Source: Daphnia carinata (Eukaryota). Taken from it: a stretch of 64,000 nucleotides of DNA. Of the stretch, positions 1 to 64,000 are shown in pieces. A program made the translations under genes and the position numbers. The first letter of the stretch is position 1. Each line of letters opens with the position of its first letter. Location of the stretch: the NCBI RefSeq assembly GCF_022539665.2, contig NC_081331.1, positions 6,386,001 through 6,450,000 on the forward strand, in the 5' to 3' direction. Below the pieces are notes generated by a model. The model was not told where the DNA came from and ran no database searches. It saw only the letters and a list, made by a program, of their open reading frames with translations.

Positions 1-2373
1 ATTTCAAAGCGTGCTTTATACTTGAGAAAACCGAATACGCCTTGATAGGTCTCTGCACGTGAGGCCGTTTCCCCTGTAGTTGGAATGAAATGGTATGGTA
101 GAATGGATGAAAATTAGATGAACTTGAATTAACAGATATTTTTCTGGATTTTTTTATCGCACACATCACGTACAGTCTACATTTTTCAATAGCAGTGGTA
201 CATATTAATCTGTCCTGATGGTGAATTAATAGAAAATTCTGATGTTCAATAATTCTTGAAATGCACAAAACTTATCTTCAAAGGATTAAGATTTTAGTTA
301 GTGGTAATCTTAATAGCCATGTTTTTCTTGAATCGTTATAATATTTTTCCCTTCCAGATTACATTAAATCAAGGGATTGCTCTCCTACTATGATTACAAC
401 AAGGAGTCACATCAATTCCAAACAAGTTAACAATGAAGGTTTTATGGAAAAGCACTAGCACGTAACCTGGATGAGCCCGGCGGATCTCCTTAGCCAAGGT
501 TTAAAATGTTTTCTCTGTCTGGCTGTTACGCAAAACAAGGGTGCGTGACACATACTAAATCGGGTGAGTAATTAGTAAATAAGACCTATCGAAGTTTAAT
601 TATTCTCGGAACATTAAGAATCATCCTTATTTTCTTCTAATAGAAACTTTCTCTTTCTAGGTTACTAATATTGATGGATTTACATTGCGCCGGAAAAATT
701 GCAGCTAGCATCAACAGCCGTTAAAGTATGTAAATAATATGTGAACTTGCGTCACCAGGAAGTGGGTTTTGAGGACTGTTTGATTTGCCCAAAATTTTTA
801 GTTTCCCAAGGATCTACGTAGGCGTCTCCAATTGGATACGAAACATCCTACTGACTGTCACCGTTTTACAATCTGCTGAAAGGTAATAAACGTTATTCTT
901 GTTAGACTACTCGGTATTCTCCTGCGTGTTATTCCGCGCTATCCGATTCAGTTTTCTCTGGGCTATTTTGAGCGTGTTTTATACTTTTTACGTTCAATCG
1001 TCTGACTCTGGGGACGAGCGCAAAAAACTAAAATGTCGTTCTTTTTGGTCAATATCTTCATTAAATTGGTATTAGCGCAAAGGGCACACAGGCGTTCGCA
1101 ATACCGAACCGATTGTTTTATATGTAAATGTCGTGTTTTTGTATCATGTTGTGTGACCGACAGTTGATCTTCTAGTAATTCGTTGTTTTGACTTAACCTT
1201 GTCATTTTGTATTTTCATTTTCTAACCGAGAAGACACAAGAAAAACCTGGTGATTATGTGTTGATATTTATACGACTAAAAGCTGGCAAGAGATGGGAAG
1301 TACTATTTTAAACAAAAACGCGTAAGATTATTTATTCTTAAACTACAGTTTGATGCTGGTCAGACACGCTTGTAAAAAGCCCTGTGAAATTTCCAATCTA
1401 AATCATGTATTTTAATGGTAATACCGAGGTTTTTTAATAAACAATTTGTTCACTAATTCTTCTTCGATTCACTTTTATTTTGGTTGTTGAGAAAAAAACT
1501 AGATGTCGCTGTTGCGCTTCCAAAATGGTGGAATGTTTACGTGTGACAGTGGTGTAAGCAGTTAATCCTGCTTGAAAGTCTTTGTTAAAAATGTTAGACT
1601 CCAGTGAAAAGTTGTATAAAATTAAGTACTATTAAGTGTTTTATTCCCTGTGTCGTTTTGGACGTGAAGCAAACCAAATATTTCATTTTTCATGTAACGG
1701 GCAATCTTGCAAGCTATGCAAGCTGCCAATTCCAAACTGTCACAAATTGCTCTGTCAAAGAACTATGACCTTAGCATTCCATCATGCTACTCTGTTGCTC
1801 TATTTAGAGGTATGTAACTTGTGTGTGTGGCCGTTAATATTGGCATGATTCTGACTTTAACATCTAGCTTTGTAAAACTTACAACGGAAGACATACTAAC
1901 CAGTGGGAAGGTCACCAATGATAGAACCAACACACCACTGTCTCATTTGACTACCCTTTGCCTAGTCATCAGAAACAGCTTTAATCTGACTAGTGCATCG
2001 TGTCCCTCTTTGTTTGGATTCCAATGATTAACCACTACCAACCAACTTACATAGAAATGGACATCACAGCCAGTCCTGTTTGGTATTTTAAGTTTGAGGC
2101 TTATCTACTGTTGCCATTCTTTAAATATAATATCCCATCGTAGGTCTGCCGAGCCTTCTCCTTCAGCAAAATTACCAGCCCAACAACTTTTGCGTCTTTG
2201 GACAACAGGGTAAAGTAAATTTCCTTCCCTGTTATAATTATGCCAATAATATTATATTCCACATGTAGTAACGTTTTCTTCATATTTATCATTTAGAACT
2301 ATGCCATCATCTTCTGTTCCACGCAAAATTGAATCAAAATTCTAAGTTTTGCCCGTTCTTCACTTCATAATCC

Positions 2374-2615
2374 TTCGTCGCCTGGCTTTTCGCCCCGTCC
2401 GTCGCCTCGCCTGTAGCCGTCTTCGCCTCGCCCGTCGCCTCGCCCGTCTCAACATCTTCGCCTCGCCCGTCGCCTTGCCCGTCGCCTCGCCCGTCGCCCC
2501 GTCTTCGCCTCTCCCGTCGCCTCGCCCGTCGTCGTCGCCCTGTCATCGCCTCGTGGTCACGCCGTCTACGCCTCCCCTATCGCCCCTTCATCACCTCGTG
2601 GTCGCCTCGTCTTCG
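2374..2615. repeat. GC-rich degenerate tandem repeat built on GTCGCCTCGCCC / TCGCC units
   Basis: Repeated gtcgcctcgccc units are seen directly. They produce the low-complexity ORFs 2334..2546 and 2349..2663. Confidence 0.85.
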
Positions 2616-2656
2616 TGGTATGGTTGTGTTTTGTTTTATGTTGTATTATGTTTTGC

Positions 2657-2982
2657 AAACTAACACGTTGGCTGCCACCCACCCACTTTGATCCCCTTTT
2701 TTTTTGTAGCTTGACAGGGACGGGCCGCGCTGTTCTGCTCCATGGTCTATCTGCCATGGGGTGGAGCAGCGCCACTGCCCAAGATTGGCCGAATGGCCCC
2801 TAGGCAACGCACCACAGGGAATTCCCTTTTTCGATGCGGCTGATGAGACCTGGGGTGTGCGTTCCCAAAAAGGTCTCATCGCCGTGTCAGCCCGGCCTAC
2901 CCGGCCCCCTTGGTCGCTATCCCTAGGATAGCGACACTAGCGACAGTAGAAAATGGTGGCGTGGCAGCCAACGTGTTAGTTT
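2657..2982. mobile_element. MITE-like non-autonomous element (326 bp) with perfect 22-bp terminal inverted repeats
   Basis: aaactaacacgttggctgccac (2657-2678) is the exact reverse complement of gtggcagccaacgtgttagttt (2961-2982). The interior is GC-rich with several hairpins and no credible ORF. Confidence 0.6.
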
Positions 2983-3124
2983 AAGTGTATCTGTGTATGT
3001 ATTGTATGTTGTGTACTGTATTTTAAAATGTATGTAATAGTGGTGGATATGTGGGTGGAAGGAGGGACAATAAAAACGATTTTACACTATTTAATTTTGT
3101 ATTTATTATTTAGCTGTACATTAA

Positions 3125-3190
3125 CTGATATGGGGATCGAACCCTAGTATTCTAGCATGACAACCACATGCTTTACCATTATTCCAACCA
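3125..3190 (-). pseudogene. Degenerate tRNA-like sequence (tRNA pseudogene or SINE head; GTC anticodon-like)
   Basis: The minus strand reads GGTTGGAATAATGGTAAAGCATGTGGTTGTCATGCTAGAATACTAGGGTTCGATCCCC. It has an A-box-like AATGGTA and a B-box GGTTCGATCCC at tRNA spacing, but the stems pair poorly. Confidence 0.4.
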
Positions 3191-3281
3191 TGAACTTACA
3201 AATAACTAATATGCATTCAACAATAAGCTAGTGTGTACTGAATATCTATATAGGTATCACAATCCGAAACAATATTAACAA

Positions 3282-3354
3282 GGGTAGTATGACATACCGG
3301 TAGCACGCTGGCCTATGGTGCAAGAATTCTGTGGTTCAAATCCCAGACGACTTA
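3282..3354 (+). pseudogene. Degenerate tRNA-like sequence (tRNA pseudogene or SINE head)
   Basis: D-loop-like CCGGTAGCACG, B-box GGTTCAAATCCC, a partial acceptor stem gggtagt/acgactt, and a length of about 73 nt. Confidence 0.35.
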
Positions 3355-4626
3355 AAATGGATTATCGAAGTATGAATATTAAATGAAGAAAGAAATTAGA
3401 AGAATGCCAAGCAGAAAACACAAGACCAAGCAATATAAAAAAAAAAGAAAGGGCAGAGTAAGAAGGCAGTTAAAAACATAAGTTTTGCTATTTTTTGTTT
3501 AAAAAAAATAAATTGTATTGACATTACTCTGCACATATAAATGATTTTGCAACTTTAAAAAGGCACAATAGACCTTTCAAAAGTTGCCGTCAACCCAGGC
3601 AGGGGGAGACACTGCCTTGTTGACCCACCGGGGAGATTACCCGGTGATTGGCTAAGAGAAGCCGGAAGAAGAGCTGAAGATTTGGAACATTTTTACAGGA
3701 GCGATTAACCTTTAGTTCGGATTTGTGGGCAGCCACGTCACCCTCCGTGAACACATCATCGGACGAAGCGGCACCCCACGTCCCCTTTCCGGCCAGAGCC
3801 CTCCAAACCTCGGTATATGTTGTTTTTATATATACCGTACAGTAGGGGCATGACCCCCTACGGGCTTATTATGAGTCAAGGGGAAACGGGGCTTCAGAAA
3901 AGAAGGGAGCCCAGATATGCACTTCAATTTTTTAAATATCAAATACCGTCTGGGGAATCCGAATTAAGTATAGCAATGTCATGTCATCCATCCAATCAAT
4001 ACAATTTATTCAGTGTCTTGCCCCAACCAAGAATCTTTTCAGATCCAATGTTACTATTAACCTATATTGAGAAAAGAAAAACAACACAGTTAAACACATC
4101 AATTGTTGATCATGGAACTTACATGACTCATAGATTCAACTTCTGGTGGAAGCTTGGGAAAGGACATACAAATTGCAGATTAACTTCATTGCATAAGGAT
4201 CTTGAATGATAAACTAGCACCTGTAGAATGTTGCATTGTTGATAGTTGTTTTCCCAGTACATGAAAATCCTTTCCTATTGGATAAATTTTTTTTTTGGTA
4301 GATAAGACCTGGTTGGCAAAAAGGAGGAGAAATTCTTCGTCATAAATTCAAAATTATTTGAAGAAAAATCCTTTCATACCTAAAGAGTCCATGTATGATG
4401 TTCATCTCTGCAATAGCAGCAAAATTAAAACATCTTTAGGGCCATTTAAATACCCAGTTTCCCCAACACTCTGAACATAAAGGACAAGTTGTTCTTTAGC
4501 AAGAGAAGCAGAATTATTTGAGGCTTCTAGCTGTGACAGAACTATAAAGGATTGCTGTTGTACTGGATTCATTAACACAAGATGGTACTTCTCATTAGGC
4601 AATTTGCATTACTCTATTAATTTACC

Positions 4627-5388
4627 TCACACCTTATGGTAATGCACTCTCAGTGTTTTTTCATCTGTAGGCTCACTCTTCCATCCTGTAACACTTCCAG
4701 ACTTGATTTGATCCCCCGTTAAAATCTGTGAATGCAAAATAATAGCATTAAAAATACTTTTTCGATAGACAGAAAACCGAAAAGTACCTAATCCATGTTT
4801 CATGTTGAACTTGTGCCATTTCTGGGTTTCTGTACCACACCCATTTTCGGCCCAAATACGTTCCCACAATTGTTCAGTTCCTTCACTGCATGAGCTTATT
4901 ACTAACGATTCTTTTAGTGCAGCACTAACAGAATTTAAATTTAACACACTGTCATGTGGTGGACTGAATAACTAAGCAATAAATAACTGTTTTTTAAAAT
5001 TCTATACTTATTTTGAATTCTTATTTGAAAACTTTAGGTACCTGGCTGTGTTCGCCTAATGCCAACTCATCCTCACGTTCAGTTTGAGATGAGTTTTGAA
5101 AAACCTCCTTCACTGTTTGGAAACTGTTCCGTTCCAATTTGTTCTTTTCCCCTAGCTGAGCTTGAAGACTCAAAATTTGAGCTACAAAACACGAATGAAT
5201 AAAAGCAAATAAATAGAATCATTACGTGTTAGGCCTACGATCCTTAGCTTTGTTATCTAATATTTTGTGTTGTTCCAATAACTGGGCCTGCAGCTTCATA
5301 ATTTGATCTAATAAACAATAATTAATAATTGAAAACCAATATAATAATGTTTATACTTACCATTTTTTTGTTTTATTATCTTATCCAT
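4627..5388 (-). CDS. Uncharacterised spliced protein (exons 5388-5361, 5181-5042, 4971-4627; possibly extends to an exon ending at 4402)
   Basis: Three exons join through GT-AG introns in matching phase: MDKIIKQKN/AQILSLQAQLGEKNKLERNSFQTVKEVF...GEHSQ/LFSPPHDSVLNLNSVSAALKES...RVHYHK. No family recognised. Confidence 0.4.
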
Positions 5389-5749
5389 TTTTCAATTGTT
5401 CCTCCAGCCACGCGTTGTTCTCCAGCCACGCTACTCAATTAACTGCTAATGGGATACAATTAACTCAAATTGCTTACATGCTGTAATAACGAAACCGACT
5501 GATAGATGGCTACGGGTAGAAAAAAGAGAAAAAAGTGCGATTTTTTTTTTTTTTCCGCCATTTTTTTTTTTTTTCATGTAAAACGGATTGCCATATTGCC
5601 ATATTGCCATACCATTATAGCAAATATGCTGCAAGCTTACATATGGTAAACCTTGGATTTATGTCGCAGACGACCCACCAAACGGTATAGCCATCTACTG
5701 GTAAGGTATCCAGTTCTATTTCACTCAACGGCTCCCGATGTTCAAGAAG

Positions 5750-6210
5750 GTAGGGCTAGAAAATAAGCCCGACAAAATAAATAAGTCCGACTTTCCCAAA
5801 TCGAAGTTGGCGCGCCAGTACGGTACAGCGCGCCTGTACAAAACAGCGTATCGTACTATTAAATATATTTCAAAAACAGCTGCTTTGGCGAGAAAGCGAA
5901 TAATTTCCCTGAATCAGCATTTCACTTTGCGTATAACATGTGAATTTCACCGAATATTTGGCGCAATGCTAGCGTGCCAGTACGGTACAACGCTAGCGTG
6001 ATGCAGTAGAAATATTCGGTGTATTTCAATAAAAACTAACTTAATGAAAAAAAGAGCAATTTTCCCGGAATCAGCATTCAATTTTGAGTATATCCTGAGG
6101 TACTCAACCAATCCCAATGAGTTTCAGCTTTTTCAGAAAAAATTTTAAAGCCCGACCGAGAAAAGTCGGGCTTATTTAGTCGGGCATAAATTTTTTTTCG
6201 GTCAGTGTAT
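5750..6210 (-). mobile_element. DNA-transposon-like terminus (TA-CACTGACCGAAAAAA) with subterminal AAGCCCGAC repeats
   Basis: The minus strand from about 6210 reads TACACTGACCGAAAAAAAATTTATGCCCGACTAAATAAGCCCGAC. The GCCCGAC motif recurs in both orientations (about 5766, 6149-6186). An internal degenerate duplication (gccagtacggtaca; aatt..ccc.gaatcagcatt) is also present. The partner end was not seen. Confidence 0.4.
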
Positions 6211-6661
6211 ATAGAGAATTAACTAGAAACGTGACCGTTAGATGGCGATAGCAGTAAAACAGAAAAAGGCCAATATTTCCTTTTTAAGGGTGTAGGTGAA
6301 TGCGAAATAGTAAGGGAATACAACTACCCTCGCAATGATTAGAATGGTACTGCGAAAGTTTATGGTTGTACGTAATTCGCTGTACAGGGTGAATACCAAC
6401 ATACAGACTGCAAACGTTGTCGCACATCTTTTAACCTCTGTATGTAACTCCTGAAGTGGGAAAGATCGCAACATGATGGACGTGGCCATTTGTGGTCCTG
6501 TTGGCTAAGGCAATAGGATGATACGGTTGCACAATAAGACGAATACAAGAAAATAAAATCCCGTCAGAACAGCATTTTTTTCAAGCGAAAGAAAGACAAA
6601 AACAAAACTACACGAGACTAATGTTAGTAATATTGATGCTTAAGATGTAACGTAAACTTTG

Positions 6662-9600
6662 TTAAGGTATGCCTTGGAGTAACCCTCGGATGAATTCATC
6701 AGGAGATGGAATATCCTCTAATAAACCTAGAAACAAAAAAAAACAAAAACATAACCAATGAGACAATCAGGTGAGGCAGCTACGACCCTCAGTAAAATCT
6801 TACCAGCAACATCGCAAAATTCGTCAAATGAGCCGCAAGTCAGAAAATCATTTTGATAGGCATTGAGTAGTTTGTCAGTGGCCCTCAAAACGGTTTCGTC
6901 GTTGTGACGGATATATTCGGCTACTGTTCCAGGCCAGTCGGCATCAATTTCTCCCACAGTAACGTTCTGAATCATCCAAACCATAATGATTTATAACATA
7001 AGCCCTGGAAATCCAATATTACAATTTGTACCTTCAAGACGATGTTGAAAATTCCGTTGACGATGGAAAAGAAGACGAGTGCAGGTTTATAAACACTGTA
7101 ATCAAGTATCTGTTTCTCATGACGTTGGTCGCTTCCTTTTGATTGGTGGGCACGGCAGTGTGCCGTCACCAAAAGGCGACCAAGGTAAGTTAAGCGATTC
7201 GCATTCCAGCGCTGGCAACTCTGCAAAAGCAGAGCCAAAGTCGTGTAATAGAATGCGCTATCGGATTCGACATGATTCTCCACCCATTTTTCTCCTCGGG
7301 CAGTTTCCAGAAAACCTAGTTGTTAAATATAGAATTAAAATAGAGCAACGTGGAATTAATATAGAATTAAAACGTAAAAAACATACTTTTCAAATTTTTC
7401 TCTTCGCGACTCCAGGAGCGTGTCGTATTAAGAACATATAGGGCTGCGTGAAGAAGATACGGTAAGAAATGCATGTTGGATTGCGGGCCACCGCCGCCGG
7501 ATTCGTCGCTGAAAGAGCGTTCGAGGGCAAAGCGTAAAAGAAGCAACTTAAGATCGTGACAGGTGGAGACATAACCAATGTCTCTGTGTCCAGTGCATTC
7601 TTGAAGATAAGTGTTATGGCGAGCAAGGCAAGTTGCGAAAGCTGATTCTGGAACTTGCGGGCCCCACAAAGGTAAAAGGCCGTTGCAGCGGGTGTTGGCG
7701 TTTTGCAACGCTGCTGATTCCCATTCGTCACGTGCTCTGGCCAAACGGACGGCAGCCAAATGACATTCGACGTGGACTACGTTGAAGTGGGAGACCGTAT
7801 AGTAGCCGAGAGTCTTGCGGCTTCGTCCAGAGCTAACGGACGGCGAAGAAGTAGTCGACGAAGTTGGGGCACCGCACCACAGCTGAGACTCGAGATCTTC
7901 CAACTGGCAGCGGCGACTGAAGGTGTAGATGGCCAAAACTCTCCCCGGCTGGAATCGGTAACCTTCGCGGCAAATGACACAAACGGGGCCAGGTTCCTCT
8001 CCTAATCCCATGTCGACCAACTGCTGTAGAATTGGGTTTTCTGCTTTAACTTGGCCAAGTGCGTTGGTCTTCATTCCCAGGGCACGCAGCTGATTTTCCC
8101 TCATCGCCATAGCCAAACGCTTTTTCTCTCGCTTCGTCTGTTGGCGAACTTCTTCTATGCGTTCAGCAACCTTTAAGAATTACACGAAACATTTCCTTAA
8201 TGAACGCCAAAGAGAAAATGTAATTCTGAAAAAAACTGTTCCGTACCGTAGGATGGCCACGCATGGCCTCTAGCAAATTCTCAGCAAGAGAGCCAACGTG
8301 TTCATCGGATGAAATTTGTTCCAAATGATGGAAGAGAGGAATCGAATCAACGGCTAACGCCAACTGGGTTGTAACGTGACTGTGAGCCAACCCAGTCAGA
8401 AGGCGCAAAACAAACTTCAACGATGGTTTTGCTACGAATTCTTTCCATTCGGGACTGTCTCGGGCGATGGCCGAGCGGATGGTAGGAGCATTTTGAAGGA
8501 GATAATCCAGCGCAGTGTAGACCACCTGTAAGTAAGTTAACGCATTAACGCAGGTCATTATTCGGTAAACAAAAGAAATCATTTCCAACTCAAAACATAC
8601 CTTCGAAGCTACTAAGCGATCCTTCAGAGTATTGCCTATAGCATTGTGTTCAATGCCCGATGTGAGGGCGCAGAATAATTCCAGTTTAACAGCCTGTATC
8701 ATTTAAAACAAAATTTTATCAAATAAATTAGATTAAGTACATTTTAGTGCTTCGCACCTGCTCGGTACTGTGTTCTCTGTCATACTGGTTGAAATCTAAA
8801 CTCTGCCGGAAATATTCAATAAGCACATCCATCTTGGTGTTGTTGACGAACGTCAAGAACGGAATGACACGAGTTAAATGAGTCAAAATGCTCGTGACTG
8901 TCTTGGAACCCGCCATTTGGGCCGACAACTGCAACAAAAAGTCCAAATCTTCCTTGGTACCGAAGGTCGACGAAAACAGGGCATATTGATCAACGCTCTG
9001 TGCGGAAGCTTGACATAAAATGGCTTCCATAACTTCCAAAAGTTGCTCTGTAAATGGAGGCATGTTCTGTTGAGCCTGAGGAAATACACAATGTTCATCA
9101 AAATCTGCGAAACAACGACAAAACTCTGCTATGAACCTGTAGGCAAAGCTTAAGAGCGCCAAGAAGACGTTGGACGGCATTCAGTTCCGGAGTGATCAGA
9201 AGAGAGCGGTTGGTCTGTACTTTGGTGCAGAAAGACAGAAGTTTGACTAAGGCACCAAGAAGTGGCCGACCTTCGCCCTGAATATCCCGGACGCAGCTCA
9301 ATCGCTCCAAAAGAACATCCAATCCACCACATTCTCCCATGACATTTGCCAGTTTGTAAGTCTCTTCGTCATTAGCCGGGCGCTGGCGTTTATCATCAAA
9401 CCGTTCGATAAATTCTTCCGTAGCATCGCCTAATAAGCCTCGCATCCTATACACGATCCTCATAGGCTCTGCTTCGTTATTTTCAGAAAGGAAAACCTAA
9501 ACAACCGGAAATTATTAATCAATTAAAAGTATTTGTAAAAGAAAGAGGGGCACATACTTTGCGATAGACATCTCGGACCGGCAGATCTAGACTCATAATT

Positions 9601-12600
9601 TTATTGCACACCAATAGTTCCATGCCAGTATCGTCTTCTAGAAGAGCAACCAATTCACACTGAAACAAAGATAATAAATTTAATAAACGTTAACTAAAAT
9701 TAGGGTGCAATTATTCCTTACGTCTTGGCAGATTTTGTTTTTAATGTCCCGCATCAACGGACCAAGGCCGGGCTCCGCGCTGCTGTACGGGTTACCTTGC
9801 ATTCGCCCTAATTGCACAAAATTTAGAAAATAGTCAGCATCCTTTACAGCAAATGATGTTTTTTGTTTTGTTTGTTTGTTTTCGGTACCTTGCAAGAAAT
9901 CCTCTTGTTGAGGGTCTTTGTCAAGCGACATAAGGAATTCGACATCGTCTTTCTCTTCCGGATGGATGATGGAACATAGACGTTCGACTACAAAGACAGG
10001 CGTTACGAGGTCATCGACGAGGCATTGGCGTAGAGTTTGAACGCACACAGACATAAACTGCTTCGTCTCGGCTTCAGTTCCTGTGGTCATGTCTCCAAGA
10101 AGCTGCAGTAGAAGTTCTTGTGTGTCCTCGACGAGCCGTGTACGTTGAAGGACCAAGCGACGCAAGTTCAAGTAACCGTTCAAAACGTGACCAACTAGGC
10201 GGCCTTTGTACGCTTGACGAACAGATGTCTCTTCGAGGAAAAAGGAAAGGAGCTCGACCAGCGATTTCATTGCGTGGCCCTGAGAAAGCTCCGATGATCG
10301 CCCGGCCATTTCCTGCCGAGTCAGGCCGTTGATTTCCACTTCGATCCAATCAGCCAATTTGGGTAGCAATCCACGACTGACAAGGTAGTAGCGCCAGTGT
10401 TCCTTCCGCACCAGCGACATGTAGAGACCGAAAAACTCCGCACCATAAGGACCAGCTTGACCCAACTGGGCCAGGAAGCTCGTCAGTAGGTTGACAATTT
10501 CTTGTCTCCGTTGAGGTACGCGGGCGAGGCCTTCGAGGAAGACGCAAGCCGTTTGGCGGCTGAGACGCGAGTTGGGATTAAACAACATGGACTGAAGCCA
10601 GTTGGAGCCGGACAGCTGACAAGAGACGGGTCTTTGTTGTTGATGGCGCTGTTGACACTTGTCGCGCCAACGAGCTCCGTACTTTTGCATCAAATGTAGT
10701 TGTCGTACTTGCTCCGGCCTCTTTCCAGCCACGGGCGCGTCGTAGCGCGATAAAACGCGCGATTTCCAAGCTTCGAAACTTTGCTGAGGATCACCTACAC
10801 GAAGAGAAGAAAACAAAATATTAGAAAGAAAGAAAACAGAACGAGACTGGACATTGTACCTTGAAGCCAGCGTTTCAGGTCCATGAGAACATCAACATGG
10901 CCGACCTTTGAAGATTCTTTAACATGGATTTGCACCGTCCCAGACGTACCTGCATTACATCGGACATAAACAATAAATCATTGAAATCAAATCGAATTCA
11001 AAATTCCACAATTATTACCTTGTATAAGTTCTTGAATAATGCGAAGACAAGGTAGAGTGATGACATCCATAACAGCGGGTGACTGCAGATGATGAGTTGA
11101 TTTCAAAAATAGCTGGACCACCGAGCGCAGACGTTTTTCCCAGCACGTGTCCTGGCATTGAAGGCTAGCCGCGAACAGAGCCATTTCGTGTCGAATGGAG
11201 TTGAGCAAAGCCAAACTATGGCCGGAGCGTTTCAGAACTCCGTCAACGCTCTCCATCAGTTTCTGGTTAAGGCAATCGACGGCGTCAGCGTTATTCAGCG
11301 TCAACAAGCAGAGCAGATCGCGGACTTCGCCACGCGATTGGGCCGAACCTTGCGCGATGTTAAAATGAAGCAATTCTTGAAGCAGTCCCTGTTCGAACAT
11401 GAGCCGTCGCAACAGAGGCTTCGTTGCCATTGCGCGCAAGAGAGTTAGACAGTGATCCAGAGCGGCACTGGCACATCCGTAGCAACAAGTCGCTCCAGTA
11501 GGTAGCGGTACAAATTGGCTACCATCGAATCCAACAGCCCCTTGTCCGGGACTTGAACGTCTGACAGCTTTTTGCCTCTGGCTGGCATCGTAGGCAACGA
11601 TATCGCGACGACAGGCTGCCACACGTTGAGCTATTTTGCTCAACTCTTCAAAGGTTGATTTGCACTCTGAATGATAGCGGTGGCAAATCTGTTGGATTGT
11701 TTTGTTTATCTGTCCTGCTCCAGGTCCTCCAGCATTAACAGACCCATTGCCATTAGCTGCGGCTGCATTAGATGGCCCTCCTGAATTTCCAGGTGCTCCC
11801 GACGACGATGCAGAGCTCACATCATTTCCGGCTAACACATCGATACCGGAATTTTCACCAAGCTTACTGATCAATACTTCCAATCCTTCCCTATGAACGT
11901 AAGAAAAAAGAAAAGAATATGAAAGGCCAATTCGGGTTAATAACGTTATGGGTATCTCACCTGGTGTAAGCCATTTGGCCTTGTAGTCGATCGGCCTTTT
12001 CCAGGAATCCGTTGATGGCTTGTAGCGACTTTTCCCGATCTTCCTCGCTCTCGACCGGCTCCACGGTACAGCAAGGCTTGGCGGATAACGTCAATTCGAA
12101 CTTGGCATACTTGCAGAAGCCACAAGCATTGCACAAAAATGGATCCTTTTCGTCGTAGTTGATGGAACGGCACTTGTGGCACTGGTAGACGTTCTCGCCG
12201 CAATTGGAACATACTCCAGGGTGGGCCGGGACGGAAGCCGAGCAACGCGGGCACTGCAACATCTCCGACGAGGCGCGCAAGTTTTCGTAAAAGGCGGCAA
12301 ATTCGATTTTCAAATTGCAGCAAGTGATGGGCAACGGCAAATCGACTTTAACTTCGGCCTGGCCTGGTGTTAGCGACAGTTTCTTAGCCTCGAGCCAGAT
12401 ACCTGGTCGGTTCTTGAGCTCAACGGCCGCTTGAACGGGCCGGTTGTTGTAATAGATGTTGATGGTGCGCACCATTTTCGTCCGTTTGATGTCGGTAATT
12501 CGCAGCGCAAAACGATTGACAACATGACTACCGACCAGCTTGATAATGTGTGTCGACGTCGTGAAACGGACGTCCGCTTTGAGAGTCGTCAATTTGACGG

Positions 12601-15600
12601 CCGAGAAGGGAACTTCGAGAGTGGAGCAAGCCAAACATGGATCTCTCTCCAGGTAGTAACCGTCCAAATGAACCAGACTGGCCAGCGCGTTGTACACTAC
12701 GGTATTGGGGTGGCGGACGATGAGCTGGTTCTCTTCCTTCAGTAACGCCACAGCTCGATCGACATAGCCGGGCAGCGAAGTTTCCATCCCTGGTGTTTTT
12801 ATCGTAAAATAGCCGAGTAGATCGACAAACTGCGAGGCTTTTCGGCCGTAAAGTTGAAGTCCTGACCATAAAGACCACATGAGAGCGACGAGATCTTGCT
12901 GCTGGGCCACGGACGAATGTCGGCAGAAGGAGTGGACCAGGGCGTGCGCATGCCAACGGACAGCGCTCTCGTTGCAATCCAGCAGGAAGCGGAAGATGAG
13001 GCGACTTATCAGGCGACGCTCTACGGTTCGATGTAATTGCTGGACAAAGAGGCCACAAACGCAACCTTCTGCGCCCGTACACGAACTGTCCAAGTCCCAC
13101 GGCTCTGCCGTGAGGTCGCATTCCGAAGATTTCTTAGCTATCGGTTGATTGGTGTTGGTGGCTGAGGTCACTGCGGCATTCGCGGACGACGAGGCCGACG
13201 TCTTCAATGGACAAAAAGCGTAGCGCAGTAGCTGGAGCAGCGTGCAGCACAGGCCTTCGTCAATGAAACAGACCAGCTGGACTAGGAACGACAACGTATC
13301 TCCATTTTGCTGGCAGTAGAGCTGCCAGTTGGCCGTCCGCGTCGCAGCCACGTCGAGGCACACCTTCAAGTGTTCCATGACAATCACGAGATCATCGTAA
13401 GGCAACACCAATCCATCGTGATTGCCTTCTAGGATCGCATCGAACCCGTGTTCCAACGCTAGTTTCTTGACGTCTTTGAAATGCGTCTCGATCGTCAACA
13501 GATCTCGACATTGGCGATATTTTTCCTTGGAACCGCAGTGAAACAGCAACAATTTACGCACGTGGCGTTTGACAGATGACGGGGTAGGTGCTGCAACGTA
13601 CTGACAAAGGCATTCCACCCAGCGTTGATCCAGCTGGACGTTGCTGTTTACTTTTTTGACAAGGTATGGCAGACGTAAAGCCATTTCGGTCAGCAATTGG
13701 GAAAATCCTACAGACCAAAACAAAATTTAAATTCACATTTAAATCATTGATTTTGAATTAACAAGCAATAAATTAAGTAACCTTCGAAGATGTATCCCGT
13801 ATTGCGATGCGTCAACGTTCTGGAGAAGAAAGGCGACAGGTCGAAAGCTGTGGGCACTACGGGGTGTTTGAGAAGGCCAGCTACGACGGGCGATTCATCT
13901 CCACCAGTGGCTTTCCAGTGCAGCAGAATAGCTTGCAGGAGCACGAGGCAACGTTCCATGAGGCCAGCATCCAAGAGAACTTTGGCTGCCACAGAAGCCA
14001 CAGTTGATAAAGACGTAGAAGTACCTCGACGTTGCGAATGACTGGCTTTGCCGCTTCCGCTGCTGGACTTGTGATGATGGGTCGACAAAAGAAAGCCGAA
14101 AAATTTCATGATCAACAGCTGTACTTCGTGCTGCGGTGTACGTTGTCCGGCTACTTCGATGGCCGCATCTCTTTCTAGGTCTAGTTCGCAAACAGCCTTA
14201 GCCAACGTCCGATGCAGTTCGTTCCTTTCTGTCGGGTCAGACGGCCTCAATTCAGACACCAAGATGAGCAAAACTTGCAGGAAATGAATGGACTTGACGC
14301 CGCCCTTCTTCTTCAATTCCGGAAGGTCGTCGGTGATTCTCTTCAGTAGAGCCAATCGTAATTGACGGAAGCACTCAGCAGACAAGCTGGACATTTCCCG
14401 CACTTCGTCGTCATTCGATTCCGGAGCAGAGGTGGCACCACTGGCACCTTCCAGACTCATGGCAATGGCCAGCTGCATAATATCATCTTCATCGCTGTGC
14501 GCGGCTTGGCGGCCAGGTTGAGCTGCCGCAGGTATCGATTTGCCATTGCAGCCCGTTTTCATGGTACGCTGGAGTGCGGCTTTAGCTGCGTGACTGACAC
14601 CCGCATCATCGCAAAGCAGCAGACTAATATAGTGATCCATGACAGGTGCCATCCATCGATGCGGTTCCGTTAAAGCAACCGAGAAGAGGATGTCAACGAT
14701 GGATTGAACGCAGAAATCAATCTGAGCCACGCCGAGTTGTCCAACGGGACTCAGCAGTGGATTGAGCGCGCGTTCGTGATGTAATCGCCGTCCAACAGAC
14801 AGCAAATCGCCGAGGAAATTGTCATTGGTAAATTGAATCAAGTTTTGCGGCTGGCTAGTGGCCACTGATTTCGTGATGGTCAACACATTGTAGAACGCCT
14901 CCGGATCCAGATGGATGGGAGATGTTTCGTCCATAATAGCTTTGAGATCGTTGACGACAGCCGTTAACAGTATGCGATCCTTGTAGTCGTGATAGGCGGC
15001 TCTGGTCGGATGAACATCGGCCAGCAATTGCTTGACGACGCCAGGAACGCAACTTCCGGCGCCCCAGGTCATCGTCAATATTTGCGTCGACAGACGGAGG
15101 ACGTGCTCTTTAGTGGCGGGCGAACAAGTAGGAGTGACGCTGCTTACGGGCAATGACAGAGCACCTTCAAGAAGAGCTACAGCTCCTCCGACTAACTGAT
15201 CCAGCATTAACTGGGCGGGGCTTTGCATTGCCAATTTATTGCAGGAGCCACTCGATTGCATGGTAGGGCTCTGCAGCTGGTGGCCTTGCGTTGGTGGCAA
15301 ATTGAGGGCTCCATTACTGCCGCTCGCTCCAGCCATCTGATCTTCGGCGTCTTCCGGCCAGCCAAAGACTTCCTTCGTCTTCCCGTAAACTTTAATCGAA
15401 TCGATCATGGTGACACCTAGCGGATCGCTGGAAGACCCGAAAGCGAGGACGAGTTTCTTATCCGCCTGGAGGCTTTCTTCTTTCGTTAAAGGTATGTCAT
15501 ACCAGCGATGGCGCTGCAAAACGAACGGAATGTTACGTCCAAAGATCTCGACGCAGGTAGGAGCTCGTTGAACGTCTTGCGAGCCGACGAGAATGCGAAC

Positions 15601-18600
15601 GCCTACGATGACGTTGGACGTATCGGGATTGGTGATCTCGACGGAGAAGCCCGCCTGTTTCGTGCAGGCGATGTAGAGGCCACTCGTGTTGAGCCTGTGT
15701 TTCAACTGGGCCGAGTTGTACACGTGCAACAGATCGTTGCCGCCGTACTCGACATCATTCATGGTGGTGCAACTCTCAAAGAAATCCGTCGGAAATGTCG
15801 GTGTGGCAGAGCCGGAACCTCCTTTCGTTCCATTGACGCTCTCTTTGCGAACCATCTTCGGCTGCGTGGAGGAAAGGATGGGCGGTTGCAGTGTGGGCGT
15901 CAACCAAAAGTTGGTCATTTCCGGCGACGCCATAAAGATCCTCAACGATCCATCGTCGCAAAGTAGGATGAGTGTTGTACGCTGTTCGGTTTTGTCTTGT
16001 CCGGTGTTGACCATGTGGCGGACGGCGACCAGATCAGTCACCTTCACTTTGGCCGATACCACCTTGATTTCTTCCACAAGGATTCGTTGCGGCTCCACCA
16101 TAATGACGACGGGCGTGTAGGAGCTTTGCCTCAACGTCAACAACAATCCCTAGTGAACGGAAAGCATGTTATGTAAGATCGCAATATAAACCATAACTAA
16201 AATGTTATGGAATTACCGGATGGCCTTGCACTTCAGTCCACTGGCAAAGTGGCTGGTGCGATCCAGGGGTCTGCGAAGCCGCGCTCGAACCCGTCGATGG
16301 AGTTCCCAGTTTGAGGGAGCTTCCTCCGGTTGCGGTGGCGCTGCTGCTTTTGGCCGGGATGTGGACGGAATGGAGTGGGCCCAGTTGCAGTTCGTTGCGA
16401 CTGTCTTCCGACACCGAGGCCATAAATGTTTTGCCTTGTGCATAGCTGAAGCAGAGGAGTTGGAGACAGTGGGAGTAGTAGACGGAGACACCTCCTCCTC
16501 CAGTCTGGCCGTTGCTCTCCTTCACTTCCGGATGGGTCACGTCCAGTATATTGGTTACGTAGAAAGGTCCGTGACGGGCAGAGCTCTCTTCATTGAGGGG
16601 CTTCCAATAAATGTAGCCGGACGAGGAGATGAAAAACGTAAACTGCGCTCCATCCTGACGGAACCAGAAGGAGCAATCGCGGACTTTGCCACTTGGCAGC
16701 AGGAAAAAGTACTGCGGGCTTAGGACATCCACAGACAAGTCATAAATCTTGACGAAATCGGCAGTGATCACCGCCAGCTGGGTTGGATGGCCGGGCAACC
16801 AAACGGCTTTGATTATGAAATTCCCCGTCTCCAACTGAGGGTGCAGCACTAGGTGGTCTTGGACAGAGCCACCTGACGTCAGAGTCATCACATGAACCTC
16901 CTTCAGGCCGCAAACGGCCAGCACGTCCTCGTTGGCCGGATTACTCGCCATGCTCAATACGGTAAATGGAACAGGAGCCGAGCTGAGCCGCGTCAGCGTC
17001 AACTTCTTTTTCGAAGCATCCGCTTGTTTCAACAGGGAGCTCAATTGCAACACTGTCACTTTGCCTTTCTCATGGCTCATCGCTAGATGTTGTCTACGTC
17101 CATACAACGAAGATAGGCAGCACATTGAAACCTGTTCACCAGTAAAGCAGAATATTTAATCAAATAGCAAAAGAAAAAACTTAACTCTCATTTATCTTAC
17201 CCTGCGGAGGACGTGGGCAGAGAGCAATTGGCGGATAGTCTGACCCTGATCTCCCGTGAAACTCATCCGGACGTTCTCGAAGGCGCCCTCTTGTGAACCC
17301 AAAGTCGGGATCATGAGGGATTCAGAGGCCACGATACTTTTGGGGCTCGTGGTGGAGTTGATGGAGTGTGCGACGTGCACGCTGTAGGCTCCCGACGGGC
17401 GAAAGGCGTTTGCTAGCCCGTTCGACCGACGGCAACAATGAGTTGAGAATGTCAACGATGGCAGCCGGCAGTTCGCACGACACAGTCACTTGCAACAGCT
17501 CGTTGACGTAAGGCTCCAGCTGTTTCGTCAGGTTTCGACGTCGTTCGGAGAGTTCGTCACTTGCAATCAAATCACCAAACCTAGCATCAGGGCCGTCTAA
17601 ATCGCCACGATACGGAACGTAAGCCATGGCTGCTGTTCCTCCAAAACCCAATTGCTGGAGTAGGGCTTGATCGACTGTGGTATGGGGCAGACGTCGGGCT
17701 GAAGCGCTGTCTCGTGAGCGCAATGGATTATCTTCTTCCGGCTGGGGAGGTCGACGAACCAATGCCTGACAGCTACTGTCCTCCTTGGCGCCACAATCGC
17801 AAAAGAAGCTGCCGAATTTCGCGTACGTCACATCGTGATCGCGATGACAAACTTTGGCACACACGGAGCAAACGCCGACACCGTCCACCATGCGGCAGGT
17901 ATGGCAATGATACCAATGTTGATTCATAAATTCCTTTTGCGTTATGACGAAGGTACATCTAGAAGAAAAAAGACCGCTGTACAATTTAATTATTCAAAAT
18001 GAATAGATAAGCAAATAGAACTTACAATTGGTTACAAAGGAGATCCTCATCCGATTCATCGCCATCACTTTCAACATCATCTCCAAGACCTAATTCATCC
18101 ACCCAATCTTCTACGTCTGCTGTGAGGGGGTTACCTTCGATGGATTCAAGCAATCCAGTGGCAGCTGTTTCGGCAGTTGCGTGCTCGTTGGCGGCACCTA
18201 CACCGCTGGCACTGCTAGTGCTCAGCACTCGTAGTGCGTAGAGCACGTCCGTCGTGTACTGAAGTAGACAGCAGAACGAAGCCAGTTCGGGTGGTGCATG
18301 GAGAACTCAAATCTTCCTGGTTAAGGGCCGTCCACGATTCGGTGGGCATGATTTGCTGATATCTGAGTAACCAATCCAGCGCGGCCAAAAACAAGTCGCG
18401 ATGACCCGAACCTTGGCCGACGGCAGCCAATTTGACCATGATGAGCACCAGATCGGGCGTGACATTTCCTGGACTACTCGGCGACAGGTGTTTCAACAGC
18501 AGCTTGAGAAGCGTCCGGGCAAAATTCTCCGCTTCACCTTTCCGGAATGCGAATTGCGTCAAACTCTGCAACAGGGAAATTCCATCCTGCGGGCTAGTTT

Positions 18601-21600
18601 TCCCACCAGAGCCTCCTGCAACAGCCGCATTTTTCTCTTCATCCGCCGCATCAGATCTTACAACTACGGGCGTACTACTGCCCGCTGGTTGCTGCTGGCT
18701 TTCCTCATCATCCTGGCCGGCTAGATGGCGTAAAATGGCAAGTTCGATCCAAGCTTCCAAACGATCTTCGTCGATCTTCTCCAAGTTCAATAGAGTCAAA
18801 CAGAGATTATCTAAATCCGTGTCGTTGCTATCGGACGACTTCAGCAGCTTGTTGATGAAGCTATAGACCGATTTCCTGGATGCAAAATCGATAAAACATA
18901 ACAAATAGTTAACGTCCAACACAGTTAAAAACTTAATGTTATGATATAATACCTGTAAGTTGGGGATAATTCAGGCGTTGTTGTTGAGAAAACAATGTCC
19001 CATAGCGAGTGAACTTCTTCTTCGAACGTGTAGAATCGCGAAAGAGGATGGCGTGTAAGCGGATCTTCAACGCACGATTCCAAGAATCGAATACACTCCT
19101 CCAAGGCTTTCTCTTCCAAACATCGAATAGGGGCTCCGGAGGCTGTAACCAACGAGTGGCAATGGCTGATAACGATGTACGAGGCAATGTCTTGGTAACG
19201 GTCGCTGTCGGCTGCCCCCACTACCCCAGGCGTTCCATGACGAGCTGAACGAGATCAACCAAATTCTCGAAACACGCATCCAGCGCGATGGGGAAGAAGA
19301 CTCCGACCAATTCCTTTTCCGCCTCCTCAGAGTTGGGATACCAAACAACCAAATCATTGGCCAGTCGAACGGCGGCGTTCAACAAATGGCGTAAAGATGA
19401 GGCCGGGCTGAAGACGGGCTGTGATGACAAAAGCTGTAGATGGGCGCCCAGAATGCCGTTGAGATACGACTCGGAAGGAATAAGATCGCCCGATTGACCG
19501 GAACGCCAAGAGAAGAAGGCTGGGAAGTCGGAATTGCTGCTGTTCCAGCGATCTAGCGCAGCTCGCAAGAATGGCGGGAGACACAGAGCCAAGGCGGGTG
19601 TGATGTTTGCCAGTTTACAGCCTCGCGTTGAAGATATGGCCAGCAGGTGTTGAAGCGCTTCAGCTTCACTGGAACCCTCCAGCGTCGGAGTATCTGTGCT
19701 GTTGCCTAGGGCATCATGCAAAACGCAGCGCCGTGAAAGACTGGCAACCGAATCCACCAAGTCGCAGAGTTCCATGAAGATTTCTTTGGATATTTTCGAC
19801 GTTTTGGGTAATTTCTCCGTTGGACTGTCCAAGACGCGGTACGATTCATCACCATTATCCTTGTTGGCGCACTCGTCGTACAGAAGCCGTAACCTTTAAA
19901 CATTTGTCAAAATGTAACAGTTTAATCAGTAAATTAAATGAAAACGGTGATGATTAGGAGTACCTGGCAATTACCATATCCATCACGAGGACATCCCACA
20001 GATTGGGGACGGCTGCAATGTCTTTCAAGCGCGACGATTGGCGCATGCCTTGCCCCAGTTGCTTGGCCACTTTAACCAAAAACGCCGTGCTGTTGGCATG
20101 CTTGGCTGCCGCTTTGACAACGAAAATGGCTTTCTGTGTTGTAAGGCCTTGCTTGACCAAGCAATCTGTTATCCACGCGTTGTAGACTTTGTGGGCCGAC
20201 CGTGGCCCCCACAACAGGGCGTGGAGCAGAGCGGAAGGCTCCAATTCCACTCCGGCGGTAGACAAACCCTCCATTACTGGAACGGAAGGCGGTAGGCACT
20301 GAACGAGCCTCCAACCGGCATTGAAGCAATACTGGACGGCACACAGAGCGCTGTAGTCTCGCTTGTCTTTACGGACGCTATGAAATTCGCACTGGTGAAC
20401 GACGTGCAAGACGTTCAAGATGGCGCCGTACAATGCTGAATATTTAAACGAGTCCGAAGGGGCCAGCATGAAACTGCAAGCCAGGCCATCTAAATTTTTG
20501 ATAAATCAAAAGGGGGTGTTATTTTCATTCATCGCCAAGGTATGCCATCTATTGTAACTGACCTAATTTCGGAAGATCTTGATTATTGCTGTCAATATTA
20601 CTGAGCAAGTAAAACCGGGGGCGAATGCAGCATCCCTCATCTTCCGAGCCGTATTTGCGGTAACAGTCTTCCAATTCCCGACAGCAGTTGTACATTCTGC
20701 TGGGCTGTTGTGCGTCGTCAGCTCTGCCGGTACTCGAAAGGCCGGCCGAGCTGAGTAAATTCCATTGTATCTGTTCTAGCATGGCCACTGGGGCGTCGTA
20801 CAGATTTTTGATAAGATATTCGAGAAGAAGAAGGATGCGAGCCAGTAGCATCAGCTGTGTATCATGCAAAGGAATTATACTGAAGGCGGCCTGGGCAGCA
20901 CGGATCAACGTTTGGGCACAAAGAAGTAAGATGGCCTTCTTTTGCATTAGCTGCAATGAATGGAAAAGGAAGAGGAGGAGCTGAGCGTGCTCGACGTTGA
21001 GGTCTTCGGCCTCCTTATCTCGATCGCCAGCAACATGTGGATCTTCGATGTATTTTATCATCGTTTCCAGGAGACGCTTCCAAATAGAGAGACACGCGGC
21101 TTCACTGGTTTGACGTGCCTCTTCTTTGCTATCTTTGCGGTGTTTAGAGAGAAGCACCTGAGCCAAAACAGCCAAGCTTCTAGGATGAACTAGCAGTGGC
21201 CAGTCCTCTTCTTCGGACCACGGGTTGATATTCAGATGACTGAGCAGCGCAATTTGTAACGACGGACTCATGAGTTCATAAGCCAACAAGTTATGCGTAT
21301 ATCGGGCTAGAGACTGCGAAAAACGGCTGAACAGCTGGCCAAGAGTTTGTCCGAAAAATACGGCAATCGTTCCCGTCTCCGTTCGCGCCGTTTCACGATC
21401 TAGATCCTTGAGAATAGCGGCCAAGAGGATCAGCTGGTGTTCAGACAAACTGCTGGTTGTATACTGCCTCAGACGGGGTGAACAGAGCATGTGGTCGTTC
21501 ATAAAGGCAAAGATTTGCGTAGCTAACACGATGTATCCATGCGGTTCGCCCTTGTCAGGAACGGAAAGCGAGATATCGAGATTGCGTTGACAAGACTTGG

Positions 21601-23792
21601 AAGCGTTTCGTGCATCCTCTGAATCGTGAGGTCCACCTTTGTTCTTGCCCCCTTTAGGCTCTGGTGGAGTTATTGTCTCTTCGAACCAGTGACCAAGAAT
21701 AGGTTCGCTATCGTCGTCTTCTTCTTCCTCCTCCGCGGCACTGCTTTCCTCAGAGCAGCTGAAATCGTCGTCGTCGTAATAGGTAGCCGAATCTGATAAT
21801 GAAACTGTTTCCCCGTCACCATTCTTCTGGATTCGCTTCAGGTTGCACGATTTCCGGTAACTGACCGTGGCGATGTGGAATAGCAATTGTGTCACGGGCA
21901 AATCCGATAGAAAGCGAGAAATTCGTTGGCTATGGCTATAGTCTTCGGTGACATCAAAACCCACCAAGGTTCCAGGCATAACCTGATTTTCCTCTGCGTT
22001 CAGTATACCATTAGGTTCCAATAATTTTTCCAGGGTGGCAAGCGCCTGCGAAGCCAAGACTACCGACAAGCCACCATAACCTTGCTGGATTTTGGTCAAA
22101 TTAATCCTCGAGCCATCCTTGTGTTTACTCGGGGACTTGCCTTTATCTTCTTTATTTCCCTTTTCTGATCCCGCCTGTTAGGAAAAAAAAATTAGATAAA
22201 AATGACCAACATTTCAAATAAAACCAGGAAAATAAATTCCTTGAACCATCAACCAACCTGACTAGTGTTGGTCATTTGACCCTGTAATCCAGACAGTAAA
22301 AGCCAAGCGGCTATGTACAGAAAATTATCATAGTACACCCGGCTGCTGCGAGGTGATTTCTGGACGAGAGACGCCAAAATTTGATATATCTCAACCGCTG
22401 TTTCGACAACGGTTACTGCATTGCTTTCCCATTCTTCTTCCCGGTTACAGACGGCTGTAGCCGCATTAGGACTTGCTGACTGTTTAGAAGAAGCCATGTT
22501 TGGATTGCTGCTTCCCAACGATTTGGCGGGGACCGAACTAGCAGCCGCAAAGATACTGTGAGACGTCGCAACGGAAATGGCAGCCAATAGACAGCCCATT
22601 CCAATTTGCGTCAGAAGCCGTAAACGTTCTTTCGTGAGTGGTTCAAGTAGCGGTAAATTTAGAGCTTTCTTCGCAAGAAGCATGTCTTCTTTTAGGTGAG
22701 TAATATTTTGCTTTATCAGTTGGGCTTCACTTAATGACGAAGGTAGCCCTAGTCCTAACCCTTCCATTGCTCCGTTCCATTTGTCGATAAAACTTGCTAC
22801 ATTGGGCAGCGATTGACAAAAATTTACGATGGTGTCGGCAACGTCTAGGCTGCATAGGTTGGCGATGTTTTGACTACACACTGTCGACTATGTGAAATAA
22901 AATATTTGAGTTTCGAAATGACTGACTAAAAATATTGAATGAAAACAAGCTACCAAATTTTGCGTGGTGTTATCTTTTCTAGTGAAAGTTGCCGCTTCTC
23001 CTTCGCTCATGAGCTGGGTCATAGCTTTCTCAAACATGGCACCTGGAATCACTGATACAAACTGATCCAGCAAAGCAGCATTCAAATCTGGTCTGTTCTT
23101 CTTTGAAGTTTCAGGAACCAATGAGTCTAACAAATACAAAAATAAAATGAGAAAAAAAACTATTATAAAAATAACTTATATAGCAAACACTGATACCTGT
23201 GTCTTTTGATTTTTCCAGATCTTTCAGGTAGCCTTCAAGTAATTCAAAATCTGTGTCATTCATCTCCAAAGCTCCAGTGCTCAGGGCTTTCAATGCAAGA
23301 AGAATATGACTAGGCTGAACAGCTTGCGAGATAGGATTTTGTGCCAACAAGTCATTTGAAGCTTTCTTCAAAGCTCCTAATAAGCTGGGCATGATGATCT
23401 TGCAGCTGTTGGATATGATTCCTCCAAAGGTAAGGTTCCCTAATAAATTGTAAATGTCAAATATTAGGTTTCAAATGGTGACTTCAAGTACTAATCTTGT
23501 GACTGCTTACTTTGAGAGGCATTTCGAACAAAGAAATCTGCCAGCAAGATGCTTAATGTAGGGTTGAAATCATTTTCATCATTAGCTGAGAAACTGCTTT
23601 CACTTAAAAAATAATAAAAACGAAATAAATGTAAACACTAAAACTCTGCTCACCAACATTTTCAACTTACGTTTTCTCAACGCATTTTGCAACTTCAAGA
23701 AGATTACTTTGTGTTTCGTTTTCGGCTCTTCGTGCCAGGCATCGTTTTTGCAAAATCGAACTCCAATCCGATCCGGGGCTACTGCTCGCCAT
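6662..23792 (-). CDS. UBR4: E3 ubiquitin-protein ligase UBR4 / purity of essence (pushover), multi-exon
   Basis: Start [14 protein letters not shown] at 23792. UBR-box [21 protein letters not shown]...[23 protein letters not shown], Cys-rich [54 protein letters not shown]-terminal CVICREGY...[10 protein letters not shown], ending [21 protein letters not shown] (stop 6662-6664). Three apparent frameshifts at 17.3-19.2 kb. Confidence 0.97.
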
Positions 23793-24406
23793 GTTCACAA
23801 CATATGCTGAAGAACTTGAAATGAAAAAACGACAACGGATACAATGACAGTAAGAAGATGTGCAACAAGAATCAATCTAAGCCGGAATTTTTTGTCGCGG
23901 ATCGGCGATGAATCAGCTGTTAAAGAAGGTGGTACTAAACAATGACTAATGCGTCCAACTTTACAGTAGAAGGTACTACCATACTACTTACTAATACTTG
24001 CAGTTGCAGTTTGCAGAGCTTTCAGCTCTGATAGTACTTCGTACGTTAGTAGTTTTGTATAAATTACAAATAGTCAAATGTAAAGTACAATACAACTTTG
24101 TATTCGTTTAGCTTCAGGTGATCGGATCAGTCAGGCCTTACGAAATGGAATGCCAAGCATTGGCAAATGAGCAACGTTAGATACAACATCATGATAACAA
24201 CTTTTTTTCTGCGTTATTTAGTCAGGAAACTCATTGCGTACAAAAATTCGATTATCAAGCAATTACGTAATAGATGAAGCGGACAACAAGAGGCATAGCA
24301 ATAGGAGATAATGAACCGATTACCTGACACAAGAATGGATTCACACTCCCTATAGTGTTTTAGTACTAACCGCTACTATCTGTACTTGTTTTACGGAGTA
24401 TCGAAC

Positions 24407-24414
24407 TATCGATA
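24407..24414. promoter_or_regulatory. DRE-like palindrome TATCGATA upstream of UBR4
   Basis: Exact TATCGATA about 620 bp upstream of the UBR4 ATG. DRE is an arthropod housekeeping promoter motif, but a single 8-mer may be chance. Confidence 0.25.
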
Positions 24415-24932
24415 CCGTATGTTTGTCATAGTAACGTATTCGTTGGTTTGAATATTGTCGCGTAAATATTGCATGAAAACCGATCGTATTGCGAAGGTCC
24501 AACTTTTAATGCGCACTGCCTATTTCATGTCACGTTTCCTACCAGCGGAGAAAACGTGTCGTGATCTCTTGCCACGTCCCAAATTGCACACGAGTTTGCT
24601 TTTATAATCTTATTAAAAGTTAGGAAGCCAAAAACTTATGCTATCTCGTCGATTGCCGAGCGTAACAGTCCTTTTGGAGCTTGCAGGAGTTATCCTACTT
24701 CCAAGATTGCATTTCGATTAGGGGATAGAAAAAAAGTTTGTTCTGTACACGTTTCATTGGCAACACGTTCAATAATTTTATATTCAAATCGATAGGCATC
24801 GAAAGTCAAATTGAAAGAGCGAGCTAGCATCATTAACCCACTTGGAAAAGTCGTTCCATTGCAGGGAAAGAAGCAGGAAGAGAATCATAAGAGAAACCAA
24901 ATGTTTTTTAGTGACGAATCGCTGTACTTCCA

Positions 24933-26412
24933 TCAAAATACGCGATCTTGGTAACTGCTATCAGCAGATGGATGAGGCTTTGGTTGAGGCAAAGCAGGGT
25001 GAGGTTGTGGCCTTCCAGCTCGGCGCGGCGGGGCCAGGAATTCAAACATACTCTGGCCGTGTTGGCCAAGCATTTTAGACAATTCGCAAGGCATAGGATC
25101 AGTCCAGAAAAAATCATGATTAAGGGCCGCATCGGCATCAACTCTCTTGGAAGGATCCAGCGTCAGTAACTTATCCAACAGGTCACATGCGTAAGGATCC
25201 TTGACGTAAGGTTTCAAGCGCTCTGAAAAATGGAAGTGAATCACTTAGCTGGATGTGTATGGAATAGTAAAAAAAAGATATTTCGATAAGCAACCTTTGA
25301 CTTTCCGTTTTTGTCCTTTCGGTAGCTCCATTTTGTTGTAAAGTTCGAGTTTTTCAACGTCAGGCCAAAGTTCTGGGACAATGGAACCACACAGTTGGCA
25401 AATCAGCGTCAGCTGGTGTTGTTCGGTATTGCCCTATTTCAGAATTACCTTGGTTAACCGACATTCAAACATTCCAAATAATCGACCCAAAATACCTGCA
25501 TGATTGGGCTACGAGTCCACATTTCAGCCATAATACAACCCGCACCCCACATATCCACAGGCGGTCCATAATTTCTTTCTCCTAACAGCAATTCGGGCGG
25601 TCGGTACCATAAGGTTACGACACGGTTGGTATATCTTTAAGAGAAACAGAAAAAAAGTGATTATCAAGAAATTTTCTCACATATTATATTTAATACCTGT
25701 TGGGCTGGTTATTCTTATTCAAACTGAATGCTCTTGCAAGACCAAAATCAGCTAACTTTAGGACACCAGTTCTGGTGATCAAGACATTGGCAGCTTTCAT
25801 GTCTCTGTGTAGGATCTTAAAAAGAACCACATTGAAACAAGCTTCAAACAGGGACTTGGGTGTCGGAAACTCACTTTGTTACTGTGGATAAAATACAACC
25901 CATTCAAAAGCTGCTGCATGACCTTTTTAATTTCTCCTAAACTAAATTTGACATTTGCATTGGACAGTAAACCAGCCAGATCGTGCTCACAGAAGTCAAA
26001 GACCAAGTAAAAGGTTGACTTGAACTTGTTGAGCTGGGTGACTTTTGTCCGGCAGATTTCTATCAAATTGACCACATTTTCATGTTTGAGCAGCTGCAAA
26101 ATTCGTATTTCTCTCAGAGCAGTGATAGGGAACTGGGAACAAAGAGAGAAGACATTATAACGAAATGCTCATCAATCATCTGAAATCAACAATGGCACTA
26201 ACCCCTTCTTTCTCATTTTCCATTAGAACTTTTTTTAACGCCACAATTTTCTTCGTCTTTTTGTGGCGGGCTTTGAAGACTTCACCAAAGGTACCTTGTC
26301 CAATCTTGGCCATTTTTTCGTACTTGTTGACCTCGTCACAAAAGGGAAATTCGAGTTCTTCCAAGAATTTTTCACGATCTTTGGGATTCATTGAGGTAAT
26401 GGATGTGGCCAT
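24933..26412 (-). CDS. CDK9: Cyclin-dependent kinase 9 (P-TEFb kinase), multi-exon
   Basis: [98 protein letters not shown] and the C-terminus YQDRVF*. Confidence 0.97.
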
Positions 26413-29043
26413 GTTTACAAAGGTTTGCTGGGTGATTTCTCACCTGGCACCAACCAGAAGAGAAACGAACAAACCAGTACGTATCAAAGTAGAAAACGAA
26501 GCAAAAACGGGAAACAAATGTGGACGAAAAATAACAAAAAAAAAAAAACACAACTAAAGGCTTAAGATGTCCCTGAATCGAAGGTTGGACTAACGGATAG
26601 GGCTAAACAGTAAATTTTGCTGGCAATCAACATGGTGTCTCGATTCGAGTTTTAATACTGGCATAAACGCATAATACAAGTTCTTGATTCACTAACGACA
26701 TCGTTTCGGCTTTCCCCCACTAAAACAAAAAGACCGTCTACGTGAATGAATAACAATTTCTCTTAGCCATTTTTTCATATATTACGTAGCATTCGCTTAA
26801 CTTAATGGACTGGTGCTTGATGAATGTGGTACATCTAGGCTATTCATTACCAAGACCTTATATAACTTACAGCGTCTATATCTCATAACAGCGAAGTGTA
26901 ATAAAGGACTTATTCCCTGAGAAGAAAGTTAATAACAAAGATGTACAATGCATATTGTCCTCGTCGAGAAAACCGATCAATATCCACACACCCAAGCACT
27001 GTACCGGCCTTTGTTCGTGCCTTCTGTGCTGTACGCCTTGCGGACGGCAATTTCGTTAATCGATGAAACTAATTATTGGCAGTCTCTCAATCATAGTACG
27101 AAATGATACGCTCGAGAATCAGCGGAAGCCTTTGTTATCTTCCTAATGGAACCACTACATCATACGCACCGGAGGTATAACCGAACGCACATTTCTTTAC
27201 ATCCTGTATTCTTGGAAACGAGATGATTTAAATTATGCTCGGAGTCTCACCTGAGAGGCGTCACCTTCAACATTGAACTGCAAACTGAGAGGAAGTTTAA
27301 AACAGCCGCCCTTGCCATCCTTTCTAGTAGTTTATTTAAAGTACAGGGGGTGTTGCGATCAGCCACATTTTGGGACGAACATTTTAAAGTAGTTGGCCTA
27401 TATAATTGAGGCTTTGAATTGGCAATTATCGTCGGCGCTGCCGTAACGTACATTGTTATTGCGCGTTTCGCTATTGGTGCACACCAAAAGTCAATATATT
27501 GCCGGCGGTTGTAGTCATTTGCTTAAAGTTCCCTCGAAATATGCCGTTGTTGTTGATCGTTGAGTATTAGTGAAAACAAAGAAAACTTCCCTTTTTTTTT
27601 GCGAGCTTTTGGCATACAGAAAAACAACTAAAAACTATAAAACCAAACAAGTGAAAGTGCAGTGCGGCATCTAAATATCTCCCATGCGTCATCGTGTTGG
27701 CGCAGTGGAACACGGAAAACTAACTTGATAGAATTGGACTGGTGTTCTCCCCCGAGGAAGTGGCAACAAACAGAATCAAAATAAAGGACTGATTTAATGT
27801 AAATACCGGTAAATCTCTTCATATTTCAGTATTCTCATCCGTAAAAAATAGCGAAAAAATGGGGCCAGGGACGGTACGGCCTTCGTAGAACACACAACTT
27901 TGTGACATGTTAAAAAAGAGGAGTTCAAATATTAACAGTGAGATTTGGTCCACAAAAACTTGGAAATTGCCTTTTAAAAAAATGTAAGCTGTAATTTTTC
28001 GACAGAAGTTCGAATTAAAACAAATAGACTGGCTCATTAGCCAGCAACTGTACCATTCCTGAGATCATATATCAATCTCGTTTTTTATTTCAAGCAAATT
28101 TTGACAATCGACCTGTTAAGTCTTCTCCTCGCAACCAGAGTAGAGAAGATTGTGTTTCACAGCAATGTGCGTATACGATGACTGTGACGCAAATGAGGCT
28201 CATAATATTGATCGCTTTTTATTATTTTCTAGCTCTATGAAAACGAAAAGAAAGAAGAATATACTAGGCTCAGCAAAATACTACTTTGTTGACAAGTCAA
28301 GCGCTCTAGCTTTCGTTTCCTGAGGAAACTGGACTGAAAGGGCGAGAGGAGGGTCTGATGACGTCGTGCGCTATCGATTGATGTCTCCGTGGTCTCCCGT
28401 TTCCTGCCTTGCGTATTATAACAGCTCGGGACCTTGCCTAGTTGCAGTGGGGTAAGAAAAAATATTGGGAAAGATAAACAGGAGTAGGAAACCCGCATAA
28501 CAATTATCAAGCGGCAAAAACTGGTCCAAACAAACACCAGCATCGTTACGACCCCTGTAGGCAACAAGAAAAATCGTCAGTCAGTTGGTGACACGCGCCG
28601 TTCGTTTTCATTTGTGAAATAAAAATAGAAAAAACAAACAAAAAAAACCTCAGGTAATGTGTCCGTTCATTCACTTGAAGAGTGTAGAAAAAACAAGAGT
28701 GCAGCAAGTCGTATTGATCGTGATTTAGCCACGCAACAGAACAGCGGAGATGGGCACACACTAAAACGCCTACACGTACTCACGCGTTTAGCTTCTGCGC
28801 CGTCCATTGCTCGTCGTTTGATCGAGACACGACTCGCCGTCGTACAGTTTTGTTTCGGCCGCTCTTCTCAACGGTCTTTCACAGCTTTCTCTTGATTCGT
28901 GATTCCAATAATGGCTACCTGAATAGTCGGCATTGGACGGCCATTTTCTCGTGTAGTGCTTTCTCTACATTTAACTGCCTAATAAAAAAGGAATTACAGT
29001 GGTAATTGCTAGTTTAGTAGAGAGCCGGCCATCTCGTAAGGCC

Positions 29044-31397
29044 ATGGTCAACCGCTCGTGGTGGTTCCTGGCCTTTCTGCTGGTGGAGACGCAGTATTGT
29101 CTAGTCCTCGCAGGCCAGCATCGCAATTATCAAGGTTAGTTTCGATTTTTACCCTCTTCTTTCTTTTATGTCGTTTGCGAACAGCAACGCCATTTGTTTT
29201 TTCATACATGAAAGTAATAACCTCAACTGGGCTGTGTACACCAGCTGGTACTCGTACGACATCTGGCACGACGTCATCATCGGGCTTGATGTCGGTGTGA
29301 AGGGCGTGATATGAGCAATTTACATACAGCTTTCAGGTCACTAATGACATCTCTGGGAAAATTCTATTGTCTTGCAGATGCCACGGCTGATATGGATAAT
29401 GGGCCAGAGGATCTTCTTTTAGAAGAATTGGTGCGTAATTGGAAATGGGCAGCTGCACAGCAACATGCGGGGAATCGTCAACGACATCCCCAATTGGCAG
29501 GCATTCGATTAGCTGACGAAGACGACTACGCCGAACCAGAAGACAAGATCCAGTTCGAACCCAATAAGGACGACCATCGTCAGCAAAAGAATTTTGCATA
29601 TCGACCCCACGACGATAGATTTCAGAACCATCGTCCACCCGAGCCAACCCGACAAATTAAGACCGTTGATCCTCTTATCCAGTCTGCAGGTAGGTTTTTT
29701 CCTGCGACAACAAAGGAAGCCATTTTGGGCACACAACGGTGGCCAAAATGTAAAGGAGTCCGCATGTAATCTATGAACCCGGTTTTCTACTTTACAGCAC
29801 CAACCATTCCGTTTCGTATGAGCTTTAATGATATCCGCAACGCCGGGCAAAAGGAGACAGATGTTTTCGACGAAGCGCCAGTAGCTATTGCACAGCAGCA
29901 TCCACACCTTCAACAGCAGCAAATCCCGTCACCTTCGGCAACAGGAAAATTTGTTAAAAGTACATCCGTTAATTCGGAGGAGGCTGATGAAAATCCTGAA
30001 TCGCGCATTTCACGCGATCCCGTCGCACACGCCATCGTCAGTTCAACAAAAACTGAACGTATCCACGACTCGCTAGCAGACATATACCTCACAGGTATTG
30101 CAAACGTTTTCTGAATTACAAACACAGACTAGTAATTATCCCCAATTCATTTCCTTTTGCTTGTATGGCTTGATTGATTGCCAGCTCTGGTGGCAGGATG
30201 CACAGCGTCAGTTGTAGCAGCCCTCTTGGCATTGGGCGTTTGCTTCTATAGGTGAGTGTCTACTTTTTTTTCAATCAATTCCTTTCTTTGAAAAGGAGGG
30301 TGGGGGGCTCTGGCAGACATGCCAACATCACAAGAGGTTTCTGAAAAGCCGGGGACGTCACATTCAATAAGTCGTAGCCAAGGATTTGGTAGCGTTCAAG
30401 GATCGATTAAATCAGGCAGCAAAAGCAAACAGGATCCGCTTTAAGACACGAATTTTGCACTTTCCTTCCACAAACTAACTCAAGTGAACAAGTAAAGGAT
30501 TTCCAGGGCAAATGGAAGAAATCTTTAAAAGCCAATCTTTTTTTGAGAGAGAGGGGGGATATGAGATGGCGTTATCGATCGATGATGAACAGGCTGCTAC
30601 CTCAATATTTATTGTGAAAACATTTCCAAAATTCTGTTTCTTACCCTATTTGGGATCATCGAAAAACTAGAACGTGTTCGACAAACAGCTGGCACGACGA
30701 TCAGCTGATCACATAAAGCAATTGATCTCTTACAAATACGACTCAAAATATTTGATAATCAGAACAAGTAAACGTAGCCAAATTTTACCTTAGATGGCAG
30801 AGAAGAGCCAAAGCGGCCCAAGAAGTTGAGTACCCAGCTTACGGAATCACTGGTCCTGGCCCATCGCCTAGCGGTAAATCGTCACTGAAGTCTTCACCTT
30901 CGTCCTCGACACCGGGAGGTGGCATTAGTGGCTGGACTTTGGGTAAAACCCCCAAAGCGGTAGCCAGTAGCGGTGACAAGAAATTGGCTCACTCGGCCCA
31001 TATGTTTCACTTCCAGCACCAAAAACAACAAGTCATTGCACTAGAAAGGTTCTCAGCTTTTTCCTCACACTCACGTGTTACACAGGCAATGGAATCAGAT
31101 TTCTACATCAGTGTCTTATTTTTGCTTACGTAGTCATTCAGGATGTGACAGACGAGGCTCCAATTCGGGAGGAGAAAGCGACGAGGACAACGAGGAAGGT
31201 GACTACACTGTTTACGAATGTCCTGGGTTGGCACCGGTAACGACACAATCTTTTCATTCTTCAGTAGCTCCCCAAGTCGCGAGCTAATAATATTTTTGTT
31301 TTGTGAAAAGACTGGCGAAATGGAAGTTAAGAACCCGCTCTTCCTTGACGATCCGACTCCTGCCACGCCAGCAGCCGTGAAACGTCAATCCAAATAG
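29044..31397 (+). CDS. NPDC1: Neural proliferation differentiation and control protein 1 / cab-1-like type I membrane protein
   Basis: Signal peptide MVNRSWWFLAFLLVETQYCLVLA, TM exon ALVAGCTASVVAALLALGVCFYR, and cytoplasmic motifs EYPAYGITGP, GDKKLAHSAHMFHFQHQKQQVIALE and EEGDYTVYECPGLAP/TGEMEVKNPLF. Confidence 0.88.
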
Positions 31398-32101
31398 ACA
31401 AGAGAGAACAAGTGAGAGAGAGAGAGAAAACTATTCACTTTACTAAAATCCGAATTCATCAATGGCCAGATATATGCCACAAACCCTTCTCTCCAACAGT
31501 AAAAATTCAAAATAAAAAAAAGAAAAGAAAATGATGTGAACTGTTGACAAAAGGTTGTATGATTTTTTAAACATGAGGTCATCAATGTACTACGTTTTAC
31601 ACGTTCGTTTTCCAAACAACTATTTTATCATATTTCCTTAAATGTCTATTAACGCCAACCTATAATTACCAAAAAAAAAAAGTTTTCAACTCTTTTCTAT
31701 CACCATCTTTCACGTTTCACTCCCTCTTGTTCTCCTTGGTTCCATTCAGATTCAAAATATACATGATTTATATATTATATATATGATAAAGATAGAGTAA
31801 CGATATTCCTCTCCGGCACCCTCCTTATTGTTATTATACATTGGGTTGACATTATTAATACACTATTTTGATGTTGCCACGCCACGAAAATTGAAACCAT
31901 TTTTTTATCTTTTTTTTTTGTATTATTTAACTTTCAAAACAAAAACCGGGACGCAATAATTTTCTTACGTTTTTCTTGCACCCGGGATGCACTAGAATTT
32001 CTTTTGGGGAAAGAATTTTTTTTTTAAATTGAAATAAGTAATCGAAAAACGCAAGCCAAACGAAGACATAAACTAAATCATGTAAAAAGGAGCTGAATTA
32101 A

Positions 32102-34854
32102 CTAGGAACTGGAAGTCGACGAAGCAATTTTCAGTAGTTCTTTCTGTTCCTGTCTGGCTTCCACTAGAAAAATGGACTCTTTTGTCTCCTTGGCGCTATG
32201 CACGTCGATCTTGTCGTAAATGATGCCGTTAAGGCCCAAGTTCTTCAAGTATCGGATGGTTGCTTGGTCATTATTATCCTCTCCCCAGCAGAAGAGGATG
32301 AGGCCTCGGCTTTGTACTAAAGCCACCTGAGTGGGATCGCGCAGAATATCTTCCGAATGCACACACAAACCCTTATGGGGAAGAGAAAAACGAAATTCGA
32401 TCATTTATGATACTGGGCACTGCTTTTCCATTGATGTTCAAAAGAGGAAAAGAAAAAAGCCTTATTACCAATATGCCAATCGCTGAAACGAAGTGAACTC
32501 CTGTGGGGATATTGTGAGTGCGGGGGTCGTGGTAGTCGGCGAACTTTGCTGTGATTCCCTGAGTTAGAAACATGACTGGGTATTTGTTCTGCTTCATACG
32601 TAACCTTCAAAACAACAATGGAAAGGTCGTAAAGTCTCACTGGTTTCCACATTTGAAAAAAAGGAATACTTACATGGTGCAAATGTCAGGATGGAAGCAT
32701 GAAAAGATAATCTTTCGTGTTCCGCCATACTGCAACACTGGCTTCAGGATAGTGTCCAGGTAGAGGTTGAGTTCAAATGGGTTGTTGAGTTCGAACGATC
32801 CATCCTAGAAAATAATTCAGCTAAACTTGAACGAACGCAAAATCGGATTTGATTTTTTTTTACCTTAAGTTGCATAGTCCATTTAATTTCAATGTTGAAG
32901 CCGCAATGCGGATCCAAGTGTTCCAAGGCACGTTGTAACGTGGGGAATGGCTGGTGATCATCAAAATCGTCATCATTGAGTTTAGGCACGCGAGTGTTCT
33001 CTTTGACATGGTAAATTTTGAGTTTTTGCAACTGGGCTAGGGTCAGCTCTTTGATAGGCAAATGAAGCATATCAACATGCCCTTCAGTGTTGCCATTAGT
33101 GCCTTCATCTTTCCCGAGTTTCTTCATCATTGCAGTGTAGACGTAAAAATCGTGGTAAATAACCGGTATCATATCCTTGGACAGTTGGACATCAAATTCA
33201 ATCATGTCGGCTCCATGTTTGGCAGCATGGGCTAAGGACGCTATAGTATTCTCCCGAATGGACGAACAACTTTTTCGACAGCGCAGGACAAGCAATAGTT
33301 TTTAAACGTGGAACATTAGATGTCAAGAGTAAATGGCTCAATCACCTCTTCAGTGCTTCTTTAAAAGAACTGCCGGCACCACGGTGGCCCACTTCTAAAC
33401 CGCGCCAAGTATGCTTCCAATGGCGAGCAAAAGATATGGACATGTCGCACTCGAATCCGTTCATAGGCCGCACGATCAAGTAATCCACTGAAATTTCAAA
33501 GGTATTTTGACAACGCCACAGTCACGCTGGCCAGCGCAGGTACCTTTTAGTTGGCCGATAGCCAAGTGCTTGGGACTGGTAATGGGCACAGTGGCACAGC
33601 CTTCACTTTGCGTCATGTTGTTCTGTAGGACGTAGCAAAATCCAACATGCTCGGGTGGATCCCCTCCGGATGTATTATGGGCGTAGAAGTCCACCAAAAA
33701 TGTCTATGGATCATAAAACACAACTGAAAATCTACTGGACATTGATGATTGTTTTATCTACTTACCACCGATTCGGGTTTGGTAACCTGAGCTTGAAAAA
33801 TTAGATAAGATCCGCGATCCATTAATTGGCCAAACTGCTGCTGAGGCTTGAACTCGCAATCAGCATTATTCATTGCCTAAAATAGAACAAAGTATAGCTT
33901 GAATACAACTAAAATGCACGAAAAGAAAAGGCAAAGACCCTTACCGCCACTTCAATTAAAGGCCAAGATTTAACCGCATTGCGTACGTCTTGCACATCCC
34001 AGCTTTCATCAATTCCACCATCCCGAACAGTATTGCTGCACGAGACATCAACCTCGACAGGTGTTACTTTCACGCGAAACTGACAGTTAAAAAAGAACTT
34101 AGAATTTGCTGGAATATATAAAAAGCTATGTAAAATTACAGCCTTTCCATGAAGAGATTTCTTCCACATGCGAATAGGATCGTTGTACAATTTCAGTTGG
34201 ACCACGGTTTCTTTCGTAAGCCAGCCTCGATCGACCCGTGTTTCTCCGTTGTAAGTCCCAAAGAGGTCAATGTGAATTAGGTCATTTTGAGAGCCTAGGA
34301 AATGTAAAATATTTTTTTGTTATACGATTGTTAACTGATTAGATAATCAACACAAATATACTGTTAATCTTTATTAGTCTTGGTGAGATGTTGGTCTCCC
34401 ATCTCCTCACAATTAAATCTCTTTTGTTTCCTTCATCATTTTCAGCTATGTGATCCAAGACGATGCAAGTGAAATAGCGGAAGTAAACTTCTTGATCCAC
34501 CGGTAGCTGAACAGTCCCCTGCCAAATTTCATTCCTACATTAAGCATATAAACATTAATAACACAATTCTTCAAGAAGAAATGTACAAAGTTTGGGTGAA
34601 AGTTTTGAATCCACTTATCAGATAGCCACTCACCCATCTGATGAATTAACTATACTTTTGGTCAGGAGGATTCCATTTTGGTGGTTCCAGTTTCCCAACT
34701 GATGGCAGTTTCCAACAACCCCAACACATTCACCTGGTGTAGTCCTCAAAGTCACACGGAAATTCCACTCTCTTCCAAACATCTAATAATAAGCACAGCT
34801 ATTAATTGAATTGCACTGAAAAATCTAACAAAGGATCACCATGCTTACTTTCAT
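32102..34854 (-). CDS. GPCPD1: Glycerophosphocholine phosphodiesterase (CBM20 + GDPD domains)
   Basis: N-terminal CBM20-like VGVVGNCHQLGNWNH. GDPD motifs EVGHRGAGSSF, RENTIASL...GADMIEFDVQLSKD, QPFPTL, GFNIEIKW, IIFSCFHPDIC, KQNKYPVMFLTQG and FCWGEDNN. Start is either MK at 34854 or M at 34782. Confidence 0.92.
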
Positions 34855-36136
34855 TTAAGAGCTATACTTCACTAAACGCGATCCTAACCTCAAGTTATAT
34901 TCCAACAAAACTTTATGCGGACATTTCGTTTTTTATGCCCGAGGTAGACTTCGGATATTGAACTCACAACAGTCGTGACTATTCAGACCGCCTGACTTGA
35001 GCCAATTGGGAATTAGGTTATGCCTACCTCTGCTGGGCTTTTTTTCTACTAATCACAATTGTAAAGATCGAAAATACGAATGAAACCAACTCGATAGTCG
35101 TTAAATCGATAAATTCATTGTAGCAATTTTGAATACCTCTTTAAGACATGTTTTCAGTACAAAAAGCTCGAAGACATCTCTGTAAAAACTGGTTTAGACC
35201 AGTTCAGCTAGCAGAAACCGGTAAAGTCTCGTCCCACTAGGCTACTACCCAGTAAAATACTGCAAAGCAACGGAACATCAGTCTACCTAAAGTGCGGGTA
35301 TCGGGATAGCTTTTCCTAAACTGCGGGTCACGAACCGCAGGCGACGAACTTTTACTTGCAATCTAGGTATTTATCCTACTACGGACAGTATTGCAAACTT
35401 TGCGTACGTGATCGTCTAAAATAGATATCCAACGAAAACGGCTGTAATTCTATATGGATGTTATGAACACCCCCGAAACAATACACACATTATGCTTCTG
35501 ACGAAATAACCACAATGAACATGACTACCTCGTGAGTTTGAATTTCAATTGAGAAAGAGAACTTTGTTTTTATTAACAATGGATTCAATGCAAAAGTTTT
35601 TGCATTCCCGCCTTCCACTGAAACAAGCATTTTCAATGAAACCTTTATTGGCATAGATATCAAAAGAAGGAAAAGGCATTTCAGTTTTCAATCAGCGCTC
35701 GTAAAAGGCAAACTAGGGCGGACTGAGAAACATTGAAGATTGATTTCTGTTAGGGGCAGAAGTCAGAGTTCAAATAAAACCCTGTAGCACGCATTCGCCA
35801 AGAGAAAGGCTTATATTTATGAACATGCGGTTATCAAAGAAAGCAGATGATAACATGCACAGTGATATCTTTGCATCGCAGTTAAAAATATACAAATATA
35901 AGCGTCAGCATGGATGATATGTAATGGTTATTGACATGGTTGAAATTACAATAAAACAACACGTTGCAGACTGCGATAAGCACAAATCACACTCCAAAAA
36001 CTAGACGTACAGCTCACGAAATTAACTTCTTGCTTATACTCTCAAACATTTCATACAGGTAATTGACTTAAAGACATTTCAATAACCAAAATTTGAAAAA
36101 AAGAATAATTTACGTAGTTTCGGCCAGTACAATAGA

Positions 36137-37330
36137 ATGGCGAACGAAAGTGAGAACAAATTATTGTTTCGAATGCACCACATTATTCCCCGTGGCTTAG
36201 CATCGTCTTTCAACAGTCCCGAAATTACGTTGCCGCCGTCTCCTGAAGAAATCGAGATCCAGATGACTTGGGGCAAAGTAGCAGGTGAATAGGTTGCTAA
36301 ATTAAGGCTGAAAATTGTTTTTCATAATTTTACGCCTTTTAAATATCATAGCCAAAGCCTGGGGTCCCGTGAATGGCCGGCCAATGATTGCTATTCACGG
36401 CTGGCTAGACAACTGCGGGACGTTTGATACTTTGATCCCTCTTCTACCCAAGGATTTAAGGATAATCGCCGTAGACATGTAAGCTTTGATTGCACTTTCT
36501 AATCAGTGATGGCCCAATCGGTCAAACACTTCATTTTTTTTTTTTTCAATAGTCCGGGTCATGGTCTCAGCAGTCACTTTCCACCTGATATCGCCTATAA
36601 TTATGTCGACACACTGTTGGCCGTCGAGAGAATGTTTGAACGTTTTCAATGGAAAAAATGTTCGTTTTTAGTCCACAGTTTAGGTGGAGCAACAGCTATG
36701 CTTTACGCCGGAGTGGTAATACATTCAAACGATAACTCAGAAAGTGTTTGGTAATCGAATAGTTTTTAAAAAAAGTTTCCAGAGAAAGTAGAGAAAGTCA
36801 TCTGTTTGGACATAATCCGGGCGACACCAACGATTCCAACTACGGTGGATGTTCGATTACGCAAAACCGTTGGGAAATTACTCAAATACGAAGCAGCTAT
36901 AGTCGCAGGACCCGAAGAGCCCGTCAGCTACGAAGCAGCTGTGGAACGATGGGTTAGTGGAACTTTCGGCTCGCTCGATGAAAAAGCGTGTCACATTTTG
37001 TGTCAGAGAGGCATAAAAAAGTTAGACGGAGGCTACGTTTTTAGTCGCGATCGACGTCTACTTGCAGCTCCTCTGGCTTTCATTCCGAAAGAAGATCAAC
37101 TTATTTTAGCTCGCAAAACCACAGCCCATGTCCTCGTCATCAAATTCATTGACGGCCCGTATTTTGAAGATCCAGAAGATTATCAGGAACATATGCAAGC
37201 ACTTCAAACTTCATCCAAATGTGTCCGTTACGTTGAAATTGAGGGGAAACATCACACTCACCTGACTCACCCCGAAACGGTTGCCCCCATTATTAATGAT
37301 TTCTTGAATTATCGTTCCGAATCAGTTTGA
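36137..37330 (+). CDS. Serine hydrolase-like alpha/beta hydrolase (kraken/SERHL family)
   Basis: EIEIQMTWGKVA/AKAWGP, AIHGWLDNCGTFDTLIPLL, DIPGHGLSSH, nucleophile elbow VHSLGG, FSRDRRL and catalytic His region EGKHHTHL. Confidence 0.88.
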
Positions 37331-39240
37331 ATTTTTCTCTGTCATAACCTTTTACAATTCCCATAATTACAACAGTTTTAACAATGTTAATATTACATTT
37401 GATCCTAAATTTTCTGATTCAATTATTCATCCTTCACCCAGTGACTGTGCACTTTAAGAATGTAAACATGACGTAACACTACGCCCTCTTATCGATTACG
37501 AATGCAAGTGTGAAAACAAAAATTTGTCCCAAGTGTCAATGGCTTTCTACATAGGGAGTTAACAATCGTCTGCCACTGTCTTGACCAAAATAAGCAATCG
37601 TCACTTTGGTTCAATCCTTAAGTAGGTACAGAAATCGAACTGGCCAATAACGAAAATAAAGCTGTAGAGGACTACTTACGTTTTTGTTGAATTTCCAATC
37701 AGAAGACTAGCTTTCGACCAGTGTTGCACGAACTTTTTGGTTGGACAGAACCATCGTTTTTGTGGTAGTGCCAAGTGTTTACAGATGTTTTGTTTTTGTT
37801 TTGTTTTTCCAACGGGTCCGCCCAGTTTCCAGATTACGCCAATAGGAGGAGTTACATACTACCACGTCGTCTACACGCAAAATGATTCACGTTCGAATGT
37901 TTACATAAGACCATAACTTTGGAATTTTTGATTTTCAAAATGCAATTCGCAATCGCGATGAAATCATGTTTTCAACATGTATGCAAATTTTGATGTCGTA
38001 ACCTACAGCCGCCAAGTTGTCATAGCAAAAACACGATTGATATGCTGTCGATGTAGAGATTCTCAGAATGTTTTCTACACCGGAAACATTAAAATTGTAT
38101 GGACTAATAAGGAAATGTCTTCTCCGGATTCCGATGATTGACGCATTAATCATCTTCATCCTGGATGAATTATACTTGGATTGGCGGTGATTACTGTGCA
38201 TCTATATTTCACATAGCTCTCGATCGAGTGTTAAAAATACCCGTAAACGTAAAATGAGATAAAGCTGCAGGTATTCAATGAACTCGTTTCAAGTCAATTA
38301 CTGGGCGGCAATACAAATCGTTTCCTCGTATCGCTGCACACTCCTTTCCGAGGATTCATTCCCTAGAAACCAATCTCAAATCTCTCGCTAGTTAGAATTT
38401 CAAGAAATATGAATCTATGAATTCATTTCATTTCTTTTTAACAGGGTGGTAAATCAGCAGAACTTCAAAAAGAATCAGAAATTAAAATTAAAGCATAAAG
38501 AACAACATGCTTGATTAATAGTATATTTGATATATCCAGAAACATGACCGACTCAATAGGCATTCAAGTGTAAATATTGGACATGGCAAACGTAGGCCTG
38601 TTCTTGTATAGAGATTTTTCACTAAAGTATAGGAAGTAGGAACTATTTTTTTTTTGTTGTTTTTTGGAGGCGGAGGAATAAAAAAATGTGTGATGGTAAG
38701 TTCTTCCTCCGTGGGAGATTGCACTGAAGAGAGAGATAGAAGAAGGGGGGAATGTTTATATATTTCCCTGCACTGACAATGAGAGAGATTCATATAAATA
38801 TATATACGCGTATTAGCAGCCATCGTTGGACAAATATATAGAACTCTGAATCAGAATAGACTAGATTTCATTTTGTTTTCCCATTCGGGAGCAGCACAGA
38901 AGGAAGGGCGGGAGAGGGCAAAATAAAGCAGCCAAATGATATGACGAAAGACGACCAACACAAACGGGTTGCGAACGTATCAATTGCACTGTTCCATCTT
39001 CAACTGTCCAAATCCATTTTTCCTTTTGTGCGTTTACCACGCGCACAAAGCAACAAGCTCGAGAAAAAAAAATACTGGCAAAAAAAAGAGACACGTAGTA
39101 CAAGGGGGCGTTGCCAAAAATACAAAAAAAAATTGAAGAAAAAATTATTTCAGCTAACGAAATACAAATAAATAAGACATATAATAATAAGATTTAATAG
39201 ACGGGGAGCGCTGTCCGTGCACATTATCTCGATAGTAGCG

Positions 39241-40343
39241 TTAGCGGCCAATTTTGTCGATCATTTCCGAGTAGTCCGGATCCTGATCCTCCATTAGCAA
39301 GACTTTGAGGCAAGCCTTGAAAAAAGGTGTACTAAAACATTCCGACCTGGAATTACACATTTATATTACAAACAATAATTTAAATTATCATTTAGCACAA
39401 ACTCGTATACCGCACACCAATCGAAAATAAAAAAGACAAAAACCACCCAAGTTTTTGTTAATGAAAGTGGGTCAATTGTTGGTCAGAAAATGCACATCAC
39501 CAGCCAGTTTAAAACACCTGATCGTTAGTTTCAGCGTTTTTTGCGAGTTACCAACGAGTTAGTTATAAGCCACAATTTGAAAGGCACCCCAGTCATTTGT
39601 AGGGCCTTGAATACGCACGTATTGAAAATGGAAAAGCAGAATAAGCTTTAAACAGAAGAGAAGTTGCTGCAAGGTTACTTTTGTTTGCCAGTTAAAATGG
39701 TAGTTTCGAAAGCTGATAAGCCATTTCTTTTGTTTGGAAACTGCTGAAACAACCAATTTTATACCTGGACACTTTTATGCCCTCTTTTTTAAATGGGGAT
39801 CTGGTGAATGATGGAAATATCTTTCATAACTCTTTGAATGTCTTTTTCGTCGTTGATGAGAAGGGCATCTAAGCAGCCCTTGAAATAGTTGGTGGTGAAG
39901 CAATTCTTCCTAATAAGAGAATTAGAACACGTTTCGTTATACAACCTCTTGTTTTTCACATCAACGACGTTGTAACCTTGCCCCTCGTTACAAATCAAAT
40001 GATTCGTTACCTTGACACAGTAAATGGCACACGAGATCAGAATCAGGACAATTTACCTGCAAAGTGTATGAAGTTCAGGTTCGCGATAGAGGCTGTAGCA
40101 GTCTTGACAAATGCGATCAAGGCGGGCGAAAATGCTTTTGTCGTAGAGCCCCTTGCAGTTGATATCAAAGAAAGACCGTTTGGACAAGGAATGGGGATTG
40201 CTGGATAAAGCGGACATGGCTGATGACGGGTAACTGGGCAGCACTGCCAACAAAAGCACTAGAAGAGTTGTGATGCCCAAGAGAGATCGCGTCGAGTAAG
40301 AACTAGGTGTTTGGCGTCCATTCTGTTGCACTGCGGCCATCAT
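39241..40343 (-). CDS. ITP: Ion transport peptide (CHH family), short amidated isoform ITP: exons 40343-40057 + 39346-39241
   Basis: Signal peptide, KR cleavage site, then mature SFFDINCKGLYDKSIFARLDRICQDCYSLYREPELHTLCR/SECFSTPFFKACLKVLLMEDQDPDYSEMIDKI-GR*. This gives 72 aa with 6 Cys and a Gly-Arg amidation signal. Confidence 0.93.
39789..40343 (-). CDS. ITPL: ITP-like long isoform ITPL: exons 40343-40057 + cassette exon 39909-39765 (stop at 39789)
   Basis: Alternative second half KNCFTTNYFKGCLDALLINDEKDIQRVMKDISIIHQIPI* (79-aa mature peptide, non-amidated). AG acceptor at 39910-39911 and GT donor at 39763-39764. Confidence 0.88.
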
Positions 40344-41196
40344 TTTCTCCGTATTTTCTAAAGGTTTAGTTGAACTGTAAAAAAAAATAAAAAAATTAAA
40401 AAAAAAATGTTTGTTTAAAAGCGGTGTTCTTCACATTTGCCGCGAAGCCGGTTTCTTTGTGACGGTGTATCTTGGAAAGCAAACTCCTCCTCTCACACTC
40501 ATTTTAGATGTTTAAAAAAAATCTTCCCCTTGAATGTATTACGCATCGACGTGTGGGCCGTGACATGGGCGTTTCCCAGTGGCTGACAGTGAATGTGTGA
40601 CGTCACAGTATTTCCCTTTGGTACGCATTCCTCAGGCATCGTTTCTCCTTGACCATATGTACGTTGATCGGACTTAGCGACATCATCATACACGTGAATC
40701 GAATTCGGCTGATGTAAAGGGCATAGAAAATAAGCCCGATAAACTTTTGTCTTTAAACACTAAATAAGTTTAGGAAATCACATTGTTTACAAAAAAACAA
40801 AATCGAAGCGGTAAGAACGAGCATTTTCTAGAAAGGGTAGGGTGCAAATAAAATACTTGAAAAGGAAGGGGTTGAAATTTAGAAGTTTGTGCATTTACCC
40901 TCACCTGGGGCAACTTTATGCTTCTCAACGGGTTGTCATAACCACAATGTATGGATGGCATTTATACATATTTCTAAAAAAAAACTCAGCTAAAGAGATA
41001 CTTGCTATTTTTCTAAATTGAATTTCAGGTAACTGGAGCAAAATTACCTGTGATTAATAACGCAAATCCTTGGGATCACACGTGGGCTTGATTTATAAAT
41101 GAGGGAACTGGCACTTTTATTTGATAGATCAAAGGTGAAGGAAAAGTTATTTTAAAAACCGTACAAGTGCAGAGTAAACACAAGAATAACGCTGCC

Positions 41197-41206
41197 ACTT
41201 TTATAC
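41197..41206 (-). promoter_or_regulatory. Candidate TATA box of the ITP gene
   Basis: GTATAAAAG on the minus strand, upstream of a probable non-coding first exon ending at a CAG/GTAAT donor near 41047. Confidence 0.35.
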
Positions 41207-44200
41207 CAGCGCTCGGCACCTGAAGAAACACCTTTGGCAGTTCTTATGGCCACAACCTGCGCAACTTGTAAAGAATCTCCTCCTCTTCCTTTTTTATACC
41301 CACCCTCTTCTTCCCCTCCTTACTTTCTCTCGTCTTCTTTTACTAGCTTGTTATCTTCACGAGAACATTACCTGGATGCTAAAGACTATTGTTTTCATTT
41401 TGAGGTCGATCTGACAACGAAACTAGACTCATCACATCAATGAGAATTGCCGTGATTGGAATATTTTCGGAATCACTTCCCCAAAGTTGGGTGGACATCC
41501 CAATATAATGCCATTTTAATTCTTAGTGAAACAATAATTGTAATACATATTAAACGTATCGATACCGCAAGAGGTATTGAGGTTGAGTAGGTGCGATAAA
41601 ACAAATCGCAGACGAGTAAAAATAATTAGACTCAATAAATTCAATGTGGCAAAGTGGAATAAAGGGCGATGTCTCTTATCTAATCTGACGGTACCCACAT
41701 AGCTAAAAATGTATTTAATCTAGTCTTCTTATTTGTACCGTATCTTCGGCCCATATCATAATTTCTGAATATTTAAAACCATAAAGCCACTCATCCCGCT
41801 TTCGATTTCCTGCTGCGAATGTGTCATATCTTGCACTCAAATAGGTGACAAAATAACTGTTCTTGCTCACAAAGCCTTCTCGTCGCTAATACGAAATCAC
41901 CCGCCTCAGATTTGCTATTGGGTCGGCCTCAATTTCTAGATACACGTACCATATCTATGGTGTAACTCTTTCGATTTGACTTGAATGCACAAAAGGAGGA
42001 CATGCCACAAAAAGCAGCTTCGTCATTGTTGTTTATTACTCGATTCCCTCATTACGATTATCGTTAAATCATTAGAACATGGAACAAAATAAAGAACTTT
42101 AATGAGAGTTATTGTTTAGTGATTTTTCTGGATTTGACCAGGTCAAAGTGGCTGCGACAAAAAGGGTGGAAACTACGCATTGTTCCCAAAGACCTTGTCT
42201 CCTATGCGTCATTAACAAGAAACTGAAATAGCTTGAAGCGTAACGTGACGACCGTGGGCATCCCAATACGTGAATGGAAATCGTGTTGACATTGTCGAGG
42301 AAATGATCGTGCAAGTTTTTCAAAGTTCCTCTAAGACCGGAATTCCCGGGGAGTACACCTTCTAAAGTCACGAGCTGGAAGGTTGCGCAATAAAAGGAGA
42401 ATACCTTCTACGTATTCTATGGCAAGGGGCATCACGTAAGATTGAGCAACTTTTTAATAAGAAAGTTAGTTAACTGTTAAATCTTGTGTATGTTATCTGT
42501 TCGTTGGCCAAGTTGGGGCCATCCCTTACGCTTTCCTAATGCTGCACACGGCTGAGAAAACATTTATAGGGGGGCATTAATCAATTCATCGTCAGATATT
42601 TTATAAGCGTGCAGTCTAGATTTGTAATGCCGAGTTAAGGGATTTGATTTTAAATAAGTGTTCGTGTCGTACAATTTAAACGAGGTCCCAAAAATTCGAA
42701 CGTTTTTGCTGCTTTTTATACCCTCAAACGTGATCCAAATTTTAATGATTTAGAAATACCAAAAAATTTTTAAACGATACGTTAATTTATCAAAACCAAT
42801 TTCAAGTGACGTTTACTTTTAGGCGATTGTGTGCACTCTCGAAAAAATAGAATGGAATAGAAAAGATTTTACCAGATGAGAAAAAGGAGGTGAGCAGAGA
42901 TCGCACGAAGTTACCGTACTGGATGATAGACGCACACTCTGGTCCTTTGCGGATGCTGGATGGACTTATATACTTGTGCAAAGAGCTAGCTGATGTTAAA
43001 GTAGGCAAGCCGTCAACGTTGCTATGGTACAAGGAGGAGCCACACGACTCAATTGATGATAGCTTCTTCATGAAGGACGTAGCCCATCGATTCAAAAGGA
43101 TGAGTTCTCTCGATTCGTTTTTACACTTCAAACGTAGGTAGATATATAAGCACCTACAACGACAAGGACAGAACAGCAAAGCATAGAGAATTGCAAAAAT
43201 AAGCGAATAATGACTGTTTCGTTTGGCAGAATACCCTATTCTTAACACCATGATTAAGCGTTTCAGTCGTTACGTATGCAAAAATCGGTGTTTGATGTCT
43301 ACTTTCGAATTCGTGAACTTAATGAAAAAAATTCGAATATAAACGATTCTAGTTTAATTGAATTATATCTGTTAATTCTTTAAGAATTTTGTATTACATG
43401 TACGAAATGTGTTCAACGGATGAATTATTAATTGTTAATGCCATTGCTAGTGGAACTTTTTCAACCGGCGAATACCTTCTAATTCCTCCGGAAGTTGTTG
43501 ACAACGACAACAACAAAAAAAGGGCATGAAAGGACTCAATTGTTTTCGGTTCATTTTGACACGATAAAGTAAGCCGACTGCTTCTCGTTTGACCCACATC
43601 ATTATTATTGTGCGTGGTCCAACACATACAATACTTCGCATCCCGTAGGTAACAATTAATCAACTTCTCGACGTGTGACCGAGTCCTGGAACAAGGGCGT
43701 ATGGACGTAGATGATTTTTTATTAGTCAGCTACATTTCTGTCAATGACGCAAGATAATTTATCCAATAGAGTGAGTTCTGCTGTATTCTAGAACGGATGC
43801 AAAAGTTGTAATCCCCTTAATTGATTTATACTACTGCTCTTTGAACAGCAAATTAAATATTTTTCCAGAACATCTCTTTTGTTTGGCTAGCATTTTATCT
43901 TAATGGCTATCAGCGGTGTTGTTTTAGGCAATAGACTACTTCCCAATGCATCGCCCACGGACTAAATTAGCAGTGTGAGCCAACTTGACTAAAAGTACCT
44001 ACGTCAAATAAACGTTGTAACCAACTTTGGCGTCAATCGAGTTCTTGACTCGCGAACAAGTTTCTGTGAAAATAAGTGTACATCAGCCACGATTGGCTTG
44101 ATTGTTGTTGCGCAGCGTGGCGACATCCAAAACCCGCCAATGTTTCCTATTTATAGTTATTCTTGTGATCTAGCAGTTCGTTACACACAAAAAATCAAGC

Positions 44201-44691
44201 AAACTTGCTACCTTTGATCAAATGATTTCAATTCGGCTTTATCATAGCCTTGAGTTGTCCGCAAACGTGTCATTATAAAAAGTTCCAGAATCCTCAATTT
44301 CAAAAAACATCAATGAAGGATTGATTATAACTCGCGGTTTGTCGAGAAAATATTCGGAAAAACGCATGTAGATGGCAGAGAGTCTACATCGCTGCAGACG
44401 ACCAAATTCAGCACACACGTGTACTGTAAGAGTGGCAGGGAAAAAAAAATAATCATATAGAGGTCTCAACGTCAGGTAATAATTTTCAGGAAAATCAATA
44501 GGAACCTTGAAGAAGGTGAGGTCATGATAGCAATGCTTATATGTCGATTTCACTAAATACTAAAAGAAGGATAAGATTGGTACCAACTATTTGTTTTCAC
44601 AGTGACGAGATTCTAATGCTGCTATACCTGTATCTATCCTGTTGAGCCTTCAGTGGTATAAATAGTGTTGCTCTGTTTGTTTGCAGGAAAA

Positions 44692-46290
44692 ATGGCAGAA
44701 CAGAAAAAAAATATGAGTGAAGAAGAGAAGCATCAGCTAGCCTTGAAGCTGGATCAAGATCTAGAAGAATTTATAAACTCCAGAAAAAAAACTCCATACA
44801 CTGAAGGTTGGAAAGAGGAAACATGGGAACAGGTAAAATCTTGAATAGGTTCATTTTCCAATAGTGCTGATTATATATTGTCTATTAGGAAATGGAACAA
44901 CATCCATTTTTCATGAAATCTCTTCCCGAAGAGGGTGAACCATTGCCACCTCTCCTTGAGGCTTTTCAACAGCTAAAATATGACCCTGAAGAGAATACTA
45001 CAGAAGGTAACCATTAGAACTTAAAAGCTTCATATTCATTCATTCATTCATCATTGTACAATCTAAATCACAGATTTAGCCCTGAATTATAAGAATGATG
45101 GTAATTTCAACTTCAAACTGAAAAAATACCGCTTTGCCATTGCCAATTACACTGAAGGACTTAAACAAAAATGTGGAAATGTAGAACTTGATGCAAACTT
45201 GTATCTGAATAGAGCAGCATGCCAATTTCACCTGGGTAACTACAGGTTCTCAAATTACCTGCATGATTCTGAAAGAATGCATTGTTCCATAACAAAGTTT
45301 TGTTTTCAAGGTCTTCACTGAATGACAGCTTGCAAGCTGCAAAACTAAAACCTGATTATACTAAGGCCATCGTACGTGCAGCCCAATGCTGCTTGCAATT
45401 AAAAAGGTTCACCGAAGGCCTTAAATGGTGCGACTATGGAATAAGATTAAAAAACAGCGATCCTGCGCTCGTTAAATTGCGAACCGAGCTCGTACAGGGT
45501 CAAGTATGCAATGAAAATCACCGAGAAAGATTGGTGACTAACTGAATTTGTTTTTTGGGCAGAAATTGGAGGAAAGAAACAAAAGAAAGGCAGAAATAGC
45601 GGAGAAAAAAGAACAAGCGTCAATCAACGAGTTGGTGAACGCTTTGCGCATTCGCAGCATCAAAACTGGTATCAAGGGGAAAAAAGATGGTGATAAAACG
45701 ACATTGGACTTGTCAAGCATTGAACCATGTCATCCGGCAGCGTATGGATCTAGAAAATTGATTGTACTACATAAACCAAAATCAACCCTTTTTTATCCTT
45801 AGAATTGGGAAACGCGTTCACGTGGTCGGCGATGCTTTAGTTTGGCCCGTCCTATTTCTGTATCCAGAATACGGTGAAACTGATTTTGTACAAGAATTCC
45901 ACGAAGACTCTTGGTGATTGTTTCTTTCTTCGTGTTCCCATTTTGAGTGAAACACTCATTTACGTATGTCTTGCAGCTTCGTGGACCATTTGGAGCTGAT
46001 GTTTGAAGAATCGCCACTTTGGGACTTGGAAAAGAAGTATAATCCAACCTCAATTCGTATGTATTACGAGCACAGGGAAAGCGGAAAACTATACGCGGTT
46101 GATGCAAACTGTTCGTTAAAGGCTGTCTTGTCCGAAAAAACGTAAATTTTTTGCTTGCATAAGCTTTCTTTGTGTTATTTAATGTTATGTTTTTTAAAGG
46201 TACGTTGTTCAAGGGGGAACACCTGGATTCATTTGTTTGGTTGAAGGAAGTCCATTCCAGAAAGAGTTCTTGAAAAGATACACAAGCTGA
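44692..46290 (+). CDS. TTC4: Tetratricopeptide repeat protein 4 (Hsp70/Hsp90 co-chaperone, Cns1/Dpit47 family)
   Basis: [91 protein letters not shown] and [10 protein letters not shown]; stop at 46288-46290. Confidence 0.92.
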
Positions 46291-46352
46291 TATGTCGAAT
46301 GGATGTATAATGACGCGAAAGATATACAAATTACATCAAATTGTTTTAAAAC

Positions 46353-49300
46353 TTACGGAAGAATACGACTCGTCTGCTCCGAGTACTCAGTTCCTTCAAG
46401 CCCTCGACACAATAGGGAGAATTCTCGTACAATGTCTTGCAGTCGCCTTTTGTTTGACTTTTCCCTACAATAAAACATGCCATTAATAAGTACAAGACAA
46501 TCAGGAAACAAGGCAAACTACGTACTTCAGGATAGAACGGCAAAAATTCTCCTTTTGAGGCTGACTGACAAGAGGCGATGGAAAACGTTCGCGACCAAGA
46601 GATGTGCTCATCCACCGACAGAGACTGTCAAAATATTTCTTGTTAAGTGCCAAAATGACGTCGGCCGTATGTTCCACCAGGGCCCGAGGTGATTCTCCAC
46701 CTAGAAAAAAAAATATTAAAAAGTACAGCCGAAAACTCCACAAATGAACTTTCTTAACCACAAAAAGGGCCCTATTCAATCAACGTTAAACGGACGGTAC
46801 ATGATTATGCGAATGAAAACACTATACCTATGCAGCTAAGAAGCTGGGCGACAAGAAGTGGACCCTGATTCTGCACAACAGACACAAGTTCAGGATTCTC
46901 CCTACTTTGAGTGATGAAGTGAACCAAGTATTGAGTAGACGCTTTAAGGACTGGTGATTCAGGTCTCGTTAAACCGACAATTCCACAATAAAACAGCGAA
47001 GATAAAGGGTAAGCGGAGCCGCTCAATAATTTTGGACTTTTTCTGATTATTTGAGTGAGAAGACCGAGAAAACTGGCCAAGACTTCATTGTTTTCGGCGA
47101 GCCGGCTAACATCAACGGATGGCACTCCGTCCAGTGTCAGCGTACTGTAGTCGATCCCGCAAACTTGCAATGTAGTTCCAATAATTTCCGAGAGGAAAGC
47201 TCTAATAAGCTGCTGAGCGTCGCCAGTAGTCTGGCTGAAAATTAAAATGATGAGCTTAGCTACATCCAATGTAGCTGCTTGGGGTGACAGCCGGTGGCAT
47301 TGGACGATTACGGCTGCCAATTCTGGCAAGAAAGATAAAGATTCTTCCATCAAAGTTGAAACAGTATGTTTGACGACCAAGCAGATGGACTAAAAACAAC
47401 GAGATTAGAAATTTAGCAATATTGGGATTTAAATGTCATTTGTACCTCGGAAATCTGCTCATCGGCCCCCCAGTGGTCCACAACACCTTTCAAGAATGGC
47501 AGCAATTGCTGGGCAATCAAAAGAACAGGTTGTTGCTGAATTGCCAAAGCCTGTCGAGTCACGGATTCATCAGCTTCAGAATCGTCTCCCCCAGAGATTC
47601 TTAGGTCGAGCGTGGTGCATAACGTAGCAATCCTAGAGAAACGCAAATAGAAATTTCGGCATAACAATTAAGGTTGAAAGGTGCTCATTCTCAATGACTT
47701 AACCTTACATTTTAAGCCTGGTAATAAGTACAACTTTTGTCAGGGCGTCCGGTTCTCGGGTGTTGCACAACGTGCGCAATTCTTCTACACACGGGCCAAC
47801 CACACGATTGAGGCTAGCTACTATCACATCCAAGGGTAGAATTGATAAAACTTTTCCTAATATGTACATCAACCGTATCTAGAAAAAGATCGAGTCAGTC
47901 AGCACCAAAATGCTACACGTGTAAATAACGTTACCTTTTCACTAGCTTTGAGATCATCGAGGCGCAAGGCTTGTTCAGCACCTTGCAACAATGCTTCAGC
48001 ATATGGCCGAATCCCAATTTGACAATCTCGAGTTATATCCTAGGAATGGTGACCGTTAGTATTAAGGCTCCATAGAGAAATAAAAAACAAACATATCTAA
48101 ATGTGTACATTACCTTAAGGGCCAATGTTGCTGCTGGTGCGGCGTCCGAACTGTTAAGACCGAAAAGGAGAATAGGTAGCACATGACCCAGGTAGGTGGG
48201 ATGGGCGCTCAACCATTCAGCGTAAGCGCCAAGTGTCTCGAGCGCCGTATTAACGACGTAACGATGACCCGAGCCGTATGGAATATTGCCAAATAAACTC
48301 AGAATCTGAGGAACAAGCAAGTCTGCTTCTGCTTCGATATTCTCAGCGACCGCCTGATAGTTGCCGACATGGTAAGGGCCTGTTCGCTGGCAATACATGG
48401 TAAACAGTTAAGTGGGACTTACTTTTAAAGCGTGTAGACATGCCTCCAACGGAGGCCATTCACTGGGGTTCTGATTGCATTGTGACACCGTTGAAGCAAG
48501 GTGGGACGCCAAACGGTTCATCATGGCCGATCGCAGGAACTTATAACAATATGCCAATGTATCGGAGATATCCTAATATTACATTTGGGCATAGAACAGA
48601 ATTATTAGGCATTTTGGAAGCGAATGTACTGCATACCTGACGATAGCATCGAAAGGTCTCTTTGTCGTCGGGACTCCAATCCGATTGATCTACCGTAATC
48701 ATCGATTTTGTCAACAAGATATCGACCAAGGCCAAATAGGCTGGGCCGAACAACGATTCGTAGATTTTCTGTTTCTCAGCATTTGAAGTGCAGATGTCGT
48801 CTTGAAGAATGTACCTTATGGGGCAAGATAACGTTTGCTTTAAGATACTAGACAATAAAACATGAAGAAAAATGTGAACTACCAGAAACTAAATGCCAAG
48901 TGACTACAATTTTCGTCTAGTGGGTAGCGACCGGGAGTTCCGGTGCTCTCCAACATGATTTGTGTCAGCTGCAGAACATTCTCCTTCTTTAGTCCGTCTT
49001 CCAGAACGGCGTCTAATAAAAGACGAGAGTGGCTCTCGCCAAATGCCGCAAGCGTAGCATAGATGTGCGCGGCACCCTCCAGATCTCCTTCACGTCTGAG
49101 AAATTCACAAACGGTTTTCTGCAATGCGGAAATGAATGTCTAGTGTCAAACGGAGTACCTAAGCAGCTGGATTTGGTCTTTCAGAGAGAGCAACTGGTTC
49201 AACATGTCCATAAGCAAACTTGGATAACGGTGAGCTTCCGGGTGGTTCAAAAGATGAGTCAAGGCGTCCAAAGATGCTTCAGCCAAATTCGCATTACGAG

Positions 49301-50293
49301 CCACCGCTAACAAAGGTTCCACCAAATGAAGACTTTCTTCTAAGCCGATTCCAACTCCATGTTGAATCCACGATGAGAAACATTTGATGCCAGCCAACGC
49401 GGCTGCTTCGTCCTCCGGTGAAATTTGTGCCTCACGCGAGATTCCACGGCATATCACTTCGCGCAAAATTGGTAGTACTAGATTTAGATAATAAATGATT
49501 ATAAACTTTAGTAGTCTTGGATGGGGAACTTTCTAAAAACATGTTTAATACCGTCTTTAACTGCCTTAAGTAGTTCTCTTCTAATGGAGATTTTTCGATC
49601 ATGCGTTAATTTCATATTTTGAAACTGGGAAAGATATGGGTTTAAAAAGAGTTTTATACTAAGAGTTAAGGGTATATAAATTCAAACCTCTTCTGGAAGA
49701 ACGGTCAATATTTCTAGCAACAGTGTTACATGATGTGATTGCAATGTTCTTTCTCCACTGGCCTGCTGCAACACTGATATGAAATCATTCAGGGGACTAG
49801 CCCACTGATCAGGAATGGAGTGCAATATCATGGATGATAGCTTTTTTCCAACAGATAAATGAAATTTTATGGCATTTGCATGATGACAAGCGATTACTCT
49901 TTTCACTTACCGCCAGGCATAACCTGGTTAAAACGATTTTGGGCCCACTTGCATAAAACATAACAGCGTCAATCAGTTTTTCTCTGAAAAGTGCATAATT
50001 GTCAGCTGGAATCTCGTGCCAAAATCTAGATATCTTAATCTGAAGTGAGCTTGCTCCAAAGTACTGCACCTCCACAGGCTTTAAGATTCAACATAAACTG
50101 TATAACAATGTAAATTGTATCAACTATTTTTGAGCATGCTTACCTTTGATTGATCGAGAAGTTGCCATGCAAATATCCATGCTTGAGCCGATGTTTGAGC
50201 AGCAGTCAACCACACGTTAAGCTGGGATTGTGTGGCTAAATTTTGATAAAAATGACTAACGGCTTTTTCTAAATTCTCGACAGTTAGCTCCAT
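46353..50293 (-). CDS. IPO13: Importin-13 (cadmus), multi-exon
   Basis: MELTVENLEKAVSHFY, AQTSAQAWIFAWQLL, EVQYFGASSLQIKISRFWHEIP, GPKIVLTRLCLA, LLEILTVLPEE, PGRYPLDENCSHLAFSFW, DDKETFRCYRQ/DISDT and C-terminus EKSNKRRLQDIVREFSLLCRGLEGTEY. Confidence 0.94.
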
Positions 50294-53044
50294 TATCAGA
50301 AATTTCTTCAGAATATGTAAATTTATCTCCTCGTTTTATTGTTTATAAAAAGTGTCACAAAGCTATTTTACCACCACATCGCAGCAGACGAATTTCAAAA
50401 TCAAAACTGTCGTCTGCCACCAGATCGCGTTATTATCACGTCGATATTCTGGCTTCCTGCAAAATGTTATGAATGAAAATGGACTTTGCCCAACACCACC
50501 GGCCGAGAAAATTGGTGTTGTGAAGGTTGATGAAAAACTGAGCTACGTGTTCCAAGGTTTGATTCTGCTCAAAAGATGACCATCAAACATCGCGTTTTAC
50601 AGTTTGCTGGCAGGAGTTTCATAAATTCGTCCATAGCTCTCCCGTTATGCCTTTTGAGGGCAAAAGAAGGTAAATTGCCTCACGTAATCCATCAGGACCT
50701 CAAACAGAGACCCTTACATGGTGATTCAGCTTCCTTGGAAGGGACTTGTGCCCCACTACATCCTCGTGTATACGCATAGGAAATTATTCCATCGACCTGA
50801 GTTGATATTCCAACATCTTACGAGGCCAACTAGATTCAAAAAGTCTTGTGTCTGTACGTCGGAGAACTTAAATGTTTGTTTTTTTTGGAATGCCAATGAC
50901 CTTTTCAGCTTTCCCCTAAAGACGAGTTATGTTTCTTTCTTCTCTTTTATTCAACACGAGCGTCCTCCAAACATCGCGTCCTTGTCCTCTGGACTTTGAC
51001 TGCCAAAGTCCTTGCTTAACTGCCCAAAGTTTAGGGCAGTCTTGTGTTATTGCAACCCATTTTGAACGTATGGGTTTTCGCCGTTCAGTTTTGAACAGGT
51101 AACTTAATCGAAACATCGCCAACTGTCTGGGTCAGCATTGATGTTCGTCTGCTGCTGGCAATATGTCGGATTTCAACGTTTTCAGTAAACACAAAATCCT
51201 TTAAGATGGTTGTATTGTTTGATCAGGAAATGTAATAATAATGTATTAACACACAAAAAAAGGGGACGGTTTGGAAATCGGAAAAGAAATAATACAATCA
51301 AGTGAGCATTTCAATATGCATCTCTGGGAATTATTTCAAGAGAACAGCCAAGGGCCGGAATGTTTATGCAAACTTGTATGGAATAACGAGAGGTAAACGC
51401 TACAAGTTCAATGTTTTGTTTTTTTTTGTTTTTTTTTCCCAGTAGATCACTTCCCGAAAAAGGTTAAAGGTATAAAATTTCTTCTTTATTAATTCTTTAT
51501 TGTGTTTTCGATTCCAGAAAAAAACATCAAAATGAATCGTGAAGAGAGGGTAGGGAACGGGGGGTGGGATGTAGAAAACACGTTTGGTTTCTCTTAACGT
51601 AAAAAGTCAAAGACAAAAAAGAGGGGAAGAAAATAATAAAGACGGGATTCAAAGGGTTTCGTATTCTTTCTTTTTTCCTGTTATTTTGTTCCAGACGAGT
51701 ACCATCGTTCCATGAACAGGAATTTCGTGGGGGGAAGGGGAGTGGGGGGGGGGGACTTATCGAAAACTTGGACAAAGGCAACAATAGAAAACAAAAAAGA
51801 TAATCATTTATTTCTGTAATATTTTTTTTTTTTTTTGGTCCTCGCATTTGACTGGACTGTTGTCTTTTGTTTTTCTTTTTTGAATTCCAGTTTTTGTTTT
51901 TCGTTTGTGATGTTTCTTCTTTCGTTTCTGTCGTTCCTCGATTTATTGATTCGGCACTTGAGCACAAGGAAAATAGATGAAGAAAAATGGGGAAAGAACA
52001 ACTAAACAAAAACAAATGACAGAAGAACATCATTCTCTCCTTGATTTCCTTTATTCTTTCGTTTTCTTATTTTTTGTTCGTTTCAACTAAACTCCTATTG
52101 GCGATGGATCAATCCGAAAAACACGTGAACTCAACAAGAGACCCTTTGTATCAGGTATTTGAAAGGGGGGGGGGGGGGTGAAAGAAGAATAAGAAAAAAA
52201 AAATTATTCGATATCATTAATAATAATAAATTGAAGATAAAAAAAAAAAGAGAGGAAGGCAGCTTTCAACTTGTGGGGAGGGGGGAGGGAGAAGCGAAAG
52301 AATTACGGGATACACACACATTACACCAATCGATGTGATATAGTTTGTGCGCGTGTACGTGTGTATCTTGAAAACTTGGATATGCCTTTTATGTACACGT
52401 AAACAAATAACCCCATTGCTACACCTCTACGTCATAGTAAAGTCGAACAAACTGATACCGTTAAAGGTAGTGTTTTTTTTTTCTTTTATTATTATTATTA
52501 TTATTATTTGTAATTGTTTCGTCTTCTCGCTTGTTTTTTTTTTGTATCCTTTTTTTTTTTCTTCTTTTGCTATGACACACACGCGGAGCAAAAAAAAAAA
52601 AAAAAATTATGTATTCACGTACCGGGGCGAGGTACGCGAAAGAAAAAAAAGGCTGGAGTCGATGGAGGGAGTGTATCGAAGAAATTTGATAAGCAAAAAA
52701 AAAAAAAAAGAAGAGGAAGAGCAAAAAAAAAAAAAATGTTTGTAATAAAGGATGATCATTTGGGATAATCCTGAGGCTACACGGAGAGAGAAAACTGTTC
52801 TTCCAGTTCTCGCGCGCAGGTAAAATAAGGCGGGCGTGAAAGGAGAAGATTTCTCTTAATAAAAAAAAAAAAAAAAAAATAAAGAAAAAATAACGTAATA
52901 ATAAGAACGGATGGAACAGGGGACGAAAGAAGAAATTGTTAATGGGGGTGAAAAAACTCAAAAAAAAAAAAAAAAAAGAAAACAATTAAGAGATACGAAG
53001 GAAAGGCTTTTTGTTTTTTTTTTATCCATAGGCATTTGGGCCAT

Positions 53045-55248
53045 CTATTCATTCTTGGAATGAAGAGCTCCATTGGTGTAGCCGTTTGAGTGGCCGTTGG
53101 TGTGGCCGTTCTTCTCGTGTACTTTGCCGTTGGCGTGACCATTGGTGTGGCCGTTGGCGTGCCCGTTGGTGTGACCATTGCTGTGACCATTGCTAGTGCC
53201 ATTAGAGTATCCGTTACTGTGTCCATTGGCTTTCAAGCCATTCGTAGCCGCCGCAATCTACTCACACACACACACACAACAGTCAATAAAAACAAATTAG
53301 ATCAGAAATACCCCAACCAAGACATAAAAAAAAAACAAAAAAAAACAAAAAGCTTCGCTATTCTACAGGTGGTCTGGTCGCAGTAAACAGTTGGACTAGT
53401 TTCCAACATTTAATGTGGACAGAGGGGCGGAGCGACACGTGGAACTGAAAATAATCCGCTTTCCTCCGACACTTGAAAGAAGGGTAAACTATTTTTCCCA
53501 CGAAAAACTTAAATTGGATTTGAAAAAAGAAAAACGTCTTTTCTGCTACTTAAAGCAGGAAGAAAATTTTTTTTTAATGTTCGGAGTCAGCGGCAGAAAT
53601 GAATGAAACGCTTACGCGAGACTTTGCGTTTTTGTAGCTGCGTTTGTAGAAATCAGAGAAGAGGCAGAAGAAGAGAACGCCGTGGCAGCCGATCCACCAG
53701 ACGAAGGCCTTGGGGTAGTTGCAATCGATGAAGAGAAGTTGGAAAGCGTGCACCACAATAGCGATGAATTGAACCTAATAGCGGCGTAAAAGAATTAAAA
53801 AAAACAAAAACAACAAACAATCAATTCACGTGTACACAACATTGCGGACCATCATCGGCCTTCCGCTTTGCGAGGGCCACGCCCTGTCGATCCAGTAGGA
53901 TCCACCAAACGTCAACAGAACGCACTAAATCAAGACGGATGGTTCATTTTTTTTTTGTGTGTGTGTGTGCGGAAGGATGTCGCCATTTGTTAGATGTCGG
54001 ACAGGACAAAAGAGAACGACGTACCATCTGGAAAGCAGTGAGGTATTTCTTCCACCAAATGAACTTTTGGTATTGGGGACCCATGGCGGCCACCATGTAG
54101 TAAAAGTACATGACAATGTGGACGAAGGTGTTGAGCAAACCGAAAAAGGTAGAGTGGCCACCGGGAGTGAAGCGGACTCCGAACCAGACACTCATCGGCA
54201 TAATACCGTGGTGGACGACGTGAAGAAGGGAGACGTGCTCGTCCTTTTTGCGCAAAACGAAGAAGAACTGCAATGCAAATGAGGAGAGATGGTTCATTAA
54301 ATCAATGATTGATTTTAAAAATAATTGAGTATCTCACGGTATCGAAGAACTCGGTGAACTTGGAGAAGTAGTACCACCAGCAGGCGTAGACCATCTGAAT
54401 TATGTCGCCAATAGAAAGAATAGCGTTAGATCATCACGTTCCGTTAAAGTCGACATTGCTTTAAATTGTTTTAGGAAATGAAACTTCCATTTTTTTTTTT
54501 TTTTTGGGGGGAGGGGGGGTTTTAAGAAGGGGGAAAAAAACATAAAAAGGTTTGGAATTGAACACAAAATCTCGTCATCAAACAAGATGCCTGCAATGGG
54601 TTCTTATGCAATTCACACATTGTACTGAAATTGCGATTTACGATCGTTGCATCATTGCAGGATTCTTAAACATTTTTGATGAACGAAATAAGCGGAATAG
54701 GTTTGAAGAAGTTTTGAACGTAAAAAAACAAAACTTGATGTTTTCTTTTTCTTTTCTTTTTTTGTGGCAGAACGGAGGACATTTTGTGGAGGCGTGTCGG
54801 GGAGCAAGTAACGTGCGTCTATCTTTTGTGTGTAGCGTGATTTTGTTGGAGCTATCATGCAACCAATAAATAAAAAAATAAAGCGTCAAGCAAACAAACG
54901 CAAATTGGGAATTGTGTTGACGGTCGATTTGGTCGCGGTATTTTTTTCAAAATCAATTCGTAATGTTTGTTTTTTTTTTTCAACTTTAAATCTACGGTCC
55001 AATACGAGAGTCGGTCTTTCAGTTTCAACTAGTCTCATTTTGTTGTTGTTGTATGTAGTAGTTAAAAAATTGCACTAACTACAGCATTTGTGTTAGTAAA
55101 TGAAAAAATCGGACAATGTAAGGTGGGATTAAAAAATTACAATAAAAAAAATCAATAAATAAAGAAAGAACGGAAACAAATGTGAAAGGAAATTGTATAA
55201 AAAAAAAAGACTAGCACGAAAAGCCGTTTGAAAATCATTTGTAATTAG

Positions 55249-55289
<41 letters not shown>

Positions 55290-58200
55290 TAGATAGAGGT
55301 GGGAGTGGGATTGGAATTGTTGTGTTGTGATTTTGTATGTAAGGAGGATGATGATGAGAAGTGCGGAGAAAATTGCAGGTAAGAGAAAAAAATAAAAATA
55401 AAAACACGTACATAAAAAAAAAAAAATGTGGAAAGAACGTCGAAGGATAATCATGCACACAACTCACCCGAATAGCCAGCGGATTATCAGTATAATCCAC
55501 CGGTTGGCAACGGTAACTGTAACTATTTGCCCAGCCAGACATGGCTATCTGGAAATAAAATAAAAGCGCGATCGCACCGTCACCAAAAAAAAAAAAAAAA
55601 TTTTTTTTCTTTAATTTCTTTCTTTTTGTGACATATTTCGATTTTTAAAAATTAATTAATTTTTTTGTGTGTGTGCGTTTTTGTTCCTCTTTTTTCAGAA
55701 GAAATTTCCAATTAAAATTACCCTCCCTCAAAAATGATCTATGAACGTCCACTGACATTTCGCTATTGGCGTTCTTTAATTATTTTTTTTATGAGAACAC
55801 TCTTATTAAACAAACAAAAAAAAAAAAACGAGCTGAAGAGAGTGGACCCGTTGTTCTTTCATTGCCCCATCGATTTTTCTTTAAATTTTTTTTTGAGAAG
55901 ATCGTGCACTTCTTCGAGGCATGGTCTCTTTTTGAACAGCATCCAGCAGTAGAGAAGGAAACAGATCGACAGAGCAAAAAAAAAAAAAAAACAAGAGAAG
56001 ATTTTTTAAGATGCAAAACTAAAACAAAAAAAAAGATTGTGCAGGAAAGAAGGAGATATGCCGACATCATCGACGACGTGTGGAATAAAAAGAAAAGTTT
56101 TCCAAGAAGATAATACAACAAAACATTTTTTTTTTTTTTTTTCGAATGTGGTTGTCTCCCCGGCCTATCTAAACAAAAAATGATTTGCACCTGGAATCAA
56201 TCAGCTGGTTGCGACATTTGTAAAAACAAAAAAAAAAAAAAAAAAAAAACAAGACGAAGGTAAGGAGATTCATATGGAAAGGTGGTAGCGTGTTGATCCG
56301 CCCGTGTTTCTTTTTTCGTTTCACCTCAGGTAAGAACATTTCAGCTAGAAATTCGAACACCGAAAGATGCCCCACACAAAATTGATCCTAGCTGTTTAGT
56401 TGTTATCGATTAGTTTTTAAAAGCGAGATTGGACTGTTTTTTTTAATGCGTCCCTTTAAAAACCATGCACCAAAAACACGGCCAAATGCAGTAAAAAGTT
56501 GAACGTTCGTGTTCCAAAAAAAAAAAAAAGAAAAGAAAAACAATTTTTTTTTTCTTTTTCTTTTCCAGGTAGAAAAAAAATTTACAAAGATGGAATGCTT
56601 CCAAAGCGGAGGCTGGGAGGGGGGGGGGGAGGGAACGTTCTTTCACTAGACCAAACCGACGCTTGTCTTGTTTTAATATTTCATGTTTTTGGAGGACTAC
56701 AAAATTTTGGAGGATTTTTTTTTTAAATATTTAAATCCTTTTTTTTTTTTTTTAAATCAAAGAAAATTAAAGATGGGACTGCTTCTAAAAGGTGGGGCAT
56801 TTAATTTTTTGACAGAAAAAGAGGGCGGGGCATATTGAAGAAAATTCAAAACTCACCCTGACGGCCATTTCGTCAAGGGAATAGTCAACTGGTTGACACA
56901 CAAAGCTATATCCATGGAACCAGCCCCCTCTACCGTACTGCGAAGAAGAAAATCACAAAACAACACAAAACAAAAAAAAACAAAAAAAAAAAAATACAAA
57001 CGGATTATTATCATTAAAAAAAAATGGATGGGATTTTTTTTTTTGTGGCCTGTTGTTTTCCCTCGAGTTGGATCCATCACAAGACGAAATGTTTTTTTTT
57101 TTTTAAATTGCTCCTCTTAACGACACAGATTCTTTGTGTCCGTGATTTAAATCACACGGAACGTCTATCTGCCAACCAAAAAAAACCGATGCCTTGACGG
57201 GCCTTGGTGGATAGGCGAGGTGAGGATCAGGTGAAAGGATCGGGAAAGATGGGGCTGGAAGAGAGTATAGGAAAAGACCAAAGTAAAAGGAAACTTTAAA
57301 AAAAACCCAGAAACATTTTCAAATAAAACCTTTGGAAACATCGGCACAGCTGAGAGAGAGAAGGCCCCCCCCTCCCTCACCATATCCTCCGATTCAAAAA
57401 TCATTCCATTTCGTAATAATTTTGTGCTCCCCAAGATTCTGACGAGAATTAAAAAAAAAAAAAATGAATAAAATATAGTAGGAAAAAAAATGAATAAAAA
57501 TAAGTATTTTGAGGATGTAGTACAAAGTGTTAATAATAATCTAATAAAAAAATGAACGTGAAAAGCTTGTCATCCAGATGGCCAAGGGGAATGGTAGTGA
57601 GAGGCATTTTCAAATAAATAAATTGAAAAAAAAAGAAACTCGTCGGTGGGGGGTCAGAGAGGTACCAAAAGCAACGAATAAATACACCCGAGTCAATATA
57701 ATAAAAGCAGATGAGATAAGAAATGTTTGAAATTAAAAAAAAAATGAATAAATTATCGACCTTTTTTTCTGTTCGATTTTTTTTTTTTCAAAAATTTAGT
57801 TTTAAACGTTGGGTCTTCAAAAACGTCTGTCTTCGACGAACACTCTGTTTTCGAATTATTTTTAAACTCAACGTCGTTCTCGTAGTTTATGTGACGCAAT
57901 CTTTTCGTGTAGTATGTGGAGGGCCGATTGAATTCAAAAAAAAAAAAAAAAAAAATTGGGGAGATAGAAAGTGTGGGCCAATTTTACTTTGATGGAAATC
58001 TTTCTTTAAAAAAAAAAAGGAGGTCATAGAGAGAAAAGGGAGAAAGAGAGAGAGAGAGAGCGATATTGCAGACACAAAATACAAGACTCACCCGAATGGC
58101 AATAGGATCGTCACTATAGTCAACTGGTTGGCACTTTAAACTGTAGTACTGTAGCCATCCACCCATCAGCGACTGTCAAGACGCATACAGATTTGTTTTT

Positions 58201-60162
58201 GATCAAAAACGATTCATCATTTCATTGACAAATCAAAAAAAAAATTCATTTTCGTGATTCGACGACTCATTCCACCAAGTCCACACCGTTTCGTCTCCCC
58301 CAATGTTATCAGTCTGTCCTTTTTTTTTTTTTTTTAAATCTTTCAATTCAATTGCACCGTCCATTAAAAAAAAAAAAAATACGTTAAGTAGCCCCCGTTG
58401 TTTCCCTTGTTTGCCCCACCCCCCTTCCAACGATACAAACAACCACAACAACTAAGTGTCAAGAAAAGAAGAGGAATAGAAATAAAAATAAAATAAAAAT
58501 AAAATACTTTTGGAAAGAAGAAAAAAATAAATAAATAATATAAATCAACATAATAAAAAGCGGGAAGGCGGAGGATAGGAAGCGTATTGTGCGTGACTAA
58601 TTGCAAACAAATAAAATTTCAAACGTGCCGCCGCAATGTTGAAAATGAACAGCGGATCCACTTTCCCGACCCAGCCCCGATCTTAAAGAGTTTCGTACAA
58701 TAAATTCGTTCGAGGAATTTAATTGAAAAGAAGGTAATTTAAAAAAAAAATAATAATAAATAAATAAATTTAAAAAGTGGGAGGGGTGAAGGTAATAACT
58801 GAGGTGAAATTTGTCAGGTGTGAATTTTGAAACGGACTTGGCCGAATCGATCAAGGATTTCAGGATATGTTAAGGATACCGGTGTGGACAATATGGTGGC
58901 AGGACGTTTTCAGGTTTTTTTTTTTTTTCATCTTCTTTCCTCGTCAATTCCGATGTCTTAAATTGTTTTGTGTTTATAATTAACTTAACAAAATTGTAAT
59001 CGTGACTTAGGCGTAGAAATGAAACAATCGTATTTTACCTCGTAGAAGAGCCACGTGCTGAAGATGACTTGTATCGCGTTATAGATGACCAAAGTGCGGC
59101 GGAACTGGAAGGCTGGTCGGTCCTTCATGTAGGCGGGTCCCCACACTTTGACGAGCATGACGTAGGTCAAGCAGATTGCCAGCGTCGACAGCGGCGAGCT
59201 CATAAACAGCCAATTCTCCACTCTCCTATCTGATTTTGGCAAACAAATGATTTTATTTTTCGTTATTCTAAACGAGTCCAGACATGTTTTAACATTCAAT
59301 TTTCGTTACGCAAGCCGACAGTCTAATTGAATTAAATTACAAGTCTCTGGGGTATTCCCTGATTAGTTATTAACAATGTGACCCTCGTAAACGTACGGAC
59401 CGTCACGCAAAGGATGTCGTTTCTATTTTTTGTTGTTAGTTACAGACGTTGCCACACGAATCTGCACGCTAACACGCTCGGCCCCAGACAAATGAACTAA
59501 TCAAGTCTGTTACTCATACCCCACCCCCCCCCACCCCAAAAAAAAACAACGTGGTAGATCAAAATCTTAATTCCAGTGAATTGCTAATTTGAAATTAGCA
59601 TTTGTTAGTCAACTTAAATGCGTCTAACAATGTCTGGTATATCAACAACTGACGAACGGGATGAAAACAGCACGACTGACATCATTTTTCCCTATGACGT
59701 CAAGTGGCCAATGGCAAACGTTGAGGATCACGTTTCTCAGCAATGACATTCAACTTGGGCAGAAAAAAAAAAAGAAAAAAAAAATTGAAAGTGCAACACT
59801 TTGTTTGCACCAAATGAAATTCAACCAACTGGTTTGACGCGTTTTGATACGTCATTTCACCTTGCGCACGCAAACAGATAGCGCGTGAACTTGAAAACGA
59901 GTTTACCTCGCATTACGAGGGTTTAGCCCTTCAACGATGACCATTGAACGTGATCCACTTCATTCTCCCGTTTAACTAAATCTTAAAATTTCCGCTTCCA
60001 CTTAAATCGTTTCACGTCTACCCGAAACATAACGATTAGATTTGAAAAGCCCGCGAGAGGGCGGCCATTACGAAGCGGGAAATTTGAATTGAAATGTCAT
60101 TTACCTCTGAGGTCCCATATGCTGTTGTAGCCGTCGACGACGGTAGCCACGAGGGATGCCAT
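53045..60162 (-). CDS. Very-long-chain fatty acid elongase, ELOVL7/ELOVL1-like. Exons 60162-60105, 59229-59039, [3a/3b/3c], 54394-54338, 54267-54025, 53774-53616, 53257-53045
   Basis: [47 protein letters not shown], the HVVHH histidine box, [26 protein letters not shown] and DCNYPK. All junctions are GT-AG and in phase. Confidence 0.95.
53070..53230 (-). repeat. 12-nt coding tandem repeat encoding (NG[H/Y/T][S/T/A])n in the elongase C-terminal tail
   Basis: [35 protein letters not shown]...[14 protein letters not shown]. Confidence 0.85.
55253..55285. repeat. (AG)n microsatellite followed by (ATAG)n
   Basis: Uninterrupted agagag run seen directly. Confidence 0.9.
55468..55548 (-). CDS. Elongase alternative exon 3c ([27 protein letters not shown])
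   Basis: 81 nt, ttccag acceptor, GTGAGT donor, phase 0/0. Confidence 0.9.
56857..56937 (-). CDS. Elongase alternative exon 3b ([27 protein letters not shown])
   Basis: 81 nt, polypyrimidine tract plus cag acceptor, GTGAGT donor, phase 0/0. This reading frame is not in the supplied ORF track. Confidence 0.9.
58092..58172 (-). CDS. Elongase alternative exon 3a ([27 protein letters not shown])
   Basis: 81 nt, cag acceptor, GTGAGT donor, phase 0/0. Confidence 0.9.
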
Positions 60163-62027
60163 GTTGTATCGCTGACTTGTGACGTTTCTAGGTTTTCACC
60201 GGTTGGCGAGAAAAAAAATGTCTTCAGTTTGTCTTCTGCTGATTTTTTTTTTGTGTGCGCGTTGAGTGTTCACCTTTGTGGGAAGAACCACCGCGACGTA
60301 CTTGCGTGGCCCACAGCGGAATGAAAGTCAGAGACCTAAGGGGGTGAAAACAAGAGGACATCATTAAAATGATATCAAAATTTTGAGAATTTGAAGGACC
60401 CAGTGTTGTCAAACTATTTGAAATGATGCAATCAAAATCAGATTTTGATTTCAAACGAGCAGATGTTCACATACGAAGCACAGGAAACGATTTGCATATC
60501 AAACTAACGGGTTGCATCATTTATAGATGCAGACATCATTAAAAAGAAAATAGGGTCAGTGAAAACAGCCGTTGCGTCAGATGGCCAAAATGTTCAACAC
60601 CCAAACAACGAAACGGATCTAGGGTTTTTACCTTTAAGGTGTCAATCACACACACACAAAAAAAAACCTGTCCGAGGAATGTTGTGCAGAGATTTTAAAA
60701 ACAAAACAAAAAAAAAACAAACGCTTGCCTAACTAAAGAAAAAAAAATTGTAAGCAAGCTTTAAGGAACCAGGTCAAACCATGGCTTAGAGCGATGATAC
60801 ACACACACACACGTACACACACACACCACACACACGTAGACACACGCATAGCGCGTCGATAATCAGAAAAGGAGGGGCACAACACACACACACCGAAGGG
60901 TACAAGAAGAATTTTCACCTTTTCAAACCTTCCCCTCCCCCCCCCTACCTGTTCTTCCTCTTTTTTTTTTTCCCTCCTGAGTTTGGGCAACGATTCAAGT
61001 CCGTTCTCGACAGTGTTCCCAAAATGATAGCCATCTCCCCATACTTTGCTTTTTTTTTTCTTCTCTTTTGAAAATGTTGTATGACCCTATTGGCTTCCAA
61101 GTTGCCAAATTGGGCCAATACCGAACAAAATGTTTTGAAAAATGCTGTTAAAAAAAATAAATAAATAAAGCTAAACACAAACAATTGGCTGCGGCGTTCA
61201 ACTCTCTCAAAGTTGGGCTCGATTTCGGCGCTCGCACAAAACCTTCTGGCTAATCGTCATAGACGACCTACATCTTTCTCTGCCTCAACTTTCTCCTACA
61301 TGTTGTGTTACTCTCTTTCTCAACAAGCTATCCATTAGCCAAATATATTCAATACAAAAATAAAAAAGGTTGATTTTCAATTTTCAATGTAAAAGGACAT
61401 TTTTGTTTAAACGGGCTAAATTGAAGAACATCGAAGCTACTAAACCTGATTTTTTTTTTTTTTACCTCCAAGATTAATTAGTAACACTTAAAAAAGATAA
61501 TGTGCCAGGTGTAGCTGCAACTCACTGTCGACTGCACAGATGCGCAACGGTGAGATGGTGGCGCGCACGCGCGCGTTCACTACGACAAGAGGCACAGGTA
61601 AGACGCACGTGGAAATGGGGTCCCTTCTTTTTAAAAGTCGGAGCTGTTGGACGCACAGGTAGAGGGGGAATTAAAAAAAAAAATGGAAAGAAGAAGAAGA
61701 AGAAGAAACAAAAATGTGAGACTGACACTCGGAGAGAGACTGGTCATCGAATCGGCTCATCGGTCCTATATAGTTTGAAATGCCATCGTGACTCCGCCCT
61801 CTTTCCTTTGGCTGGAAGAAGCCAAATGGCTACTTGCTGTCCCACCACATCAAGCCGAGAATTTGCAAAAAAAATAAAATAAAAATAAATACATTTCGAA
61901 CGATCAAGTTCTCTTTCATTGACCTCGGTTATTTCTAGCTACTGTTTTTGCCCATTCTCGGCAGATTCGTCGTGTTGAGACGCTACGCAAAACGATGTCA
62001 ACACGAAACAAATGAATCGCTAAACAT

Positions 62028-62049
62028 AGAGAGAGAGAGAGAGAGAGAG
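62028..62049. repeat. (AG)n microsatellite
   Basis: Uninterrupted agagag run seen directly. Confidence 0.85.
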
Positions 62050-64000
62050 GGACACTCCCTGCGCGTGGATTCGACATTTCTGTGTTGCAAGGCAAAGTGA
62101 ATTCAAGGTGTAATACACAGGTAAAATGGGCAACAGGTAAAAAAAAAAAAACAAATAGAAGGGGGGAAAACCAAAAAGAAAAACCGTGTTTGTTGAAGAT
62201 TGCTAACCCTTAAAAAGAATGCAATCAAGGTTGTCGCTGCCGTTACCGACATGCGTCAAATCCTGTTCCAGTTCTATTAATTACAACCGCACACCTCGGC
62301 AACGATCGAATGTCATTAGCAGCACGTGCACACGAAATTTGAATGCGTGTTTCTAAAAATATATCTCGAATCCTTGAAAGCCGATATGGTAATAAACAAT
62401 ACCTCAGTCTGGACACACTGAAATCAGTGCGAGTTCGATTGGCCTTGGGTATCGATAACCGGATCAAATTACAATTGCCTGTCATTGCTTCCGCTGTGCG
62501 TTGGATTGGAAATGCATTTCAGCAATGCAATGATATCTAGAGATGAACGTTCATTTCGTTCAAACAAATATGAAAAATGAAAGGCAATCGCAAAGATTCA
62601 AGAGCCACTCGAGATAAAAAAAAAAAAAAGTGTCATTCATAGAGAGTTGAGCCAATCAATGTGTGTCGGGATTGTAAAAGAGACTCGTGCCGGATAAACG
62701 AGCTTGAACGCTCGTTCTCGACCAATCAAAAATGAGACACGCTCGACGACGTAATCGATCGTAAATCAATATTGAAATCAAACAGCTTTTGTCCATAAAC
62801 AAATCAATAAAAAAAAAAGAACGGCAAAACAAAATGTGGGTCCCCCATATATACGCCCAACTGTTAAAACTCATCAAGTGCATGGAAATATATATATTTT
62901 TTTTAAAGTGGGCGAAATGAATTAAAAATAAAACCTATTTGACCCTGTGCAAATATGGAGGTCAACTATCTTTCCGGAATGTTTGAGGGCATTTTTTTTT
63001 TACAAAGAAAAGGTGGTTTAAACAAAAATGGATTTCTCAGGTGTCTGACCCCGAAGAACCTCTTAACGTTTCAATCGAAATCCTTAAGTTTAAAAAAAAA
63101 AAAGGGGGGGATTTCTCTTGAGATTGGCATTAAAAGAAAATACAAAAAAGGTCAACTGCTAAATCCTTGGACAAGGAAGCATCTAGACCCTGACCTACCT
63201 ATTTAACTACGTACTTGCTATGTTTTTTTAAATTCCCTTTAATGCCCTAAAGCCGTTCGTCAAAGAAATTTACAATCAACCGGACTTTGCGAACGAGGCT
63301 AGACGGTACACATATTTCACCGACTTTCTATTTGGCAAGCGAAAGTTCAGCGGCGGAAGGAGGAGCAAACACGATGGCCGATGGCAACCGTCCATACAGA
63401 ACAAACGCAATCGATATTGGCTGTACACAAGACCCATAATAAAAAAAAAGAACGTAGAAAATAAGCCGAACGTTTCTACCCGTCTTCACAAATTTATTTT
63501 CACCCGAGATTAGCATTCAAATTGAGCACTCACCGATGGTGATATTTTTAAAAATGTAGGATGTACGTGTAAAGAGGCGTTCATATAAAAAAAAATAGAA
63601 AGTTGCAACTTTGGCACGCTGCTATCAAGTCGATTGCGCGCGGAATTTCAAATTCATTCGATTCGGAAGGATGAAAGAAAAATTCCCGAAATTTCGAAGT
63701 CAAGATAATCAAATATTTGGACAACGTGGTCCCGCGAGTCAATAACACGATATCGATTCGTCAATGCTAATCGTAAAAAATTCACGGCCGTTGCGTCAAT
63801 GTAATGATATCGGTTCCGTTGCCACGGCAACCTTCCGTGTTGCTCTCGCACCCCAATTTCCGGAGATATGACATCACGCGAAACACGCACGACGACCGTG
63901 TTTCATAAAAGCAATAAACGCGCGTTTTAATTTCAAACAAAAAACCGGAATAATAATAAAAAAAAAAAAATTCAGGATAACACCCAAGAATTTATGACGT

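Follow-up and report, generated by a model that had tools for sequence, protein, structure and literature searches.

A fatty-acid elongase gene of Daphnia carinata carries three alternative versions of its third exon. The reading we favour, at a probability of roughly 60%, is that this one gene places one of three ancient exon-3 versions in each mRNA, that the version would be chosen by pairing between intron sequences, and that the resulting enzymes would differ in the length or saturation of their substrates. The gene belongs to the ELO family, has seven exons and occupies the minus strand from 53043 to 60162 of the window (the whole stretch of DNA that was analysed, 64,000 nt in length). 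Its features are as follows, each with the evidence behind it:

60105-60162, minus strand: coding exon 1, with the ATG at 60162 (protein match to RefSeq isoforms)
59039-59229, minus strand: exon 2, constitutive, encoding TM1 and most of TM2, with a phase-0 end (reading frame; ends of 3a and 3c contigs)
58092-58172, minus strand: exon 3a, an alternative exon of a-type whose first position holds a small residue (sequence, RNA, RefSeq)
56857-56937, minus strand: exon 3b, an alternative exon of b-type whose first position holds an aromatic residue (sequence, RNA, RefSeq)
55468-55548, minus strand: exon 3c, an alternative exon of c-type whose first position holds an aliphatic residue (sequence, RNA, RefSeq)
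54338-54394, minus strand: exon 4, constitutive, phase 0 (reading frame, RNA joints)
54025-54267, minus strand: exon 5, with the HxxHH catalytic box and TM4-5 (reading frame, RNA)
53616-53774, minus strand: exon 6, with the TM6-7 loop and the partner Cys228 (reading frame, RNA)
53043-53257, minus strand: coding part of exon 7, with an Asn-Gly-His-rich tail and the stop (reading frame, RNA)

An earlier, sequence-only reading of this DNA had described the array, and its description proved exact when checked against the sequence. Exons 3a, 3b and 3c lie at the positions it gave, and each is 81 nt long, free of stops and in phase 0/0, with a CAG acceptor and a GTGAGT donor. All three fit the motif GW-x3-YS-x2-CQPVDY-x5-A-x-R that it had reported, and the nucleotide differences within CQPVDY are synonymous, as it had also said; any two copies agree at 40-50 of their 81 nt and at 12-16 of their 27 aa. 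Its claim that the flanking exons 2 and 4 are single-copy likewise agrees with the sequence, and each splice path through one copy (3a, 3b or 3c) gives a stop-free frame of 333 aa. The frame is also kept with zero, two or three exon-3 copies, and the introns separating the copies measure 1154 and 1308 nt. The Kassiopeia criteria for tandem mutually exclusive exons ask for neighbouring internal exons of similar length, with the same frame and splice sites and homologous sequence (PMC3923563); by length, frame, splice sites and homology, 3a, 3b and 3c qualify. A six-frame motif scan of the whole 64 kb window found no fourth copy, and a repeat search of the DNA returned solely low-complexity A/T repeats among the matches listed.

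The gene is an ELOVL1/7-like elongase of the ELOVL (GNS1-SUR4) family. All three isoforms score 212-216 bits against PF01151, above the cut-off (Pfam matches to SsdA_C and cytochrome b, at E ~0.2, were rejected as chance), and the protein has the HxxHH box (H145/H148/H149) and the luminal cysteine pair (C97 and C228). A structure model built from a 92-sequence alignment (pLDDT 76.6) superposes on human ELOVL7 (6Y7F) with a TM-score of 0.88-0.90 to the target and an rmsd of 1.9-2.0; a single-sequence fold of the 3b isoform (pLDDT 42.5) was discarded. The proteins read through 3c, 3b and 3a are letter-for-letter the RefSeq isoforms X1, X2 and X3 of a Daphnia species (XP_057369760/61/62), and the same three isoforms are present in RefSeq for D. 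pulex and D. magna.

All three copies are used in RNA. Four RNA runs from two studies were analysed as assembled contigs only, the samples being freshwater ones that hold several relatives (7 of 11 RNA runs, with small word shares, were left out of the RNA analysis), and contigs were mapped to 53000-58500, with exon 2 outside the mapped stretch. Copies 3a (2 runs), 3b (3 runs) and 3c (2 runs) are each joined to exon 4 exactly where predicted, with GT-AG ends, and on the 5' side loose ends of contigs with 3a or 3c continue into the end of exon 2; the 23 of 143 loose ends listed include no 3b end that does so. The 15 of 16 joints listed likewise include none between 3a and 3b, 3b and 3c, or 3a and 3c. 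Spliced full-length contigs number 8 among 17 metagenome loci, and each has one copy (4 c, 3 a and 1 b). Contigs drop rare forms, so these data show separate use and not strict exclusion. Nevertheless, all three copies are spliced, in RNA joints and in spliced contigs, and all three are conserved, which upholds the proposal that the array is of the mutually exclusive type; that it is a working alternative-exon switch is very likely. In Daphnia, a strict rule of one exon-3 copy per transcript is likely.

Conservation of the copies extends well beyond the window. In genomic DNA of L017, apparently a more distant cladoceran to judge by its sequence, the order is the end of 3a, 3b, 3c and exon 4, and the donor flanks match their window counterparts. 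All 9 of the 9 exons taken from relatives are closest to the window exon of the same class; the 3b exon of L017, for example, shares 70 of 81 nt with the window's 3b versus 49 and 37 with the other copies. The exon from another relative (L008) shows 15 synonymous against 4 non-synonymous codon changes. Twenty-four protein pairs were compared, 16 of them isoform pairs within one species (9 from Daphnia, the other 7 belonging to damselflies, locusts, an aphid and a soldier fly), and in each of the 16 the differences are confined to the exon-3 segment. Across the 271 orthologue-group proteins with a readable segment there are three segment classes, represented outside Daphnia by 54 (a), 8 (b) and 53 (c) distinct units, and position 1 is diagnostic of class: Cys or Ser in a, Tyr or Phe in b, Ile or Leu in c. 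The c-class segment is 28 aa long in insects. In class scoring, 3a does best on a (60.8 bits) and 3b on b (73.7); 3c is the top Daphnia exon on c (46.5 bits), yet reaches 55.5 on a, so that its link to the insect c class, which comes from position and first residues, is weak. With that exception, the comparison with other cladocerans and insects that the sequence-only reading had called for finds the exon classes conserved. Exons of b-type were found in the springtail Orchesella (whose first 11 residues match 3b exactly), in the damselfly Hetaerina and in the isopod Armadillidium, and 3a- and 3b-type exons occur in insects, a springtail and an isopod. From this distribution of sequences the array likely predates the split between branchiopods, malacostracans and hexapods. 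That split dates to about 500 million years ago.

Trees built without the exon-3 segment, and with a midpoint root only, place the Daphnia gene outside a cluster formed by three insect paralog sets, one of them the AAEL008004 group (98/96 support, 38 rows); the placement is the same in a larger tree of 47 rows that includes distant relatives (SH-aLRT 93). On these trees the Daphnia gene is best called co-orthologous to the three insect sets, among which alternative exons were seen in the AAEL008004 group only. There is no support for the idea that one exon class was passed down to each of the insect paralog groups with a single exon, as both groups score best as a-type (23/31 and 15/22). As a separate observation, the first residue alone hints at one exon class per insect single-exon paralog group.

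Several ways of keeping the exons apart were considered and rejected: steric hindrance, because the introns between copies exceed 1 kb; frameshift/NMD, because every copy combination is in frame; and U2/U12 incompatibility, because the sites are ordinary GT-AG. With these safeguards excluded, another is needed. Competing RNA pairing between conserved intron islands is the predicted mechanism, and from the sequence the balance tips somewhat in its favour. Compared with another Daphnia (L009, L013, L015), the introns contain a few exact islands in otherwise diverged sequence. The islands and candidate arms are these:

58874-58906, minus strand: conserved 33-nt intron island, best partner 58262-58299 (P6; conservation, predicted pairing)
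58640-58667, minus strand: putative docking site on the upstream side, 28 nt, with the same sequence in L015 (predicted pairing with 55838-55859, P1)
57364-57416, minus strand: candidate competing arm downstream of 3a (predicted pairing P2 or P4)
56644-56662, minus strand: candidate arm downstream of 3b (predicted P3 pairing with 54920-54937)
56582-56629, minus strand: 3' arm of P2 (56589-56623 is a matching piece in relatives' contigs, with joints at 56589 and 56623)
55838-55859, minus strand: candidate selector, 22 nt, about 290 nt upstream of 3c, identical in L009 (P1 partner)
54920-54937, minus strand: conserved 17-nt island (L009, L013), proposed as the downstream docking arm in P3 (conservation)
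54770-54805, minus strand: a neighbouring pair of conserved islands of 15 and 13 nt (L009), proposed as the downstream docking arm in P4 (conservation)

The arms of P1 are reciprocal best partners in the 4.6-kb cluster, and both are 100%-conserved islands. The predicted energy is -28.6 kcal/mol, shuffled sequences did as well in 0/60, 1/100 and 0/100 trials, and the orthologous arms of the relative Daphnia also pair (-33.3). P2 is a 45-bp stem around 3b (57416-57364 with 56629-56582; shuffles 0/100), and its 881-nt region folds with a z of -2.78. P3 (56662-56644 with 54937-54920; shuffles 2/100) crosses P2, and P4 is a 27-bp stem (57416-57364 with 54805-54770; one island 5/100 shuffles); P3 and P4 each have one conserved arm. 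Two further pairings are not above shuffles: P5, which joins a less conserved 5' extension of the docking site to 57228-57257 (18/100), and P6 (28/100), though the partner arm of P6, 58262-58299, just upstream of 3a, scored 0/50. Arms are shared between P1 and P5 (the docking site) and between P2 and P4. If they form, P1 would loop out 3a and 3b and so expose 3c; P4 (or P2) would leave 3a exposed by hiding 3b/3c, with P2 looping out 3b and P4 both 3b and 3c; and P3, by crossing P2, would hide 3c and leave 3b.

A different account would have exon choice set by splice-site strength and splicing proteins, with the intron pairings incidental or serving for fine-tuning. We consider it possible but on the unlikely side. 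It draws on the frequency of strong pairings in background controls: 3 of 25 random intron blocks likewise reach 1/50 shuffles or better, and while the best duplexes of the cluster (-48.3 and -42.4) beat 3/3 local shuffles, an unrelated upstream intron gives similar values (-46.6 and -41.9). Of the 15 intron blocks tested, 5 have a partner at 2/100 shuffles or better (two of these are the same pair, and one was picked after the helix had been seen) and 10 do not; conserved blocks 58906, 58856, 58599, 55088, 55020, 54801, 54566 and 54441 have no partner above shuffles. The same account also gains from negative results: no compensatory changes were seen (the core arms being invariant in the single close relative compared), the upstream dock has no significant 3b selector, and no elements matching the window islands were found in the available DNA of the distant cladoceran L017, which runs from the end of 3a onward. 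An apparent match of the window dock to L017 2097-2123 was rejected, as a local hairpin there explains it better. Finally, the acceptors differ in pyrimidine content (11/20 in 3a versus 16/20 in 3b and 3c), which would suit control by site strength. Against it, the two arms of P1 are independently conserved in full within diverged introns and are mutual best partners, and P3 and P4 land on conserved islands too.

What the switch does to the enzyme is more tentative. The exon-3 segment is residues 84-110 and aligns without gaps to residues 86-112 of human ELOVL7; alignment and structure model together place it over the end of TM2, the luminal loop and the first turn of TM3, with Daphnia C97 and C228 equivalent to ELOVL7 C99 and C231. 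In ELOVL7 the acyl tunnel is sealed by the TM4-5 loop, and the disulfide-linked TM2-3 and TM6-7 loops (C99-C231) part this plug from the lumen (10.1101/2020.11.11.378570). The sequence-only reading had assigned the segment to the end of TM2 and a luminal loop whose cysteine bonds to that of the TM6-7 loop near the closed end of the tunnel; the assignment and the bond stand, with the first turn of TM3 to be added, whereas at the closed end it is the TM4-5 loop that seals and the segment only shields. Swapping these 27 residues would give the cap above the tunnel's closed end a different shape. The strongest class-specific differences lie at positions 1-4, the end of TM2. Position 1 comes 14 residues after the inward-facing Asn70, and helix periodicity alone predicts that it would face the barrel interior. 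The geometry of the disulfide between loops 2 and 6 has been suggested to influence ELOVL specificity, and in homology models of four human ELOVLs that differ in substrate, loop 2 has the same shape (PMC10449689). C18-C22 PUFA are elongated by an Elovl1/7-like enzyme from a gammarid (PMC8073319). A substrate switch by exon choice is plausible, and the prediction that the segment swap alters the substrate, in chain length or saturation, falls just short of an even chance; the sequence-only reading had raised this, along with tissue- or temperature-specific forms, as a possibility.

Alternatively, the exons could be mutually exclusive and yet the luminal cap could tune folding, stability, temperature tolerance or partners in the ER lumen, and not substrate. 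We regard this as unlikely, marginally more so than control by splice sites and proteins, although several observations agree with it. Most of the segment is luminal loop, with the TM4-5 plug between it and the tunnel, and the five ELOVL7 acyl-lining residues named (W158, G161, G170, F238 and I242, out of 16 acyl contacts in total) all fall elsewhere. Residues that vary between mutually exclusive exons (MXEs) are usually surface exposed (PMC7954323), and a honey-bee gene bearing the AAEL008004 name is differentially spliced under cold stress (PMC11677483; the type of event is unstated in the text, and a search of the supplement for the bee elongase splicing event gave no match). These are set against the concentration of class differences at the TM2 end, the predicted inward-facing position 1 and the suggested role of the loop 2-loop 6 disulfide in specificity, all of which point back to substrate.

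The exons might also be cassettes that are sometimes spliced together, with a two-copy protein (a doubled luminal loop with two cysteines) as a regular product. This fits the preservation of frame in every copy combination, and 61 of the 271 orthologue-group proteins do hold two tandem copies (60 insect a+c proteins and 1 from an isopod). The two-copy models span flies, ants, bees, sawflies, locusts, a damselfly and an isopod, and many are RefSeq isoforms that stand alongside single-copy ones. However, all 61 fall among the 225 genome-based gene models from NCBI and UniRef; two copies occur in 0 of 46 assembly-derived proteins (the 81 listed minus 35 without a readable orthologue segment), in 0 of 19 Daphnia-group proteins and in 0 of the 8 spliced contigs, and the joints listed include none from copy to copy. 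Regular double inclusion is accordingly improbable. The two-copy models could reflect a minor genuine a+c product in insects, and a modelling artefact is also possible. The expectation of the sequence-only reading that each transcript has exactly one copy thus agrees with 8 of 8 contigs, within the limit that contigs drop rare forms, and conflicts with 61 of 225 gene models; as a strict rule it is contradicted by many insect gene models. The remaining case, in which one exon functions beside two copies that arose recently or are decaying (an outcome that the sequence-only reading had named as refuting its own), is itself refuted, since all three copies are spliced, their order and classes are conserved even in a distant cladoceran, and each class is nearer to its counterparts in other taxa than to the neighbouring copies.

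A bolder form of the favoured reading can be stated, though we hold it to be doubtful: a three-state switch older than the crustacean-insect split would swap the tunnel cap to give distinct products by way of a bidirectional pairing network, and most insects would have lost b. If true, the products could be as distinct as polyunsaturated membrane lipids and very long cuticular precursors. Work on arthropod elongases (cuticular hydrocarbons, pheromones, the upgrading of omega-3 by zooplankton) assays one cDNA per gene, and if the exon switch changes products, a single gene conceals two or three enzymes that such assays have overlooked. The isoforms amount to a natural chimera series that differs by 11-15 residues at the closed tunnel end, all else being the same, and they therefore offer a direct test of how the chain-length preference of ELOVLs is set. 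The predicted pairings, for their part, would provide a small three-exon model for the control of splicing by RNA structure in a crustacean.

Parts of this system have counterparts elsewhere. Full-text searches, with most subscription journals outside their coverage, found no publication that by its title or the start of its abstract concerns the cluster or the function of its isoforms. The available text of PMC8315507 and PMC5039406 has nothing on elongase splicing, a search of the supplement of PMC7318467 gave no match, and a different sort of isoform switch has been reported (PMC13502018). Human ELOVL7 (PDB 6Y7F) and the gammarid Elovl1/7-like enzyme have the same fold, HxxHH box and cysteine pair as the Daphnia enzyme, but are described as single forms (the string "splic" is absent from the gammarid paper, PMC8073319), and in humans substrate variety comes from seven genes. 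Dscam1, srp, MRP1, 14-3-3zeta and Mhc have complementary conserved intron elements surrounding tandem exon clusters, with upstream and downstream arms and pseudoknot-like crossing (PMC6071210), and the network predicted here resembles that model of bidirectional competing pairing. Unlike docking/selector systems of the Dscam1 type, the Daphnia pairings are predicted from sequence, their arms are invariant, and there is one clear selector for the upstream dock and not one per exon.

Close counterparts in insects are Drosophila FBgn0051522 (which we take, by FlyBase numbering, to be CG31522) and Aedes AAEL008004. Drosophila relatives carry a-type and c-type versions of the same segment, as two exons (27 and 28 aa) with no b-type seen and with two-copy models common, whereas Daphnia has three. 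FBgn0051522 appears in the fly sheet of a published list of MXE genes, in which the exon is not named (S1 Table of PMC7954323). The RefSeq entries for Daphnia hold the same gene and its three isoforms, but as automatic models they are silent on exclusivity, age, mechanism and function. The sequence-only reading, which knew of no description of the array for this gene, overrated its novelty: the tandem MXE type of arrangement, the automatic annotation of the isoforms (three Daphnia sets and many insects) and the place of the fly gene in an MXE list are already known. What is new here is the three-class history of the exons and the candidate RNA-pairing mechanism.

The donor site of exon 3b (56845-56862) is complementary over 18 bp to a stretch of intron 2 (58813-58831), and the predicted pairing could mask that donor. 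Its energy, -26.1 kcal/mol, was matched by 1 of 100 shuffles, for a stretch that was picked after the helix had been seen; in L015, a locus of another Daphnia, conservation of the intron-2 stretch is limited to its 3′ half. Separately, the segment directly upstream of the exon 4 acceptor (54404-54426) is predicted to pair with the start of exon 3a (0/50 shuffles; within the random-block control).

The intron between 3c and exon 4 holds two exact conserved islands, 54996-55020 (25 nt) and 55059-55088 (30 nt). A partner search with a shuffle control gave no pairing above shuffles for either, and they are possibly protein-binding splice regulators. Beyond the exon cluster, intron 6 carries a 33-nt conserved island (53425-53457), at 91% in two loci of another Daphnia (L009 and L013) and 95% over 21 nt in locus L011.

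Two contigs come from X6, an RNA run of mixed freshwater relatives: record 18, at 58092-58179, has 693 unlike letters 5′ of the 3a acceptor, and record 17, at 56850-56939, continues from 3b into about 900 letters of intron. These could be partly spliced precursors, DNA, or products of an alternative start.

Downstream, 53046-53257 encodes a C-terminal tail rich in Asn, Gly and His, with a 12-nt insertion in two RNA runs, and RNA contigs from relatives have a longer exon 7 start. Genomic DNA of a more distant cladoceran (L017, 2168-2289) lacks the 70-nt intron that separates exons 4 and 5.

A survey of neighbouring genes, covering 4600-49500 of the window, gave the following:

11960-13726, Pfam match within a UBR4-like giant gene
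24933-26168, exons that we take to be CDK9-like
32747-33301, GDPD-domain gene
40056-40430, CHH/ITP-family neurohormone exon
46805-49532, exons of a presumably importin-like gene

The distant elongase P0442 carries the exon-3 segment as three identical copies in tandem, either an independent duplication or an assembly artefact. Profile scores, by which an a/b separation was sought, do not distinguish the two single-exon insect paralog groups (e.g., P0100, P0066). The segment's first residue is Tyr in one group (30/31) and Ser/Cys in the other (20/22), which echoes the b-type (Tyr) and a-type (Ser/Cys) exons.
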